Assembly (NCBI GenBank): GCA_002269645.1
Contig: NIVC01000368.1
Location: 186,001-250,000 of the forward strand
Direction: 5' to 3'
Length of the DNA stretch: 64,000 bases
DNA from: Macrostomum lignano
Taxonomy: Eukaryota
This document shows, piece after piece, positions 1-64,000 of the stretch. The notes under the pieces are model-generated. The model saw only the letters and a program-made list of their open reading frames with translations, did not search any database and was not told the DNA's origin. A program made the translations under genes and the position numbers. Numbering within the stretch: position 1 is the stretch's first letter; the number at the start of each line of letters is the position of its first letter.

Positions 1-135
1 GGTTCCGACCCTAGTAACCATGAAAGAAGGCAAAGGAATTGTCGAAATTATTAACCGCCACCCAGTAGATGTGAATTTAACTAAGACTTCCCTAATTGGC
101 TTAGCCAGACCCATGAAGGCTAAAGACCTGACCTA

Positions 136-3100
136 TTGGCAGACCCCAACTCCCAGCTCCCAACCCCCTGCAAAGTCAACCAAACTCAATGTACTGAAGA
201 TTCCTGGATTAATGAAGTGAGCCTTGGCCCTGAATTATCGAATGAACAGCGTAAAGCAGTCATCGATCTTATGAAAGAAAACCGTGAAGCTTTTTCCCAG
301 AATGAATTAGACATGGGCCTGACACACTTAGTAACCCACGAAATCTCTATCAAAGACCCCACCCCAGTTAGAATCCCAGCTAGACGCATCCCCCCACACT
401 TGCAAAAGCAAGTTGACGCCCAATTAGACGATATGTTAGCCAAAAACCTAATCAGACCCTGCTATTCAACTTACTCCACTCCCCCTAGTAATTGTCCCCA
501 AGAAAGATGGTTCTATCAGAATCGTGAGCGATTTCCGAGTGCTCAACTCAAGAGTTAATTATTACCCCTACCCCCTCCCCAATATTCAAGAGACCTTCTC
601 CCACCTAACTGGTAGCCAATACTTTAGCAGCCTTGATTTAAACTCAGGATACTGGCAAGTCCCCATCAAAGAGGAAGATAAACATCGAACCGCATTCTCC
701 ACCCTAACTAGAGGCCAATTTGAATACCAAGTAATGGCCCAAGGACTTTCCAATGCCCCCGGAACCTTCCAACGCCTAATGAATTTAGTCCTATTAGGAA
801 TCCAACACAAGTTCGCCATGTCTTATATAGACGACATAATAGCCTACTCCCAAACTTTTGCCGAACATTTAGAGCACTTAAGAGAAGTGTTTAAGCGACT
901 AATTGCCGCAGGTCTGAAGTTGAGACCCAAAAAGTGCAATCTGTTCCATCACGAGTTAAAGTACTTAGGACACGTGATTGGCCGACAAGGCATTCAAACA
1001 GACAAGACGAAGATTGAAGCAATCCAAACTTGGCCCCGTCCCAAAGACGTAAAGGAACTCCGCAGTTTTCTTGGCCTATGCAATTATTATTGCCAATTTG
1101 TGAAAAATTATGCCGAAGTGGCTCACCCCCTATTCCAATTGACCCGAAAAGGAGTCCAGAGCTTCCAATCTAAATGGAACAAAGTGCATGACGAAGCCTT
1201 TGAATCCCTGAAGCAGCGAATGATGTCCACTGAAGTGTTAGCCTACCCCGAATATGTCGAAGACGAAAATGTGAAGATGGTGCTCGACACAGATGCCAGT
1301 GACGACAGGATTGGCGCATGCCTTGGCCAAATCCAGAGTGATGGCATAGAGCGACCAATAGCCTATTTTAGTAGAGCAATGAAGGAATCAGAGAAGCGTT
1401 ACCCCATTACACGGAAAGAATTGTTAGCCCTTGTCGACGCTATGAGGCATTTCAGATTTTATCTGATCGGCAAGAAATTCTTAGCCCGAACTGATCATAA
1501 AGCGATAATTTGGCTCATGAGACAAACTGAAGCAACCGGAATCCTAGGAAGATGGATAGAGCGCCTAAATGAATTCAGGTTCGACATTGAACACAGAAGC
1601 GGCGCAAAGCATTCCAATGCCGACGGATTGTCGAGAAGACCAGCTGAGATAGCTGAAGCCCCTGAAGTATCCCCTGAAGCAGCCCCTGAACTTGCTGAAA
1701 CAGCACCTGAAGTTTCTGAAGTCCCTGACGCAGCCAATGAGCCTGCTGAAGCGATCCTTGAAACCCCTGAAGTACCTGAAGCGATTCCTGAAAAAGTTGA
1801 GCCAATCCCTGAGAAAGTTGAGAAATTGACCCCTGTTCCCCTGAGAGATGAGAGTGCTCCCGCTGAAACTAAGGACAACCCCATGTCCCAGTCACCTGAA
1901 GCTCTGACAGAAAGCGAGACCCAGCCTGAATGTCTCGAATCTAGGACAAAGCTAATTGTCTCAGGTAGAGAAGTAGAAGCAGAAAAGGAGACAGGAAAGT
2001 GCGAGAAATTGTTAACTGATTATCTCCCCAGCCCCCTGAAGAAAGAACAAATCAAAGAAGCCCAAGCTGCTGACCCCATCATCAAAGCTCTGTTAGAAGC
2101 CAAGAAACAGAAGTTGAGCCAACTCCCCAAATCACCGGACGTGCCAGACAAGATCAGTAAGCATTATGCACTGATGAAAATCGATAACGAATTATTGACA
2201 ATCACCGAAGACGGAAAGAACAAAGTAGTTTTGCCCCCATCCCTAGACAAAGCAGTCTTTATTGATCTACACTGCAGCCCCCTCGCAGGACACCTAGGAA
2301 GAGATAAGACGCTCCAAAGAATAAGAGAAAGATTTTGGCGACCCGGATTGAGTACCTCAGTTGAGCAATTAATTGCTGAGTGCATCCCCTGTCTCGAGAG
2401 TAAGAAAGGCCACTTTGTGCAAGCTCCTATCCAATCGTTCCCCATTGGCGAAGCTTTCAGCCGCCTGCACATAGACATTATCGGCCCAATCTCAAAAGAA
2501 AGTAAACGAGGTCACAAATATGTTTTAACAGTTGTTGACAGCACAACTAGATATCCCTTTGCTTTTCCCATTAGGAATCAAAAATCAGACACAGTCATTA
2601 AAATACTACTTGAACGAATAGTAGCAGAGTATGGACAGCCAACGTGGATTCACACGGACAATGGAAAAACCTTTGCTAGTAGACAGTTTAAGGCATTTTG
2701 TGAATTATATAATATTCGCCACACCTTCACTACCCCCTATCACGCCCAATCTAACGGATTAGTAGAACGCTTTAATAAGCAAGTTAAATCAATCATCACC
2801 TGCCTGATCAATAAGGATCACGGTGATTGGGATTTACTAATTCCCGCAGCTTTAGTAGCCGTCCGCACCACCCCCAATGCAACAACAGGATTTTCCCCGC
2901 ATTTTCTACTATTTGGAAGAGAAGCTACTCTACCCTTAGACACTCAAATTCGAAGTACAGCAGAGCATGCCGACTATCCCGCCTATATATCCAAACATGC
3001 TGAAAGATTAGAAGAAGCTAGCAAAATCGTTAAGAGGAAATTAGAAAAAGTGACAGAGAAAAGACAGATCGCCGCTGAAACTAATAAACTTCCCCCCAGA

Positions 3101-3817
3101 GTCCCCATAGGCTGCTTAGCATTAATTAACAATCCCCAATTAGACACCGAAGAGTCCCACAAATTTCATCGGAAGAAACGATCAGCATTTAGGGTGATAG
3201 CTCAAATTTCTGAAGTAGTTTTTAAAGTTCAAAAAGAAGAAGATGGAAAATTAGTTGGCAAAGAAATGTTAGTGCACCGAGACAATTTAACGCCCGTGCC
3301 CAATTCAACCACAGAACTTTTTACTAAGGAAAGCCAGAAGAGCGCTCCCGCTCATGTTTCCGCCCCTAACCCCGCTCCTATTCCTATTTCCGCCCCTACT
3401 TTCGCCCCTACCCCCGCTTCAACTGAACCGAAGAAACAACTCCCAATTAAGGAAAGCCACCCCCGCCGGAAAATCCCAGAATTAAATCAGCCCAACTCTA
3501 TTGAATCTGAAGAATCGTCTGACGAAGAAGAAATCAATTGGCGATGCCAACTAAGAGAAGAGAATAATGAAGGAGAAATAGCTGAAGAATGGTCTGAAGC
3601 TCAGACAGAGAATGAAGAGACCGATGAGTCAGAAAACGAAGCATTGAATGAAGAAGACCCTCAACCCTTACCCCCCTCTCTTGTCCCGCGAAATCCCGAG
3701 CCCACGCACACCCACCCCTACAATCTGAGGCGCCCAACCCAAGCCAAACAAAGATGTGACTGCCATCTGAAACGTCTATTGAAAGCCCTCAATTTGTTGC
3801 GCAACCTAGAATTCTAG
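136..3817 (+). CDS. pol: Pol of element A (RT, RNase H, acidic spacer, integrase), frameshifted at the C-run 481-485
   Basis: Motifs LDLNSGYWQV, SYIDDII, LDTDASD, TDHKAI, HSNADGLSR, LHCSPLAGHLG..CIPC, LHIDIIGP, HTDNG, GLVERFN, terminal YNLR. Removing one C at 481-485 restores YSTPLVIVPKKDGSIRIVSDFR. ORF 20..220 is an upstream piece in another frame. Confidence 0.93.
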
Positions 3818-4071
3818 CCCTCTCGCCGTCCCCGATTGCGTGACAAAGCCCAAAATTTAGACAAAGAAAGAATTCATAATGGGCCATGCCAATGTACAAA
3901 TAACCCCTCAAATTATCGATCGTGGAAGAAATGGGAGCCCAAAAGAGACGAAAATTGGGGTGGGCCACGAAAATGAGAAGATCCCAAAACAGAGAGACAG
4001 AAGGACCATAATACTAAACAATCCCAGCTAGATTATATAACAATTCAAGCAACTGTTGTTTTGACAGTGAA

Positions 4072-4235
4072 ATACCGTTCTGGTATATCCGCTCTCAACT
4101 AATATCGTTCTGATATTGTTCCATCTGATATCGTTTTGATATTGTTATCCCGCTTGATATCGTTCTGATATCTCAGCCCTACTCATCGATATCGTTCTGA
4201 TATCCCAATTCTGTTCATCAATATCGTTTTGATAT
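4072..4235 (+). promoter_or_regulatory. Array of six 15-nt hairpin repeats ATATC-GTTYT-GATAT with unique spacers
   Basis: Copies at 4072 (ATACCGTTCTGGTAT), 4102, 4128, 4157, 4189, 4221; spacers 11-17 nt; function unknown. Confidence 0.75.
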
Positions 4236-4257
4236 TCCGGCTACGGCAATCGTTTTG

Positions 4258-5334
4258 ATGGCCAGCGACCAACTGAGAGACGAGTTAAGTCTCAGCGCCA
4301 GCGATGAAGATTTGAGCAGTAGCAGCGACGAGAATGCTCTGCCAGCCCCAGAACGACAGCCAACGCGGCCCAATCCTCCCGGGGCCAGGCCTCGTCCGTC
4401 GTCTGTTGTGAAGATCGCCAACCCGCAAGATCGAGCTCAGCTATTGCAGCAGCAAGCGGAGGCTCCTGTCGAGGTCTCCCCGGAGATGGCGAGACGCCAA
4501 CCCCAAGGCAGTCATGCTGCCGTAGCCCTGCCTCAGAGTGCCGCGCCGAAACCGCATATTGCCCGCCGGCTTGGCAACCATCAGTCGCTAAGATCACGTC
4601 CGAGATCACCAGCTTCGCCGCCAAGAGACCCCAGACCGCGCCCAGCTTCGTCGCCAAGAGACCCCAGACCGCGCCCAGCTTCACCGCCAAGAGACCCCAG
4701 ACCACGCCCAAGATCACCTGTGAGACCGCCTCGAGATCCAGGACCGCCGCAGGACAGACCGCCGTTACGACCCCAGCATCAGGTTATGAACGGGGCGGCC
4801 GCCCCTATTGAGCCTCTGGAAGTGGAAGTTCCGCCACTTATGCAAGAACCCCCGGAAGTCGGGCCACTGCACGAAATTGGCGGTAATTTCAGCACCATTA
4901 TGACCAATATGCCTGAATCGCTCCGTGGCGAGTATCGTCGTCGAGTATCTGAAGTTAAGGCTTATCTAGTTCGAGTCGGGCGTTTCAGGATGGACGGACG
5001 GCCCTTCCCCTCGCGAGAGGATGTGCGGCCCACCGTCCAGGCCTTGCGACGCATGCGGCCCGAGCAGGCCATCGCCGCCTGGAGGCGCGCCGTAGCCTAC
5101 GCGTTGCACGACTTGAACCGAGGTTGGGTCAACAGAGCCCAATTGAGGACCGAAGTGCAGTGGACCGGTGAGGCCTGTGGCTGGCCTTATCCTGGGAACC
5201 TGCCGACTGAAATGATCCGGTACCTGAGGTACCTCAACAGAGCCCAATTGAGGACCGAAGTGCAGTGGACCGGTGAGGCCTGTGGCTGGCCTTATCCTGG
5301 GAACCTGCCGACTGAAATGATCCGGTACCTTTGA
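4258..5334 (+). CDS. Accessory ORF3 of element A (Pro/Arg-rich N half, helical C half), unknown function
   Basis: Open 359-codon frame (ATG at 4258) downstream of pol; putative splice acceptor TTTTTGACAG ending 4067. Confidence 0.7.
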   Translation: MASDQLRDELSLSASDEDLSSSSDENALPAPERQPTRPNPPGARPRPSSVVKIANPQDRAQLLQQQAEAPVEVSPEMARRQPQGSHAAVALPQSAAPKPHIARRLGNHQSLRSRPRSPASPPRDPRPRPASSPRDPRPRPASPPRDPRPRPRSPVRPPRDPGPPQDRPPLRPQHQVMNGAAAPIEPLEVEVPPLMQEPPEVGPLHEIGGNFSTIMTNMPESLRGEYRRRVSEVKAYLVRVGRFRMDGRPFPSREDVRPTVQALRRMRPEQAIAAWRRAVAYALHDLNRGWVNRAQLRTEVQWTGEACGWPYPGNLPTEMIRYLRYLNRAQLRTEVQWTGEACGWPYPGNLPTEMIRYL

Positions 5335-6845
5335 CTCTAGTAGTATAACCTGCTTAATCCATTTTTAAAATTTTTTTTCACTCGTAAACATTGTTCGAAA
5401 AATTTTGTCAGGAAAGCCAATTGTAACAGGCTATTAATATTGTATGAATATTTTGTTTCTTTAATTAGTTTTGTTCTCCAATTAGCCTTATTTGAAATCT
5501 TAACTTTTGCCTTATCGTCTCGAGCATGAAATAGAATGTTACTTACCGCCTTTTTACGAGTTAAATACCGATGCTACTATCTTTAGTAATAATACGTATA
5601 ATAAATGCTTATTTTTCCATAAAATTAGTAACTTTAGCGTATATCTTTAATAAGAATTTTGTAATAAAAGTATTTTGTTTGAATCTGTCAGCCATTTTTA
5701 GCAATGCTACTATAAATACATGCGTGAAAACTTAGTTGAAGAGCAACTTGCGCTACTCGCTATTCAGGCCTAGTGCTGAGTGAACAGTTTGTTCTAAAAA
5801 TAGCCATTGAGTCAGCCTTGTTCATTTAGAGACGTGCAGTCTCCGCCCTCTCTCCTTCCCCAGCAGAACGAGCGTACAGCTCTTCCCTTTTCTCCCCAAT
5901 AAACTTGGTCCCTCTCCTTTCCCCAGTAGAACAAGCGTACAGCCTTTCTCCATGTTCCAGGTCCCTTCAATTTAGATTGGCGCTCCGCCAAATTCTTAGC
6001 CCAAGAAACTATTTGCTCATCCCTCCTCCAATTAGATCATTTAATTAGGCGTAATTCCTTCATATTTATTAGACGCCATACCCTCCATGAAATTATTCCC
6101 TATTAGCTGCAAGACCCTCTATTAGTGCGTAAATTCTCCAGGCAACTCTGATCCATCGCGAAGCCCTTAATTCCCCTCTCCACCTATATTCCCCGGACTG
6201 AGAATAGAAACTGTGTCTTGCCGCTCGGACACTTCACGCCACCAGGAGCAACCCACGGCTTACTCCTGTCAGTAGTAGAATTTGCATCTTTCTTTATTCC
6301 CCAATTAGGTCCCTTGTAATAATCTGATAGAATAGGAGTCAATAATTTCACCCTACCACAGATTTTGGTGTCAGCAATAGGATAATTTCCCTCCCCCAAG
6401 ACCCCTGTAACACAATTAAGAGTAAAAATATAATTGACATTAACAAGTTTCCACAGTTTCAAGTAGTAGGCAAGACAGGACTTCTGGCAAAAAATACCCT
6501 TTGCCCTTATGTAGTGTGAGCATCTTTGCGTGTATTTTGTTGTAAATTGACTGCATTAGTTTCTATATTGTTATTAAATTGTTATTTTGCTTTAGTTTAG
6601 TCATGCGTTTTTTTGTGTACTTTTTCTAGTTGGTTGAAATCTAAAATTGTAAACAGGTTAGAGTTAGACGCCAAATTTGTGACTCAGCGGAGGGTTGAGT
6701 TTGTCTGCGAACCCCAGCTTTGCGCGGTCAGCCAATCAGAACCGGCCTGGACCCTGGCACGCGGCAAGTTTCAATTCTACCCGGCGCCGCGGGCACAGTG
6801 CAAATCGGCTTATCGAGCGGCCGGCCAGACGACCACCACCCGGCT

Positions 6846-6865
6846 TGAGGGGGGGTTTTGAGGGG
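6846..6865 (+). other. Polypurine tract of element A
   Basis: TGAGGGGGGGTTTTGAGGGG ends one base before TGTGA at 6867. Confidence 0.65.
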
Positions 6866-6866
6866 T

Positions 6867-7695
6867 TGTGACTCTGACTATATATGAAAGTGTGTTTTGG
6901 CAATCGGATCTCGCCTTCTTCTCGCCTTTCTTTCCCCGGTTTTGTCTTGTCCAGCTTCCCGGGCGGTGGCCCGATTTCTCCCCTCTTGTCGGTTCGCGCT
7001 TTGAGGCGCCTGAATTCATCACCCCGGTCCGTGTTTTGTTCCCCGCCCAACCGCTTAGTCTTATAGCGGAACGATTCGGCATCCTTGTCTGACGTCGTCG
7101 CTATCAAGCGCGGTTAGATAGAGACTGTCGGATCTGATCAAGTACGCGGCCTCGACCCCGAGGGCCTCAGTGTTACACTGAAGGGCAGTGCCGATAGAAC
7201 TTAGTCGGTACTCCGTTGAACGGTCGGTTCGGCAGGGCTCTCGTTGAGTGTAGATTCTGGGTTGGGCCAGGGGTTAGGAGTCTTCTCCGTGGTCCTGTGT
7301 TCGGTTCTTCTTCTTCTTCTTCAGCGGAGATCTGCTTGCCAGTTGTGTAATCTAATAATTATTATTAACCGTTGTTGTCGTTTTGTCAACTCTAGTTATC
7401 TGCGCCGTTTGTTTGAATCTTGTAACTCAGCTAATCAAATTAAACCGTCAATCAAGTTAGTTATTCTTGAAATAGGATTATCACTCTCTAAATCTTTCGG
7501 TTTGTGTTCCCTCTTGTTCTTTCTTTTCTTGTACTGTACCTGCGGCTATTGGAGAAAGACTGGTAGAACTCGCCGACCGGCGATAGGCGATTAGGATTAA
7601 TAGCTTTAAAATCTCCGAACGCTCCAAGTAGGTTTGTCTAGGGCCTAAATAATTGCTCACCGTGCATGCTATTATCTAATTGCCTATTTATCACA
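6867..7695 (+). repeat. Putative 3' LTR of element A (~830 bp)
   Basis: Starts TGTGA after the PPT and ends TCACA (5-bp inverted termini); 5' LTR not in window to confirm. Confidence 0.6.
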
Positions 7696-7874
7696 CTTAG
7701 ATCAACATCTACTAAAATATATTGACACATAATGTGCTTACATCTAAAATCAGCTATCACCACTCATACCGAAGGATTTTTGGACGGTTAATTCACGATA
7801 TTTCCATTGCAATAATACACAACCAGTCTAGCCTCGCCTCACCTCGCTCTAATTCTCGCGCTAATCGATCCGAT

Positions 7875-9221
7875 CATAGGCGTAGGAACGGGGGGGGCAG
7901 TGGGGCCATGGCCCCCCACTTTTTAAAATGGGGAGCCATTATCTGGCCCCACCACAATTTACATGTAAAATGTAGATTTCTTGCTTATTTTTTGTTTTTG
8001 CTGCTTTGCATAAATGCATTTTGCTGCAGGGCGACAAAAATGAGCGCCTGCAGTTCTAAAATAAGCGCCTTCAGCACCAAAATGAGTGCCTGCAGTGCTA
8101 AAATGAGTGCCTGCGGCGCTAAAATGAGTGCCTGCGGCGCTAAAATGAGTGCCTGCGGCGCTAAAATGAGTGCCTGCGGCGCTAAAATGAGTGCCTGCAG
8201 CGCTAAAATGAGTGCCTGCGGCGCTAAAATGGGTGCCTGCGGCACTTTATAAAATGAGTGCCTGCGGCGCTAAAATGAGTGCCTGCGGCGCTAAAATGAG
8301 TGCCTGCGGCGCTAAAATGAGTGCCTGCGGCGCTAAAATGGGTGCCTGCGGCACTTTATAAAATGAGTGCCTGCGGCGCTAAAATGGGTGCCTGCGGCAC
8401 TTTATAAAATGAGTGCCTGCGGCGCTAAAATGAGTGCCTGCGGCGCTAAAATGAGTGCCTGCGGCGCTAAAATGAGTGCCTGCAGCGCTAAAATGAGTGC
8501 CTGCGGCGCTAAAATGAGTGCCTGCGGCACTTTATAAAATGAGTGCCTGCGGCGCTAAAATGAGTGCCTGCGGCGCTAAAATGAGTGCCTGCGGCGCTAA
8601 AATGAGTGCCTGCGGCGCTAAAATGGGTGCCTGCGGCACTTTATAAAATGAGTGCCTGCGGCGCTAAAATGGGTGCCTGCGGCACTTTATAAAATGAGTG
8701 CCTGCGGCGCTAAAATGAGTGCCTGCGGCGCTAAAATGAGTGCCTGCGGCGCTAAAATGAGTGCCTGCGGCGCTAAAATGAGTGCCTGCGGCGCTAAAAT
8801 GGGTGCCTGCGGCACTTTATAAAATGAGTGCCTGCGGCGCTAAAATGGGTGCCTGCGGCACTTTATAAAATGAGTGCCTGCGGCGCTAAAATGAGTGCCT
8901 GCGGCGCTAAAATGAGTGCCTGCGGCGCTAAAATGAGTGCCTGCGGCGCTAAAATGAGTGCCTGCGGCGCTAAAATGGGTGCCTGCGGCACTTTATAAAA
9001 TGAGTGCCTGCGGCGCTAAAATGGGTGCCTGCGGCACTTTATAAAATGAGTGCCTGCGGCGCTAAAATGGGTGCCTGCGGCACTTTATAAAATGAGTGCT
9101 GACAATACGGATTCTGAAAATAATCGGTACATGATAATGTACATTTTTAGTCATCATATTCATATTAAAAAAATCACTGAACCTGCCCCCCCCCACTTTT
9201 TGAAACGTTCCTACGCCTATG
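7875..9221. mobile_element. hAT-like non-autonomous element (MITE) inflated by an internal minisatellite
   Basis: TIR CATAGGCGTAGGAACG / CGTTCCTACGCCTATG; 8-bp TSD GATCCGAT / GATACGAT (7 of 8 match). Confidence 0.85.
8037..9110. repeat. Minisatellite, 21-bp unit AAAATGAGTGCCTGCGGCGCT plus 24-bp variant ending CACTTTAT
   Basis: About 45-50 tandem units visible. Confidence 0.97.
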
Positions 9222-9863
9222 GATACGATAATGGCCTCCAAAGCTAAGCAGTCCAGCAAAATTCTTAACACTATTAAAAAATTAGTACTAAAGACGTTGC
9301 AAGCGCAGTAATCGCCATCTCGACAATATTTGAGGATGAACAAGCCAACTTATTGAAGAGCAATCTTCTAAAAAAGTAAGATCCGAGGAGGTCAAGCGCG
9401 TGGATATAGTGAGAATGAAAGACGGTTGAAGGAAAGCATGCGCAACATAAAGAATGAGGAAATTGTAATCAAGACGAGTTAAGACTGCTTATTATTTTTA
9501 CTATAGCTTGTTATTGAAGCATATTGACAAAAGTCTTTATAATTCTTGACTTGGTGATTTAAAACGTGATTATGGATAGATTTGACATTGAAATTATAGA
9601 TAGATTAGATATTTATGCAAGCAAACCGTTGACATCATTCACATTATGATTGCATATATATTATTTATTTTAAAATTTTACAACGCCAGAGACTTGTGCA
9701 CAGCCAATGTGGTAGACGATGAGAAAGGAATGCGTTTGCAATTCAACACGCAGGACTTAAAATTTGATCAGTTTTCGTTCTATTATTGTGTTTTAATATC
9801 AGATCCATTTAACGTCGTGAGGCAGGTTTCATTTTAAACAATTTCGCTGCTTAGTAACGTATT

Positions 9864-11333
9864 TGTGATGGGTTTCGGCCTTTTCGGCCCTTTTCGGGAA
9901 GCCTTCGGGCCTCAAGTCTCAGAAATAAATCAATTAGAGACCTGGCCCCCCACTCCTGTCAGATGGTCAGCCCCATGGTAGCTTGATCGTGTGGCGAGCA
10001 GTCTAGGTCCTATAGCTAAGAGAGGGACAGCGAGAGACAAGCAGGGAGGATTTTGAAGGTAGAGATCAGCTAATCCGCAGATTAACTAACCCGCTGCCAC
10101 CAGCCCGTGCGTTCTGGCTCACCACACCGGAACTTTCGAAATCGGGCTTCCGACTAGAAGGGACTTTGCACTTACCTGCCAACTAGTGTCTTTTTGCTGT
10201 CAATCTCGAAGTCATAGCCGATGGTAAGGGACACTGCTGGGACTTGATCGCATTGGCCATGCAGGTACAGAGGGGACTTGTGCAGGGGATTCTTGCAGTG
10301 GCGAGACTATGGGGTAGCTACATGTACCATTACATTGCTAAATACGAGGAATGTATTTATGGCCTTCAACGCGCCAACTAGCCTCTCATAGCGCTGATGA
10401 TAGACTAACTCAAACATCAGAGACCGCGTGATTCATTATCCGAGCCGCTTGGCTAACCTAGAGTGCACAAAGTAGCTCGTACATCTCTGGCGCCGATTCT
10501 GCACTCCTGGCAGCTTCGCTAACTGATTTGATAGATTGATCGACTGAGAACTGCCTTGCCATTGGTCCACTGTTACCGGCGCCTACTAGCTTAGCTACTC
10601 ATCTGAGCCATCGGCAAACAAAGAAACAAAACCGATAAAAATAACTGTCAGATTTAACCTTCTCCTTAAATCACTTCACACTTCAGATTGAATTGGAGTT
10701 TCAGACTACTAGCAGTATTATTAAGTGATTTCTGCCTCAATAACAGCACTGCTGAACAAAATGAGCAAAAGTGTGCGCCTAATCCAGCTACTGAAACAGG
10801 GGACAGATAAGGAATCACCCAATCAAGCAAGTCTAGGTATCCTCTCACCCAACCAATCAGAAACTCAACAGCCGGAGACCAGGTAATCCACAGTGACCGA
10901 ATCGGCTTAGGCCCGGGATGATGCTGATGTCACAATCTTCGCAGATAGCTAGCAGGTGATGATCTTAACCTTGATGTTTGCTGCTGACGACCGGGGCGAT
11001 TCGTCCTTGATGATGATGGGGGAAGTCGCGATCCGGGGATCAAGAGACGACGGTCGAGCTCCGAGAACCAATAGTTGCGTACTGGGCCCGAGCAATTTGA
11101 GGTCCGAGCGGGCCAAAAACACTTGCTTAAATAGCCGCCAACTGGACCGCAATTTGTTATAATGGAACACCTCGACGCTGATTGGCTGAGCCGATTTGTT
11201 ATAACTGACGTCGAATTTTCTGATTGGGTGAGCTTTTTGCTACCCAAACTCAGATGACCAGAAGATCCTATCAGTTCCCTCGGGGCCATAAAAATACGCC
11301 AGGTGCAGTCATAAATCACTCAAAATCGCAACA
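9864..11333 (-). mobile_element. Possible solo LTR or retroelement 5' region
   Basis: GC-balanced island in AT-rich flanks; minus-strand CCAATCAG boxes and TATTTAA; TG..CA candidate ends but no TSD found. Confidence 0.3.
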
Positions 11334-12178
11334 AAATGATTTATGACTTTTTGCGTAGGATTGACAGAAATTAATGAAAAAATATACATTAGAAAGCTCT
11401 TATTAAATAGAAAGTGAAGATAATGAAGAGAAATTGCTAATCGCTAATCCCAAGGTACTTTTAGGGGTAAAACGCATAGCTGTCAAGGCTGTCACACGCT
11501 TGAGTGAACACGAACAATAGGTCCTGACCTCATAAATCTGATAGCCTGTCAAAATGATGAGAAAAAAGCTGCCTCCCGCATCCTCTCAGACCATCTGGCG
11601 CCAGCCTCAACACTGAGTGAGGCGCAGGTGACTGTCAGACATGCTCAAAAACAATGATTTGACCCCAATAAAGTAGCGAAAACCGCTCCTACGTTATAAT
11701 GACTTCAAGTATGGCAAAATCATATAGCTACACAAATCCTACTAGTATGAATTCTATGAAAATTTCATAAAAATAATAAAAATGCCCGTACCCTGCTGTT
11801 AGTAGGCTAACAAGTTTGGAACCCATGTGCGAGCGTGAGATTTGGAAAAAAGTGGGTCCTCATTAGATGTGTGAATCAGCTGGTTCTTTAGAAAAATTAA
11901 CAATTGACAATTTATAGATCGATTAGTTTAATGCGGCAAAACAAATGTGATTGGCAGACTATACCAAACTAATTCTGTACTCAACAAAATTAATTTTTGG
12001 TTCCCCTATTCCGCTGTACTTAAAGCGACTGCATGGCGGCCGGATACATGATTTTTTCTTGACCTGCACTGCGAGGTCTCCGATTCAGTGCCTCTGATCC
12101 TCAGGTCTCTCTGACTGTCTGTTTTGGTAATTCTCGATCCAATAGCTTCCTAGTTGCCTGGTTCAGATCGCAACTAGG

Positions 12179-12437
12179 AAAAGTGACCCCAGCCCACCTG
12201 CACCCCAGCAACCGCATACCAAAAGTGACCCCAGCCCACCTGCACCCCAGCAACCGCATACCAAAAGTGACCCCAGCCCACCTGCACCCCAGCAACCGCA
12301 TACCAAAAGTGACCCCAGCCCACCTGCACCCCAGCAACCACATACCAAAAGTGACCCCAGCCCACCTGCACCCCAGCAACCGCATACCAAAAGTGACCCC
12401 AGCCCACCTGCACCCCAGCAACCGCATACAAAAAGTG
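12179..12437. repeat. Minisatellite, 42-bp unit AAAAGTGACCCCAGCCCACCTGCACCCCAGCAACCGCATACC (~6 copies)
   Basis: Direct tandem copies. Confidence 0.97.
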
Positions 12438-12439
12438 CC

Positions 12440-12668
12440 GCAAGCCATCAGAGCTCAGCTGGAAGTCCGGATCGCGGAAACTCCCAGCTGCACCGGTGCC
12501 TCTCCACTTCACTCTGATCTCCTCCCGCTGCTCCGAGGCTCCGCCCAGCCAGTTCCCCGAGGGTCTCAGCGAGGCCTCCATGGAGTGGATTCGCCGATCA
12601 CCAGGCAGCGAAGCCGACAGACTGTTTGACTACCTGGCCTCGTGGCCTCGCGAGTTCCGGCAGGCGGG
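12440..12668 (+). other. Possible orphan coding exon
   Basis: GC-rich open frame (SEAPPSQFPEGLSEASMEWIRR...WPREFRQA) ending at a GG|GTGAG donor, flanked by minisatellites. Confidence 0.3.
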
Positions 12669-12717
12669 TGAGCCTAGTTAAATTAGTGGGTTTGTTGGCA
12701 ACGTCAGCAAATGTAAA

Positions 12718-12976
12718 CTGTTAGATACTGATGTCACCTGTTAGATACTGATGTCACCTGTTAGATACTGATGTCTCCTGTTAGATACTGATGTCACCTG
12801 TTAGATACTGATGTCACCTGTTAGATACTGATGTCACCTGTTAGATACTGATGTCACCTGTTAGATACTGATGTCTCCTGTTAGATACTGATGTCACCTG
12901 TTAGATACTGATGTCACCTGTTAGATACTGATGTCACCTGTTAGATACTGATGCCACCTGTTAGATACTGATGTCA
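12718..12976. repeat. Minisatellite, 20-bp unit CTGTTAGATACTGATGTCAC (~13 copies)
   Basis: Direct tandem copies. Confidence 0.97.
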
Positions 12977-13583
12977 AGTGTCGCTGGCAAACCTAAGCGG
13001 TCATTCGCCCTCCATTTGAGTTCAGCAATAGAAAAATCTTCAGTCAAAAGCATTTTTCTTCAAAATATTTGCCTCGCAGCTGCAAACTAAATTGAAAATC
13101 GTCAGAGAGCTCTGCTTGGCTTCCAAGCCTCAGCCCTGCCCTCCCTCCCCTCTCCATCTCTCTCCCCTTGTGTCTCAGCTGCCGCCCCTTCACCCCTGCC
13201 CACTGACAATGCACTTGCTATGCCGAGCACGCAGCGACAGTCAGCTCTCATTGTTTAACTCAGCAGAGCTCGCAGCATCCCACTGCTCCTGCATCTCTCA
13301 CCCCGCTGAGCAGAGCAGCTGCCGGACCCCCTGGCACCCAATCAGGCCTCAAACAGCCGCTGGGTCAGAGAAGAGAATCGGCCTCAGTCCATTTAAACAA
13401 ATTTCTCTGCACAGGGAGAGCTCAGAGATTTCAGTCCGTGACAACGGGACTTTTGCTGCTGCTGCTGAGCTGGCAGGCAAATTCGCTTGAAGAAGAGCAA
13501 AGCACTCAGTTTGAAGCCGTGTGGAACAGCTGCGGCAGACAGCAGATCGGCAGAGAAGCGCTGCTAGGAGAAGCAGTGTAGCC

Positions 13584-14434
13584 ATGGCAACAGAGATGGA
13601 GCGGAAGCTGAGAGCAGCGCTGGAGGCTGGAGACAGCGAGGAGCTGCAGCGACTGTGTCGTGAGGTCGGCAGAAACATCGAGCTGGAGGTGGGCAGCTTT
13701 GAACATACCTTACCGAAGGTTCGCCAAATGCCGCTGGTCCATCACGTGGCCTGCAAGCCGGTGAGTTCGTCGTGCCTGGAGCTGCTGATTAACAGATTCG
13801 GACCCAGCTGTCTGACACATAGAAATGACAGTGATCAGACTCCAGTGCACTTGGCAGCCCAGCATCAGGACGAGTCTTGGATGGAGCTGGTTAAAGAGAA
13901 GGGAGGCAGAGGCTGCTTGAGAATTGCCGATAGATGGGGACAGACAATCGCTCACTTTGCCGCTATGAACGGAAAAAGCAACTCTTGTCTGAAGTGGCTG
14001 GTGAAGGAGCTCGGCAGCGACTGTTTCACAGTTCCTGACGAAGACGGAGACACGGCCGTTCATTTGGCCGCTCAGCATCAGGGCATCGAGTCGCTGGAGA
14101 TGATCAAGAGACAGATCGGAACTGACTGCTTTCGGCTGAAAGGACTGTGTGATAGAACAGCATTTCACATTGCTGCTGAGAAGTCTGACAATTCAAATCT
14201 GAAGTGGCTGGTGAAGGAGGTCGGCAGCGACTGTCTCACAGTTCCTGACGAAGACGGTAACACGTCCGTCCATTTGGCTGCTCGGTGGCAGCCAGTCGAC
14301 TCTCTTCAGTTCATTTTTGACCAAATCGGAGCCGAAATGTTCAGCTTGAAGAACAACAAGGGCAAAACACCGGCTGATGAGATTTTTTGGTGCCGCACAG
14401 ACCAGTCAGCAAAGCGGGTATGGATTTCAGCTGG
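13584..14434 (+). CDS. Ankyrin-repeat/kinase gene, exon 1 (ankyrin repeats)
   Basis: Repeated DEDGDTAVHLAAQ, GQTIAHFAA, RTAFHIAA, GNTSVHLAA motifs; GTGAGT donor at 14435. Confidence 0.85.
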
Positions 14435-14939
14435 GTGAGTCCTGACTGAGAACTGCTGCCTGAACTGCTGCCTACTGGAAATATTGTTGGCGAAAAGTCA
14501 TTGAAATTCTCAGCAGCGCCACAGCCAAGCGAGGGCGTCACGAATTTGTTACGGCAGCTCCTCATGGCACCTCCACCCTCCCCAAAGCGCCCCACCCTCC
14601 CTATAATTGGCGCCCCGACCCCCATCCACAGATCAATTTGCAGGAGGAGCTACCATGAAGGAATAGTATGGATGGCTAATCTAGCCTACAATGAAGGACT
14701 TTAGCACAAAGACAGTTTAAGTGCCTGTCGTCATGGTGACCCATCAATATTTAACGATTGTGAAACTCTTCGACTTTTTGTATAAAACTGCTTGATTGGC
14801 TGAGATGACTTATTGGCGATAAGCCACCTGTAATGCAAAAACTAGCAAAGCCGGAAGTGACACGGTGATACTCAATATCCTGGGACTCTCATTTTCTCCG
14901 TTCTGAGCTCAAAAGAGCATGAGGTGGCAGTGACGCAAA

Positions 14940-15414
14940 AAGGTGGTGATGCAGAAGGGTGGTGACGCAGAAGGGTGGTGATGCAGAAGGGTGCAGTGAC
15001 GCAGAAGGGTGGTGACGCAGAAGGGTGGTGACACAGAAGGGTGGTGATGCAGAAGGGTGGTGATGCAGAAGGGTGGTGATGCAGAAGGGTGGTGATGCAG
15101 AAGGGTGGTGATGCAGAAGGGTGCAGTGACACAGAAGGGTGGTGATGCAGAAGGGTGCAGTGACGCAGAAGGGTGGTGATGCAGAAGGGTGGTGATGCAG
15201 AAGGGTGGTGATGCAGAAGGGTGCAGTGACGCAGAAGGGTGGTGATGCAGAAGGGTGGTGATGCAGAAGGGTGGTGATGCAGAAGGGTGGTGATGCAGAA
15301 GGGTGGTGATGCAGAAGGGTGGTGATGCAGAAGGGTGGTGATGCAGAAGGGTGCAGTGACGCAGAAGGGTGGTGACGCAGAAGGGTGCAGTGACGCAGAA
15401 GGGTGGTGACGCAG
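14940..15414. repeat. Intronic minisatellite, 16-bp unit GCAGAAGGGTGGTGAT
   Basis: About 29 copies; the last CAG (15412-15414) gives an in-frame acceptor. Confidence 0.95.
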
Positions 15415-15887
15415 AAGGCTGAGTGACTCCAAAGTACTCAGAAAGCCCCAAGCAACACAAAACTCATCGAATTCCTTCACATCATGTTTCAGCGCCAAGA
15501 AGCAGCTGGATCCCAGCTTCACCGACTGGGACTTCATCCTGCAGGACGACAAGAAGCAGCTCATCGGCCGTGGTGCCTTCGGCAAGGTGTTCAAGGCCCT
15601 CACAGACCGCAACCAGACGGTGGCTGTCAAAGTACTGCCTCTGTGCCAAGCTCAACAAGGGAAGAAATACCGAGGAACTGAAGAAAAAACTTCTGATAGA
15701 GAAGCGGGGAGTTGACATCATCAAGCGACTCTCGCATCCCAACATTGTGCAGTTCCTCAAGTGCGAGCAGAAGTCGGATGGGCTGTACATCTTCACCGAG
15801 CTGGTCTCGGGTCACAGCCTCTTTGAGCTGATGCAGCGTCAGAACAAGCCGTTCAAGGAGTCCGGGGTCAGGGACTTCTCCAGACAG
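15415..15887 (+). CDS. Ankyrin/kinase gene, exon 2 (kinase N-lobe), one frameshift near 15645
   Basis: IGRGAFGKVF and VAVK in one frame; LSHPNIVQF and IFTELV in the +1 frame; donor GTGCGT at 15888; exon start inferred from phase. Confidence 0.75.
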
Positions 15888-16068
15888 GTGCGTCTCTGAG
15901 TTCTCTAGGATTGCCTGACATGGGTGGGATCAGTGTGGGATCAGCGTGAGATCAGTGTGGGATTAGTATGGGATTAGTGTGGGATCAGGTATGGAGTCAG
16001 TGTGGGTGGGATCCAGAATGATTTTATGATTTTAACAATTTTATGACTCAGAACTTCTCAACCTGCAG

Positions 16069-16554
16069 ATCTGCTCAGGCCTGAACTTCCTGCACTGCCA
16101 GCCGCAGGGCGCCATCTTGCACCGTGATATCAAGAGCTCCAATGCGATGCTCACAAACGAGGGTGTCATCAAGCTGATCGACTTTGGTCTCGCCAAGGAG
16201 ATCGTCGGTACCTGCGGCCTGAGCACAGGCGTCGATCCCAAAGGCACCTGGCACTTCATGGCGCCCGAGCTGTTCATGGGCGAGGACGACTCGATTCCGT
16301 ACTCAGCCAAGACCGACGTGTGGGCCTTCGGCTGCACCGTGTATGAGCTGACGGCCATGCAGCCTCCTGACGCGAACGTTCCGCAAAGCAGGATCGGCGT
16401 TTTGAGGTGCGGAGGGCGGGCGATGCCTCGGATTTCGGACGGGTTCTCAGCCGGCCTGAAGGACTTCTACCTCAGGTGCGTAGACTATGACCCGAGGAAG
16501 CGAGCGGACACCGCGGAGCTGCTGCGGCACAGCTTCCTGAGTGCCTCATCGTGA
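16069..16554 (+). CDS. Ankyrin/kinase gene, exon 3 (STE/MAP3K-like C-lobe)
   Basis: [34 protein letters not shown]; acceptor CTGCAG ending 16068. Confidence 0.9.
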
Positions 16555-17099
16555 CTGCGAGAGCGACGGGCTGTGAGGGAGCGGAGCGACTCTTGAAGCG
16601 GGCGGCTTTGCTTGCCGACGTTGTCTGTTTTTGCTTTTCCGATTGCCCTTTTATTTATCTGATTGCATATTTTTAAATCAATTGTTTTTTGTTTATCCGC
16701 CTTTTTTGTTTGAATTGCTCAGAGTTTGAACTTAGAATTGTTTTGTCTATCAATTGTCTTGATTTGACTGCAGGGTTTGTTTTACCGGTTGCTCCTTTCA
16801 ATCAATGAGACATTTTTGTGCTGCCTCGAGTGCCATTTCAGTTTGAAGCTGATAAATGTTAATTTTGAAACTCTGGCACAAAGCCAGTCACAATTTCCCC
16901 AATATGCACAGACTGCTCAATGCCTACTCCATATTTTCTGTTGCCGAGAATTCTTCACATTTTTAGCCACCGGTTCGGCGCTTTTCCGGCTCTGATTTTT
17001 GTATTTGATTTTTGGACTGACTTTTTATTAGCAACTGTTGGAGCAGGAAGTCCAGTGCTTTCTCAAGAGTTCTCAGTTAAATAATAGAGACACCGTTTG

Positions 17100-17372
17100 G
17101 CTTGCCGTGACCCGCTGTGTCCTGACTTGCCGTGACCCGCTGTGTCCTGACTTGCCGTGACCCGCTGTGTCCTGACTTGCCGTGACCCGCTGTGTCCTGA
17201 CTTGCCGTGACCCGCTGTGTCCTGACTTGCCGTGACCCGCTGTGTCCTGACTTGCCGTGACCCGCTGTGTCCTGACTTGCCGTGACCCGCTGTGTCCTGA
17301 CTTGCCGTGACCCGCTGTGTCCTGACTTGCCGTGACACGCTGTGTCCTGACTTGCCGTGACCCGCTGTGTCC
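17100..17372. repeat. Minisatellite, 25-bp unit CTTGCCGTGACCCGCTGTGTCCTGA (~11 copies)
   Basis: Direct tandem copies. Confidence 0.97.
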
Positions 17373-17604
17373 CATTTCATATTTCAATATTTCGCAGCAT
17401 CATTTCTGAACCCCACTCAGTGCAATGCACAGAACAGGTGGGGAAGGCAGATCTGATGAAGCAGGCATGCAGTGAAGCTGGCCATTGTTTTCAAAGGGCT
17501 TGCAGTGTCATGAGGTCTGAGGCTGCCTCACGGCTCGGCCCCTCACGCAGTGAGCAGGAGATGTGCAGAGCCCTTAACTGCACAGACGCTGCAGAGCTGC
17601 TCCA

Positions 17605-17618
17605 GTTGCCATGGCAAC
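17605..17618. promoter_or_regulatory. Perfect RFX X-box GTTGCCATGGCAAC
   Basis: Exact palindromic match to the X-box consensus. Confidence 0.55.
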
Positions 17619-18048
17619 GGGGGAGACTCGAGCTCGGAAAGACGCAGAGAAGTCTGTGGACAGCTGAGCAATGTGCTCACCTGGAGGCTGGGCGGTGCGG
17701 CTGGTTGCTTCATCTGCACAAAAGTGTGTTCAAACGAGCATCAGCCATTCTGTGCATCTCTTTTGAACAGCTGACGCTGCATCAATGATGCTGGCAGGCA
17801 CTTGAGTCTGTGCTCACTCAGTGCACTGTGCAATGTACATAAATAAGTGTTTACAGTGGCTTCCAATGCATTGAACTGAGACAGTGGCGGGGCATGAGGG
17901 CTGCTCAGTCACCTGCTCAGCTGCTCAGGCGCCGCTGTTTTGAGCAGGAAAATGAGAATAAAACCGCATTTCTGCTTTTATTTGGACCGGATTGGGTGGG
18001 GAAAAACTTTTGAGACTATTCTGGGTAGCAGAGTGTGGTTTAAACTGA

Positions 18049-20285
18049 ATGCACACTCAAAGAATCAAAGGCATCACGGCGCGAATGGAGCTGATTGACG
18101 GAGCGCAACCACAGTTCTGCAGAGCTCGGCTCGTGCCACTTGCGCTGGAGGAGAAGATTAACACGGAGCTCGACCGGCTACAACAGCTGAGCGTGAAAAA
18201 ATCAGACGATTTGCTACGCATGTGTGCGGACTATAAAATACATGTAAACAAAAAGATCAAGTCAGAGTCTTACCATATACCGTCGATTGAGTACCTGCTC
18301 TCTAAACTGAAAATGCAAAAAAGTTTGCAAAGATAGATCTGAGATCGGCGTATTGGCAAATCGCTCTGGATAAGGAGGAATTGTCCAACATCAACACATC
18401 CCGGGGCCATATCGCGTCACGCGTCTTCAAATGGGGATGAAAAATGCATCCTTTATATTTCAAAGAGCGATGGAGAGCATTTTGGCCGATCTCAAAGGCA
18501 TTCTGATTTACCAGGAGACTCGGCTGCTGGAAAAGAAGGTTACGATCAATGAGAGCAAATGCATCAATATGAGTGACGAGATCTCTTTCCTCGGCTTTAA
18601 GGTTTCCGCCGCTGGCATATGGCCAGACGATCGGTTGGTTGAGAAAGTGCGCCAATTTGCTCCGCCGACATCCAAAAAGGAGAATGAGCAGTTTCTCAGA
18701 CTCGTTAACTTCTTTGGGCGCCTGATCCCAGAGTTCTCATCAAAGGTCGCTCCACTTAACAAGCTGCGTAAGTCAGGCGCCGCCTTCGTGTGGACCGACG
18801 AATGCCAACGTGCATTTGACCAACCTAAAAAAGAGCTCTCTTCTCAGCCGGTCGTTCAGCCATACAGTCTTGATAAGGAAGCGACTTTGACCACCGATGC
18901 ATCCAAAGGGGCTCTTGCCGGTGTCCTGACTCAGGAGGGTCACCCTGTAATTTATATTTCCAGGACTCTATCGGAGGCCATTGTCTGGGCTGTCTCTCGT
19001 TTGAAGCATTACCTACAAGGTTGAAAGTTTGAGATCCACACTGACCATCAGCCGCTGCTCCGGCTCTATGGTGGCAGCATTCCTACCGGCACCTCGGCGA
19101 GAATAAGCAGATGGGCACTTTCGCTGATGCAGTTTAATTTCGAAATCAAATACATCCCAGGCTCAAAAATTCCTCATGCCGACGCTCTGTCTCGGCTGTC
19201 TTTTCTGAACGGCAAGCAAGACAAAGAACCCCCCGAAACAGCTCAGGCAATTAACTGCGTCACCTTTGAAACTTCGACTATCGACTCCACCCGCATTGCT
19301 TCAGAGTTGGCTGGCGATCCCCTCATGCCGAGAATTTTGAGCCGAATTCGCTCAGGTGATTGGAAAGGCTGTTCAGAGGCTGTTACCTTTCAAGAAGATT
19401 TCGGAGTGCCTGACGCTCGAGAACGGGACTACTGTACATGCGTCGACGAGTTTTTATCCCTCTGCGTCTTCGGATATAGGCCTTTAATGCCATCCACGAC
19501 ACCCACTCAGGCGTGGCTGCAGCCTATAGCCTTCTTTCGCTATCGTGCTGGTGGCCCGGCATGCAGAAGGACGTCGAGCAGTTCGTGCACCAGTGTTCCG
19601 TCTGCAATTGACTGCAGCCACGCCTATTGAAAATGAGGGATCACTGGCCACCCGCAACAATATCATTCCAGAGGGTCCACATTGACTGGGCATTCGTACA
19701 AGAAGCAGGAAATCTGCTAATTGTGGTTGACGCGCATACTCGGGTTGGATCGAAGCATTTCCTTCACCGGACAGGTCCGCAGCCAATGTAGTGAAGTCCT
19801 GGCTTCGGGCTAATGGAGCGCAAAAAATGGAAACACCCCCTACTCGCCGCAGTCGAATGGCACAGCTGAAAGAGCCGTTCAGACTGTAAAAAGGGCTTTG
19901 CAAGCTGGACCCAGTGACTAACCCACTCCGATTTCACCGCCTTTCTGCAGAAAGTCCTTCTCCACCATCGCAATTCATCCAACGCGCGTGCATGGTTCGA
20001 CGCCCGCTGAACTGGTCTTTGGTCGTCGGCTGCGCGTCCCGGTAGTTTCAACCTTCCAGCAAGGCGACCTCGTTGGCTACAAGGCAAAGCGGACACTCCC
20101 ACCAGAGATGCAGAATTTCTGATGACCCAGGGACAGAACACCTCCTGGTTGCTAGCGGACAATGCGCTTTGGTCAGCAACAATCAACTCGCGCCTCTGAG
20201 CCACAGGCTGCACAGGCCATACCGACACGGAGGAGCGAGCGAATTCGAATGGAACCCGACCGCCACAGGCCATAGAATCTGACAC
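18049..20285 (+). pseudogene. Decayed Ty3/gypsy (Mag-like) pol: RT, RNase H, integrase remnants
   Basis: DLRSAYWQI, MGMKNASFIFQRAM, TDASKG, TDHQPL, HADALSRL, RVHIDWA; stops, frameshifts, and the YxDD segment is deleted. Confidence 0.88.
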
Positions 20286-21380
20286 GTAGCTATCCCAATG
20301 AACCAGTTTAATAACTCACTATGTTGTGTCACAGACTACTTTAAGTTCAGATCAGAGCCACGTGTTCAGGCTCCCAGACGCTTTACCCAGTTTATATTCG
20401 TTGTTACATGTATAATCTATGAAGGCTTTTCTCCGGAGGGGTGCATGACATGGATCGGCTATGCTATTGTTTCTGTTTGCGTTTCTGCAATTCTAAGTTT
20501 TCGTAGTTCTGTCAATGTGCTAAAGTGTTGCAACGGTTAAAAGTACTTTAAGTTAGTAGACAGGAGTGTAAGACAACTTTTTGGCTTTGTTAAATTTCTC
20601 CATGACCCAATCAATTATTTCCGCCCCCCAACCAAGGCTTCTGTCCTGCGGCATTTTGACTGACACCCGCAAGAACCTCAAACAGGTCAGGCGACTTTGA
20701 GCATGATGGGGCTGCCTGAATCTCGGTTGGATTCTGCTCAATGCTCATGCACTCCATCTCAGAGAGTCGTGCACCTGCTTTGGACTGCACCAAGTTGGTG
20801 GCCCTTTTCGTAGATACGTTTCTTAAAAAATCGAAATCAAGTTCAAATTAAGACAAACCAAACTTTTAAACTTTAACGCGGAATAAACTCAAGTCTGCTA
20901 ATTTTTTAATAATTTCAGCAGAAATAAACACCGTGTATCTGAAATTTGATAATTTATGCACATGCTGTAACTATTAAGAAAATGCAATTTCTTTTCCATT
21001 GGAAAATGCGACTGTAACTTTAAAGTACAAGTGCACTCATATTCAATTTTACAAGAACGTTAATAAATTTTACCGTAAATAAAACAAAACAGAGCACACA
21101 AAGCAGGGTTATTTTTAGAATAAAAAATGCAGAACGAAAAATTTGTTATAAATTTATCAAAGACATCCAAGTAAATAAGCATACTGCGTACATACTACTT
21201 ATTAGCATTTCTCGGTCAACAGTGCCCTAAAAATCCCAATTTCATTGTCCTTAATCCCATAATTGCAGAGTTGCCGTGCCATCATCCTTGTCCTTTAATA
21301 TGAATTGAATCCGAATTTCTGAACACTCTCCAGATTCAATTCTGATTAAAAAATCGACACCGACTCAGAGTCACAAATTG

Positions 21381-21852
21381 TGAGCACAGTTTAATCAACC
21401 CAAGCTTATTAAGCACAGTTTAACCAACTCAGGCTTACTCAGCACAATTCAACCAACTCAGGCTTACTGAGCACAGTTTAACCAACTCAGGCTTACTGAG
21501 CACAGTTTAACCAACTCAGGCTTACTCAGCACAATTCAACCAACTCAGGCTTACTGAGCACAGTTTAACCAACTCAGGCTTACTGAGCACAGTTTAACCA
21601 ACTCAGGCTTACTGAGCACAGTTTAACCAACTCAGGCTTACTGAGCACAGTTTAACCAACTCAGGCTTATTGAGCACAGTTTAACCAACTCAGGCTTACT
21701 GAGCACAGCTTAACCAACTCAGGCTTACTGAGCACAGCTTAACCAACTCAGTCTTACTGAGCACAGTTTAACCAACTCAGACTTATTGAGCACAGTTTAA
21801 CCAACTCAGGCTTACTCAGCACAATTCAACCAACTCAGGCTTATCAAGCACT
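21381..21852. repeat. Minisatellite, 29-bp unit GAGCACAGTTTAACCAACTCAGGCTTACT (~16 copies)
   Basis: Direct tandem copies just past the PALB2-like stop codon. Confidence 0.97.
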
Positions 21853-21868
21853 TGAACAACAGCTGCAG

Positions 21869-22671
21869 TCAGTCAATGCAAAGACACAAGCCGCTGTCAC
21901 CCGAAGCACACGGCAGCAGGCACAGCTGCATCGGGCAATGGTTCACCAGCAGCCGATGGAGCTGAGACGCCAGTCTCCAGCTGCAGCAATCGGACAGACA
22001 GGCGGACTGGAAGCCACAGCTGCCGTACTCCAACCGATGCAGCCTGCCGCTGTCTATGGCCAAGAGTCGGCCGGGTCGGAGACAAACCACATCTGCCCAC
22101 CGATGCAGCGGCTCAGACTCGCGGCTCAAGCGGAACCGGCTGATTAGACAGGTGCCAGACGGTAATGATTTATGATCATTACTGATTTTTGAGCACAGCA
22201 ACAAGACTTCGCTGTTGTCAGCCGACAGCAAGTGGCATAGCAACAATCGATCCTTGAGTCTGAACTCGCACCAAATGAGACAGCAGTCAGCAATGTGCTG
22301 CTCACTGCTGAATTCTTCGCAATAAATATTAATAACTGTGTCCGGCACTGACTGGACTTCAGCTGGCGCAGTCAGGCAGCAGTGGATTTGATGGCAGCGG
22401 CAGCACAGCCAGGCAATGCTGGATTCGAGTCCCGCAATTTTCAAACCCCTGTGCCTGCTGGGATCGCCTTGGATGCCATCGGCTCTGCACGAGACTGCAC
22501 AGCTGATCTGGCAGTTCAACAATCTTCGCTCAACAAAGCAGCAGTTCGCGTCCAGCAGCACCGCCTCTCCATCGCCCACGAGCCAGCCGAGTCCGCTTGA
22601 GGATGCAGAAATAACTGTAGAAGCTGTGGGGATAAAATCCACGCTGCTGCCACCTGACCAGGGAAGCGCGC
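21869..22671 (-). CDS. PALB2: PALB2-like gene, exon 2 (WD40-like propeller)
   Basis: LTAPAEVQSVPDTVI resembles recalled PALB2 LTFAEVQGMQEALL; C-terminal HRWADVVCLRPGRLLAIDSGRLHRLEY resembles the last PALB2 blade; phase-1 CAG acceptor at 22673-22672. Confidence 0.6.
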
Positions 22672-22704
22672 CTGCGGATTGGTGGGGCAAATGGTGGATT
22701 GTTA

Positions 22705-23778
22705 ACTATGGTAGCTTAATCTGGTATCTGGGAGGCTGGTAGCTTTATCTGGTATCTGGGAGGCTGGTAGCTTAATCTGGTATCTGAGAGGCTGGTAGCT
22801 TAATCTGGTATCTGGGAGGCTGGTAGCTTTATCTGGTATCTGGTAGGCTGGGAGCTTATTCTGGGGATCTGGGAGGCTGGGAGCTTAATCTGGGGATCTG
22901 GGAGGCTGGGAGCTTAATCTGGGGATCTGGGAGGCTGGGAGCTTAATCTGGGGATCTGGGAGGCTGGGAGCTTAATCTGGGGATCTGGAGGCTGGTAGCT
23001 TAATCTGGGGATCTGGGAGGCTGGGAGCTTAATCTGGGGATCTGGAGGCTGGTAGCTTAATCTGGGGATCTGGGAGGCTGGGAGCTTAATCTGGGGATCT
23101 GGGAGGCTGGGAGCTTAATCTGGGGATCTGGGAGGCTGGTAGCTTAATCTGGTATCTGGTATCTGGTAGGCTGGGAGCTTAATCTGGGGATCTGGGAGGC
23201 TGGGAGCTTATTCTGGGGATCTGGGAGGCTGGTAGCTTAATCTAGGGATCTGGGAGGCTGGGAGCTTAATCTGGGGATCTGGGAGGCTGGGAGCTTAATC
23301 TGGGGATCTGGGAGGCTGGGAGCTTAATCTGGGGATCTGGGAGGCTGGGAGCTTAATCTGGGGATCTGGAGGCTGGTAGCTTAATCTGGGGATCTGGGAG
23401 GCTGGGAGCTTAATCTGGGGATCTGGAGGCTGGTAGCTTAATCTGGGGATCTGGGAGGCTGGGAGCTTAATCTGGGGATCTGGGAGGCTGGGAGCTTAAT
23501 CTGGGGATCTGGGAGGCTGGTAGCTTAATCTGGTATCTGGTATCTGGTAGGCTGGGAGCTTAATCTGGGGATCTGGGAGGCTGGGAGCTTATTCTGGGGA
23601 TCTGGGAGGCTGGTAGCTTAATCTAGGGATCTGGGAGGCTGGGAGCTTAATCTGGGGATCTGGGAGGCTGGGAGCTTAATCTGGGGATCTGGGAGGCTGG
23701 GAGCTTAATCTGGGGATCTGGGAGGCTGGGAGCTTAATCTGGGGATCTGGGAGGCTGGGAGCTTAATCTGGGGATCTG
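22705..23778. repeat. Intronic minisatellite, 29-bp unit GGGAGCTTAATCTGGGGATCTGGGAGGCT (~36 copies)
   Basis: Fills almost the entire PALB2-like intron. Confidence 0.97.
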
Positions 23779-23799
23779 GTTATGGCGGCTGCAGCTCAC

Positions 23800-24505
23800 C
23801 CATCAGCTGCCAATGAGGCCAAGAATGGTCGCCAGTGTCGCAAGTGCCCAGCTCTGTCAGCATGAGAGCCACAGCCTGGGGATAAGCTACAGCCAGGAGG
23901 ATTCGCCCAGCAACAGCCCGGCAACACTTGGCAACAACGCATCGGCCCAGGCTGAGCTGTCGAACTCGATCACCGGCCAGCACGCTCACACAGTCCGCTC
24001 CGGTGTCCAGCACAACCACACTGCCGAACTCCTCGCTAGAAGTAGCGCACATGACTTCAGTCCTACCCTGGTCTTGGTTGCCATAACAACCGGGTGCCAA
24101 ACTGAGAGCCCGTATCTCGCAACAGGCGAAACAAGATTCTGCATCAACATCGACAGGATCTACCTGCTGGTTGCCATGGTAACTAACAGGCACTGTAGCC
24201 TGGCATCCCGGGTCAGTTTTATCCCGAATGGTGACGTCATTATCATCGCATTTGATTTCAAACAAATCGCCGCTTGTGTCCATTGGGATTATGACGTCAT
24301 CAGTTACTTGATCGATTACGTCATTCTCCTGATTAGATTTAGAAGTGGCCGCATCGGCAGAGGCCGCGTGTCCTTCGCTTCTTTCCAAAAGCCGCCGCTT
24401 TTTATGCAATTCTTTGGTCAACTGCTCGAGCTTAGCGGCCAGAGCGTCTTTGGCTTGGCGGCTGCTGCTGTTGCTGCTTTTGCTGCCACAAATGTTGGCA
24501 CTCAT
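23800..24505 (-). CDS. PALB2: PALB2-like gene, exon 1 (N-terminal coiled coil plus start of WD40)
   Basis: KDALAAKLEQLTKELHKKRRLLERSE aligns with recalled PALB2 [26 protein letters not shown]; ATG at 24505; G|GTGAG donor; spliced ORF is 502 aa. Confidence 0.6.
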
Positions 24506-25201
24506 TTAACAGTGGAACAATGTCTTGAGAATTTTTTTCTTACTTTTCTTTTGCTTTTAATTTTTTTACTGAAAACAAAAAAAAACAAAAATGGTGTATC
24601 AAATTAATAAACATCAGTCCAGTAAAGATCTTTAATAAAATTTGGATCTAATAAACTAGGTTAGACTCTGATAAGCTACATTAAACTATATAAGTACTGT
24701 AGATAGCAAATTTAGAATAGCTTATAAGATGACTCATTATAAATAAGTACACATTAGAATATATATACTGTTAAAACTTAACTACTATGTACTACTTTAG
24801 CCTTATCTACTAAATTTAATAGATTGACACAAGCAACAAATACCAATTAGGAATATATAACTTAGTCAAGGATAGTTTATATTATATGGATGCTGAAATT
24901 ATTGAACATATCAAGTATAGTTTATAATTTTTTTCCAAGAACTCTATTATTTTAATTTTTAAGCATGTTAGAGTCCCAAATAAGTCTAGATTTTTATTCA
25001 AATAAGTAATCATAAATTTTAAGTTGTCAAGTTAAGCTTGTTGGTTAGTTATTATTAGTTATTAGTTTCTTGTTGGCTAATTAGACTTAAGCCTATACAA
25101 TTATAATACATAATGCACTATATATTACTATCTATAACACTAACAGTTATAAACAATAAGTTAACCAGTTATGATTTAGGGCCTAGGAAGGTGGTATAGG
25201 C

Positions 25202-25381
25202 CAGTGGTTCTTAACCTATGGGTCAGAACCATTTTCTTGGGGTTTCAAAACTAAGAAATGTATGAGTATATCATACTTAATAATGCATTATATAGATTAT
25301 AAAAGGGGTTGCAAACATTATAAAATAATGCAAGTAAATAAATAAATAAGGATAGCCTGAAAAAAAGGTTGAGAACTGCTG
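25202..25381. mobile_element. Old hAT/Charlie-like MITE
   Basis: CAGTGGTTCTTAACCT ... AGGTTGAGAACTGCTG termini; TSD degenerate. Confidence 0.6.
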
Positions 25382-27139
25382 GTCTATAGTTTGGATCATG
25401 GATTAGTATATGCCGGGTTAATGCCAGAAAAAATAATAAGACCTTGTTTGTACACTAGGTTTGTATGCCAACACAAAAATTTTTCATTTGACACAATGTA
25501 TCCACTGCATCATTTATGCCAGGATATACCCTGATATCTACTAAAAAATGATAAGACCCTTGTTATATGCCAGGAAATCCTAGCATACATGTTACCTTCT
25601 GAATTATGGCTACTAGAATTGGCCTAGTATACATTAAAATAAATTAATAGTAGGCCTAGGCCTAAATATATATATTTCACAAGCTACTCAAGTATTAAAA
25701 GATAGACCCCTATGATAGAAATTTCTCAATTTTAAGCTTCTTAAAATAGGGTTGATAATATAATATTATTCAACTTTTTAAGTATTAACCTAGAAATGAA
25801 GATTCAAAATTTAAATATTTATATAAGGGACTTAAGAAAAGGTCCTATGATTTGAAAATTTTCAATATATAAAAGGCAAATTCCAATAAAGAATAGGTTT
25901 TTAAAAAAAAGAATATCTTTGCAATATAGTTATATAGAATAAAAGCAAAAAGGCATTTGGCCTAGAAAAAAAGAGAAAAATACTGTCATAGAGAAAAAAC
26001 TTTTAAAGAAAATATTTACACTTAGGGTCTTAGGCTATCTAACTTACATTGGGATGATAACAAAATAGTGGTCTATATAGGCCCCTAGGGCCTATCTATC
26101 TATATTTCTATAAATAGGCCTCCCCACTGCACATGGCTGTATAGATAGCAACAGCCAACATGTGCATAACAACTGCCACCCCAGCCTAAGCCCTGTGGCA
26201 AGCAAAGCATATATTAAAATTGAAGACAAATCTAAAACCTCTTTCCCGCAATTTTAAATAAACTTGCACATTAGTCCAAGAGATCACTAACCCTTTCACT
26301 ACTGGCTTGAGCTCAGCAGTAGGCTTGTGGCTAAAGGAAAATGTAGATATAGCCCATTCATTAAAATCAGTTTGTATTCAATCCTTTGCTTTAGGCAGGC
26401 CTAAGTATTAACTGTATAGCCATAGGCCTCTTGAGAATTTGATCGACTTTATAATTATTCAATCGCAGAGAATATTGGTTCGTAACTTACTTAGTCTTAT
26501 TTTATTGAATGTTATATTAGGCCTGATTAGCTTGATTAATCTATGCCTAACTATAAACAGTGGAAATAATTCATTACGTCTAGTTAATTTATTTTGCTTA
26601 AAAACTATAAAATTCCAAAAAGGTCTTATCAAAAAAATTAGGCTGCCTCGAACGAGTCCCATCCCCTTAGCCAATACAAATCACTAATGAACACGTGCGC
26701 ATTGTAGTGTAGCTAGGATTTTATCGAAAACGAGACTGTACTTATATTTACACCTAATTTTAATTTTTATAATTTGGGAATGACAAATGTTTGACCTTTA
26801 ACTTTTGTTAGGAAATTTGTTATACCGTTTAAAATATTAACGAATACTTTATCGCGAACGTTTTTTGCAAGTTTGGTTGCGATTTTTTTAAAAAAGAGTA
26901 AAAGATGTAACAAGAAATTCGACGTGGAAAATAAAATGGTAGATAGTAAAAACTAGGAGTTTTATTGTACCTGCTGACTGATACTTGGTGTTATTCTTTG
27001 CAATCTCCATGCGCTTTGCAGTATCTGGCCGGAGATTGCAAGACAAGTGTGACTTTGCTTTGCGATCTCCAGTCCCAGACAACGCAAGGCATAACATGGC
27101 AAAAGCGACTCTAAACCAAGTGTTCTTTTTCGAGCTCGT

Positions 27140-27400
27140 ATTGAACGACTACGTTCAATATTCCCGGAGACTTGCCGGCCAAGTGAGGGACAATTTGAAG
27201 CGCAAAATTCGAGAGAAAAGTAAATTATAAAGCCTCTTCTTCCAAGACGGTCAATTGTTCTAAAAAGTGAGAAACCGGAACTGTGGCAAGAAAAGGCACC
27301 CGGAACAATAGCGGCGTGTGCTCTTTACGGAGGATGAATTCAGGGAAAAGATCAAAACACTACACGTCGAGGCATATTAAATGGGAATAAAGAGCGCCCT
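27140..27400 (+). pseudogene. Fragment resembling the N-terminus of a Gin/Ginger-type integrase
   Basis: KRKIREKSK..FQDGQLF..RRVLFTEDEFREKIKTLH, broken by stops. Confidence 0.35.
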
Positions 27401-27574
27401 TGGCCTCTTTTACTCCGTCATTTTACAATGAAAAATGAATTTTACAATGAAAATATGGGGGAATGGGGGCTTTAGGGTGGGGAGATTCTTAATGGGGATT
27501 GATTTATATATCTAAACTTCTATAGCGGCATGGGGGTTCTATTGAAGATTTCCCAGTCAAAGCAATGCCGTTGC

Positions 27575-27735
27575 CTCGACGTCGCTAACACGTCGCAAAA
27601 TAACGTCGCCAAACTAGCCATTTTGTCGCGCGCGGCGACGTCGCCATTACGACCCCAGGCGACGTCAGAATTTCACGTACTGGCGACCAAACGGCGACCA
27701 TCTATTACAGATTGCTTAGCACCTTTAATATAGTG
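27575..27735. mobile_element. Isolated CACTA-like terminus
   Basis: Clustered CGACGTCGC/GGCGACC subterminal motifs ending in TAGTG at 27735; no partner end found. Confidence 0.4.
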
Positions 27736-28308
27736 CAAATCTCGAAATCATAATTCAATTAATTTTTACTAAGATTATAGATGAAATTAAACGAAGATTA
27801 ATAAGCTACCTCGCTCTGGTTAAATATCTTGATTGAATTTATAAATTATTCAATATAATTCAATTAAAAAGGTTTTTTGTTGGTTAATTCAGTTATTTTT
27901 ATCAGAAAAGTAATTTTTACATAGTTACACTCAAAGACAAATGATTTTTAATTTACAAATGCATTTTGAAGTGCAGATATTTCACTCACTGAGAAGGGTC
28001 AAAGGGACAATAAAAAAGTGTCAAACGAAATTGCTCCAGATTTCACAGTTAAACCTTACAACATGTTGGCAGCATAATTATTACTTAAATCGAACCATTT
28101 CCTTCTCATCAAGTCCGCTCACCAACATAATACTGCTAACAGCGGGAAAGCCCGCAGAAATGAGTGATACTAAAAATAACTACAGCATTCCGCTATTTCC
28201 AGCTGCGCAACCTTAGCCAATCCAGGAGAAGCGCTACTTTTGATTGAATTACATTGTTAACCATTTATTAGGCGCACAGAAACCGAGGACACCCGCAAGC
28301 TATCGGCA

Positions 28309-29289
28309 TTGGTCGCCCAGATGGAGGCGACGATCAAGACAGTGAACAACAGACCGCAACAGCCATGGAACAATCCACGCCAGCAAAGCGGAAACGCCGC
28401 GACAAGCTGCCAGTTATGTCACAAGCAGGGACATACGGCAGACAGGTGCTATCAGCGCAACCGACAGCAAGGCGCTAGCCCAGGAAGCAGCCGTCAACAG
28501 CCACAAGGAGCCAGAGGCACCAGCAGAAACTGCAACAATTGCGGTAAGCCTGGCCATTTGGCCGCTCAGTGCCGACGTTATTGTCACCATTGTAAGCAGA
28601 AGTCTCACTGGACAGTTGAATGCGACCGCCCGAGCCCCCAGAGACAGGGCCAACCGGCTCAGCGTCAAGGATACCCGAGCAACAGGAATAACGGCTATCA
28701 AGGTCCTCAGCACAATAACGGCTACCAAGGTCCTCAATACAACAACGGCCGACCAAATCAGCAACGGCAACCACGACAAATCGCGGAAGTAACCGAGGAA
28801 CAACCTCAGCAACAGCCACCGGCAGACATTCTAGCTGTGTCCACCCAGGAAGAAGAGAAAACAGCGGAACCAGTGGTGACTCGCGACGACATCATTCAAG
28901 CTCGACGACAGCTCCGCAAAGCAGCAAAGGTCAAGATTGGCTACAATATAGCGGTGACACCAACACCGCAACCACGGCAAACCGCAGAAGTAACCAAGGA
29001 GCAGCCTCAGCAACAGCCACCGACGGACACTCCAGCAGAGTCAACCAAGCAAGAAGAGACAGTTACGGAACCAGTGGTAACCCGCGACGACATCATTCAA
29101 GCCAGGCGACAACTTCGCAAGGCAGTCAAGGTCAAGATCGGCCACATCACGACGGCGACACCAACACCGCGCTCCGAGAGCGACCGGACTGAGAAGCAAG
29201 AGCGACCACGAAAGATCGAGAAATGTCCTGACACTGACGAGCCCAAGCCACAGATAGCGATTCGACAGCCGAGAACTACACCGACATGA
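28309..29289 (+). CDS. gag: Gag C-terminal part: three CCHC zinc knuckles and a duplicated 67-aa module
   Basis: CQLCHKQGHTADRC, CNNCGKPGHLAAQC, CHHCKQKSHWTVEC; ends at TGA 29287-29289. Confidence 0.9.
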   Translation: MVAQMEATIKTVNNRPQQPWNNPRQQSGNAATSCQLCHKQGHTADRCYQRNRQQGASPGSSRQQPQGARGTSRNCNNCGKPGHLAAQCRRYCHHCKQKSHWTVECDRPSPQRQGQPAQRQGYPSNRNNGYQGPQHNNGYQGPQYNNGRPNQQRQPRQIAEVTEEQPQQQPPADILAVSTQEEEKTAEPVVTRDDIIQARRQLRKAAKVKIGYNIAVTPTPQPRQTAEVTKEQPQQQPPTDTPAESTKQEETVTEPVVTRDDIIQARRQLRKAVKVKIGHITTATPTPRSESDRTEKQERPRKIEKCPDTDEPKPQIAIRQPRTTPT

Positions 29290-31209
29290 AGCCAAAGCCG
29301 ACGAACAGCCTCAACCACAGGATGGCTGCTGCGAATACTACTGCTCGCACTGTTCTGCACCGCGGCTGGCAACGCGACAACGGCACAGCACAGCAGCTAC
29401 GTGGACACACCGCTCTACTGCCCAGAAGCGAACAGCCTTCAAGCCTTCAAATTGCCTCCGGACATCGAATGCACAGTCCCGAGTAGCATTCAACAGCATC
29501 GGCAACCGATCAACATCACAGTCTACAAGGAGAACCAGGTATCACACCGGTCTACACTGAAGATATGTTACCGAGAGACCTACACGTTCACGAGTAAGCC
29601 AAAAGATTCCGCTCTTAACCGTCTTTCAACGGAGATGGTAAGTCCAGCCATGACTGTTACTGTGCAACAACATTCAGTTTCGAAGGACGATTGTAAAACA
29701 TGGGAAGAAAACACCCGAACCCAAGATGGGACGTTAGAACCAGGAGCTAAAACTATGGGACAAGCCAAACGATTCATTACCCATAAGTGGACAACCCAGG
29801 AATTGGAACCTACAGCCAGCACAGCTCAAACCTTTACTCAAACAGTGTCAGTCCTAATCACCCAGGTCTCATTCTTTGTGGAAGAGAAAAAGATGTCTTC
29901 GTTAGCCCTCCCTATAGGTCAATGCGACTACAAGACAGGAACCTGTACCACGACTACTAGCCTCACGGCAGAGAAGGACTCGCCACTGAACCGACAGGCA
30001 CCAGACAGACTCTGGGCCGTAATGGAATACTATGATCTCAGCTACACAGTGAGAGGAGATAGACAATACCGCCTAGTATGGACACCCAGCGCAGAAATAG
30101 ACTGCCCCTATCAAACAGACAGATTCATTCAAGGCAAAATTCACACTGGATGGTTCATGTCTAACGACGCTACGTTTGCCCTCACATTCAAACACCCACC
30201 TCAGACTAAGGACTTAAAATGTGGAGACACGACAGTAAAGCTATACAAGTCGGAACAAGGTAAACTAGTCCAGGTGCACGGCTCAGACCAAGAGTTTCGC
30301 AGCATAATTGAAGGCTCATTTAACAATTCAAGCACTGCTAAGAGACCAAAACGAGACCTCACATCGGACACAACGCTAGCAGCAAAATTACAAGGGCTAG
30401 AACTCACAATGGAAGACAGAATAGGCGACCTTACTCGAAACATGATACTACAACAATGCAAGCATCAGCAAACACTGTTTCGGTACATAAAAGATCTCTT
30501 TCTCATGCAGCCCACCCTAGCAGCGCGCACTTTGTTCAAAGACAGCCAATTAAAAGCCACCACGCTAGCACAGCATGTAGTCATTTCTAAGTGTCTACCC
30601 ATCAGAAACTTTCGTTTTCACCAACCAAGATGGGATGAGAATATCTGCTTTACCAAACCACCAATTGCCTTCACTATATTCAACATGAACCACACAGGCT
30701 TTCTAGATATCAGAACCCTGGAAGTCCAAAAGGAACACCCGCCGTTTCACGATTGTTCTAACCAAACGTCGTATTTTCTACCAAAAGGAGACGAAATCTA
30801 CAAAACAGACCTCAACTTTACGAAATTTACTGTGCAAACGGTCACTAAGCTAGAAAGAGAAGCGTGGGGGGTAACCCTCATAAAACCCCCAGAGATTCAG
30901 CATGTCATATTCACTCCTGATGGAGACATCAGGATAGCCGATCTCAAAAGCCCTGTCACAGTACACGACCTGTACAACCAGCTAAGTGACCAGAGAGAGT
31001 TCTTAAGAACTGTTTTCAAACTGCCCAAGTCAGAAACCTCTCACTCTATACATCTTCCACCGTTAGATGCCACCATAGCGGAAGGCACCTTTGATCCAGC
31101 AAGTTGGCTACCATGGCTAGGCATGCGAGTGAATCTTTTCGATATCGCTGTAGGAGTAGCTGCCATTGGATTCTACATATATCTTTTATACCAAATGATC
31201 CTTATCTGC
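29290..31209 (+). CDS. env: Env-like class III (gB/chuvirus G-like) fusion glycoprotein region of the polyprotein
   Basis: Signal-like WLLRILLLALFCTAAG (29323-29370); N-glycosylation sequons NIT, NNS, NHT, NQT, NFT; furin site RPKR (30343-30354); gB-like helix AAKLQ...QCKHQQ...QPTLAARTL...ATTLAQHVVISKC; TM 31144-31209. Confidence 0.8.
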
Positions 31210-31499
31210 CACAGACTCAACAAACAAAAGTACCAACGTCCTGGCATCCGCACGATCCAGCGCAAAGCTGCTGCAAAGCAAGAACAGCAGGAGCTACAGG
31301 AGTTAAGAGCACCGCTAGTAACGAACTCGACAAGCCAGAACACGCGGCAGGAGACCACGACAACCAGACAGGCACCACAGCGCCCGCCACCGTGGACGCC
31401 ACCAGCACCAGCATCAACAGGACTCTACCCGAAGATAGAGTCCAGTTGGCCACCTCCGATGGTGGCGACGATCAACAACGGCCAGAAGCAGAAGTACAC

Positions 31500-34400
31500 A
31501 ATCACCCGACTTCAAGTGGGAACGCGATCCTGCCGAGCCCTGATCGACAGTGGAGCCGAACGATCCTTAATCGACGAAACCACAGCAAAGCGATACGGCA
31601 AGACCTTCAAGCCGGCCACAGTTGAACTGCAAGGAGTACAAGGCTCACGACTACAGCAATCCGGCATGATCAACCTCCCTGTGGAAGCTGGCGACACCAC
31701 GGCTGACGTTGAGTTCCATGTTATTCCTAATTTGAGTTCAGGAACTTATCAAGTCTTATTAGGCATCGATTACTTATCTCAACTAAATCAGGGCGTGCTC
31801 GTAAACTATCAGCAACAGAATATCCATCTCAACGGAAAATGCTATGACATCCTCGCTATCACTACAAAAGAACCCGTTAACTGCATCAGATTAGTCTCTA
31901 CAGTCAATCTCAATCCATGGGAAACAACTCGAATTTCCGCAAGAGCCATCGCCAGAGAGAAACTACCTCCAGCTATGCTTTTCGAACCCAACGAACGTAT
32001 CCTGGAGAAGAAACCCATTTGCCTTACACCCGAATTGGTATACCCTGACGAGTCAGGAGAGGTTCAAGTCATCATTTCAAACGAATCGGCAACCCCAATG
32101 ACACTATATCCAGACACCAACATAGGATCTTTCGATACAGAAATCCAAGCCTTTGAAATTGCTGAAATCCAGTCAGAAACCCCAACAATGACGGAACAAG
32201 AATTCAAGAACGCCATTGATCTCAAAGGATCCAACCTGACAGAATCCCAGAAAGAACAGCTCATTAAGGTTCTCTGGGACAACAAGAAAGCCTTTTGCCT
32301 ATCCGAGGAGGAAATAGGATACACAGATGTAGCGAAACACGAGCTTCACATTAAGCCTAACGTGGAGATTAAGCTCAACAAACGATACCCAATCCCATAC
32401 CAACTCACGGGAGAACTCCAGAAGATCATCGATAGAATGGAAATGCAAGGAATTCTTAGAAAAGCAGCCACCCCGTACATCTCACCAATTCTACTGGTCA
32501 AGAAGAAACCGGAATCGCCTCAAGCCAAACCAGTGTACCGTCTCTGTGTTGATTTTCGGGACCTCAACCAAATCCTGGTCCCAGAAAGGCAATGTATGCC
32601 CCGAATCCCAGACCTCTTAGCCAAATTAAAGGGATCAGAATATTTCACTACTCTCGACATGGCGCAAGCATTTTTTCAAGTGGCGCTAGAAGAAGAAAGT
32701 CAGAAGTATTGTGGCATCTCCACGCCCGACGGACAAACTTACGTCTTCACCAGAGCCCCAATGGGTCTACAAACCTCACCAGCAGCCCTCTCTAGAGCAG
32801 CTAGCTTAATCCTTCAAGGGATTAACAGAGTCTCAACATACGTAGACGACCTACTTGTCTTCAATGAGACATTTGAAGACCATCTCGAGACATTGAAAGC
32901 TACACTAGAAGCTCTAGGAAAGTACGGCATGAAATTGAAATTACAAAAGTGCAAATTCGCTAAGCCCACAATCACATTCCTAGGACATAAGATAGACAAA
33001 AATGGAATACAGATTGATAGAGCTTTAGTCGACAAAGTGCAGAAGGTACCAAAGCCACAAAATGTCACACAGCTCAGATGTTTCCTAGGACTCTGCAATT
33101 TCTTTCGCAAACACGTACCTAACTACGCCAAGAAAGCCAAGCCACTCACAGACCTGCTTAAGGGCACACCGAACACTAAGGCTCAAGCATCCAAAACCCC
33201 ACTAAAGTGGACAGAAGAAGCGACCCAGACCTTTGAAGACATGAAAAAATGGATAGCAGAAGATCTCAGGCTCACTCACCCTGACTTTAATAAACAGTTC
33301 ATTGTCTCCAGCGACGCTTCTACAAAAGGCATAGGCGCAATGCTCTCACAGAAAGATGAGACAGGAAAAGAAAAACCAATAGCATTCACGAGTCGACAAC
33401 TGAGAGAGGCAGAGACAAGATATGCGGTCACCCATTTAGAACTCTTAGCCGTCTTTTACGCATTCAAGACATTCGAACAATTTCTGTACGCAGCGCAAAT
33501 ACCCACATTGCTAAGAATAGATCATGCACCACTCAGAGGTCTACTCACAGGGAAAACCCTGCGGAACAATCAAGTACTCAGATGGCTTCTATATTTACAA
33601 CAGTTTCAAATGCAAATTGAGTACGTCCCAGGCGCATCCACCAAACACGCAGTCCCAGATGCACTCTCAAGACTATATGAGGACCAAGAGACACCCATTA
33701 ACTTTGTCACGATCAAGCACCCGATACCACACCTGCAAGCCTTAAAAGAGGCTCAAGCAGAAGACCCATTCTGCCAAGGCATTCGAGCACTATGGGAACA
33801 AAAGCCCATGGATGACAGCTTAGCTATGAGATACAAAAGACACATCCAGCGACATCTATCGGACTATGCGGACATTCACGGAATCATCCACAGGACAGCA
33901 GATCACACCCAACAAATAGTGCTCCCATTCAAGTACCGTGAAACAATCTGCCACTCGTTACATGCACTACCACTAGCAGCGCATTTAGGCTTTGACAAAA
34001 CCCTAGAAAGAATTAGGCGACACTATTTTTGGATCTCAATGGTTTCCGATATTCGAACCTTTTGTCAAGACTGCATGGATTGCGCTAAGAACAAATCTGG
34101 CCAACTGCATAAGGGACTCATCCAAATGCCTGAAATTCCGATGAAACCAATGGACAAGCTATCAGTAGACCTAGTAGGACCCATGGTCCCCACGAAAATC
34201 CGGAACGAGACCGTCACCCACATCCTGACTATCCTGTGTTGTTTTTCAAAATTCGCCTTTGCATTCCCGATTCCAGATCTATCAGCAGAAACCACAGCCG
34301 AAACTTTGTTCCAAGTCTTCTGTACGTTTGGAATCCCGATGGAAATTTCCACCGATAATGGAAAAAATTTCACGGCATCGCTATTAGCTGAAGCTCTAGA

Positions 34401-35160
34401 AATTCTGGGAGTCAAGCACATCTTCTCGTCTACCTACCATCCGCAAGCAAACCACGTAGAGAGACTACACTCTACCCTACATAACATGCTTAGACATTAC
34501 ACTGCGGAGAATCCAAACGAATGGCATAAATATCTATCAGCCACAATCTACGCCTACAATACAGCCAAGCAATCCTCTTCAACCTATTCTCCCTTCGAAT
34601 TGGTTTTCGCGAGGAAACCCCTGATGCCCACAGAGCTCACAACTCAGCTGAACCTAGTAAGATACATGGATGAGCCGTCCTACGCAGCCCGAATGCAAGA
34701 AGCTATCACCCTGGCTAGAGACATAGCCAGACACCATCTCAAAGTGGCCCAGGAAAAGAACACAAGCAGAGCTAACAAAAACCGAATGGCCCCTACATTA
34801 GCCATAGGCACCAGAGTGATGCTACAGATCCCAATGAGACAGGGAAAGCATCAAGCCAAGTTCACGGGTCCATACGAAATTGTGAAAAGAAATAGTGCCA
34901 CGTCCGTAATGATAAGGAAAATTGACGATCCGACTCAAGAACCCTTTCAGGTGCACACGGACAGGCTAAAGCCAATAGCATCGCCAACACCCAAGGTACT
35001 GCTCCCCGATCTGCGCCCGAGTGATCCGCGAAGACTGCAACGCCAACACAGGCAACTGTTCAGCAAGGAAGTGGGCGTACAAGCTGATGACGAGACGCTC
35101 GCGGACACAGTTCGAAAGAAGTACAATCTGAGGAGCAAACCCATACTCCTAGACAAATGA
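31500..35160 (+). CDS. pol: Pol region (aspartic protease, RT, RNase H, integrase), in frame with env
   Basis: ALIDSGA (D at 31546), LDMAQAFFQV, YVDDLL (32839), SDAS, LHALPLAAHLG..CQDC, SVDLVGP, STDNG, HVERLH, YNLR; no stop from 29290 to 35157. Confidence 0.95.
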
Positions 35161-35319
35161 TGTCAGGAGATGGGGGAGAGTACAGAGACTATAAAGACTA
35201 TTTTATTTACGTATTCATTCGTTGGCGTGCTGTGCACACTAGATATAGATATCCACACTAACTATTTACTCAAATATCAATACTTAATTTTACCCTTCTA
35301 AAATTACTCATTATACCAG

Positions 35320-36102
35320 ATGTATGACCGACAGCTCGATACGCTAGATGACTGTACCCTGGGAGACGAAGATACCCAGACACCGTGTCCTATAGTTCGA
35401 CCTCTCTTCAAGCCAACATCTCACACCGAAACCGATGACCCTAAGTGGCCCGAGCAAGATATGTCAACATGGACAGAACAACAGCTGGACAAGCTACGAC
35501 AGGAATGGCAACGACGCCGACCTACGCTCCCACGACAAGCAAGCACGGCAACATCGGCGAGCAACGATTTCCACCAGGCTAAAACACTCGCAGAGCGATT
35601 CCAAACAGCTCTGGCGGCACAGACGGTAGTTCAAAGCAAGCCGGCGCGGTATGATGAAACGAAACTGTTTGACATTCACCAGCAGATGCTTGACATGCCA
35701 CTAATACCCGCTAACATCGTCACACACCTTACTACGCGACGCATCCTGTCAGATCCTAAAGACCCACGCTGGTTACTCTCTGACTATTCTATCTTGAACT
35801 TCAACACGACGCTCTTTTTCCTCTACGACGACACAGCTGCGTTCTCTTGTCTCCGTATCATAGTATGGAACAGCAGGGTGACGACAACCCTAATCCATCC
35901 TCGTGGACCGACCAGCACACTATCACTCCAAGCCGACATGCTTATCACTTATCTACTCAACACCTTAAATTATCACGGCATCGAAATCAAACCCAAGGAA
36001 CGGCAATCGATAGCCACGATTGCGTATTCACCGGCCAACCTACAATGGCACCACCTTTTCACAGCGTTGAAAGCAGCAGAAGGCCCCAACCTGGACCCTT
36101 GA
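35320..36102 (+). CDS. Accessory ORF3 of element B (260 aa), unknown function
   Basis: ATG immediately follows a polypyrimidine/CCAG acceptor (35318-35319). Confidence 0.7.
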   Translation: MYDRQLDTLDDCTLGDEDTQTPCPIVRPLFKPTSHTETDDPKWPEQDMSTWTEQQLDKLRQEWQRRRPTLPRQASTATSASNDFHQAKTLAERFQTALAAQTVVQSKPARYDETKLFDIHQQMLDMPLIPANIVTHLTTRRILSDPKDPRWLLSDYSILNFNTTLFFLYDDTAAFSCLRIIVWNSRVTTTLIHPRGPTSTLSLQADMLITYLLNTLNYHGIEIKPKERQSIATIAYSPANLQWHHLFTALKAAEGPNLDP

Positions 36103-37226
36103 GGTGCTAGGAAGGCCCGGTTGCAAGAGAACAAAAAGGATAATACAAGGGATGAAATACTGCCCTAGGGTTGTAGCGAATTGGTGGGATACCAATCCGC
36201 CTCATCCCTGAGGCACCTTCACCCACAGGTACGCTCCTTTGTTCAATGCAGCCTCACAGCAGGGCGGTCTACTCTTGGGATAAGACTAGACCAAACGAAA
36301 GTGAATTTTTGAAGCCAGCTACAACGCTATATAATCTAACACTAACCACATTAACCCGGAAACAAACTGTATCCACAAATATTCCTTATTCTGATAATTT
36401 TTGTACCTGAATTTTATCTCTCGATATATCCACCATGTTACGCTTTACTCTCAACGCCGTGATATTCCACGCCCTCCGACACTTATATTAGACCATTTAA
36501 CGACTGCACACTAACGTTTTACTGCCTTCTGCAGATTTCTAACATCTTATATCTTACTATAGCAGAAAACACACCGATAACAGATGAATTAAATCCTTGT
36601 TAGCACAAGGATTTCGAAAAAAGGGGGAATCATATAAGAGTTAGAAATCTGAAGTTTTGACCCTAAGTTAGAAGATAGGTAGAAATTTATGAAAAGCCCA
36701 GGCGCAGTGAAGGGCGAGGCAGAAGAGTACAATGGAACCCCTAGATAGCTATTAGAAAGGCGAACAGAAGCAGCGTTAAGATAATTAATCAACTGTCAAG
36801 TCAATTTGAATAGCCGAATCTAACAAAGCCTCTTTCCATTCCAGTTAGTAGCGTCACCCCGCCGCAGGCACAATGGCGACTAAACCGGCCGGGAAAAGCA
36901 AACTAAGCAGCAGCCTGACTTAGAGAACAACGCGGCACGCGGCATCTTCTGGCGCACCCTGAGGGAGAAAACGTGAGGCCCACCTACAGACTCCTACCCA
37001 ACCCGAAGCTGCCCGAGAAGGCCAGATCAACCCCAAGCTGCTTGACAACCGAGAGAAACAGAGGACTGTTTAACCATTCATGGACAGAGTGTAGAGACGG
37101 AAAACTAAGCACTTTTTCTATAATCTTTCTATCCCAAATTTTATCCAACTCAACACATAGATTTGCGAAAGCCCGAATAATCTCTAACCTTCACACTTAG
37201 CAACCAACTAGAACTAACTAAATTCA

Positions 37227-37750
37227 TGTACAATTAGGGGACTGAGTCCCAGTTTGTTATTGCTCAAAACCCCCCGCCGTTGCTAACAACGCGAAGACAC
37301 CCCACCGGCGGCGGGGGAGGCCAAACATGCTAATTGGTACAAATAGACGCTCATCTCAAACTGGAGCGGCGCCTCGTTTTTTTCCTGCGCAGTTTCGATC
37401 TTGAATTGCTCCATTTGAATTAGCTTCTGGATTATCCGGTTGGCAGAAACCAGAGTCTCAAATCGATTATTTGCCTTAACTATTGCGTAAAACGAATACT
37501 AGACAGAATCGAACTCAGCTTAGATACTAGGATATCCCGTCAGTTTATACGGTCTTCTCTGACGGCCTGATAGGAGAGACTAAGAGCTGTAAGAACCTTA
37601 GACCGCTAGACATCTATCTTAAGAAAGTGAGAACACGAACTCAAAGGCCCCAGAGAAAGACTCGTATACTAGCTAAGTAGTGGCGCCATTATACGCTCGT
37701 ACAAACATAAATATGGCGAATAGGTTTTAGCAAATTAATAAGAACATACA
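37227..37750. repeat. Candidate LTR of element B
   Basis: TGTA...TACA termini on a GC-balanced segment before AT-rich flank; no plus-strand PPT seen. Confidence 0.35.
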
Positions 37751-38717
37751 CACCCCCCCTAGTATTGAATTTAAATGTCTTAAGTCTATTCTATTTTTTG
37801 TTGAATCTATATGTTTTTATTTTTTTAACATTTCATCTTACTGAAACTGTTTTAAATGTGGTATTATCTAGATGCTTCTTTTAACCTATCACTAAATCAC
37901 CACTGGTTCACACGACCTCGAAACGACATCGAATCAAGCAGTATACCTCGATTTGACTATATTCTGGTTTTTCCAACAATTTGTTTATATAAACCATCCC
38001 CGTGGTGTCGAATGTATTAAAAAACATAGATTTTTTTAAAATTAAAATGATAAAGTATGACGTAATGACATCGTATCCATGCCGTAAAGTAGGACCTCGT
38101 TTGTACGATAATTAACTTCGATAAGAAGTTGATAGTTCAAATTTTTGACAACAAAAAACATGTATTAAAATGAAAGTACCACTGTTAATTCAAAGATTTT
38201 TATAATCATTTTTTACCAGTTATGTTTTAGCATTAACGAACAATAAAGAGTATTTTTTTCAATTGTTATAGTACGTTTATTAAATATGGACAGACTAGTC
38301 TATCTGCGGTTTTAAATTATTTTCCAGACCTACGGCCCCCTCTATACACGTGCGTGCGGACGTGTCAGTATAGAGTATAGTCTACAAATGATTATCTTTG
38401 CTGCGCTAGAATTGTTATTGAAAGATAAAGTTAAAAAGTAATATACACTGCGTTTCAAATAAGCTTGTCTAATATAGTTCATAATAAACTTTCATTCTTT
38501 ATTTTTCATTTTTTTTAAAAATATTGAAAAAAATGAATGTTTCAAAAACATTCATTTTTGAATTCATTGCTTATATTCAAATTCATTTATATTATAGTTA
38601 TACTTAATTTTATGTTCATAATTTGAGTAAGATACTGTGTCTAACTCTATATTTTAATAAAAGTTTAATTTCCTCTTACTGGAGACTCCAAGCCTAGTAG
38701 ATTCTGAAAGCATGGGC

Positions 38718-38897
38718 AGCAGGCAGTGGAGCTTGTGACACCGGGGGCACATACCCACCTCCCCTAGAAAATAAGTCCATATGGAAATTTTAGTGCTTTT
38801 TCTTATTTTAGCCTTTAATTAGCAGCTTATAAAGGTACATGTGGCCCACTTTCTTTGTGCCCAATGCCCCCCTTAAATATTAGGCTCCACTGCCCCT
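38718..38897. mobile_element. Small hAT-like MITE
   Basis: GGCAGTGGAGC ... GCTCCACTGCC inverted ends. Confidence 0.45.
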
Positions 38898-39842
38898 GTC
38901 TGAATGTTAAAAAATTCAAAGTTGTGTAATATAAATTTTAATTTTTGTCAAGATTAATAAATATACTGCTTATTTAAACTTCTATTTTTAGTGAGTGAAC
39001 ATTTACTTTATTGCTTAACATAGTTTTTTTAAAAGAATTTTCATAGAGCAAAACAAGTTTGTTTATGTAAAATATATATTAAATGAAAGTAGTGCATTCA
39101 AGTATTTTTCAATTCCACATAGCTGGCCAATATAGACAAGTTTTGGCCTACAATTCGGTTTTTATATTTTATTATATGACACATTCTATGAATGTTTTAT
39201 GTTTACTATACAAATTATCTTTTATTTTAATTTTATTTAGACATCATAATATCAATCATATATTTCATGTATATGATATTAACTAGTATTTTTTATATCT
39301 ATGAATAACTTGTAGCATCCAAGTGTTTTAGTTATTAGGCCTAGTAGAAATAAGGGCATTCTTTCGTTTTACGATCCCTGAGCAGGTCAAGTTTTATCTT
39401 ATGATCCCCAAAAAAAAGAGTTGAAAAGACACTCTAGTTTATCAAAAAGTACATTTCACATTTATTTTTCAAGAAAAAAATCACTGCAACTCACTTTCTA
39501 GTCAACTTAAATCATCACTGCAACTTACTTTTCAGTCAACTTGAGGATTGTGGGTGTAGCATAGTTATGAAAGCATATAGCTTATATTCACTTTGTCATA
39601 CAATCATTTAAATGGTGAAATTATGTGTAGAATGATCGCAGGACAAAACCAAAAGAGCTTGTAGGTTTTGAATTATGATCACCGCATTAGTAGAATTGTA
39701 TTGAAGGGATTGTATGATGAAAGTGAATGGATTGCTATGTCCTAAATTGCTATATTAACTGATCATTGTCACTCTATGGACTGTATCTTAAAACTGTATT
39801 TGTTATAAAATTTGCATGCGTCGGCGTACACTGCCCCCCCTC

Positions 39843-40922
39843 ACTTTTGTTATACAATCACCCCTTGGTATAACACATAGGTCCAATGAACTGGGGATCG
39901 TTAGACAAAAGTTAGGGGGTACCCAAAAAGGGTGCAATATAGTTTATTTAGTAAAAAATGCTTCTTATGTGCGCCACAGGGACTTGGCTTTCTATTTACA
40001 GACATATTGTAGAGAGGCTAGCTGCAATTGATTGTTTAGTTAAAACGTCTATTATAGCAACAATTTTCTACCATTTTGTCATACAATCCCTCCAATACAA
40101 TTTTAACATTAATGTGATCATAATTCAAAAACCTATAAGCTTTTTCAGTTTTGTCTTGCAATCATCTACATATAATTTCACTATTTAAATGATCATATGA
40201 TGAAAGCAAATACCCTATAGGAAAAAGTTGTAAAACCGCGGACGGTGTCCGGCGCACTTTTGAAATTTTTCTAAAGCGCAGCGCGCGCACAGGCGCAGCG
40301 CCTGCGCGCGCGCTGCCCTTTCTTACTGGCTGCTGCTCTAGCAAATACATATACATGGAAATGGGTATAATACCTCTGTTGAAGGGGCTTATATACTCGT
40401 AATTTATTAAGCTTAGAGATGTTCCAAAAATTCAATTTCCAAAATTTGAAATTTTTTAGAGCGAATTTCAATTTCGAAAAAAAATTTAGAAGTGAAAATT
40501 TTGGTAGTGTCTAAAAAGTCGCTAAAAATAAACTACTTTCTACTAAATATACATGTATTACTTTTTACTTAAGCAGTAAATTGAAAGTAAAAAAGTGAGT
40601 GTTGATCATACTAAACTTTGTTTTTCTGAATTATGATTTCGGGAAATTTCAATTTTGATTTTGGAAAGTTAGCGAATTTTTATTTCGACGAAACTGCAGA
40701 TCTTTCGGAACATCTCTAATAATCCTAAAGCGCGGTAAAATAGTTTGACTCTTTTCTAAAGCGCGCGTCCGCGGGTTTTTAACATTTATTCCAATAGGGA
40801 GCAAATATAAGGACACTTCTAACTTCTGTAGGACACAAGATTTTATATTAAAATGATATGCTTAGAAGTGGTCCTATTTTGAACTTTGATTTGTCTTCTG
40901 TGGGGGATTGTATAACAAAAGT
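39843..40922. mobile_element. Inverted-repeat-bounded segment (possible MITE)
   Basis: ACTTTTGTTATACAATC at 39843 and GATTGTATAACAAAAGT ending 40922. Confidence 0.45.
40213..40799. mobile_element. 587-bp MITE with perfect 8-bp TSD
   Basis: TSD AGCAAATA at 40205-40212 and 40800-40807; imperfect ~32-bp TIR CCCTAT...AAAACCGCGGACG. Confidence 0.85.
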
Positions 40923-41986
40923 CCCAACTCCCATAGGGACAGTGCTGGGTCAAAACAAAAGAATGCCAAAATAAGAAATAAAGGCCTAGCTAAAATGTGT
41001 TATACAATTCAATGACAATGAGTTGATCTATTTTAAGATGTGCATAGTTACTTATCCCATTTATCTAATTAATTTTAATAAAATTTTAACAGAGGCAGAA
41101 GGCTTTTTATTTCAATGGATAGAATGGCAGCAAAGAGTTTATGCTTCTTTGTGGGTATATTTATATTTACACAAACTGCGCAAGATTAAGGGGCCTAGAG
41201 AGATTTGAAAAAAGGTGGCATGGCATAATAAGCTATGCTAACCCCCAGCTTAGTGAGCTGGCTAGCCTGGTGCATAACCAGTTTTACAACATGCCAATTT
41301 TAGTGAGCAACAAAGACTAGGCAAAGCCTCTATATGGAATCAAGATAATAGAATAAGATAAGATAATAGAAAGTTAAAACCCATGCTGCCATTGTCAATA
41401 ACCTGAATACAAAAAATGCTTTAGTTTTATAACACAATATATTGACCTAAATATTTTAATGAGAAAGTTTTAAATAATAATTTATTGTAAGATATATGAC
41501 AATAATATAATAATACCTTAAAAACCAGGTTGTTTCATTTCAATGGCCATGGCATAATTTCAACTCATATTAAACATGATTACATGAAATTGATTGTTAA
41601 TACACATTATTTGAGCCTGATGTGAAAAAGTGAGATCCCCAAAATGCCAAAACAAGCTGAAATTTAATTCATTGAATTCAACTATGCTGTTTAGCTTGCA
41701 ATATTTTTCCTTTATCACTTGGGTATTATAAAAAGCAGACATATAGTTTAACAAATATTTAATGTTTTAAACAAAAACCTTTTTTGTTCTATTTAGCTAT
41801 CTAAAATTGGAATAAGGTGTAAAAAATAAGCTGTTGAGCTTTTATTAGAACGAATATTGGTAAGATAATCTTAATAAAAATCTAGCTAAGAGAATCTTAG
41901 TACTCTTGGAAAATCATTTACTTAAATAATTTTAGTATAAAATTTTGTCATACCCTCAAAACAATCATTTTTTTAACTTTTATGAA

Positions 41987-43950
41987 ATGGCTTCTAGACA
42001 AACAGCAAATCGCTACATCCGTGAATATCTGTTGACTCTGATGTCAGCAGACAGCACTGCTAATTGTGTAGAGGATGAGAGTTTGTCTGAAGTTTCTGCT
42101 TCATTTCAACTTTCTGAAGCTGAAGAGTTTGCGAATCCGCACGTGTGGAAAGACCTGGCTCCAGATGCTGGTGAAGACAATTCGGAAATCCCATATTGCT
42201 ACTCGCACGAAAGTAGTGGTGAATCTTCTGATACAAGCGATGACGAGTCAGGTTCTGCAACAAGCAATCCGCAAACAAGCCGCCCTTCGCTGCCGGCGAA
42301 GCTTCTGACTTTCATGCTGATATTTTCTGTTAGCAAAAGAGCTATGCAACACCTTTTAGTAATTCTGAACGAGGAGGGTTGCAATGTACCGAAGTCGGTC
42401 AGCACTTTGAAACGCTATTGTCAACCTATTTCACATGACCTTTTATCTGTCGCATGTGGTGGCCAATTCGCCTACTTCGGTATTATGAACAATATTCGTT
42501 TTTGCTTCGAACGCCAGCTTTTAAAGCTCAATGATCACTTCCAGAAGTTGACAATATTAGTCAACTTTGATGGGGTTCCCGTGTACAAGAGCTCGAAAAT
42601 GTGTCTATGGCCCATTTTGCTTGCCATTAAAGGTGTTGATTTATCTGTCCCTTTACCAATCGGAGTTTTTTGCGGCACCAACAGGCCACCATTGAGTACG
42701 TATCTTGAGAGTTTTGCTCAAGAGTTGCGCTCTTTAATGGAAACTTACGTTTCCATTGCTAATAAAGCTATAACAATCGAACGCTGCATTATTATTGCTG
42801 ACGCACCTGCCCGTGCGTTCATTCAAGGAATTTACAGCCATTCGGCTAGACTCGCATGTGGATATTGCAAAATTGAAGGCTCTCGTATTGAAAACCGTAT
42901 GTGCTTTCCTTATAATCAATATGAGCCACGTACCAACGACGCTTACATGTCCATGCGTGAAAGTAACCAACTTGTATCTTCTCCATTACTCGGCATTGTC
43001 AATTTCGTGGAAGATCTCCCCCTGAATACATGCATTCGGTGTGTCTAGGTGTTGTGAAGCGTTTGTTTTCTTTATATGTTTCTTCTATTAAGGGTATTAA
43101 GTTACCGTGCCGATTGTCTGCTGTTCAGAGAATTCATCTTTCGCAGCTAATGATTCAAGTTTCTAAGTGCTTGCCCCGTGAGTTTCACAGAAAGCTCAGA
43201 AGCCTCGACGAATTCGAGCACTTCAAGGCGTGTGAGTTTAGGACTTTAATTGTGTACCTCGCTCCCGTTTTGTTTCGTAAGTTTCTACCAGCTCCTTATT
43301 TTGACCACCTGATGCTATTGCATGTAGCAATCTTTTGCTTTGTTTCACAAGAGCTTTCTACTTCTCTGTTTCATCAAGCATCTTCTTGTATTACACTTTT
43401 TTGCCAGAGAGCTCCAGGATTATACAAAGGTGCTCTGCAATCTTTTAATGCGCATCTGTTATCCCACATGCCTCATTTTGTAGAATCACTCGGTCCATTG
43501 GATCAGTGGTCTGCATTTTTTTTCGAAAACTACAACGGAGTTTTGAAGCATCGCTTAAGGTGCACATCAAATATTTTCATGCACACCATAAATACTATGT
43601 CTCACATTCGAAACGCTTTTGTTACTACTACTCCTCGCCCGCTATACTTTTCCTGCGCGTCGCCGGACAATTGTTGTATTACTCAATGTGGTCATGTACT
43701 TGCTATTTCAGCTCTATCTATCGAGTATGGGCGCACAAAAGTTATTGGTAAAATTTTTCAATTTGTTAGAGACATGTACTCTTTTCCATATAGCTCTTCA
43801 TCAATAGGCATTGGTATATATAAACTGACAAACAATAGCGTTTATGATGCCACGGCAAAGTCCAAATGTATTCTGATACCACGTGAGAGCAATGAGTATT
43901 TCGTTATTCCTCTCGCCAATCCTGATTTGGCTCTCTTTTCGCCATCCTAA
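41987..43950 (+). CDS. CACTA/EnSpm transposase, split by a single-base frameshift at the C-run near 43018-43022
   Basis: NFDGVP, IADAPARA, H..RLACGYC, EYMHSVCLGVVKRL, FKACEFR, FFENYNG; adding one C gives LPPEYMH. Confidence 0.88.
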
Positions 43951-43970
43951 TCCTATTTTGACTCCATTCT

Positions 43971-44351
43971 ACTTCGGGTGTGTCATAAGTAATGCCACTG
44001 CATCCTTCTGTCTAAAGTATGTAGGCATATGCACTTAAGGATGGTCCAGCTGCAACGTATAATTCACCAAAATCTCAGCAAGACGCCTGCGCCAAGCAGA
44101 TTCGCATGGACTTTTCCAAAAGGAGTTTTCGCAAAGTATGAAGATGTCAACAGGCCGTGTTGCACTGGTTCCGGCAGCTGGAGGAAAAACTGGAGGAAGG
44201 CTGAGTTGGAGAAGCTGTATGAGCACTGCCAGGGGTCGATTGATATTGGGGGGACACTGTGTTGTTGATAGATACGGTTTTGTTCATCTGCGGTTGTAAG
44301 TTTGTCTGTTTTCACATCACTCAGTGACATTTCTTATGACACACCCGAAGT
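43971..44351. mobile_element. ~380-bp TIR-bounded insert inside the CACTA element
   Basis: Perfect 19-bp IR ACTTCGGGTGTGTCATAAG / CTTATGACACACCCGAAGT, extending to ~30 bp. Confidence 0.6.
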
Positions 44352-44823
44352 GTATCGGTATTTTGCGTCTTTGTTTCGTGTTTTACGGTTTAAATTCTCA
44401 CAAAAGTCTTATGCATTATTGGCTTGTGTAAACATTGGGACTTTTAATTAATGCTCTTGAAGAATGAGCTCCAGTTTGACTTTAACTTCTTTATTTTTTA
44501 TTTGCACTTTGGATATTATAAGTATAAAAAGATACTTAACTGCTTGTAATCTTCAAGTTTTGTTCATATTTTTAGATAATGAACCGCCGTTATTTTAAAT
44601 TACTAGTCCACCCAATCTGCATGCTGCCCTATACTTTCTTTTTCTATCTAGTTAGCTTGTATCGACTATGGGGAGCTAGAATACTGCCTAGAACTTGTTC
44701 GCCTGCCAAATTCCTTTACCGAGGATCGCTTACTAAAAGTAAAATTATTGAACAAATGCTAAAATTTTGATAATTTTCTCAAAACTAATTAAATAGCCAG
44801 TCCATTTGTTTAAAATTGCAGAA

Positions 44824-46732
44824 ATGTCGCAAGCAGGCGAGTCAACTGCATTTATGCTGTTTTTTCGGACTTTTAATCAATTCCGCGTAATTGCTGGTGA
44901 TTTCATAGATTTGCCGCACCGCAATTGGACAGAGGAAGACTGGATGGACACTGGGTACGCAGAAGTCGCAGTTGACTTGCAGGACGAAAATGGATCAAGT
45001 ACAGGCATTGTAGTCCAAGTGGCTACATCTATTACCGATCTAAATGAGACATTTAAAAAGGCAAAGGATCTTCGCTACAAAAAAAACTTCTCGTTGGCCA
45101 AAATCCTGACGTTCTTTCGCCGTTTTAAGTCCGGTCGGGATCACGTGCCGCCTATGAGAAACCTAACTACCGAAGATGAGCAAACCGATGCAGATTTAGA
45201 TGCTGCAGCAGTACGAGTGAAGGCTTTACCTGCACAGCATCAACAACAGCAAGAGATTCAGCTGCCATCAATGCCTGCCAAAAATGCACCATTAACTACA
45301 CGTACAATTTCGAATGAGTCAGCGGTTGAGACTACTGTTGTTTCGACAGGCGTGTCTACGAATTTGGTTAGTCATGCATCAGCATCGTTTGCCCCTCAGC
45401 CCCGCGGTGGTGGAAGGTTTCAGTCAAATCTACGACCGTACATTCAGTCGCTGCAGGCGCAGGGTATTGACCCCTTCTCTCCGGACGGTCATACTCATCT
45501 GCTGCTCCTTGTCCTTACGGAAGTGACCAAACTAAAACAAACGATTGCAGAAATCAGACCTGCTGCGTCAATGGCCAACACCAACACGGCAATTGATTTG
45601 GGCCTTCCTATCAAGGACCGTGAAGAATACGCCGCTTTCTCGAACCGCGTCAAGGAGAAAAATTTTCGACAAAGTATTGTGAGTCTGACCGCATGTTTAT
45701 TTTTCTGAGTGCATATTATACAGACAATCATTTATGGCATGTTTGGATTGAGTAATTTCCCTATCCTGTATACTTCGCATATCGAATGTCATGGTCAACA
45801 ATTTCAAAGTCAAAAGCTAAGACTTAGTGGATATTTTTGATTTAATCAAATAACTATAATATTTGAAGCAGGTGCTTCTGATTGCATTTTTACCTAAGTC
45901 TGATGTCATTGACATCATTGTAGGTTGCTTATCTCCGCCGGCTGGGCGGCCAGTCAGTTGACAGAATGATTACGTCAATGGTGGATGCACTACTGGCAAC
46001 TGATTTTCAACGCCAGTTTAATTTGACTGGGAAGGATTACAGCCAGCAGGGGCGGCCGAGATCGAAGATATCGTTTCGTGAATCTATTGAGCCCATTATC
46101 AGCGGTAAGTCACATACTCTGTGAAGCGTAGTTTTGCAGGAGAATCATAATCCGATTTATTATTTAGTAGTGGCTATTGTTTTTAAAACAAGAGTAAATT
46201 TACTAAGTTTTCTTAATTCCTACATAAAATATAGGAGAATAGAATTAATTACTGTAGAGAACCAAAATTTATCGTAAAGGGAAGGAAATTAGATCGTATA
46301 CCAATGCAGTGCGTTATCAGACTAAATACTATACAGTATGCTGCAGTTGTTGTTTAGAAACTTTCATAACTTCAGGGTCATATCAGTTATTTTCAGCTAT
46401 TATGCCTATCTACTTACGCAATATAGCTTTATTCAGATGTTAGCTCTAATATATTGGCCTATTGATGGTATTTTAAGTATGCAAATTTAATCTTTTTTCC
46501 AGAAGCAATGGCCACGTGCAAGCCGCCAGTCACGTCGGCTGAGGTCACCCGGCGCATTAGTCGCTATCTGCAGGATGTTGGCCAGCGTTGTAAAGCCCTA
46601 ACGCGCTTAAACCCTCAGCCTGACGGCAATGAGGAAAGCCAAACCGAGGGACGCGATTCTGCCGACTGCGACAGCGAGGATGAAGATTTTGAACCACTTC
46701 ACAAGAGAGTGGCAAGGCAAAGGGAGACCTAA
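44824..46732 (+). CDS. Second CACTA gene, DUF4806/BEN-like; exons 44824-45678, 45924-46104, 46503-46732
   Basis: GT-AG junctions keep frame; LPIKDREEYAAF..LRRLGG..MVDALL..FNLTG..ISRYLQD pattern typical of DUF4806 proteins in animal EnSpm elements. Confidence 0.7.
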
Positions 46733-49281
46733 TTTTGATGCTGTACGACGCACTCCATCTATGAAACAGTTCATGAATTTCTTACTCAGCACATTTTTTG
46801 TTTTGCTTTCCTTGTTTTTCTTGTTTCTTGAGTATTATGCAAACTATGGTACAAGCAAATTATATTAAAGAAAAACTGGGATATGAAAAGCAAAAACAAT
46901 TTTGCTGTCGACAATCGGTTACGAGGGAAAACTAGCAAAGCATAAGAATGGGTCAAACTTGTGAAATATAAGAGATAATAACTACATGTAACATACGCTC
47001 GAAGTTGTTATAGTAGTGGTAAGATCACCAGGGGAAACAGATAACTGTAAAAATTTTCTCATGTTACTTTTCCTATTTTTTAAAAGCAGAATAAAATTTC
47101 GTTTTTGTTGCATGTACGATTTTTTGTTTCATCATTTATTTTTTATTTTTTATTCTTTTCCGCTTTGCATTCGTTTTCTTTTCGTGTGTTTCGATTGCTT
47201 GTCGGCCAGTGTTTAACGTTTTTTAGAAAAACAAATGTATCAAATAAAGTGCAGACAATCCCCCTAAAATATTATAATGCTGTTCGATATAAATTGTACG
47301 TTTCAATTGCATATCAGCTAGTTGTTTTCTCATCATTGGTTATTTATAAATGCGTCCATGCAGCCAAAAAGCAAGTTTAATTGCAATTCCGTATTTAAAT
47401 CTATGTACAGTACTAAATATACGCGATCTCGTTTTCACCTCGTTTTTATGACTCTGTCACGAGGTCGAATCAACGAGGTCGTTACGCCGGAACATTTAGT
47501 ATACTCGTTACGAGATGCCAAAATGAGGTCGATTCGAGGTCGCATTGACCAGTGGGTAGGTCCTGGAGCCGGCGACGGAACTGCACTGCATGCACAGCTT
47601 GTGGACAAAGCAATTATGCTGCAATGAAATTTATCAGTACATTAGTGACAATTGGACTACAATGCTGAACATTATCATTTTACAACAGGAAATAAATATT
47701 AGTTAACAAAAATATGCACAGTGACAGAAGAACTAACCTTTGGGCTTAGATGGTAAACTGCCAGCAAAATCCTGCTGTTGAGAAATTGATGCCACAAAGC
47801 GACAAAGCAAGCATCTTTAAACAGTTTCTGAATTTTGCTGACATCTTTAAAGAAAACGAATGCAAAAATATATTAAGTTTCATTTTTCTAACTTGAAATA
47901 TCTGACTTTAAGTATTAAGCATACTCATTATTCTTAAAAGGAAATGGTGGGACACTGAAAGCAGCCAACTTCGCCATGGTCCTCCACATCATGACTCAGA
48001 TGCATCAGGAAATACAGAAATGGAAGTTCCTGCACTTGTCCAGTTATTGTCTTGCTGATGTCCTGATGGACCTGCTTAATGCTCATGAATGTTCCTCAGG
48101 CTTTGTGTTGACATAATCTCTTTGGTATTCTGCTGTAATTAGCTGCAATTGCCTTATCTGATGCACATGATGGGAGCATAACATTATTTAACTTCTTGGG
48201 CAAAGTATGCCATCTGCAATGCAAAATTTGATAAAAATATATTATCTGTATATAAGAAACAAAAAATGAATATTTTTCAAGGAAATACATCTAGAATAAA
48301 AGCTTATAAAAATCAATTTTAAATAATCTATAGGTAGCTATTATTTAATGTAAAGATTTATAGGGCCTATGCCTTTTTAGTAAGTTACATTAATTTAATT
48401 ATTAATTTATTAGATAATTATTAAAGATTAAAATAAGATTAGATATTTAATAATTTTATTAGAATTTTTTTAATTTCTATCAATAAATTGAGGGATAAAA
48501 GGCAAAAAATAATAGGCTTACCTAAAAGCCAAGTTAGACATAGAAATTGGTTAAGTTTTTAAAGCAAAGTTTCAAAGCATAAATTATAAAGCAATTTAAA
48601 ATAAATAGACAAAATAGGGCCTAATCAATGGCGTGCTAATGGCAATCCTAATACATAGTCATTATAAAAGTATAGGCCTAAAAAATGCAAAAAATTCTAT
48701 AAACTAACCTCTTAAATTCCTAATTAATAGTACATTAGACTAATTTTAGAAAATATGAATTTTGGCCAAAGATTAGATTAAATAAAGTTAGGGCCTAACT
48801 ATTAATATTAATATGTAGGCCTATGTCATTATAAATATAAATAATTTTTTAAATCATATCTTATTAGATAGCCTAGGTCTAGTCAATAGTCTAAATTATT
48901 AAATTAAGACCTAAAAATATAAAAGGCAAACTTAAGCTTATAAAATAAAGTCTCTATTATCCCCTTGCTTGTTTTCCCCTATTTAAAGACCAATTTTTAT
49001 TGCTTTTTCCAAACCCAGCTTTCTAATGTCATTGTAAGCAGAATGACATCATTTGTGTACATAGCATCATAGGTTACTAAGGAACAGGCTCCACTTTATG
49101 AACTTGATTTGACAAGCCTTTTGGTTTGGCCAAAAACACAACACAATATTTATAGGTAGGTAGGCATAATTAGGTTAGCTTGTTAAGATGTAGACAGCAC
49201 AAAGAAAATGGTAAATTTGAATAATCGTTAAAGACAGTTGACCACAGACCTCTATCATCTTATAAATATAAGGTCATACAA

Positions 49282-49767
49282 TGGGTCCATGAGAATTGCC
49301 CGCAGACTTATTGCCCGCCGAGATTTGCCCGCAGGAGATTTGCCCGTGGAGATTTGCCCGCCGAGCTTTTCCCGCGGAGATTTGCCCGCAGTGCATTTTG
49401 CCCGTGAGCGAATTGCCCGTGGAGATTTGCCCGCCGAGAATTGCCCGCCGAGATTTGCCCGCAGTGCAATTTTCCCGCGAGTGAATTGCCCGCGAGCGAA
49501 TTGCCCGCCGAGTTTTTTCCCGCCGAGGTTTGCCCGCAATGCTTTTTTCCTGCAGCGCATTTAGCCACGCGTCAGATTTTGTCTGCATTGCCTTCCCAAT
49601 GCTTTGTACGTGTTAATCTCAATAAAGAGATTTACACGATCAAAACGTTTTGATAGTAACTGCATATCAAATGCATATTTTGGGGGGAGCAATGTAGACA
49701 GAATCTAGCTGCCAAATGCGCTGCAAAAAAGCATTGCAGGCAAACCTCGGCGGGAAAAAACTCGGAA
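49282..49767. repeat. TTGCCCGC-motif cluster with a partial inverted copy (MULE/foldback-like terminus)
   Basis: About 20 TTGCCCG motifs at 49290-49540; 49509-49563 is inverted at 49714-49767. Confidence 0.5.
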
Positions 49768-51359
49768 AATAAATATAGTATTTATAAACGTTTAAAGATT
49801 TTCCTAACTCAGTTAATTTTACATCCTTGAAACACGTTCACTTAGTGTATTTTTGTTCCAAAAATTATTTTTTATACATTATCGTTTTTTGACCCGGACA
49901 TATCACAAAAATTCGGATATCGCAAAGCAAACCTTAGTTTTTCGGCCGGATATATTTCAACCTGCTTGTGACTTCCGGGGGACGGAGACTGGAAGCACCC
50001 CGGAGAACGTAAAGCAGCCTGAGATATCCGGGCCGGATTACAGCTTTAAGATGCTTGAATATCCGGGGGAGATCCAGAAAGTACTTGTACTATCTGGGCG
50101 GACAACACAAGACACGGATATCCGAAAGTATAACACCGGTCTCACGCATACATGTACGTAGCTCAGAACCGCGTACTTCCAGGAACTTAGAAATCAGTAT
50201 TTCCCGGCCTGCATTCATGGTTGTAGTACATGGTTGTAGAAAAGATCGGATGCAAAATAAAGTACATAATATGCATTTATAGATGATCAGTAATTTAATT
50301 TGTGTTCAAATTTATTGTCAGTCTGTTAAATATAATTTCTTTCTAAAAGTTCATATTAAAGAGACAACAAAGAAGATGGTAAATTAAGGTTTTTGTCCGT
50401 AATTTAAACGAATTAATACTGTTACTGCAGACATTGGATGACAAGGGAATGCATATGAATAAGAGCAGTAAATAAAGTTGAGAGAAGTAAATTATTTAAA
50501 ACGTAGGTTACTTCTTTTCAATATAAGTTACATGCATGAGTCATTTAAGAAGCCTGTACGAGGGTATATACCGTATATGTTGTCGGACGAGCAACGAATG
50601 TCGAGAGCATTTAGACAAAAAAATGGGCAATTTAAAACACTTACTTTTTATAGTCGTTTAAATATAAAAAATAGCGAATATTAACAAATTAAATTTCATC
50701 CATTTTTCATCGTATAGTACAATTGGAACCAACCAGTGTTTTTTTAAGTTGCATAATTTATAAATAATAAAGTTGGTCTTGAGCACCTCAACTCATCGAT
50801 TTCGATCACTCCAGCGTGTCCAGGAATTCAAAAGCTTGCAGAGCTGAAATTCGTGTGAAAAGTTACAGGTTCGCTGAAACTTTTATAATCCAATTTTAAT
50901 TTATTAGTAAAATAGTAGACCTTGAGCTTATAAATTTAAATTTTTTAAATGTTGCACAAAAGTTTAATCACGCGACCAAACGCGGAAGATCGCGTAATTA
51001 AAATTAGCTCGTATTGTAAATGTAATAAAAGTCACGTGACTAAACGAATCCCAATCGCACGCCGGTAGTGGGTATCCCTCTATCCAAAAATAGAAACATA
51101 GAAACCATATAGAGGGAAATCCCATAGTGATAAAGCAATCTGAACCACGGGTCGGCAAACTCCACATGCGGCGCCCGCGAAGCCTCGGCCCTCTATCCGG
51201 CCCTCGGGTCTCTTCTCAGCTCTCTCCTCTCCTCTCGCCTCTACTCTTTTCTCCTCTATTTCCTCGCCTCTCCTGTCTCCTATTTCTCTTCTCTCTTCTC
51301 TATGCCAAATAATTTACATGTAAAATGTGACTGCATGATGCCTGTCTATAGTTGCTACG

Positions 51360-51373
51360 GTTGCTATGGCAAC
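51360..51373. promoter_or_regulatory. RFX X-box GTTGCTATGGCAAC with adjacent CCAAT
   Basis: Consensus match. Confidence 0.45.
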
Positions 51374-51420
51374 CAATCCAAAATAGAGAACTCAACAAAA
51401 ACTTATACTAGAATTCTCAC

Positions 51421-53296
51421 CCTCCTGCTTGAGCACAGTGCTCGTCACGCTTCGTCCGTCCTCTTCGCCGCCAAGATTGACCCGGTTGAGGCCCCGGTGC
51501 CTGGGCGGTACCGGGTCTTCCACCTGTTCCGGTTGTGGTTTTTGTTGCCTTGCAAAAGAATCCGACCTAGTTGCTGTCTTAGGAAAGCTCGGGCCAACTT
51601 GCACAGCCTGCGGTGGCGGCGGCGGTGCCGGGTGCTTCTTCCTGCCTAAAAGTTCCTCTTCGATCTGAGTTGGCAGGACTCGAACCATGGCAGCCGACTG
51701 CCTGGGCAGGGAGCGGTCCTGGCCCGAGCTGCTACTGCTAGTAGCTGAGTAGGAGACTGGAGATGAAGCGAAAACTTGGCCGCTGACGAGCTCTACACTG
51801 CTACCAGTTTTGGCTCGCTGTTCGGCATAGGACAGTCGCTTCTGATGTTGTTGCGGCTGTTGCTGTTGCTGCTGCTGCTGGGGTTGCTGCTCAGCGTAAG
51901 ACAGCCGCTTTGAGTAGTCTGAGACGGCAACAGCGCGTCGGGATGTCGGGCCGAGACCGTCTTGACTGAGAAAGGTGCGCGGATCCAGGGTTGTTGCGGG
52001 AGAAGTTCGCACCTGCGGATGCTGGATTAGAGCGGCTGAGCTCTTGCCAGGGGCCAATGAGTCCGGCCGGTCGCTGGGTTTGTCTGGTTTGATGCGGGTT
52101 TTGGGGGACTGAGATGTAGCTGGGAGACAAAAACCTGATCGAGTATCCTTCTGACATGCATAGATGCAAGTGCTCGAAATGATACGGTATCTATAATGCA
52201 TCATCTAGCATTCATCTTTCAGCATCCATTATCGATAATCACAATCCAGCATCTATGATCCTTAATCCAACATCCTTCATCCAACATCCCTAATCCAACA
52301 TCCTTCATCCAACATCCCTAATCCAGCATCCTTCACCCAACATCCCTAATCCAGCATCCTTCATCCAACATCCCTAACCCAGCATCCTTCATCCCTAATC
52401 CAGCATTCATCATCCCTAATCCAGCATTCATCATCCCTAATCCAGCATCCTTCATCCCTAATCCAGCATCCATCATCCCTAATCCAGCATCCATCATCCC
52501 CAATCCAGCATCCATCATCCCCAATCCAGCATCCATCATCCCTAATCCAGCATCCATCATCCCCAATCCAGCATCCATCATCCCTAATCCAGCATCCATC
52601 ATCCCCAATCCAGCATCCATCATCCCTAATCCAGCATCCATCATCCCTAATCCAGCATCCATCATCCCCAATCCAGCACCCATCATCCCTAATCCAGCAT
52701 CCATCATCCATCATTCCTCATCGCTAATCTGGCATCTATCATCGATCATAACGCATCGTCCATTTATCCGTAATCAATACTCCAGCATCCATATTCCCCA
52801 GCATCCATCGTTCATCATCTACAATAGCAAACGTCAATCAGAGCTTAAATCTTACTGGACTCAAGCGAAGCCGTGTAAGACATCGGTCTCAGAAGGCTGG
52901 AATTCCGAAACAGACTGGTGGTCGAGCCCACAACCGCTGCTCCATCGAGCTGGTTCGAACTGGAGCTGAAGGCTGGATTCGTGTCTGAAAGTAGTGCGTT
53001 GGAAAATAGCTGGAATTTTATAAATCAGCCGATCCAATTTGATTATTTAGACGTGATTCTAGTACTACTGAGGTCCTGGGCTCGATTCTGGCTCATGATA
53101 AATTTACCACTCTGGGTGGGTCACATGTACACTGTCGATGAGCAAGTGAAGACACATATGTATACATTGCTGTTAAACTAACTGGTCAGTTATTTAATCG
53201 AAATATCATTCAACAAATCAATCTATCAATAATCGATCAATCAGTCAGTGAAGCAATCAACGAATAAATTGATCAATCGATTAATTAATCAATAAA

Positions 53297-53363
<67 letters not shown>

Positions 53364-53396
53364 GTCAGTATGTCAGTCAGTCAGTCAGTCAGTCAG

Positions 53397-53431
<35 letters not shown>

Positions 53432-53460
53432 GTCAGTATGTCAGTCAGTCAGTCAGTCAG

Positions 53461-53511
<51 letters not shown>

Positions 53512-53834
53512 GTCAGTCAGTCAGTCAGTCAATCAATCAACCAATCAATCAATTAATCACCAATCAATCAATCAATCAGTCAGCCAATCAAACAATTAAT
53601 CAACTGTTCAAGGAATGGATGGATCAATCAATCAATAAATCGATCAATCTATCATCAAAGCAGCTATTCACTCATCAATCCACCAATCCAGAAAACGCCA
53701 GCACAACTTACACTGAACATTGGCCGGTACAGGTCGAGTTCGCTTTCGTCCACCGCTGTCACCTCCTCCGCTGCCGCTGCCGCCTCTGACCCCGGCTCCG
53801 TTGCCAGCATCTGCAGTTTGCACTTTGCCACCAT
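51421..53834 (-). CDS. Unidentified host gene, low-complexity protein; exons 53834-53712, 53009-52856, 52119-51421 (continues)
   Basis: Three GC-rich exons join in frame through GTAAG/GTGAG donors and CAG acceptors; repeated KRLSYAEQ and poly-Q. Confidence 0.6.
52260..52710. repeat. Intronic minisatellite, 21-bp unit CATCCCTAATCCAGCATCCAT
   Basis: Direct tandem copies. Confidence 0.95.
53290..53640. repeat. (ATCA)n/(GTCA)n microsatellite
   Basis: Direct inspection. Confidence 0.95.
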
Positions 53835-54029
53835 TCCTGACTGCTTCAGCCGGCTTGGCAACTCCTGGCAGCGCCATCGGCCCGAAGTTGCTGGCACCGG
53901 CTACTACTCCAGCGCCTCCGCGGGAGTTAATCGAATTTTTTACTTCTGTGTCGGATCTCGTTGCATCCTTTTCACTGCAGGGTTTCCGTAGTTATGCAGT
54001 TTTTTTAGAACAGATTTTTTGTGTTTACC

Positions 54030-54062
54030 TGTTAGACAGTGTGTGTGTGTTCACCTGTTAGA

Positions 54063-54121
<59 letters not shown>

Positions 54122-54135
54122 CACCTGTTAGACAA
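54030..54135. repeat. (TG)n microsatellite flanked by CACCTGTTAGAC copies
   Basis: Direct inspection. Confidence 0.9.
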
Positions 54136-54544
54136 AGGTGGTAATCTGTTAGACATGTTAGACAGTGCGATCGTGAGAAATGTTAGATAGTGAGTGTCAT
54201 CAGTTATAACAAGTTTCAATGAGTTACACCTGTACAGCTGAATATTAAAATTGAAATTAGTTAACAAAATCGCTGTACAGTCATTAAGATCGATCGCTCA
54301 CTCCTCTCTCTGACGCCGCTTAACAAGGCAGTAGATGAGCAGCACAAAGAGAGCGGCAGCAATTGTGGCACCCAAGCTGATGCCAGCGATTGCCAAGCCG
54401 TAGTGAACTGGACTGCTGAACTGGGCTTGAAAGCTGTCTGCGGTCACTGCTGTAATGGTGGGGTTTTGGTAGGCGGTTGGGGAAAATACTTGTTATAATA
54501 GTTATTATAGACTTTTGATGGATGATTGCCATTGCCTGTAATAA

Positions 54545-55120
54545 CATGATTCTGTGAATGTGACTGTGATATTAAATGATTCTGTGGATGTGACTGCGAT
54601 ATGATATGATATGATTCTGTGAATGTGACTGTGATATTAAATGATTCTGTGGATGTGACTGCGATATGATATGATATGATTCTGTGAATGTGACTGTGAT
54701 ATTAAATGATTCTGTGGATGTGACTGCGATATGATATGATATGATTCTGTGAATGTGACTGTGATATTAAATGATTCTGTGGATGTGACTGCGATATGAT
54801 ATGATTCTGTGAATGTGAATGTGATATTATATGATTCTGTGAATGTGACTGTGATAAATTATATTATTCTGTGAATGTGGCTGTGATATGATATGATTCT
54901 GTGAATGTGAGTGTTATATGATTGATTCTGTGAATGTGACTGTGATAAATTATATTATTCTGTGAATTTGACTGAGATATTATATTATTCTGTGAATGTG
55001 ACTGTGATATTATATGATTCTGTGAATGTGACTGAGATATTATATGACTCTGTGAATGTGACTGTGATATTATGATTCTGTGAATGTAACCGTGAACGGA
55101 AGTGTGATTTATGCTATGAT
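54545..55120. repeat. Minisatellite ATGATTCTGTGAATGTGACTGTGATATT-type (28-38 bp variants)
   Basis: Direct tandem copies with a two-unit higher-order pattern. Confidence 0.92.
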
Positions 55121-55964
55121 TCCGTGAATTAAAGTGCGACCTAGAAATCTGTGAATGAGACTGTGACCTCGATAATATATTATTTTGTGAACGCCAGCTA
55201 AGCCGTGACCTTGACATTTTCAGAGTCGTGAATACTGAATTAAACCTGCCAGTCTCACCTCCAATATCGCAGCAGGTGGCAATAGAAGTCAGCCAAACAG
55301 TCGTTAACTGATGAATGCAGGGGCCCATAATTCTCTCTGCATAGATTTAGCAATCCTCTAATAAAATGAATTCTGTTTGTGAGAAGATGTGCAGAGTAAA
55401 TGCGCACAGCATAACGAGCTGCAAGGCTCGGGTTTTTGGCCTGAGTTTTCAGCTCTCAGTTATAACTATATAAAAGCTTAGGCAGAAAAATGGCTGCCCC
55501 CCCCCCAAGCCAATTAACCAAAGCCAGTTTGTCAGCCTCCAAACCCGAGCAGCGAGTAAGATGAAGCGATCAAGAAAAACAGAGAAAGAATGAGATAGAC
55601 AGACGCAGAAATGGACAATAGATGTGAGTGTATGTGTTGGTGGGGGTTTCTGCTTGAGAACTTGCATTCCAGATCTTCAATGGTGTGTGCAGTGTGGACA
55701 TTGTGTTTGTGCAGTGTAAGCTTCAGACTAAAAAGCTATTTTTCTTTTCTATTCTTCACTATACAGCACTCTTACAGCTGAAATGGACCAAACTGACAAA
55801 AATGATGGCTGAGTAGAAATAGAGCAGTCCTTTAATTGACCAAAGCACTTTAAAGAAGCTTTGAGCAGTTTAATAAGCTTGATAAAATGTCTCTTTTGAT
55901 CTGTACTTTACGGATCCACCTTGCATGTAGCCATCGTGATCTGCGTTGCTGCTTGTCAGACAAA

Positions 55965-56795
55965 GACAAGTTGGGTGTCAGGAGAGAGTCAAGTTGGGTG
56001 TCAGGAGAGAGACAAGTTGGGTGTCATGAGAGAGTCAAATTGGGTGTCAGGAAAGTCAAGTTGGGTGTCATGAGAGAGTCAAGTTGGGTGTCAGGAGAGA
56101 GGCAAGTTGGGTGTCAGGAGAGAGACAAGTTGGGTGTCAGGAGAGAGGCAAGTTGGGTGTCAGGAGACAGACAAGTTGGGTGTCAGGAAAGTCAAGTTGG
56201 GTGTCAGGAGAGAGACAAGTTGGGTGTCAGGACAGAGACAAGTTGGGTGTCAGGACAGAGACAAGTTGGGTGTCAGGACAGAGACAAGTTGGGTGTCAGG
56301 ACAGAGACAAGTTAGGTGTCAGGAGAGAGGCAAGTTGGGTGTCAGGAGAGAGACAAGTTGGGTGTCAGGACAGAGACAAGTTGGGTGTCAGGAGAGAGAC
56401 AAGTTGGGTGTCAGGAGAGAGACAAGTTGGGTGTCAGGAGAGAGGCAAGTTGGGTGTCAGGAGAGAGGCAAGTTGGGTGTCAGGAGAGAGACAAGTTGGG
56501 TGTCAGGAGAGAGACAAGTTGGGTGTCAGGACAGAGACAAGTTGGGTGTCAGGAGACAGACAAGTTGGGTGTCAGGAGAGAGACAAGTTGGGTGTCAAGA
56601 CAGAGTCAAGTTGGGTGTCAGGAGAGAGTCAAGTTGGGTGTCAGGAGAGAGACAAGTTGGGTGTCAAGACAGAGACAAGTTGGGTGTCAGGAGAGAGTCA
56701 AGTTGGGTGTCAGGAGAGAGACAAGTTGGGTGTCAGGAGAGAGTCAAGTTGGGTGTCAGGAGAGAGACAAGTTGGGTGTCAGGAGAGTCAATTTG
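55965..56795. repeat. Minisatellite, 23-bp unit GACAAGTTGGGTGTCAGGAGAGA
   Basis: About 36 copies. Confidence 0.97.
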
Positions 56796-57159
56796 GGTGC
56801 CGCCAGTGCGAAACAGTGTAGGGTTGCTTAAGACTGGTAATTCGACAACCAACAGTAAATGCCGAAGCCACTTCACCTAATTAGGGCGTAGCGGAGCAGT
56901 GCTTTGCGAACAGGCCGTGTGTGACTCAGCTGTATTGTCGGAGAAAAGACTACTACTGAAAATTGTAAGACGTATAACTGTTTCTAATTTTAGAAACATT
57001 TACGTACAAAAACTATTCACGCTTAAAAACGGATTTGTTATTGCAATAGCGGCATCAAACTTATAATTAAATTTTTCACTTAATTTGCACCTGCATTTAG
57101 AACTCCACGAAAAATTTTGCTTTTCAGGAAGCAAAAAGCAAAAAATCAGACCTGTTTTT

Positions 57160-57700
57160 TTGTCACTCCCCTGCACCTGTTTCTGTCACTCCCCCTTAGA
57201 TCTTTTTATGTCACTCCCCTACACCTGTTTCTGTCACTCCATCTTAGATCTTTTTATGTCACTCCCCTACACCTGTTTCTGTCACTCCCCCTTAGATCTT
57301 TTTATGTCACTCCCCTACACCTGTTTCTGTCACTCCATCTTAGATCTTTTTATGTCACTCCCCTACACCTGTTTCTGTCACTCCATCTTAGATCTTTTTA
57401 TGTCACTCCCCTACACCTGTTTCTGTCACTCACCCTTAGATCTTTTTATGTCACTCCCCTACACCTGTTTCTGTCACTCCCCTACACCTGTTTCTGTCAC
57501 TCCCCTACACCTGTTTCTGTCACTCACCCTTAGATCTTTTTATGCCACTGCCCTGCACTTGTTTTTGTCACTCCCCTGCACCTGTTTTTGTCACTCCCCT
57601 GCACTTGTTTTTGTCACTCCCCTGCACTTGTTTTTGTCACTCCCCTGCACCTGTTTTTGTCACTCCCCTGCACTTGTTTTTGTCACTCCCCTGCACCTGC
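57160..57700. repeat. Minisatellite, 23-bp unit GTCACTCCCCTACACCTGTTTCT with a ~52-bp higher-order repeat
   Basis: Direct tandem copies. Confidence 0.95.
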
Positions 57701-57972
57701 ACAAAAATTTGTCTCGCCTCTGGCCTTAGATTTTCTCACAACCTGCAAGTTCAGTTTATCGCCACCTGACCTCATCGGATAAATACAATGACTAAGCTTA
57801 GTGGCTAACGCAGAGAAAGGCCATTAGGGTCGCGACCCCTCCATCACCCCCTATAGAGACTAAATGAAAGTTTGGCAATCATGCTTAAAGTATGATAGAA
57901 GCTCACTTGGACACATCTTGGACTTGGCATCTACGGGTCTTAAGATACAGGAGTACTGTAAAGGACGCTAAT

Positions 57973-58522
57973 CAAGAGACAGGGGCGCCCACCAAGAGAC
58001 ATAGGCGCCACCAAGAGACATAGGCGCCCACCAAGAGACAGGGGCGCCCACCAAGAGACAGGGGCGCCCATCAAGAGACATGGGCGCCTACCAAGAGACA
58101 CGGGCGCCCACCAAGAGACAGGGGCGCCCACCAAAAGACACGGGCGCCAACCAAGAGACAGGGGCGCCAACCAAGAGACAGGGGCGCCAACCAAGAGACA
58201 GGGGCGCCCATCAAGAGACAGGGGCGCCCACCAAGAGACAGGGGGCGCCCACCAAGAGACAGGGGCGCCCACCAAGAGACAGGGGGCGCCCACCAAGAGA
58301 CAGGGGCGCCAACCAAAAGACACGGGCGCCAACCAAGAGACAGGGGCGCCCACCAAGAGACAGGGGCGCCCACCAAGAGACAGGGGCGCCCACCAAGAGA
58401 CAGGGGGCGCCCACTAAGAGACAGGGGCGCCCACCAAGAGACACGGGCGCCAACCAAGAGACAGGGGCGCCCACCAAGAGACGGGGGCGCCCACCAAGAG
58501 ACATGGGCGCCAACCAAGAGAC
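57973..58522. repeat. Minisatellite, 20-21 bp unit CCAAGAGACAGGGGCGCCCA
   Basis: About 27 copies. Confidence 0.96.
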
Positions 58523-58911
58523 CTAATCTTGTCAAACTTTAAGGTTGCAACGCCCCTAAAATTAAATTCCACGCGTACGTCACTGATTACTCGTACAATA
58601 CCTTATTAAACTAACACAGATCTTAGTTTGAATACAACAGCAAACAACATAGGTGGCGTAGGTGGCGGCGGCATGAGATCAAGCATCTCAGGTGAGCCGA
58701 GCTCTCATTCCGCCATTGCACACTGCTCTGACTGCGTACTCAATTAAAATTGTTGATCCAGTTTGAAAAAACAGCATTTTCGAATATTGCTCAACCTAAA
58801 TGTTCACACGCAAGTCTTGCTTTACACAGTATCAAATACATATGTAGCTCGTAGATAAAGATAAAGATGCCTAATCAATCATCCAATAGGATTTTATTAC
58901 TACAGCGGGCT

Positions 58912-59222
58912 TGTAGGTTGTAGCCTAGTGGTTAGAACGTCTGACTCACGATTGAAAGGTCGGGGGTTCGATTCCCGATCCCACTCGGAATAATTTGTGT
59001 CCTTGAGCAAGACACTTAACTCTGCATTGCTTCAGTTCACCCAGCTGTAAAATGGGTGCTAGCATTAGCTGGGGTAATTGAGGGTGTGTGTGGCGACCCC
59101 CCAGTCCTTGGACTGAACAGCCGTACGCAGCCTTCAGATGCGCCGCGCAATAGCTGCGGCTGAGCTGTCGGTTGCATATCTGGCGCATTAGGACAGGTGT
59201 AATCAATTATTATTACTAATAC
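58912..59222 (+). mobile_element. tRNA-derived SINE with CORE-like domain
   Basis: A box TAGCCTAGTGGTT (58921), B box GGTTCGATTCC (58965); TGTCCTTGAGCAAGACACTTAAC...CTGTAAAATGGG resembles the MIR CORE; (TTA)n tail. Confidence 0.8.
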
Positions 59223-59454
59223 TGCATAAAACTTTCTTTAAAACCCCAACACTGACCCGAATCTAAATCTTTCGGCAGTTAAATTGCAGCCTGGAGGACT
59301 GGCCCCATTTCCCGTCGCATCTACAAAGATAATACTGCAATAATAACTCACACGAAGATAAGAAGGGGATTTGACTTTGACCCGAGAGAGGAAGAGATAA
59401 ATAGTGGAGATCGGGGAGAAAAGGTATGGAGGGGGGAGAGAAGGTTGACATGTA

Positions 59455-60590
59455 AAGTGGGAGAGGGAGAGAGAGGAATAGGGAGAAGGGGAGGGAAAGA
59501 ATGAGGAGATGTGGAGAGGGAGAGAGAGGGAGAGAGGAAGAGAGGGAGGGAGAGAGGAAGAGAGGGAGGGAGAGGGAGAGAGGAAGAGAGGGAGGGAGAG
59601 AGGAAGAGAGGGAGGGAGAGGGAGAGAGGAAGAGAGGGAGGGAGAGGGAGAGAGGAAGAGAGGGAGGGAGAGGGAGAGAGGAAGAGAGGGAGGGAGAGGG
59701 AGAGAGGAAGAGAGGGAGGGAGAGAGGAAGAGAGGGAGGGAGAGGGAGAGAGGAAGAGAGGGAGGGAGAGGGAGAGAGGAAGAGAGGGAGGGAGAGGGAG
59801 AGAGGAAGAGAGGGAGGGAGAGGGAGAGAGGAAGAGAGGGAGGGAGAGGGAGAGAGGAAGAGAGGGAGGGAGAGGGAGAGAGGAAGAGAGGGAGGGAGAG
59901 GGAGAGAGGAAGAGAGGGAGGGAGAGGGAGAGAGGAAGAGAGGGAGAGAGGAAGAGAGGGAGGGAGAGGGAGAGAGGAAGAGAGGGAGGGAGAGGGAGAG
60001 AGGAAGAGAGGGAGAGAGGAATGGAGGGAGGGAGAGAGGAAGAGAGGGAGAGGGAGAGAGGAAGAGAGGGAGGGAGAGGGAGAGAGGAAGAGAGGGAGAG
60101 GAAGAGAGGAATGGAGGGAGAGGGAGAGAGGAAGAGAGGGAGGGAGAGGGAGAGAAGAAGAGAGGGAGAGGGAGAGAGGAAGAGAGGGAGGGAGAGAGGA
60201 AGAGAGGGAGGGAGAGGGAGAGAGGAAGAGAGGGAGAGGGAGAGAGGAAGAGAGGGAGAGGGAGAGAGGAAGAGAGGGAGGGAGAGAGGAAGAGAGGAAG
60301 GGAGAGGGAGAGAGGAAGAGAGGGAGAGGGAGAGAGGAAGAGAGGGAGGGAGAGGGAGAGAGGAAGAGAGGGAGAGGGAGAGAGGAAGAGAGGGAGAGGG
60401 AGAGAGGAAGAGAGGGAGGAAGAGAGGGAGGGAGAGGGAGAGAGAGGAAGAGGGAGAAGGGGAGGGAAAGAATGAGGAGATGTGGAGAGGGAGAGAGAGG
60501 AAGAGAGGAAGAGAGGGAAGGAGAGGGAGAGAGGGAGAGAGGAATGGAGGGAGAGGGAGAGGAAGAGAGGGAGGGAGAGGGAGAGAGAAG
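59455..60590. repeat. Polypurine GA-rich array (GAGGAAGAGAGGGAGGGA-type units)
   Basis: Almost purely G/A on the plus strand; bounded by a direct repeat GGGAGAAGGGAGGGAAAGAATGAGGAGATGTGGAGAGG. Confidence 0.97.
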
Positions 60591-61911
60591 GGACCAAGTG
60601 TATCCGGGGAGATTAGCAGGCACACAGGTGGCGTCTCAAGCCCGCAGTCACTGATCGGATAGATTGATCAGAATAAAACAGTCAATGAAAAAAGGACAAA
60701 AACTCTTCATCAAATAGAGATTGTCTAATTATAGAAAATTAATGACTGGCGATCCAGAGAAAAAAACGCGGGCAAGGTTTCAATGAGCCAAGCCGAGTAT
60801 AATTTTGTACACAATACAGGATAGACACAAAATCGCTATGATATAGAATTGAAAATTCTGACACCCTCTTAAACATATATCAGAGTTAACAAGATCAGAA
60901 AGAAAGCAGAAACGCATTCAGACAGAAAAAGAGCTGAATACAAGTTTTACAGTGCAAAAGAAAGATTTGGGAACATTAAAAACCATATTTTAGTCATAAA
61001 TATTGCACAAGAAACCAAGGATTTGTACTAGACATTTAATTAAACCAATTATAGTCGTAATGTAAATTAATCTGCTTAACAAATTTAAAATTGAAAACTG
61101 TTTGGAAGACTAAAATATCATAATCATAGTGTTGATTTTCAACCGTTAGTGTTAAGTTAGGTTTATTATTTAGAAAATAAAATCAAAGCAGTCTGTCGAT
61201 AGATTTTTACATAGCTTATTTTAAATTCACGCCAAATTTCCGGCTTTTACGTATTATAACTTTTTCCAGATGCGAATTTAAACAAAAAATTCTGTACTTC
61301 TCATTCTATAATAATATGGCATAGGGAAGAGGTTGGGCAATGTTTTTATCTCAATGGCCAGATAAAAGGAAGGAGAAGGAATAGAGAAGAGATGAAAGAG
61401 AAGCTGAAATGAGAGGAGAGTAGAGAGCCGAGCTAAGCAGCTTAGTGGGCCGCATGTGGCTCAAGCGCCCACCCATTATTATTTATAAAGTTAAGTAGCT
61501 ATGAAAACAACTCTGAAATCTGGAAAGGAAGTCAGCAGAGACATTTTCCAAACAATTTAGACTACACTCAAAAAATATCTCAAAAGACGATTTAAAAAAT
61601 CTAAATTCTAATTCAAATTTGCGCCAAAAAGGACTCAAGTACAAGTAAAACAAATTACAATATAACCGAAACACTCAAAGCAACTTGCTATTCTTGTTTA
61701 GCTTTTTGGTTGTACAAAATTTGTTTAAATATTGTAATTTTCTGCTACTATGATATTTAAATCAACGGTTATAAACTTTTTGGCGCCAATTTAAATCAGT
61801 AAACAACACACGATAGATTGTCTTTAATAATCTTCAAATCCTTATAGATGCAGAAAAGTTGGGTTTCCATTCCAGACTACTAGAACTAGTAATCCCTAGT
61901 TTCACCCTTAC

Positions 61912-62249
61912 GCTGACTGTACAGACCCATCAGTGGGATTAACGGCAGCTGGGGCGATCTGATTATTTCTAGTCAATTTCCTGTGCTGTTGTTGATGCTG
62001 TTGACGACGCTGGCGTTGTTGTTGCTTAGCAACTGAAACCGGTTGCCTAGCAACAGCTGATCGACGAACTCCGCCTCGTCCAGAAACTCCAACTGTAGGC
62101 TCGGCTGCTGACAGCATCTGCCGGCACCGGGTGAGGAATGCCAAGGCTGGGTCGTAGTCCGGATCGTCAGAGTTGCTCAGAAAGGCCACAATAACAAAGG
62201 AGAGAAACACGGGAACGCTGCCGCAGTAAAAGCGCCAGTCGTATTGCAC
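61912..62249 (-). CDS. Exon of an unidentified, probably membrane, protein
   Basis: CACAG acceptor; hydrophobic VPVFLSFVIVAFL followed by a polar tail; GTAAG donor or TAA at 61910. Confidence 0.5.
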
Positions 62250-62261
62250 CTGTGGGTGATT

Positions 62262-64000
62262 TTTTTGAGAGTGACGGATTTTAAAAGTGTCACTCCTGAT
62301 TTTATTGAGAGTGACGGATTTTAGAAGTGTCACTCCTGATTTTATTGAGAGTGACGGATTTTAGAAGTGTCACTCCTGATTTTATTGAGAGTGACGGATT
62401 TTAGAAGTGTCACTCCTGATTTTATTGAGAGTGACGGATTTTAGAAGTGTCACTCCTGATTTTATTGAGAGTGACGGATTTTAGAAGTGTCACTCCTGAT
62501 TTTATTGAGAGTGACGGATTTTAGAAGTGTCACTCCTGATTTTATTGAGAGTGACGGATTTTAGAAGTGTCACTCCTGATTTTATTGAGAGTGACGGATT
62601 TTAGAAGTGTCACTCCTGATTTTATTGAGAGTGACGGATTTTAGAAGTGTCACTCCTGATTTTATTGAGAGTGACGGATTTTAGAAGTGTCACTCCTGAT
62701 TTTATTGAGAGTGACGGATTTTAGAAGTGTCACTCCTGATTTTATTGAGAGTGACGGATTTTAGAAGTGTCACTCCTGATTTTATTGAGAGTGACGGATT
62801 TTAGAAGTTTCACTCCTGATTTTATTGAGAGTGACGGATTTTAGAAGTGTCACTCCTGATTTTATTGAGAGTGACGGATTTTAGAAGTGTCACTCCTGAT
62901 TTTATTGAGAGTGACGGATTTTAGAAGTGTCACTCCTGATTTTATTGAGAGTGACGGATTTTAGAAGTGTCACTCCTGATTTTATTGAGAGTGACAGGTT
63001 TTAGAAGTGTCACTCCTGATTTTATTGAGAGTGACGGGTTTTAGAATTGTCACTCCTGATTTTATTGAGTGACAGGTTTTAGAAATTGTCACTCCTGATT
63101 TTATTGAGAGTGACGGGTTTTAGAATTGTCACTCCTGATTTTATTGAGTGACGGGTTTTAGAAGTGTCACTCCTGATTTTATTGAGAGTGACGGGTTTTA
63201 GAAGTGTCACTCCTGATTTTATTGAGAGTGACAGGTTTTAGAAGTGTCACTCCTGATTTTATTGAGAGTGACAGGTTTTAGAAGTGTCACTCTTGATTTT
63301 ATTGAGAGTGTCGGGTTTTAGAAATTGTCACTCCTGATTTTATTGAGAGTGACGGATTTTAGAAGTGTCACTCCTGATTTTATTGAGAGTGACAGGTTTT
63401 AGAAGTGTCACTCCTGATTTTATTGAGAGTGACGGATTTTAGAAGTGTCACTCCTGATTTTATTGAGTGACAGGTTTTAGAAGTGTCACTCCTGATTTTT
63501 TTGAGAGTGACGGATTTTAGAAGTGTCACTCCTGATTTTTTTGAGAGTGACGGATTTTAGAAGTGTCACTCCTGATTTTATTGAGTGACAGGTTTTAGAA
63601 GTGTCACTCCTGATTTTATTGAGAGTGACAGGTTTTAGAAGTGTCACTCCTGATTTTATTGAGTGACAGGTTTTAGAAATTGTCACTCCTGATTTTATTG
63701 AGAGTGACGGGTTTTAGAAGTGTCACTCCTGATTTTATTGAGAGTGACAGGTTTTAGAAGTGTCACTCCTGATTTTTTTGAGAGTGACGGATTTTAGAAG
63801 TGTCACTCCTGATTTTATTGAGAGTGACGGATTTTAGAAGTGTCACTCCTGATTTTTTTGAGAGTGACGGATTTTAGAAGTGTCACTCCTGATTTTATTG
63901 AGTGACAGGTTTTAGAAGTGTCACTCCTGATTTTATTGAGAGTGACGGGTTTTAAAGGTGTCACTCCTGATTTTTTTGAGAGTGACGGATTTTAGAAGTG
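62262..64000. repeat. Satellite, 40-bp unit GAGAGTGACGGATTTTAGAAGTGTCACTCCTGATTTTATT (runs off the window)
   Basis: More than 40 copies; each has a GAGTGAC/GTCACTC inverted repeat. Confidence 0.98.

What the first reader, a model, noticed from the sequence alone, without database searches (positions are those of the whole stretch)
4072..4235. Repeat-spacer array of six covarying hairpins upstream of ORF3 in element A
The 15-nt unit ATATC-GTTYT-GATAT recurs at 4102, 4128, 4157, 4189 and 4221 with unique 11-17 nt spacers. The copy at 4072 is ATACC-GTTCT-GGTAT, a double compensatory change that keeps the stem. The array starts 5 nt after a putative splice acceptor (AG 4066-4067) and ends ~20 nt before the ORF3 ATG. 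It would therefore form the 5' UTR of a subgenomic mRNA. Inference: a multivalent protein-binding RNA element (translation, export or packaging control, perhaps bound by the Arg-rich ORF3 protein), or paired GATA-type DNA sites.
Basis: partly seen in the sequence, partly recalled or inferred. Interest (0 to 1): 0.7.

Follow-up and report, generated by a model that had tools for sequence, protein, structure and literature searches.

The report
Eight-hairpin array in flatworm retrotransposon
A jumping gene, probably from a flatworm, carries eight small RNA hairpins with the same loop right in front of an extra gene of unknown function, probably as a multi-site landing pad for one protein that turns that gene down.

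Summary
The six 15-mers are where stated (6 exact matches), but the array has eight hairpins (4052-4263). Every loop is GUUYU with a following G. Stems covary at 4 of 6 pairs (46 of 48 cells paired); linkers are unrelated and pyrimidine-rich. Hairpin 1 buries the putative acceptor AG, and hairpin 8 buries the ORF3 AUG.

The host element is a Ty3/Gypsy LTR retrotransposon. Its nearest pol is from Macrostomum lignano (84% over RT/RNase H). ORF3 has one unnamed relative and no known fold.

Best reading: a multivalent RNA stem-loop element read by one loop-specific protein that brakes ORF3 expression. The loop equals the Roquin ADE (C-GUUYUA-G) minus its sixth base, and the bases ROQ contacts are invariant. 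However, mammalian Roquin did not enrich pentaloops in a published screen, so this is not an ADE. Rivals are Rev-like self-binding by ORF3 or Gag, inter-repeat duplexes, DNA sites and neutral repeats.

Only one copy of the element was available, so cross-copy conservation is untested. No binding or expression is shown.

The parts
452..3817 (+). pol reading frame (RT, RNase H, integrase) of Ty3/Gypsy element A; further upstream pieces lie in two other frames (2-220, 124-558)
4034..4040 (+). TATA-like TATATAA; candidate internal promoter for ORF3, predicted start about 4060-4066 (inference)
   Evidence: 1 of 5 TATAWAW matches in 1-7700
4072..4086 (+). hairpin 2: C-G replaces U-A at pair 2, loop GUUCU; core equals the Ox40 ADE core minus one A
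4100..4118 (+). hairpin 3: 7 bp, loop GUUCU
4126..4144 (+). hairpin 4: 7 bp with two wobble pairs, loop GUUUU
4156..4172 (+). hairpin 5: 6 bp, loop GUUCU; a second candidate acceptor AG follows at 4175-76
4188..4204 (+). hairpin 6: 6 bp, loop GUUCU; holds the last stop in the ORF3 frame, so ORF3 cannot extend upstream of 4201
4220..4236 (+). hairpin 7: 6 bp, loop GUUUU
4258..5334 (+). ORF3, 358 aa: acidic Ser-rich start, Pro/Arg-rich repeats (residues 98-175), predicted helical C-terminal domain, exact 105-bp duplication at its end

Best explanation
The array is an RNA cis-element of eight weak stem-loops (-2.7 to -6.3 kcal/mol each). It offers up to eight copies of one loop, Y-GUUYU-G, to one host stem-loop-binding repressor that reads the loop bases and only the shape of the stem. 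Unbound, the hairpins are too weak to stop a scanning ribosome. Bound, they would block scanning, hide the ORF3 AUG (hairpin 8) and, in the unspliced RNA, hide the candidate acceptor (hairpin 1). In the genomic RNA the array lies in the 3' UTR of gag-pol and could promote decay or P-body targeting. The leading named reader is the host's Roquin (about 0.3 overall), bound at low affinity and compensated by valency; another host protein accounts for about 0.15. Shown: sequence, pairing, covariation among the eight units, position. Inferred: folding in vivo, transcripts, binding, reader, effect.
For: The loop G,U,U,-,U and the following G are invariant in 8 of 8, while stems change on both sides at 4 of 6 pairs (46 of 48 cells paired; 0 of 500 shuffles reach the covariation score). 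Linkers are 51 of 72 pyrimidine (p 7e-5) and 7 of 72 G (p 0.008). No other GTTYTG hairpin with a stem of 5 bp or more occurs among the 74 GTTYTG hexamers on both strands of the window. Roquin link (PMC5603727 passages): the ADE is closed by C8-G15; G9, U11 and U13 are required; base 12 faces solvent with no protein contact; A14 packs into the RNA minor groove. Here the matching G, U and U are invariant, position 4 is the only variable loop base (C 4, U 4), and A14 is the only missing base. The top SELEX hexamer CGTTTT occurs in 3 of 8 units. The preferred stem is 6-8 bp (PMC11609897); 6 of 8 units have 6-7 contiguous pairs. Six stem-loops act together in NFKBID. Nematode RLE-1 uses an ADE in vivo (PMC9371910).
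Against: Mammalian Roquin-1 did not significantly enrich any pentaloop unless its outer bases paired to give a YRU triloop (PMC11609897; the supporting tables could not be read). A slipped six-base-loop register has probability 0.002 or less in all 8 units. Inter-repeat pairing is predicted to be more stable than the eight local hairpins (-48.0 against -35.7 kcal/mol). In full-length folding only 3 of 8 closing pairs exceed probability 0.5 at 37 C, against 7 of 8 when the span is limited to 25 nt. The covariation comes from eight paralogous units of one copy, and the structure was derived from them; 4 of the 7 doubly changed cells are in the two end hairpins. No flatworm Roquin was checked. 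No transcript data.
Confidence: 0.45

Rival explanations
1. The reader is element-encoded (ORF3, or Gag nucleocapsid). ORF3 binds its own leader, shuts off its own splicing and translation, and marks the unspliced genomic RNA for export or packaging, as a Rev/Rex-like feedback switch.
For: The array runs exactly from the candidate acceptor to the AUG. Hairpin 1 can exist only in unspliced or genomic RNA under either the splice or the internal-promoter model. ORF3 residues 98-175 are 19 Arg and 26 Pro of 78, and ORF3 has 6 SP motifs. Cer1 CERV, from a spliced mRNA and phosphorylation-dependent, is needed for gRNA export in a C. elegans LTR retrotransposon (PMC10309623 abstract and passages).
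Against: No Pfam family or RNA-binding fold was recognised in ORF3 (inconclusive). The model does not explain why the loop and its conservation pattern match the ADE. A packaging signal inside a subgenomic leader would not discriminate genomic RNA.
Confidence: 0.27
2. The working form is long-range or intermolecular pairing between repeats (a rod with U-rich internal loops, or a dimer linkage between two genomic RNAs), not separate hairpins.
For: Lowest-energy folds pair unit 3 with 7 and 4 with 6. GATATC is self-complementary and occurs 5 times. The pair-6 variants fit both the rod and local hairpins.
Against: Units 1, 2 and 8 are complementary only to themselves. Linker lengths are asymmetric. 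Local hairpins form first during transcription (7 of 8 above 0.5 at span 25).
Confidence: 0.1
3. It is a DNA element: an array of inverted half-sites for a dimeric transcription factor or insulator at an internal ORF3 promoter (like the gypsy Su(Hw) array; recalled, from no call).
For: A TATA-like box lies at 4034. Internal promoters drive env in Oikopleura Tor3b/4b elements (PMC4402516 passages). Units 3-7 are identical in 14 of 15 positions.
Against: 0 WGATAR sites. Units 1 and 2 change both half-sites in mirror fashion. The spacer between half-sites is invariant and asymmetric. The array lies downstream of the predicted start. No canonical HSE occurs in element A.
Confidence: 0.07
4. Neutral decayed minisatellite: duplication of a palindromic hexamer gives hairpins automatically.
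For: TRF calls parts of it tandem repeats (26 nt x 2.6, 32 nt x 2.5). An unrelated bacterial 11-bp minisatellite built on the same hexamer exists (L001). This copy's pol is split over three frames. Only one copy was seen.
Against: Linkers have lost detectable similarity (1 of 15 pairs p<0.05) while loops are invariant. The L001 repeat has a fixed period and a variable 5-mer, the opposite pattern. Double compensatory changes are present.
Confidence: 0.08

Closest known systems
Roquin alternative decay element (ADE; Ox40, HOMEZ, ITCH, C. elegans ets-4)
   Same: C-G closing pair, loop starting GUUYU, free position 4, 6-7 bp stems of variable sequence, several stem-loops acting together
   Different: Five-base loop lacking the sixth base; pentaloops were not enriched by mammalian ROQ; eight near-regular copies; in a retrotransposon, in front of an AUG rather than in a host 3' UTR
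Cer1 CERV system of C. elegans (Rev-like export)
   Same: LTR retrotransposon with an accessory protein that could act on its own RNA
   Different: CERV has a Cys-rich domain; a word search of that paper found no stem-loop target; ORF3 lies after pol and no similarity to CERV was tested directly
Oikopleura Tor elements (extra ORF from splicing or an internal promoter)
   Same: Extra ORF made either by splicing (Tor3a) or from an internal promoter (Tor3b/4b; in the intergenic space after pol in Tor4b)
   Different: There the ORF is env; ORF3 has no env match, and no hairpin array appears in the passages read
5' UTR iron-responsive element; coronavirus SL5 repeated UUYCGU loops; engineered MS2 arrays (all recalled, from no call)
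   Same: Protein-bound hairpins near a cap or AUG; repeated identical loops on variable stems
   Different: Different loop sequences; no Rfam match

Membership tests
Roquin ADE | six-base loop RUUNHR | tested here: not met
   five-base loop in 8 of 8; slipped register probability 0.002 or less
Roquin ADE | G1, U2, U3, U5 in the loop; position 4 free | tested here: met
   invariant in 8 of 8; position 4 is C in 4 and U in 4 (determinants)
Roquin ADE | C-G closing pair and 6-8 bp stem | tested here: met
   C-G in 7 of 8 (U.G in 1); 6-7 contiguous pairs in 6 of 8
Roquin ADE | binding by a ROQ domain and Roquin-dependent repression | not testable with these tools
   the published screen on mammalian ROQ is against pentaloops
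Roquin ADE | Roquin present in the host | not tested
   PMC11172303 reports one rc3h gene in invertebrates but names no flatworm in 4 search terms
Roquin CDE | YRU triloop | tested here: not met
   a G.U-closed triloop would read UUY; no CDE hit in the array
Rfam RNA families | match at gathering score | tested here: not met
   3 hits at E 1.4-7.1, all far below gathering score, in 3800-4500
CRISPR array | repeats over 20 nt, spacers about 30 nt matching foreign DNA, cas genes (definition recalled) | tested here: not met
   15-17 nt units, 11-17 nt low-G spacers; 1 of 6 spacers has a one-mismatch 11-mer elsewhere in the window; no Cas family among 14 ORFs scanned
GATA-factor sites | WGATAR on either strand (consensus recalled) | tested here: not met
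   0 sites in 4040-4270
M. lignano SL trans-splice acceptor | top motif YTNCAG | tested here: not met
   neither TGACAG (4062-67) nor TCTCAG (4171-76) fits; both fit the cis motif CAG (motifs from PMC8629364)
Rev/CERV-like export system | accessory protein with a known RNA-binding fold | tested here: inconclusive
   single-sequence model pLDDT 73; best Z 8.3 among helical bundles; no Foldseek hit at E 0.001
Ty3/Gypsy LTR retrotransposon (host element) | RT-RNase H-integrase order in pol | tested here: met
Ty3/Gypsy LTR retrotransposon (host element) | paired LTRs, PBS, gag | not testable with these tools
   the 5' part lies outside the window; self-comparison found no second LTR

The most novel reading that the evidence does not exclude
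A flatworm LTR retrotransposon has built an eight-site array for the host mRNA-decay factor Roquin, using a five-base variant of the ADE loop. It thereby gates its accessory gene (and its genomic RNA) by cell type or stress, or sponges Roquin or rides it to P-bodies. This would be a transposon wired on purpose to a decay pathway proposed to have arisen as defence against such RNAs (PMC5031192 passages), and would show a pentaloop specificity in an invertebrate ROQ domain.
Probability: 0.28. Interest if true: 0.8.

Novelty: new variant of a known kind. Interest (0 to 1): 0.56.

Why it matters
Natural arrays of many identical protein-binding hairpins on freely varying stems are rare, and none was found described for an LTR retrotransposon in five literature searches (listings only, open-access library). 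The array gives its own internal covariation series and a short, directly testable motif in a genus with transgenesis (PMC12801592). Either leading reader would be informative. Roquin would link a transposon to an ancient decay pathway and extend ROQ specificity. ORF3 would give a Rev-like switch with a defined RNA target, which was not found in the Cer1 paper.

Tried and rejected
Rfam: no match. ORF3 homologues: none in the 90% set at 196-627 aa (0 of 128 candidates) or at 628-2000 aa (0 of 101). The 50% library gave 2 hits: P0123 is real (51% over 45 aa, a chimeric unnamed model) and P0124 is a repeat-protein chance hit. Atlas: no usable hit. Pfam: none for ORF3. Fold searches of the C-terminal model gave only generic helical bundles; AppA SCHIC (Z 8.3, rmsd 2.5, 78 aligned) and Gle1 CTD (Z 8.2, rmsd 3.0, 105 aligned) are within background. 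A SAM-domain resemblance seen by eye was not supported. HSE: none in element A. No second array was found outside satellites in the window, including element B. Prokaryotic genomes: 1 hit, an unrelated 11-bp minisatellite. Phages: none. Supplement of PMC12801592: no cluster of the motif, but it holds only 6 of 137 families and the alignment rows were cut. Cluster membership of ORF3 and the three M. lignano pols could not be looked up. No other copy of element A was reachable. The supporting tables of PMC11609897 were not readable.

Full report
Observation. The six 15-nt units are at the stated positions with 0 mismatches to the degenerate pattern. The search with up to 2 mismatches gave 7 matches in the window against a mean of 0.65 in shuffles, and none of 100 shuffles reached 7. 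Spacers are 15, 11, 14, 17 and 17 nt. A scan for GTTYTG hexamers flanked by a stem found eight in 4052-4263, with loops at 4058, 4077, 4107, 4133, 4162, 4194, 4226 and 4252. No hexamer with a stem of 5 bp or more lies elsewhere among the 40 plus-strand and 34 minus-strand hexamers of the window. The two added hairpins are not chance: 0 and 3 in 200,000 local shuffles. Hairpin 8 holds the ORF3 AUG in its 3' arm.

Structure. In the ungapped alignment of the eight units the invariant columns are loop G1, U2, U3, U5 and the closing G. For a six-pair stem, 46 of 48 cells pair, 4 of 6 pairs show changes on both sides (7 cells), and none of 500 shuffles reached the covariation score of 0.494; slid controls scored 0.04-0.11. 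RNAalifold gives the same structure. Caveats: these are paralogous units of one copy, the structure was read from them, and 4 of the 7 doubly changed cells are in the two end hairpins. The two wobble cells within the six pairs, and two more at pair 7, pair on the plus strand, which weakly favours plus-strand RNA over DNA. Linkers are 51 of 72 pyrimidine and 7 of 72 G, and only 1 of 15 spacer pairs reached p<0.05. Against a simple picture: the region's folding z-score is only -2.5. Cross-pairing between units is predicted to be more stable than eight local hairpins (-48.0 against -35.7 kcal/mol): 3 of 8 closing pairs exceed probability 0.5 in full folding and 7 of 8 at a 25-nt span.

Context. 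The upstream frame encodes RT, RNase H and integrase in Ty3/Gypsy order. The three best of 120 listed relatives are Macrostomum lignano proteins (84, 65 and 59% over residues 1-300), and the best is 61% identical over 975 aligned residues. The host is therefore probably a Macrostomum species (inference). Most M. lignano LTR families are Ty3/Gypsy (PMC12801592, first two of six parts, passages and supplement searches). This copy's pol start is split over three frames, through decay or assembly error. The array begins 235 nt after the pol stop, and there is no ATG between 3974 and 4257.

ORF3. It is 358 aa, Pro- and Arg-rich in the middle, with a predicted helical C-terminal domain (pLDDT 73, single sequence). 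It has no Pfam family and no specific fold match. One real relative was found, inside an unnamed chimeric model (51% over 45 aa), which suggests that it is a real protein family.

How ORF3 mRNA is made is open. Candidate acceptors at 4067 and 4176 fit the cis motif CAG but not the top M. lignano trans-splice motif YTNCAG (PMC8629364 passages). A TATATAA at 4034 lies 32 nt before the A of CAGT at 4066, and Tor elements use both splicing and internal promoters for their extra ORF (PMC4402516 passages). Either way hairpin 1 is whole only in the genomic RNA, where the array lies in the gag-pol 3' UTR, while hairpins 2-8 would form the ORF3 leader.

Mechanism. An invariant loop on sequence-variable stems with unstructured linkers is the signature of a multivalent site for one loop-reading protein (inference). 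Each hairpin is weak (-2.7 to -6.3 kcal/mol), so repression would need the protein. Binding would block scanning, mask the AUG and possibly the acceptor, or recruit decay. The loop is the Roquin ADE minus its last base. In the ROQ-ADE structure C8-G15 closes the stem, G9, U11 and U13 are needed, base 12 has no protein contact, and A14 packs in the RNA minor groove (PMC5603727 passages). The array keeps exactly the contacted bases and varies exactly the free one. Against this, a screen of all tri-, tetra- and pentaloops found pentaloops enriched only when they collapse to a YRU triloop (PMC11609897 passages and section 9; supplements not readable), and the six-base register is improbable here. 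Larger loops are tolerated (PMC11730611 passages), nematode RLE-1 uses an ADE in vivo (PMC9371910 passages), and invertebrates have one Roquin gene, though no flatworm is named (PMC11172303 passages). My estimates: Roquin about 0.3, another host protein 0.15, ORF3 or Gag 0.27 (precedent CERV; PMC10309623 abstract and passages), inter-repeat duplex 0.1, neutral 0.08, DNA sites 0.07. A functional RNA element of some kind comes to about 0.8.

Comparison and novelty. It works like a multi-site stem-loop response element but fails membership of ADE (loop size), CDE, Rfam families, CRISPR and GATA arrays. The only prokaryotic match to two adjacent units is a fixed-period 11-bp minisatellite with a variable 5-mer, the reverse of the pattern here; phages gave nothing. 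Five searches of the open-access library (listings only) showed no such array in an LTR retrotransposon; subscription papers were not covered.

Verdict. Real, larger and better organised than reported: a new variant of a known kind of RNA element. Interest 0.56; 0.8 if the Roquin link holds.

Noticed in passing
window 28321-36102: A second Ty3/Gypsy element (B) has a Monjiviricetes (chuvirus-type) fusion glycoprotein match (E 2.6e-6, just under the curated cutoff) upstream of protease in the same frame as pol, so an env-like part lies between gag and pol; an orphan 260-aa ORF follows pol.
   Followed up: no
window 35190-35220: TATAAAG followed 27 nt later by TCATTC between element B's pol stop and its extra ORF: a candidate internal promoter paralleling element A; no hairpin array there.
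   Followed up: partly
window 5815-6555, minus strand: Stop-free stretches of 74 and 123 codons on the antisense strand between ORF3 and the element's 3' end look coding but are in pieces; no Pfam match. Possibly an antisense accessory ORF.
   Followed up: partly
window 5129-5330: Exact 105-bp tandem duplication at the end of ORF3, repeating the segment conserved in P0123; recent, or an assembly artefact.
   Followed up: partly
window 3818-3975: The pol frame stays open for 52 codons after its TAG; the M. lignano relative ends at about the same place as the TAG, so this is probably chance.
   Followed up: partly
window 6730-6930: CCAAT, a GC-rich stretch, a G-run and TATATAT at 6879 suggest the 3' LTR promoter; the LTR boundaries could not be fixed.
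   Followed up: no
window 4609-4710: 33-bp x 3.1 tandem repeat encoding the Ser-Pro/Arg-Pro repeats of ORF3, candidate phosphorylation sites.
   Followed up: no
window 18431-19024: A third RT/RNase H fragment, with no GUUYU hairpin nearby.
   Followed up: partly
L001 485-608: Intergenic 11-bp minisatellite built on GATATC in a Bacteroidales MAG; unrelated to the finding.
   Followed up: yes

Follow-up and report, generated by a model that had tools for sequence, protein, structure and literature searches.

The window, a stretch of 64,000 nucleotides from contig NIVC01000368.1 of the flatworm Macrostomum lignano, holds a copy of an LTR retrotransposon, probably of the Ty3/gypsy group. A gene for a viral fusion glycoprotein lies between gag and protease, in frame with Pol, as a preliminary description had proposed and as the open reading frame, the order of the Pfam domains, and the predicted fold bear out (Table 1). 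From 28261 to 35160 the domain order was gag fragment, TGA, signal-like segment, ectodomain, transmembrane (TM) helix, protease (PR), reverse transcriptase (RT), RNase H (RH), and integrase (IN). The upstream frame (28261–29289, 342 aa) contained three CX2CX4HX4C knuckles and ended at the TGA, and the long ORF continued in the same frame without a stop for 1,956 aa (29290–35160), in agreement with the open span of 29290–35157 reported earlier. On this ORF, Pfam placed an aspartyl protease at aa 738–833, RVT_1 at aa 1072–1235, RNase H at aa 1307–1439, and integrase at aa 1546–1718. Beyond the long ORF, the element continued as far as 37668 and included another ORF, a polypurine tract, and the 3′ LTR.

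Table 1. Features of the retrotransposon copy in the window.
Feature	Position	Strand	Basis or remark
Start of the copy	28109		Without 5′ LTR or primer-binding site
Remnant of 5′ untranslated leader	28109–28281	+	95% identity to the leader of two-LTR copies, ~860 nt behind their 5′ LTR
gag, 3′ half	28278–29286	+	CCHC knuckles at 28408–28623, then Gln/Pro/Thr-rich linker
Premature stop, private to the window copy	29287–29289	+	Sister copies and run contigs differ
Internal signal-peptide-like segment	29317–29367	+	Hydropathy; basic residues, hydrophobic core, small residues
Predicted Env ectodomain, class III (gB / nyamivirus-chuvirus G type)	29368–31143	+	Pfam PF24664, profile search, model, Foldseek
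Furin-type site RPKR	30343–30354 (aa 352–355)	+	Inside the Env ectodomain
Transmembrane helix, then basic residues and ~95-aa tail	31144–31209	+	Hydropathy
Aspartic protease (DSGA)	31501–31788	+	Pfam RVP / gag-asp_proteas
Reverse transcriptase (YVDD) and RNase H	32503–33606	+	Pfam; Ty3 RT best solved relative
Integrase (H2C2, core, C-terminal part), to the stop of the long ORF	33925–35160	+	Pfam
Accessory ORF, 260 aa, 3′ of pol	35320–36102	+	Open in near-identical copies
Polypurine tract	36616–36629	+	Seen in the sequence, directly 5′ of the LTR
3′ LTR, 1,036 bp, termini TA...TA	36633–37668	+	96% identity to both LTRs of three two-LTR copies

The three CCHC knuckles described earlier were present, but only the 3′ half of gag remained, because about 1.27 kb including the capsid region was deleted at ~28280. 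Sister copies extended ~1,270 nt further in the 5′ direction than the window gag, and a contig of one other sequencing run (X2) carried 1,276 nt at the deletion joint. Inside the gag linker, an internal duplication of ~200 nt was observed (28764–28969 and 28965–29170, ~80% alike). Lacking a promoter LTR and the capsid domain, and with a stop before env, the window copy is dead. Two short overlapping frames (28719–29192 and 31095–31625) recurred among the copies; given the 98% likeness of the copies and the low T content of the strand, they were not counted as genes.

The order PR-RT-RNase H-integrase, the Ty3-like RT-RH, and the LTRs, target duplications, primer-binding site (PBS), and polypurine tract fit the Ty3/gypsy group (Metaviridae), to which the element probably belongs. 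Against solved structures, Ty3 RT was the best of 205 matches for RT-RH (E 4.7e-56); the next enzymatic polyprotein gave 6e-39, and the Pol of foamy virus 6e-37. This ranking is a coarse test, since the PDB holds few retrotransposon RTs.

Four sister copies in the assembly were 97.95–98.6% identical to the window copy over 5.2–8.2 kb. The search for independent copies with two LTRs, suggested in the preliminary description, gave three among these four. All three showed LTR pairs 99.9% alike, 5-bp target duplications, and a PBS in which 13 nt pair with the 3′ end of tRNA-Glu(CTC) plus CCA. The family measures ~13.8 kb with LTRs of 1.04 kb (1,036 bp) and a tRNA-Glu primer. The usual LTR termini are TG...CA; those of the family are TA...TA. 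The 99.9% likeness of the LTR pairs shows very recent movement of the family. None of the five near-identical copies in this assembly kept an uninterrupted frame from the first ATG. The breaks were mostly single bases, many of them in homopolymers, and may be assembly errors or real decay.

The TGA between gag and env was reported earlier as part of the layout. It is there in the window copy, but it is not a feature of the element: an in-frame stop at this codon was found in 0/4 sister copies, contigs of 4/4 other runs also differed from the window copy at the codon, and the divergent families of the genome showed no stop between gag and env. Its position, in frame and directly 5′ of the signal segment, would suit a programmed read-through stop that makes Gag and Env-Pol separate products and sets their ratio. 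That reading is highly improbable and, for the family, is refuted by the sister copies and the run contigs. The TGA is private to the 5′-truncated window copy, from which it is shown, at the level of predicted reading frames, that the family encodes one Gag-Env-Pol polyprotein (Gag-Env-PR-RT-RH-IN in one frame). The earlier proposal of a capsid-envelope-enzyme polyprotein was in fact strengthened, because the sister copies lack the stop between gag and env.

A programmed −1 frameshift was also rejected. In the four sequences scanned over the families, no slippery heptamer lay between nucleocapsid and protease in the window family; one was detected in the env of a sister family and several in a distant family, and none was common to the families. 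The contigs of two presumed-RNA runs that cover the element showed no splice joint inside the ORF; such contigs cannot show transcription.

The fused layout was observed well outside the near-identical copies. Genomic env matches lay in stop-free frames of 2,370–2,866 codons in 17 of 77 cases, and CCHC, env, and protease shared one frame in 9 of the 30 loci retrieved. Among 61 database relatives, CCHC preceded env in 18, pol domains followed env in 10, and pol preceded env in none. Families sharing the junctions were 26–62% identical in env. In this genome, at least three to four lineages of env share the fused frame. The nearest named relatives were Macrostomum lignano proteins of 2,852–2,859 aa, a length that open frames of the assembly also have. 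The same fused layout was seen in a Globodera protein (2,517 aa). In an RT tree of 10 rows (no outgroup, midpoint root), the window RT and the Macrostomum rows formed a group (95/96) that left out the Globodera row. Identity to the Globodera element over RT-RH was 32%.

These relatives also bear on whether the junctions arose by a chimeric assembly or by a single event in which a viral glycoprotein gene was inserted into a gypsy element, as the truncated state of the window copy and its position among repeats might suggest. The same junctions occurred at four other loci, in families only distantly alike in env, and in a nematode protein, and both were bridged by contigs of 4/4 other runs from 4 studies. 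The chimera and the one-off insertion, both raised by the preliminary description as possible refutations, are thereby refuted, and such an origin has the lowest probability of all the readings considered here.

The Env part was described earlier as a Cys- and N-glycan-rich ectodomain with a signal, a furin site, and a TM helix, and this description held. Kyte–Doolittle hydropathy gave a hydrophobic core at aa 13–23 and a TM helix at ~aa 619–640; the stretch between them contained 12 Cys, 7 N-glycosylation sequons, and RPKR. Pfam Monjiviricetes_fusion (PF24664) matched aa 292–493 (E 2.8e-6), with 28.3 bits against a cut-off of 27 when aa 1–717 were scanned alone. In a profile search of the ectodomain against solved structures, 52 of 52 matches were herpesvirus gB (best E 1.7e-21); a single-sequence search against the same structures found nothing (best E 0.66). 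The ectodomain structure model (pLDDT 77.7) matched gB (E 5.8e-22) and nyavirus G (E 3.8e-27, the top viral fold match) in Foldseek. TM-scores to gB were 0.36–0.40 for the monomer model, which counts against our overall reading given below. By profile, model, and Foldseek, the ectodomain is predicted to have the class III fusogen fold, like herpesvirus gB and nyamivirus G, and the fusion-protein fold sought after the preliminary description was thereby recovered.

The signal-like segment was equally placed in divergent families. It showed a K/R bias on its N-terminal side in 3/3 families, and 4–6 K/R followed the TM helix, again in 3/3. This charge bias fits an N-in/C-out signal and a C-in TM helix in all three families. 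Across families, env pN was 0.25 against a saturated pS of 0.78, so by this ratio env appears to be under purifying selection. Two putative fusion loops were assigned from hairpins of the structure model. Their tips carried no aromatic residue in the window family, which counts against the overall reading, and loop 1 occurred in two versions among the copies, one of them aliphatic. Another family in the genome showed Trp/Tyr-rich putative fusion loops.

The 260-aa ORF 3′ of pol was open in 5/5 near-identical copies. At the same distance from env, a sister family carried open frames 42–43% identical to it, and against a diverged copy its dN/dS was ~0.31. A Pfam match to APP_E2 was below threshold and was treated as chance. 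There was no usable match in the ESM Atlas, and none of 756 protein-database candidates (lengths 143–455 aa only) scored. The single-sequence structure model (pLDDT 39) was unusable.

Taken together, we consider it probable (roughly 85%) that the locus is a copy, truncated at its 5′ end and interrupted by one stop, of a Ty3/gypsy family that transposed recently and belongs to the published GAG-ENV-POL kind with a gB-type Env. For this family we infer a polyprotein mechanism. Gag would be synthesised in the cytosol, the internal signal segment would direct Env into the ER lumen, and the TM helix would halt transfer, so that PR-RT-RH-IN, forming the tail of Env, would lie in the cytosol again. 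Signal peptidase would separate Gag from Env, furin would cleave at RPKR, and the element's own protease would release Pol and trim Gag once polyproteins cluster on the membrane. With the enzymes as a cytosolic Env tail and Gag ahead of the signal segment, Gag and Pol would thus start tethered to the Env-bearing membrane. Such tethering would couple assembly to budding and could allow passage from cell to cell, probably out of somatic cells into the germ line, in the manner of Drosophila errantiviruses. A single frame implies a 1:1:1 ratio of Gag:Env:Pol, which counts against this reading; in most retroelements the ratio is not 1:1:1.

Alternatively, Env may no longer be a fusogen and may be retained as a membrane anchor and scaffold, gathering Gag and Pol at the ER for intracellular assembly, with movement of the element only within cells. 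The aromatic-poor putative fusion loops, one of which varies between copies, would agree with this, as would the need of herpesvirus gB for partner glycoproteins and the open question of entry by GAG-ENV-POL elements (PMC13524379, available passages). However, a mere anchor would not require the ectodomain, its cysteines, or the furin site, and the whole 590-aa ectodomain with its 12 Cys and furin site is kept, apparently under purifying selection across families; the Trp/Tyr-rich loops of the other family also argue against it. We regard a purely anchoring Env as unlikely and retain the polyprotein reading with a fusogenic Env.

A bolder extension of that reading is tentative and, in our view, somewhat more likely to be wrong than right. 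The elements would be enveloped metaviruses that pass between flatworm cells and assemble in a way not yet shown for any retroelement. Their single polyprotein would thread through the ER membrane, where the Env signal segment would hold the capsid, and a gB-type spike would bear the enzymes on its cytosolic side as a tail, all three parts in a 1:1:1 ratio. The 3′ ORF, which the two closest families have kept, would encode a new accessory factor, such as one for RNA export, of which the CERV of Cer1 is an example (PMC10309623, available passages). If this is true, several such families have been recently mobile in one genome, and the route could be observed in a laboratory animal.

A dedicated literature search found no paper on a Macrostomum gypsy LTR retrotransposon with an envelope. 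Among the matches listed, only PMC13524379 contained the term for a gag-env-pol layout, and none that for gag-env-pro-pol. The "undescribed lineage" of the preliminary description does not stand: Ty3/gypsy elements of the order GAG-ENV-POL with gB-type env are in print for Nematoda, Bryozoa, and Platyhelminthes (Chary and Hayashi, eLife 2026, PMC13524379, citing Sacco 2022). In the available passages, these HSV/gB-type errantiviruses share with the window family the gene order, a gB-type Env flanked by a TM helix and by a signal peptide or a further TM segment, the Ty3/gypsy pol, a multicopy state with LTRs, and flatworms among the hosts; several copies at ~98% identity are likewise described there, as are the four copies here. 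Hydrophobic fusion loops in domain I are described for them; the putative loops of the window family are aromatic-poor, with loop 1 aliphatic in one version. The same passages do not discuss in-frame gag-env-pol fusion or processing. Of the 9 flatworm rows in Supplementary file 1 of PMC13524379, only one is from Macrostomum. This element, Mlig_errantivirus_2, has an LTR of ~864 bp, a span of 10.6 kb, and another PBS, against 1,036 bp, 13.8 kb, and a tRNA-Glu PBS in the window family, and by these sequence features the two appear to be different families. Since the layout is already known, what is added here is a further family and no new kind. The value lies in the material, very recent movement and coexisting fused env lineages, for the study of polyprotein cutting, assembly, and transmission.

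Non-canonical nematode endogenous retroviruses, as far as the available text describes them, have env before pol and an RNA-virus-type glycoprotein captured by a metavirus (Sacco et al. 2022, J Gen Virol, doi 10.1099/jgv.0.001739). They share env-before-pol with the window element, whose Env has nyavirus G as its top viral fold match, but their hosts are nematodes, whereas its nearest named relatives are flatworm proteins; the nematode Globodera element, at the RT-RH identity given above, was not grouped with it in the small unrooted tree. The nematode elements reportedly have one continuous gag-env-pro-pol ORF, a nyamivirus-like env, and small extra ORFs. Tas is a BEL/Pao element with a gB- or chuvirus-type env. 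Mosquito BEL/Pao elements also carry such env genes (Dezordi et al. 2020, as cited in the available passages of PMC13524379). The env of Tas and of the mosquito elements is of class III and belongs to the same broad family as that of the window element. Their pol is of the BEL/Pao type and their env lies 3′ of integrase, whereas the window env lies 5′ of protease and the window RT-RH is, among solved structures, closest to Ty3. Structural polyproteins of flaviviruses and alphaviruses have a cytosolic capsid, an internal signal sequence, a luminal glycoprotein, and cytosolic enzymes, with class II fusogens. The topology proposed for the window family would resemble theirs by analogy, without homology and with a class III in place of a class II fusogen; if it is right, the family would be a case of a retroelement using the polyprotein strategy of flaviviruses.

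The 342-codon frame at 28261-29289 (+) held three CCHC knuckles and ended in a TGA, past which the identical frame stayed open for 1,956 codons, to 35160 (+). A frame scan, Pfam and a hydropathy scan showed that the gag-TGA-env-pol frame had been described accurately in its domains by the preliminary description. Between the signal-like core and the TM helix, 12 Cys, seven sequons and an RPKR motif were observed.

Features of the window copy (aa positions refer to the 1,956-codon long ORF)
Feature	Position	Strand	Basis or remark
Signal-like hydrophobic core	aa 13-23	+	hydropathy scan
Monjiviricetes fusion-protein match	aa 292-493	+	Pfam
TM helix	near aa 619-640	+	hydropathy scan
Protease	aa 738-833	+	Pfam
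RT	aa 1072-1235	+	Pfam
RNase H	aa 1307-1439	+	Pfam
Integrase	aa 1546-1718	+	Pfam
260-aa ORF	35320-36102	+	3' of pol, usual place of env
3' LTR	36633-37668	+	end of element

The TGA is a lesion private to the window copy. None of four sister copies elsewhere in the genome has a stop at this codon, and contigs from 4/4 public runs (four studies; one run could be the source of the assembly) differ from the window at this site. One sister copy showed a 2,458-codon frame from the capsid region to integrase, yet it was frameshifted in 5' gag. The others were interrupted elsewhere, mainly by single bases and often in homopolymers; an unbroken copy was not seen in this assembly, and the single-base breaks may be real decay or assembly errors. 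The family thus encodes one Gag-Env-Pol polyprotein.

The element is bigger than the span first assigned to it, and the window copy is damaged. Its 5' limit (~28109) lies within the leader, and it lacks ~1.27 kb containing the 5' half of gag, as well as ~1.06 kb of 3' untranslated region near 36487-36588. At the first gap, a contig of one public run (X2) had 1,276 nt present. The four sister copies showed 97.95-98.6% identity across 5.2-8.2 kb, and one full copy spanned ~13.8 kb. Three of the four had two LTRs, each pair with one mismatch in ~1,040 positions, and a flanking 5-bp duplication; a primer-binding site (PBS) followed their 5' LTR, and their 3' LTR was preceded by a purine tract. The PBS gave a 13-nt pairing with tRNA-Glu(CTC), for which 32 pattern matches were found, one verified by ARAGORN. 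Searching the genome with 27500-37500 as query gave at least 43 matches, a lower bound from 39 scored of 287 candidates. Many further LTRs of this family, solo or partial, occur in the genome (about 25 matches, 89-97%), and the termini of the window LTR were TA...TA.

An env between gag and protease could arise from a chimeric assembly or from a one-off insertion. The first was ruled out by contigs of 4/4 runs, which bridged both the gag-env and the env-protease junction. The ectodomain matched 77 genome places (22-100% identity), of which 17 lay in stop-free frames of 2,370-2,866 codons. CCHC, env and the protease motif shared one frame in 9 of 30 loci cut out (26 with a frame long enough to score; scan reach 1.5 kb each side of env). 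Among 61 database relatives, some of them gene models that may be artificially joined (one, P0006, clearly so), CCHC preceded env in 18 and pol domains followed it in 10, while pol ahead of env was found in 0/61. Pfam on 22 longer relatives agreed with the gag-env-pol order, and of ten relatives looked up, those with a name were proteins of Macrostomum lignano (2,852-2,859 aa) and one of Globodera rostochiensis (2,517 aa). These further loci and relatives ruled out a one-off insertion, so the placement of env noted from the sequence alone is real. At least two further multicopy families carried env within 2,480-2,866-codon frames (contigs C247, C270, C1672, C4280 and C106, C4296, C1470, C1639, C2112). 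Several of their copies scored identically, a sign of very recent spread.

The Env is a class III fusogen. As a single sequence, the ectodomain found no relative among solved structures. A 45-sequence profile had 52 matching chains; every one was a herpesvirus gB, the best at E 1.7e-21. In the AlphaFold2 monomer (mean pLDDT 77.7, pTM 0.52), the beta hairpins were long and a central helix of 46 residues directly followed the furin site. Against the PDB, the best Foldseek matches were post-fusion forms of gB (E 5.8e-22; TM 0.36-0.40); among viral models, nyavirus G led (E 3.8e-27), ahead of glycoproteins from other mononegaviruses, chuviruses, herpesviruses and entomopoxviruses. The envelope glycoprotein proposed earlier thus has a fusogen fold. 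Substitution counts show that env evolves under purifying selection (dN 0.013, dS 0.071 versus a near copy; pN 0.25, pS saturated versus the sister family).

The putative fusion loops, two hairpin tips by our own assignment, lacked aromatic residues in the focal family, and loop 1 had two versions among copies, both found in other runs too. These two observations count against full fusion competence of this Env. In a distant family, the same tips were rich in Trp/Tyr. The loop 1 variant, a 12-nt length and sequence difference at window 29602-29632, splits the family into the window copy and that on contig C1524 versus three other copies. A ~40-residue insert in domain I-II (~aa 222-262, long ORF), between a CxxxxGxC motif and the next strand, was common to all env families of this genome. 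Schmidtea rows in the part of the PMC13524379 supplement consulted had a 39-column gap at apparently the same place.

By domain order and best solved relative (Ty3 RT), the Pol appears to be of Ty3/gypsy type. The RT grouped with Macrostomum rows (95/96), apart from a nematode row, in a 10-row tree that, having no outgroup, neither roots nor dates the lineage; identity to any row was only 32-37%. A second, unrelated Ty3/gypsy Pol (RT, RNase H, integrase) lies at 452-3817 (+) and shares 32% identity with the focal Pol in RT-RH. It is followed by a 377-codon Pro/Arg-rich ORF at 4201-5334 (+) that had no Pfam match, so a 3' accessory ORF is present in this gypsy element too. A third gypsy-type element, a decayed RT-RNase H with an in-frame stop, lies at 18374-19630 (+). 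Elsewhere in the window, an ankyrin-repeat ORF followed by Ser/Thr kinase pieces, interrupted by a tandem repeat, resembles an ankyrin-kinase gene from its translation (13515-16554, +). Two overlapping ORFs at 41936-43950 (+) resemble a frameshifted DNA-transposon transposase, presumably CACTA/EnSpm-like by its motifs, near an inverted repeat pair at 43971-44351.

The 260-aa ORF was open in 5/5 near copies, with dN/dS of about 0.31 versus a diverged copy. At two sister-family loci, open frames 42-43% identical to it stood at equal distance from env. No homologue was found in Pfam, ESM Atlas or the protein database (0 of 756 candidates of 143-455 aa), and a single-sequence model (pLDDT 39) yielded no fold.

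The single frame, domain order, fold and recent transposition are established for the focal family. In 3/3 families, basic residues precede the signal segment and 4-6 K/R follow the TM helix. Under the positive-inside rule, this charge bias would leave Gag in the cytosol, place Env in the lumen and return PR-RT-RH-IN to the cytosolic side. Release of the parts would then fall to signal peptidase, furin and the protease of the element itself. Before cleavage, Gag and Pol may be tethered to the Env-bearing membrane, a simple coupling of packaging to budding. The cost would be a 1:1:1 ratio; weak tests found neither a shared slippery site nor, in run contigs, a splice joint that would alter it. 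A single frame is workable because Cer1, in the part of the source consulted, runs from gag to pol without a stop (PMC10309623). Transmission might run from soma to germ line, on the model of Drosophila errantiviruses.

Sacco et al. 2022 reportedly described one continuous gag-env-pro-pol ORF. Theirs was the first report of the flipped order in nematodes, according to the consulted part of an eLife 2026 survey of errantiviruses (PMC13524379). There, errantiviruses of Nematoda, Bryozoa and Platyhelminthes have HSV/gB-type env only, in the order GAG-ENV-POL, and are not monophyletic. The 'undescribed lineage' suggested by the preliminary description is therefore of a kind already in print, flatworms included. 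The focal element is real and well supported, and is new at the family level. What makes it of value is the proposed polyprotein route, together with its orphan 3' ORF and a genome in which several such families have recently been active. Likeness to a flavivirus polyprotein is an analogy only. The survey's table, as far as consulted, holds nine flatworm elements, and its one Macrostomum element differs from the focal family in LTR length, span and PBS.

Follow-up and report, generated by a model that had tools for sequence, protein, structure and literature searches.

A class III (gB-type) envelope gene within a Gag-Env-Pol reading frame of a Ty3/gypsy element from Macrostomum lignano

The window analysed here is a 64,000-nucleotide stretch of Macrostomum lignano DNA (GenBank assembly GCA_002269645.1, contig NIVC01000368.1, positions 186,001 to 250,000), and it contains, on its forward strand, a damaged copy of an LTR retrotransposon with an envelope (env) gene. 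The recognisable element begins with a 5' leader remnant (28109-28281) whose sequence matches the leaders of three two-LTR copies at 95%; upstream of 28109 there is no match to the full copies, and this copy lacks the 5' LTR, the primer binding site (PBS) and the remainder of the leader. The 3' half of gag follows (28278-29286), with CCHC zinc knuckles (Pfam zf-CCHC) and a Q/P/T-rich spacer, about 1.27 kb including the gag start having been deleted just before 28278 relative to full copies. A stop codon at 29287-29289, present in this copy only, lies between gag and a frame of 1,956 codons (29290-35160), of which env forms the N-terminal third and which also encodes protease, reverse transcriptase, RNase H and integrase (PR-RT-RH-IN). 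The pol part of the frame (31501-35160) has the protease DSG motif at 31546, the RT YVDD motif at 32839, RNase H, and an integrase with zinc finger, core and C-terminal domain. Downstream are an accessory reading frame of 260 aa, ORF3 (35320-36102), a polypurine tract (36616-36629) that is the same in the full copies, and a 3' LTR of about 1,036 bp (36633-37668) with TATA...TATA ends and 96% identity to full-copy LTRs. About 1.1 kb has been lost before the polypurine tract. With no 5' LTR, a truncated gag and a stop before env, the window copy is dead and 5'-truncated. Its layout is gag-env-pol, which the earlier note on this DNA had missed.

Four other long copies of the family, about 98% identical, are present in the host genome. 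The gag/env boundary is open in all four, each of which is broken elsewhere, and none of the five copies examined is free of breaks. Programmed read-through as an explanation of the stop at 29287 was dismissed, since none of the four other copies has a stop there. The ATG that overlaps this stop was also discarded as a separate env start, because the short frame beginning there, when inspected, does not run into env. Insertions of the family are shown to be recent: the LTR pairs of the three two-LTR copies are 99.9, 100 and 99.9% identical, and these copies have 5-bp target duplications. The target duplications, in 3/3 two-LTR copies, together with one solo LTR fix the LTR ends as TATA...TATA. 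Canonical TG...CA ends, which are typical and not obligatory, are found neither in the window's family nor in its sister family, both of which have TATA...TATA, and the integrase would consequently join TA-3' ends. TA...TA ends have been described for AtRE1 of Arabidopsis (10.1101/137141). TATA...TATA ends were also seen at loci L021, L024, L025 and L081/L082, and the LTRs of other sibling families appear to begin with TG. In the full copies, the first 13 bases of the PBS are complementary to the 3' end of host tRNA-Glu with CCA added. A 201-bp tandem duplication (28764-29165, 81% identical), also present in the other copies, lies in the spacer that separates gag from the internal signal of env.

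Several other features were noted in the window and near family copies. A PBS-like TGGCGCC lies 12 bases after the 3' LTR (37669-37690), and may be due to chance or be the remnant of an LTR element hit by the insertion. LTRs of the family adjoin what, by eye, look like pieces of a protein-primed DNA polymerase and of a dUTPase and a phospholipase A2 motif (L088 2934-4840, L074 and L075), which suggests insertion into Polinton/adintovirus-like DNA. Pieces of a second, degraded gypsy-like pol, comprising RT thumb, RNase H and integrase zinc region, were recognised by eye at 18374-19630. Nested, MITE-like inverted repeats occur at 39596-40200 and 49508-49765, and dense minisatellites with units of 8-65 bp at 7965-9031, 12137-17422, 21294-23925 and 52188-63672, some with extreme strand skew.

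The RT supports assignment of the element to Ty3/gypsy. Its best match in the PDB is the Ty3 RT (E 5e-56), the pol region matches Pfam PF17917, PF17919 and PF17921, and the element gives no Pfam match to the BEL/Pao marker PF05380, which is matched at 151 other places in the host genome. In a tree with five BEL/Pao RTs from the same genome, the RT is on the gypsy side of a starred branch with support 100; this and the other RT trees used here are quick trees of small samples, and 15 rows with no YxDD match were dropped from the BEL/Pao comparison. The earlier note had also called the element gypsy, and the lineage stands. Its argument, from an integrase placed after RNase H, does not, since BEL/Pao elements share that order and it cannot separate the two groups.

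The envelope region is bounded by two hydrophobic segments. The first, at 29323-29373, was located by hydropathy and is at the same site in the 15 polyproteins examined; it is a predicted internal signal sequence (TM1) with a presumed cleavage site. The ectodomain (29374-31146) has about 590 aa, with 12 cysteines and five of the six sequons of env, the sixth being at the predicted signal end. A putative furin-type site, RPKR (30343-30354), is at the place of the furin loop of herpesvirus glycoprotein B (gB), and in a profile alignment it is matched to the basic cluster of gammaherpesvirus gB. It is followed by the predicted central helix of domain III (30370-30507), of 46 residues (residues 329-374 of the model described below, block pLDDT 65-96). 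The transmembrane anchor (31147-31218, TM2) continues in frame into a basic segment and then a Q/P/T-rich linker, with about 125 aa to the protease. The earlier note had placed env at 29401-31209, which is residues 38-640 of the 29290-35160 frame. The residues it quoted (RPKR, DLTSDT and TLAAKLQGLE...MILQQCKHQQ...SKCLPI) are all present in that frame, and its N-terminal YC..C pattern (LYCPEA...IEC) and sequons were borne out. Its single transmembrane segment gives way to the two hydrophobic segments above. Nor is env a gene of its own starting at 29401, as the signal sits just outside that start and env is fused to pol.

That 29323-31218 encodes a class III (gB-type) fusogen was confirmed by sequence profiles and by the predicted fold. 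The env sequence matches Pfam PF24664 (Monjiviricetes_fusion) with 29.3 bits, above the cut-off of 27 (E 2.9e-7). Glycoprotein_B itself (PF00606) matches residues 365-513 with E 0.007, below its cut-off; this is the region in which the gB central helix and domain III had been recognised by eye in the earlier note, a reading with which the 46-residue helix after RPKR agrees. An exhaustive protein search with E up to 0.001 gave 61 proteins, of which 59 were aligned with the ectodomain, P0031 (a false match with EF-hand and ankyrin repeats) and P0056 being excluded. One relative, P0042, has a NADAR domain N-terminal to its env-like region. When the profile of the relatives was compared with the PDB, 52 of 53 matches were herpesvirus gB, extending across almost all of the ectodomain (best E 1.5e-25). 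As all 61 proteins stay below the Pfam gB cut-off, the profile contains no herpesvirus gB and yet finds gB in the PDB. When the window row and the four rows closest to it were removed from the profile of the relatives, the ectodomain scored 275 bits against it and the best shuffle 4.2 (200 shuffles, 187 reported); since the relatives were found with the same query, this control is a measure of family coherence and not of independence. The env sequence alone gave ten matches to PDB sequences, all weak and unrelated, and none among 6,527 candidate proteins of near length, the relatives being long polyproteins outside that length range.

An AlphaFold monomer of env had pLDDT 74.5 and pTM 0.50, and contained the 46-residue helix. 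In a Foldseek search of the PDB every listed row was gB (best E 6.8e-16), with no class I or II fusogen among the listed matches. Global TM-scores were about 0.26-0.37 and rmsd values large, as would be expected from a multi-domain monomer modelled between conformations. An independent structure aligner put six gB chains on top (Z 11.4 to 6.6), followed by thogotovirus glycoproteins, PH domains and rhabdovirus G. The whole chain of HSV gB aligned over 386 residues with Z 11.4 and rmsd 9.5, and domain IV of pseudorabies gB with Z 10.8 and rmsd 3.8 over 167 residues. The PH domains aligned to a model range of about 33-315 (Z about 5), and a PH-like domain with an inserted fusion domain was found, the fusion-loop regions being of low confidence (120-138, 161-165 and 201-204). 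Among predicted viral structures the best match was nyamivirus G (E 2.3e-24), with chu-like rows at ranks 27 and 35. Of the family earlier named for this envelope, herpesvirus gB and chuvirus G, the gB part was upheld; chuvirus G is outranked as a structural match by nyamivirus-like G.

The fusion of env to its neighbours is not peculiar to the window copy. The host genome has 77 env matches, 16 of which are in stop-free frames of at least 2,450 codons, and at seven of the eight sibling-family loci fetched a single frame holds CCHC knuckles, TM1, env with a furin site, TM2, PR and RT. Outside the host genome, a gag or pol Pfam domain was found in the same chain in 19 of 24 mostly longer relatives scanned. 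Across 15 polyproteins the ectodomain has 510-595 aa (807 in one) and the distance from anchor to protease is 90-161 aa where the motif was found. The charge bias of the positive-inside rule fits TM1 in 12/15 of these and TM2 in 9/15, failing for TM2 in 6/15; the signal-peptidase pattern used was a permissive one, applied without a control. The 10-kb stretch of a full copy is covered in each of its 30 bins by contigs from three sequencing runs guessed to be RNA and one run of unknown kind, and one contig spans 8,377 nt of it with no joints listed. As contigs drop rare forms, this coverage neither shows expression nor excludes splicing.

We consider it likely that this is the env of a Ty3/gypsy 'errantivirus' in the wide sense, from a family with Gag, Env and Pol in one frame that is expressed by way of a membrane-spanning polyprotein. 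The topology is a prediction throughout, made from sequence and models; Gag and Pol would be on the cytosolic side, Pol as the tail of Env, and Env itself would follow an internal signal into the ER lumen. Flavivirus polyproteins are an analogue of this layout. Translation would begin with Gag in the cytosol; the internal signal would then direct the ectodomain across the ER membrane, where signal peptidase would cut it from Gag, leaving Gag attached to the membrane by the signal stub. Transfer would stop at the anchor, and PR-RT-RH-IN would emerge in the cytosol as the tail of Env. The ectodomain would be glycosylated, trimerise and be cut by furin. Gag and the Env-tethered Pol could then meet at one membrane and bud, with the protease freeing RT and integrase, and the trimer would fuse the particle with another cell, most plausibly giving the element access to the germline or to stem cells. 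The env would have been gained long ago from a class III pool common to mononegavirus-like viruses and herpesviruses, and would have travelled with pol since.

A Gag:Env:Pol output of 1:1:1 would be awkward for a capsid, which normally needs an excess of Gag, and it is likely that a spliced or prematurely ending gag message is needed as well. The same need for Gag favours an account in which the fusogen fold is the same and Gag, Gag-Pol and Env are made separately by alternative splicing or recoding, the continuous frame being only a trace of the insertion. A methionine within 30 residues before TM1 in 6/15 relatives, and a conserved CAG directly before the ORF3 ATG that suggests the use of splice acceptors, are in line with this account. 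In the window's own family, however, the nearest methionine is 334 residues upstream of TM1, and around the gag/env boundary the five long frames checked lack a -1-register slippery heptamer of the tested pattern. Both junctions are, moreover, open in families with about 35% identity between their RTs, as selection for read-through would leave them. Separate expression is thus possible but doubtful. That env is a vestige, or has an intracellular role such as assembly scaffold or receptor interference in an element that never leaves the cell, we regard as unlikely. Herpesvirus gB needs partner proteins for entry, none of which is encoded by the window element, and for most gB-type elements infectivity is not known according to PMC13524379. 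Set against this, the ectodomain is under strong purifying selection (pN 0.24 and pS 0.82 for env in comparison with a sister family at 61%), and the furin site, cysteines and anchor are kept across families.

The earlier note had implied a separate capture of a gB-like gene. A recent one, from a chuvirus or another RNA virus, is very improbable, even though the nearest predicted viral structures are RNA-virus glycoproteins, as with the nyamivirus G above, and the env label requires four changes on the RT tree across hosts, so that several captures are possible at depth. The starred branches of that tree force only one change, and a single origin of all ten env-bearing RTs tested was not rejected (AU p 0.305). 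Identity of env to viral glycoproteins is 9-16% in the structure matches, against up to 39% to other retroelement envs. The host-genome families form one RT clade in two quick trees (95 and 100, both starred) and one env clade (94, or a starred 100 with one further row), in small samples that left out BEL/Pao env and viral env. Since both trees unite these families, env would have been in place before they split. Named nematode relatives (Heterodera, Meloidogyne, Globodera and Bursaphelenchus) fall apart from them; an organism name was available for four of 20 relative clusters looked up, all four nematodes. The association of env with pol thus appears old rather than a fresh capture, and an ancient acquisition is also argued in PMC13524379. 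With the env and RT trees in agreement, and gB-type env on gypsy elements already published there, the case for independent capture as something new finds no support.

ORF3, which has 29 matches in the host genome, is under purifying selection. Its dN/dS is 0.25-0.28 against two copies at 77-79%, and 39-44% identity is kept in sister families with saturated synonymous sites. CAG directly precedes its ATG in 4/4 copies inspected, which resembles a splice acceptor and suggests that the element uses such sites. No informative match was found in Pfam, PDB sequences or the ESM Atlas, none of 756 candidates in the protein collection matched, and 0/32 pattern matches in metagenome contigs were informative. 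A model built from seven sequences had a mean pLDDT of 57, with most values at 60-85 in the C-terminal domain (about residues 102-257), for which a Ulp1/SENP (clan CE) fold is predicted. Compared with 48,161 chains, ranks 1-10 were of the Ulp1/SENP/NEDP1/XopD type (Z 7.9-11.0, rmsd 3.0-4.0 over 137-152 residues), with more clan CE proteases below rank 10; a second fold search agrees, and the best viral structure match is a Ulp-like protease (E 5e-5). In all seven copies AF stands for the HW of host SENP and HP for DS, and the last helix has no Cys at its start, the register having been taken from secondary structure and aligned ranges and not from a residue-level superposition. ORF3 therefore appears to have no recognisable catalytic His, Asp or Cys. 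None of the seven members matches PF02902, and hhalign against five host SENP domains gave a probability of 0.3%. With the motifs missing and profile alignment failing, the clan CE assignment rests on a model of moderate confidence. A complex of the ORF3 domain with host SUMO, folded without an alignment, gave a score of 0.00 that bears neither way on binding. ORF3 might be a pseudo-protease that binds a ubiquitin-like modifier.

Sibling families have one or two Cys-rich, RING-like ORFs after pol (L073 290-994 and L060 511-981, both on the minus strand, L067 9007-10000 and L090 1-420), three of five tested giving RING Pfam matches below cut-offs. One of them begins with an MG motif, suggestive by eye of myristoylation. 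We offer tentatively, and as a rather doubtful proposal, that a flavivirus-like Gag-Env-Pol polyprotein is combined with an exchangeable post-pol slot for counter-defence against host ubiquitin/SUMO, filled either by a dead Ulp1/SENP decoy for SUMO or SUMOylated silencing factors, or by RING proteins. If true, an LTR element would here encode an antagonist of SUMO-dependent silencing, a counterpart of the accessory genes that complex retroviruses carry. The Ulp1 fold in one clade and the RING-like ORFs in another would then point to ways in which retrotransposons counter SUMO/ubiquitin-based silencing, with concrete proteins to study.

Known systems share parts of this arrangement. Ulp1 proteases are described on the DNA transposons Ginger1 and Mutator (PMC2836005), and ORF3, by its model, likewise puts a Ulp1/SENP-type fold on a mobile element. 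The Ginger1/Mutator domains match PF02902, whereas ORF3 stands alone on an LTR element, has no sequence match and is without HW and DCG. The extra ORFs described for rotifer LTR elements include neither Ulp1 nor RING (PMC5408684), and Cer1 is reported to have no stop between gag and pol (PMC10309623). A literature search, with most subscription journals outside it, found no report of such a membrane topology and no Ulp1-fold ORF on such an element.

Among fusogens, the window env resembles the class III proteins (herpesvirus gB, nyamivirus, bornavirus and chuvirus G, thogotovirus Gp and rhabdovirus G) in its domain arrangement, long central helix, PH-like domain and furin loop. It differs from these viral proteins in being only 8-18% identical to them and shorter than gB, in having no N-terminal signal of its own, and in a cytosolic tail that continues into Pol. 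Tas is among the BEL/Pao elements with a gB-like or chuvirus-like env, in which env is after pol. They carry the same class of fusogen on an LTR retrotransposon with another RT lineage than that of the window element; mosquito elements are a further case (Dezordi et al. 2020, as cited in PMC13524379).

Nearest to the window element are gypsy elements with env before pol. RTs of plant-parasitic nematodes form a clade separate from the host-genome families. Nematode endogenous retroviruses are reportedly built with a continuous gag-env-pro-pol frame, a nyamivirus-like env and small extra ORFs, and a single gag-env-pol frame is thus probably in print already; nyamivirus G is also the best viral fold match here. 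For nematode elements of this kind, env before pol on a metavirus was reported by Sacco et al. 2022 (J Gen Virol, PMID 35550022, as cited in PMC13524379).

The closest published counterpart is the work of Chary and Hayashi (eLife 2026, PMC13524379), who describe gB-type env on Ty3/gypsy elements across animals, with the order GAG-ENV-POL in Nematoda, Bryozoa and Platyhelminthes. The window's family resembles their HSV/gB-type errantiviruses in its Ty3/gypsy pol, a gB-type env between gag and pol, an ectodomain between two hydrophobic segments, multiple near-identical copies and a host-associated clade. One of nine flatworm rows in their supplementary file 1 lists a 12-nt PBS, which is that of sibling loci L060 and L067; for the remaining eight, no PBS is listed that could be compared. 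The flatworm element with the listed PBS is not that of the window's family, in which the PBS is a different one (tRNA-Glu), the LTR is longer and the ends are TATA. The main text of that paper does not contain 'single ORF', 'polyprotein', 'fused', 'Ulp1', 'SUMO', 'RING' or 'accessory', and its figures or repository may show a single frame. A gypsy element with a gB-type gag-env-pol layout is therefore of a published kind, and the window element, itself a dead copy, represents a new family within it; its env adds one family to the published class. How a gB-type fusogen works without a gH/gL partner is named as unknown by Chary and Hayashi, and the layout proposed here, if borne out, would bear on that question; its single frame predicts that Pol is packaged without frameshifting, tethered to the tail of the envelope.

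Follow-up and report, generated by a model that had tools for sequence, protein, structure and literature searches.

Within the window, the whole 64-kb stretch of DNA analysed here, positions 31144-31560 encode a transmembrane (TM) helix and a cytosolic linker that join a herpesvirus gB-like Env to the protease in a Ty3/gypsy element whose genes run gag-env-pol. This topology raises a puzzle, namely how Pol enters the capsid when Gag and Pol are separated by a membrane protein. A solution would give a third route besides Gag-Pol fusion and the separate Pol of foamy type, and would have a bearing on how the capture of an Env makes a retrotransposon into a virus. The initial annotation had proposed that Pol is tethered to the membrane through an Env tail carrying late-domain-like motifs.

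Organization of the element

The features of the linker all fall inside a single 1,956-aa frame (29290-35160), as seen from the ORF list and hydropathy (Table 1). The copy in the window is defective, and the mechanism proposed below concerns its family. Alignment with sister copies begins at 28278, and the 5' part of gag and the 5' LTR, both present in the sisters, are absent from the window copy, which retains only the 3' one of its LTRs. The TGA separating gag from the signal segment was found in the window alone, in such a way that it represents a break of this copy, and programmed readthrough at 29287 was ruled out because the four sister copies have no stop there. Three sister copies show an LTR pair with 99.9% identity, a 5-bp flanking target-site duplication, a primer site and a purine tract. 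The LTR termini are TATA...TATA instead of TG...CA.

Table 1. Features of the element copy at 28278-37668 (positions in the window).
Feature	Position	Strand	Evidence or remark
gag remnant: zinc-knuckle NC region and Gln/Pro/Thr-rich spacer	28278..29286	+	Pfam zf-CCHC, E 8e-5
Stop codon TGA between gag and signal segment, copy-specific	29287..29289	+	sense codon in 4/4 sister copies
Internal signal-sequence-like segment	29314..29385	+	basic n-region, hydrophobic core of about 12-16 aa, small-residue c-region (hydropathy; anatomy in 8 families)
gB-like class III Env ectodomain with N-glycosylation sequons	29386..31143	+	Pfam PF24664, E 2.8e-6, just below cut-off
Furin-type site RPKR in Env	30343-30354	+	motif scan
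Env TM helix, single	31144..31209	+	hydropathy 1.99 over 19 aa; top 19-mer begins at 31150
Basic juxtamembrane stretch and predicted helical segment, positive-inside	31210..31308	+	charge; helicity predicted from sequence only
Pro-rich segment PPPWTPPAP	31384..31410	+	its PPAP aligns with PSAP of two sister families
LYPKI, YPx[LI] late-domain-like (ALIX-type) motif, also YxxPhi-compatible	31423..31437	+	motif scan
Trp-Pro pair, 31-40 aa upstream of the protease Asp	31447..31452	+	candidate N-terminal protease cut site
Aspartic protease, DSG at 31546	31501..31788	+	Pfam RVP, gag-asp_proteas, Asp_protease_2
Reverse transcriptase and RNase H	32503..33606	+	Pfam RVT_1, RT_RNaseH, RT_RNaseH_2
Integrase: zinc, core and C-terminal part	33925..34974	+	Pfam Integrase_H2C2, rve, weak Integrase_p58_C
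Extra 260-aa ORF, 3' of pol	35320..36102	+	equal-length ORF in 4/4 sister copies
3' LTR after purine tract	36633..37668	+	matches both LTRs of sister copies

The Pfam matches follow the PR-RT-RH-IN order of Ty3/gypsy (Metaviridae-type) elements, and the named PR-RT matches include gypsy-type proteins. For the extra ORF, Pfam gave one weak match below the cut-off and the Atlas search no usable match. In the same genome, 16 of 69 env matches sit in frames of 2,370-2,866 aa that encode Gag-Env-Pol as one ORF, and several families have a single ORF ordered CCHC-signal-env-TM-PR-RT. Nematode endogenous retroviruses (NERV) reportedly have one continuous gag-env-pro-pol ORF plus an extra small ORF, and such a single ORF was found in families of this genome.

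The Env ectodomain was recognized by its fold: all the listed Foldseek matches of an AlphaFold2 model (pLDDT 57) were herpesvirus gB (best E 3.8e-18), and a sequence search against solved structures gave no match. On this model and on hydropathy, a gB-type ectodomain lies between a signal/TM segment and a TM. Word-indexed protein searches returned no matches for the Env-linker query and two for the Env profile, and no relative was found in the viral contigs searched. A control set with a gB-type Env behind pol was also sought and none was found: wherever the gene order was legible, Env preceded Pol, apart from two rows with an additional upstream match to the protease profile.

Late-domain motifs between the Env TM and the protease

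The basic stretch, PPPWTPPAP and LYPKI are all located in the linker, as the initial annotation had stated. LYPKI fits the late-domain pattern with Ile at the final position; PPAP is non-canonical and does not fit P[TS]AP. A canonical P[TS]AP is found in eight of the nine other families of this genome, where the window family reads PPAP. At ORF composition, chance alone would yield 0.003 LYPx[LI] words per 110-aa stretch and 0.06 per whole ORF; conservation across families is a stronger test than this expectation. [LIM]YPx[LI] was detected in 8/10 families, the ninth family having PSAP and LYPTI, and any of YPx[LI], P[TS]AP and PPxY in 9/10, with one family devoid of them. As the families form one clade in a quick Env tree, these nine of ten do not stand for ten independent events. 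Within the stretch from TM to linker, the motif codons showed fewer amino-acid changes (7/38) than codons elsewhere (129/283, p 0.0014). The Trp-Pro pair is kept in 12/12 ORFs of the alignment and in the ninth family, and is absent from the motif-less tenth; in several families a hydrophobic-x-small-hydrophobic word follows about 10 aa past the TM. As is expected of late domains, the motif site is flexible, conserved with respect to its surroundings and, judging from charge bias, cytosolic.

Motif counts were compared with those in shuffled linkers. Among eight families of the genome, all had some motif (YPx[LI] in 7, P[TS]AP in 7, PPxY in 2), against 0.54 in the shuffles, none of 5000 of which reached the observed count, and the four most distant families all had one. 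The YPx[LI] pattern was set after viewing these families, in such a way that its fair test is given by the outside sets only (2/32; 26/3000). In distant homologs from outside the genome, 10/32 had a motif versus 1.03 in shuffles (0/3000 reached the observed count), and each class was enriched (PTAP in 4, PPxY in 7, YPx[LI] in 2); decoy motifs with identical letters were found in 0-2 of these homologs. Further tails had a motif in 12 of 54 cases (3/14 and 9/40, with shuffles at 0.57 and 1.39), and for the set of 40 none of 1000 shuffles reached the observed count. Canonical motifs are lacking in 22/32 outside homologs and 42/54 further tails, and in the part of the quick tree to which the named nematode proteins belong, 2/18 rows had them.

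As controls, the Gag-side spacer of homologs had a motif in 2/42 cases (1.15 in shuffles), and env-less Gag-Pol proteins in 0/21, a comparison of low power in which 21 of 64 proteins were retained, a few with a misplaced catalytic Asp. In the families of this genome the Gag-side spacer carried motifs in 3/7 (shuffles 0.47; 12/1000), so the tail is not the sole motif site. Order and class of the motifs vary from clade to clade, and in homolog P0008 two of them overlap (PTAPPTY).

The linker is enriched for all three late-domain classes. A lack of conservation of the TM and the linker motifs, which would have spoken against the initial annotation, was not seen: both are conserved, although the motifs are not universal. 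The late-domain reading is firmer than in the initial annotation because canonical P[TS]AP and PPxY occur at this place in sister families and in distant homologs.

Predicted topology and a putative assembly route

Hydropathy, together with a permissive -3/-1 rule, underlies the topology and the predicted cleavage described here. Around 320 codons upstream of the signal segment contain no in-frame Met. A signal-like hydrophobic core precedes Env in 43/43 Gag+Env homologs, and in the families of this genome it sits 500-700 aa into the chain. The initial annotation had a signal peptidase cut near 29370-29390 separating Gag from everything downstream; the hydrophobic segment (29314-29370) is indeed directly followed by small-residue -3/-1 sites, where such a cut may occur, but the Gag so produced would be anchored in the membrane by the signal rather than free. 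One TM helix like that of the window copy was found in every family examined in this genome, and a TM lies between Env and PR in 35/48 env-before-protease homologs at the threshold set. In the window copy, the net charge is +5 in the 15 aa following the TM and 0 preceding it, and in 8/8 families it is +1 to +5 versus 0 to +1, respectively. Pol synthesis probably occurs at the cytosolic face of Env, next to ESCRT-type motifs.

We put forward a model to which we would give an even chance overall, in which one chain carries an Env-tethered Pol and the late domains of the linker recruit ESCRT. Translation would give a single Gag-Env-Pol chain with two passes through the ER membrane: the signal inside the chain, behind Gag, would send the gB-like ectodomain to the lumen, and with the Env TM the chain would return to the cytosol, where PR-RT-RH-IN would, as the topology strongly suggests, form the end of the Env tail. 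Cleavage by signal peptidase would yield two membrane proteins at 1:1, a signal-anchored Gag and an Env-TM-linker-Pol, in such a way that Pol would enter the particle through the membrane patch that it shares with the assembling Gag, and not as a soluble Gag-Pol. P[TS]AP, YPx[LI] and PPxY would recruit TSG101, ALIX and NEDD4-type ligases and hence ESCRT-III, the enveloped particle would be pinched off, and the viral protease would release the enzymes afterwards. The host encodes ALIX, including the KFY segment of the V domain, and the UEV of TSG101. In HIV, late domains lie just upstream of the protease, and the linker could be the counterpart of the HIV p6 region, immediately ahead of the protease yet attached to Env. 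Against the model, equal amounts of Gag and Pol, together with protease domains apposed in Env trimers, are awkward for an ordered maturation. The tethering of Pol through a motif-bearing Env tail, as first annotated, is partly supported, with the conserved TM and motifs and the transcript contigs described below in its favour and the outside homologs and the one family without motifs against it.

In its widest form, which we advance tentatively, an animal retroelement lineage would build enveloped particles wholly from membrane-anchored pieces of one polyprotein, with the capsid held by a C-terminal signal and the enzymes and late domains on the tail of a gB-like fusogen. If true, both budding and the packaging of the enzymes, at a constant 1:1:1 ratio, would require Env. 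Such an assembly would have more in common with flavivirus and togavirus polyproteins than with the retroviruses described so far, and the motifs would give the first indication at sequence level that these gB-type elements leave cells.

The same topology could serve a different end, with the motifs sorting or removing Env, by YxxPhi endocytosis or by ubiquitin and ESCRT to multivesicular bodies and exosomes, and no particle being pinched off; we consider this unlikely. YPx[LI] is compatible with YxxPhi, many relatives manage without motifs, and PPxY and PSAP are common in the tails of ESCRT-sorted cellular membrane proteins. A precedent is Toxoplasma GRA14, a membrane protein described as using ESCRT motifs for vesicle uptake (PMC10159163). 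However, the Pro following the Tyr and the hydrophobic residue preceding it are conserved here and are not required by YxxPhi, and the three late classes co-occur and substitute for each other between clades, up to the overlapped motifs of P0008.

It is likewise improbable that Pol is tethered only briefly, owing to an early protease cut in Env trimers or to cytosolic chains that miss the signal, and is packaged by way of its contacts with RNA or Gag, as in foamy viruses. Cytosolic particles would then retrotranspose, and the motifs might still aid budding. The conserved Trp-Pro pair and the hydrophobic word past the TM are possible protease sites, the signal lies deep in the chain, and the nearly identical LTR pairs speak of recent germline insertion, for which budding is unnecessary. 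By contrast, cut sites are required by the tethered model as well, and the signal-like core is conserved in all the homologs.

The initial annotation would have been contradicted by transcripts in which env is spliced out to make Gag-Pol directly. No env-skipping joint was seen in the contigs of three presumed RNA runs (X4, X9 and X6, whose RNA label is a guess) from three studies, in which single contigs bridge Env to protease, and in four of four runs contigs had no joint inside the ORF. LTR depth was close to body depth in X6 (ratio near 1) and exceeded it many times in X15, which is a hint only. Contigs drop rare forms, which favours splicing or recoding that removes Env and leaves the fused reading minor or unused, as do two donor-like GTAAG sites in the NC region and an acceptor-like site at 31214. 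Nevertheless, frame arithmetic puts these donor-acceptor pairs out of frame with Pol, no slippery heptamer is common to the eight families in the linker or ahead of Env, and the window family has no Met for an independent Env start, making this explanation very improbable. Finally, that the motifs are chance words of a Pro-rich linker has a minimal probability and appears largely refuted, since despite PPxY decoys in up to 2/32 homologs, composition-keeping shuffles never matched the overall motif counts in the two main sets or in the 40 further tails.

Comparison with known systems

In foamy viruses, Pol is not packaged as Gag-Pol, and budding requires an Env that retains a long signal segment. 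Their Pol is translated from a separate spliced RNA, PSAP lies on Gag, and the Env is of another class and has no covalent link to Pol. The proposed model shares with them a packaging of Pol that does not occur via Gag-Pol and a dependence of budding on Env; unlike in foamy viruses, Env and Pol are covalently joined here, the PSAP-type motif lies behind the Env TM and Env is of gB type.

Retroviral late domains fall into P[TS]AP, YPXnL and PPXY classes, often with several per protein (PMC10159163), examples being HIV-1 p6 (PTAP and YPXnL), EIAV (YPXL) and RSV (PPXY). The same three classes are found in the linker. However, those of retroviruses are on Gag, whereas the linker motifs, with a role suggested by sequence, follow the Env TM in the same frame as Pol.

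The gag-env-pol order has been published for errantiviruses with HSV/gB-type Env in Nematoda, Bryozoa and Platyhelminthes (Chary and Hayashi, eLife 2026, PMC13524379), in a study of 1,512 elements; the ectodomains described there have a signal peptide on one side and a TM on the other, or a TM on each side. The families of this genome resemble the elements described there in their Ty3/gypsy pol, their Env of gB type placed after gag and ahead of pol, their multiple copies and their flanking LTRs. The main text of that article leaves late domains, ESCRT, budding, polyprotein, fusion and splicing unmentioned, and the TM-protease linker and Pol packaging untreated. Relative to the published gene order, the late-domain enrichment in this linker appears to be new, as no published account of late domains in gag-env-pol elements of gB type was found in a search outside of which lay the text of Sacco et al. 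2022. Infectious-particle production by invertebrate gypsy elements with gB-type Env has so far been argued mainly from intact Env genes, and a roughly tenfold motif enrichment behind the Env TM, with the class differing by clade, is separate evidence for selection on ESCRT use.

NERV also have Env ahead of pol (Sacco et al. 2022, J Gen Virol 103:1739, PMID 35550022, as cited in PMC13524379), as do the families studied here. In the quick Env tree, which covers named nematode homologs (P0090, P0056 and P0141) and not the published NERV sequences, those homologs stand apart from the families of this genome. With herpesvirus gB and Monjiviricetes (chuvirus-type) fusion proteins, the Env shares the class III fold (Foldseek) and the PF24664 match; those are stand-alone type I membrane proteins with no enzymes on their tails, and the identity to gB is 10-13%.

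Domain order and predicted membrane topology

In the 1,956-aa frame that carries the linker, the second half encodes protease, RT, RNase H and integrase, arranged as in Ty3/gypsy elements, the first half shows a weak match to a Monjiviricetes fusion protein, and a zinc knuckle lies in the frame immediately upstream (Pfam). Hydropathy and motif positions in this frame place the TM, the basic stretch, PPPWTPPAP, LYPKI and DSG where the initial annotation had put them. Modelled with AlphaFold2 from a 7-sequence alignment, the first 609 aa show a gB-like Env fold (mean pLDDT 57), and every Foldseek match listed for the model was herpesvirus gB (best E 3.8e-18, 10-13% identity).

In the window copy, the 5' LTR and some of gag are missing, and a gap precedes the 3' LTR. 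Four further copies are present in the genome (99% identity across a 1-kb query), all four with a sense codon in place of the TGA preceding the frame. In the three with both LTRs in the fetched stretches, the LTR pairs are 99.9% identical, indicating recent insertion, and are flanked by 5-bp duplications. In an Env search of the genome, 69 of 299 candidates were scored, 16 of which sit in frames of 2,370-2,866 aa without a stop codon. The order CCHC, hydrophobic segment, Env, TM, protease, RT was invariable in the fetched stretches; in these relatives Gag, Env and Pol form one ORF with this domain order. Ten families were counted, grouped by eye, with Env identities to the window of ~24% to 71% (tenth, motif-less family excluded).

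A profile search returned 374 proteins at E ≤0.001, and the homolog counts given here come from the 150 matches listed. In 43 of them, one ORF holds both a zinc knuckle and the N-terminus of Env, a set that leaves out two rows close to the M. lignano families; a 12-aa hydrophobic core lies just upstream of Env in 43/43, followed in 42/43 by a -3/-1 site, under a permissive rule. A protease match downstream of Env was found in 48 proteins, 35 of them with a TM scoring at least 1.6 plus D[ST]G; the other 13 were dropped from the linker set (5 with no D[ST]G found, 6 with TM 1.40-1.54, 2 with no TM). In eight M. lignano families, charge is near zero before the TM and positive after it (8/8), the ectodomain has 4-8 sequons (8/8) and a -3/-1 site is present in 7/8. 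The hydrophobic segments are conserved. One membrane entry and one exit would leave Gag and Pol cytosolic and Env in the lumen, and this two-pass insertion is, on hydropathy, highly probable. Signal cleavage behind the internal signal segment is likely, as had been considered, but Gag would not be set free by it, since it would retain that segment as a membrane anchor.

Late-domain motifs in the Env tail

The linkers of the M. lignano families (72-100 aa) are scarcely alignable between clades. P[TS]AP occurs in 7/8 families and PPxY in 2/8, both textbook patterns, and [LIM]YPx[LI], a pattern widened after inspection of these families, in 7/8. All eight have some motif, versus 0.54 expected from shuffles (0/5000 reach). 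The one family of the eight without P[TS]AP is that of the window, with PPAP in place of PSAP. A ninth family, itself degraded, carries PSAP and LYPTI, extending the conservation of LYPx[LI] on which the earlier proposal depended; the linker of the tenth has none of the late-domain motifs. Motif order varies by clade (PSAP then YPxI; PTAP then YPKI; YPSI, PTAP, PPxY). In four sister pairs, amino-acid changes affect 7/38 motif codons versus 129/283 elsewhere (p 0.0014), a contrast that partly repeats the same observation because the first sequence set which columns counted as motif; silent changes affect 15/38 motif codons.

Among the matches listed, 32 linkers from outside the genome were compared (excluded were P0150, without a linker, and P0002 and P0003, which lie close to the M. 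lignano families). Ten have a motif, versus 1.03 in shuffles (0/3000 reach), with PTAP in 4, PPxY in 7 and YPx[LI] in 2, and 0-2 for permuted decoys. Motif rates per 1,000 residues were 0.67, 1.35 and 2.36 in linkers versus 0.05, 0.10 and 0.02 elsewhere in these proteins. Another 54 tails, many of them incomplete, gave 12 with a motif versus about 2 expected. As controls, the NC-to-signal spacer of homologs has motifs in 2/42 (1.15 expected) and env-less Gag-Pol proteins in 0/21 (43 of 64 dropped). Motifs are enriched in the Env tail, and their origin by chance is very improbable. A quick tree of Env unites the eight families with homolog P0008 in one clade (motifs in 9/9), while a neighbouring group has 7/13 and another, with three named nematode proteins, 2/18; the feature is accordingly pronounced in certain lineages without being universal. 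The NC-to-signal spacer of the M. lignano families has motifs in 3/7 versus 0.47 expected (12/1000), so that Gag may carry some as well.

Many homolog ORFs (P0006, P0032, P0039, P0057, P0059, P0122 and others) end 60-120 aa past the TM, near where a protease would start, several just after a late motif. They may encode Gag-Env, with Pol lying in a different frame, or come from truncated contigs.

Host partners, splicing and proposed role

The host genome encodes ALIX and TSG101; conserved in this ALIX is the segment surrounding phenylalanine F676 of the V domain. The linker motifs are probably real ESCRT-pathway ligands. That they serve particle scission and that Pol stays tethered until then is, taken jointly, an evenly balanced proposition. 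Two main alternatives, each rather unlikely, are that the same motifs act in Env sorting or turnover and that Pol is released early or targeted leakily.

Splicing out of env to make Gag-Pol, which the initial annotation named as a refuting case, is improbable. Four of 24 listed runs, none of them on record as RNA, were mapped against 8.5 kb of a sister copy, reaching from upstream of the 5' LTR to RT; three of the four, each of a different study, are presumed by guess to be RNA, and the fourth carries no label. Their contigs showed no joint within gag, env or linker in 4/4 runs, and in each a single contig spans Env, TM and protease; this limits abundant splicing only, because contigs drop rare forms. 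Joints between either of two donor-like NC sites and the single acceptor-like site of the linker would be out of frame. No in-frame Met occurs in the window family across ~320 codons ahead of the signal, so its Env could not start on its own without splicing.

The element belongs to a known kind. The GAG-ENV-POL order with gB-type Env is already known from Nematoda, Bryozoa and Platyhelminthes (Chary and Hayashi, PMC13524379, who credit the nematode elements to Sacco et al. 2022); the main text of that paper, taken alone, lacks the terms 'late domain', 'ESCRT', 'budding' and 'polyprotein'. PMC10159163 sets out the three classes of late domain with their partners, tentatively connects YPTI to ALIX in yellow fever virus, and describes ESCRT motifs on GRA14, a membrane protein. 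The literature searched, which covers few subscription papers, contained no report of late domains for gB-type Env elements of this order. The late-domain Env tail joined to Pol appears undescribed; its motif content is well above chance, its function is predicted, and this reading is testable with simple assays.

Additional features of the elements and the window

Coordinates of features in the window and in fetched genome stretches (L handles)
Feature	Position	Strand	Remarks
ORF carrying linker	29290-35160	+	1,956-aa frame
TGA of window copy	29287-29289
Gag-spacer duplication	28764-29170		200 bp, units ~80% identical; IAEV/TAEV and IAVT-like words in each, could be protease sites
Hydrophobic-x-small-hydrophobic word	~31243-31260 and equivalents		IRTI, IRAI, VNAI; ~10 aa past TM, several families
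Extra ORF behind pol, window family	35320-36102; L016-L019		~260-270 aa
ORFs likened to it by size alone	L068:8267-9073; L020:4719-5537
LTRs starting and finishing with TATA, not TG...CA	36633-37668; L011, L013, L014, L016, L018, L019		5-bp flanking duplications; TGG-starting primer site two bases inside
LTR with depth many times body depth	L014:1943-2979		run X15; points to many solo LTRs
Internally deleted element	L055:2278-3993		572-aa ORF, signal and first half of Env fused to integrase C-terminal domain
Minisatellite arrays, 8-65-bp period	7965-9031; 12137-17422; 21294-23925; 49310-63672		dense in window
A-over-T skew, strong	1-4000		resembles element body; may be another retroelement

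The IRTI-type word behind the TM could be a candidate protease clip of the Env tail, by analogy with the R peptide of MLV, an Env tail piece clipped by protease. No family or Atlas match was found for the extra ORF behind pol. In two families (L053, L075, L068, L069) the Env ectodomain is ~230-270 aa longer, than in the others, through an insertion near the furin-type site. ALIX-like genes lie on three host contigs (G000 C3039, C2509, C1209), as do TSG101-like genes (C629, C1162, C1163), and many element copies occur as identical pairs; the assembly may therefore be redundant or partly polyploid, which makes copy counts soft. In sequencing run X6, LTR depth equals body depth, and one contig passes from the element body round into the LTR.
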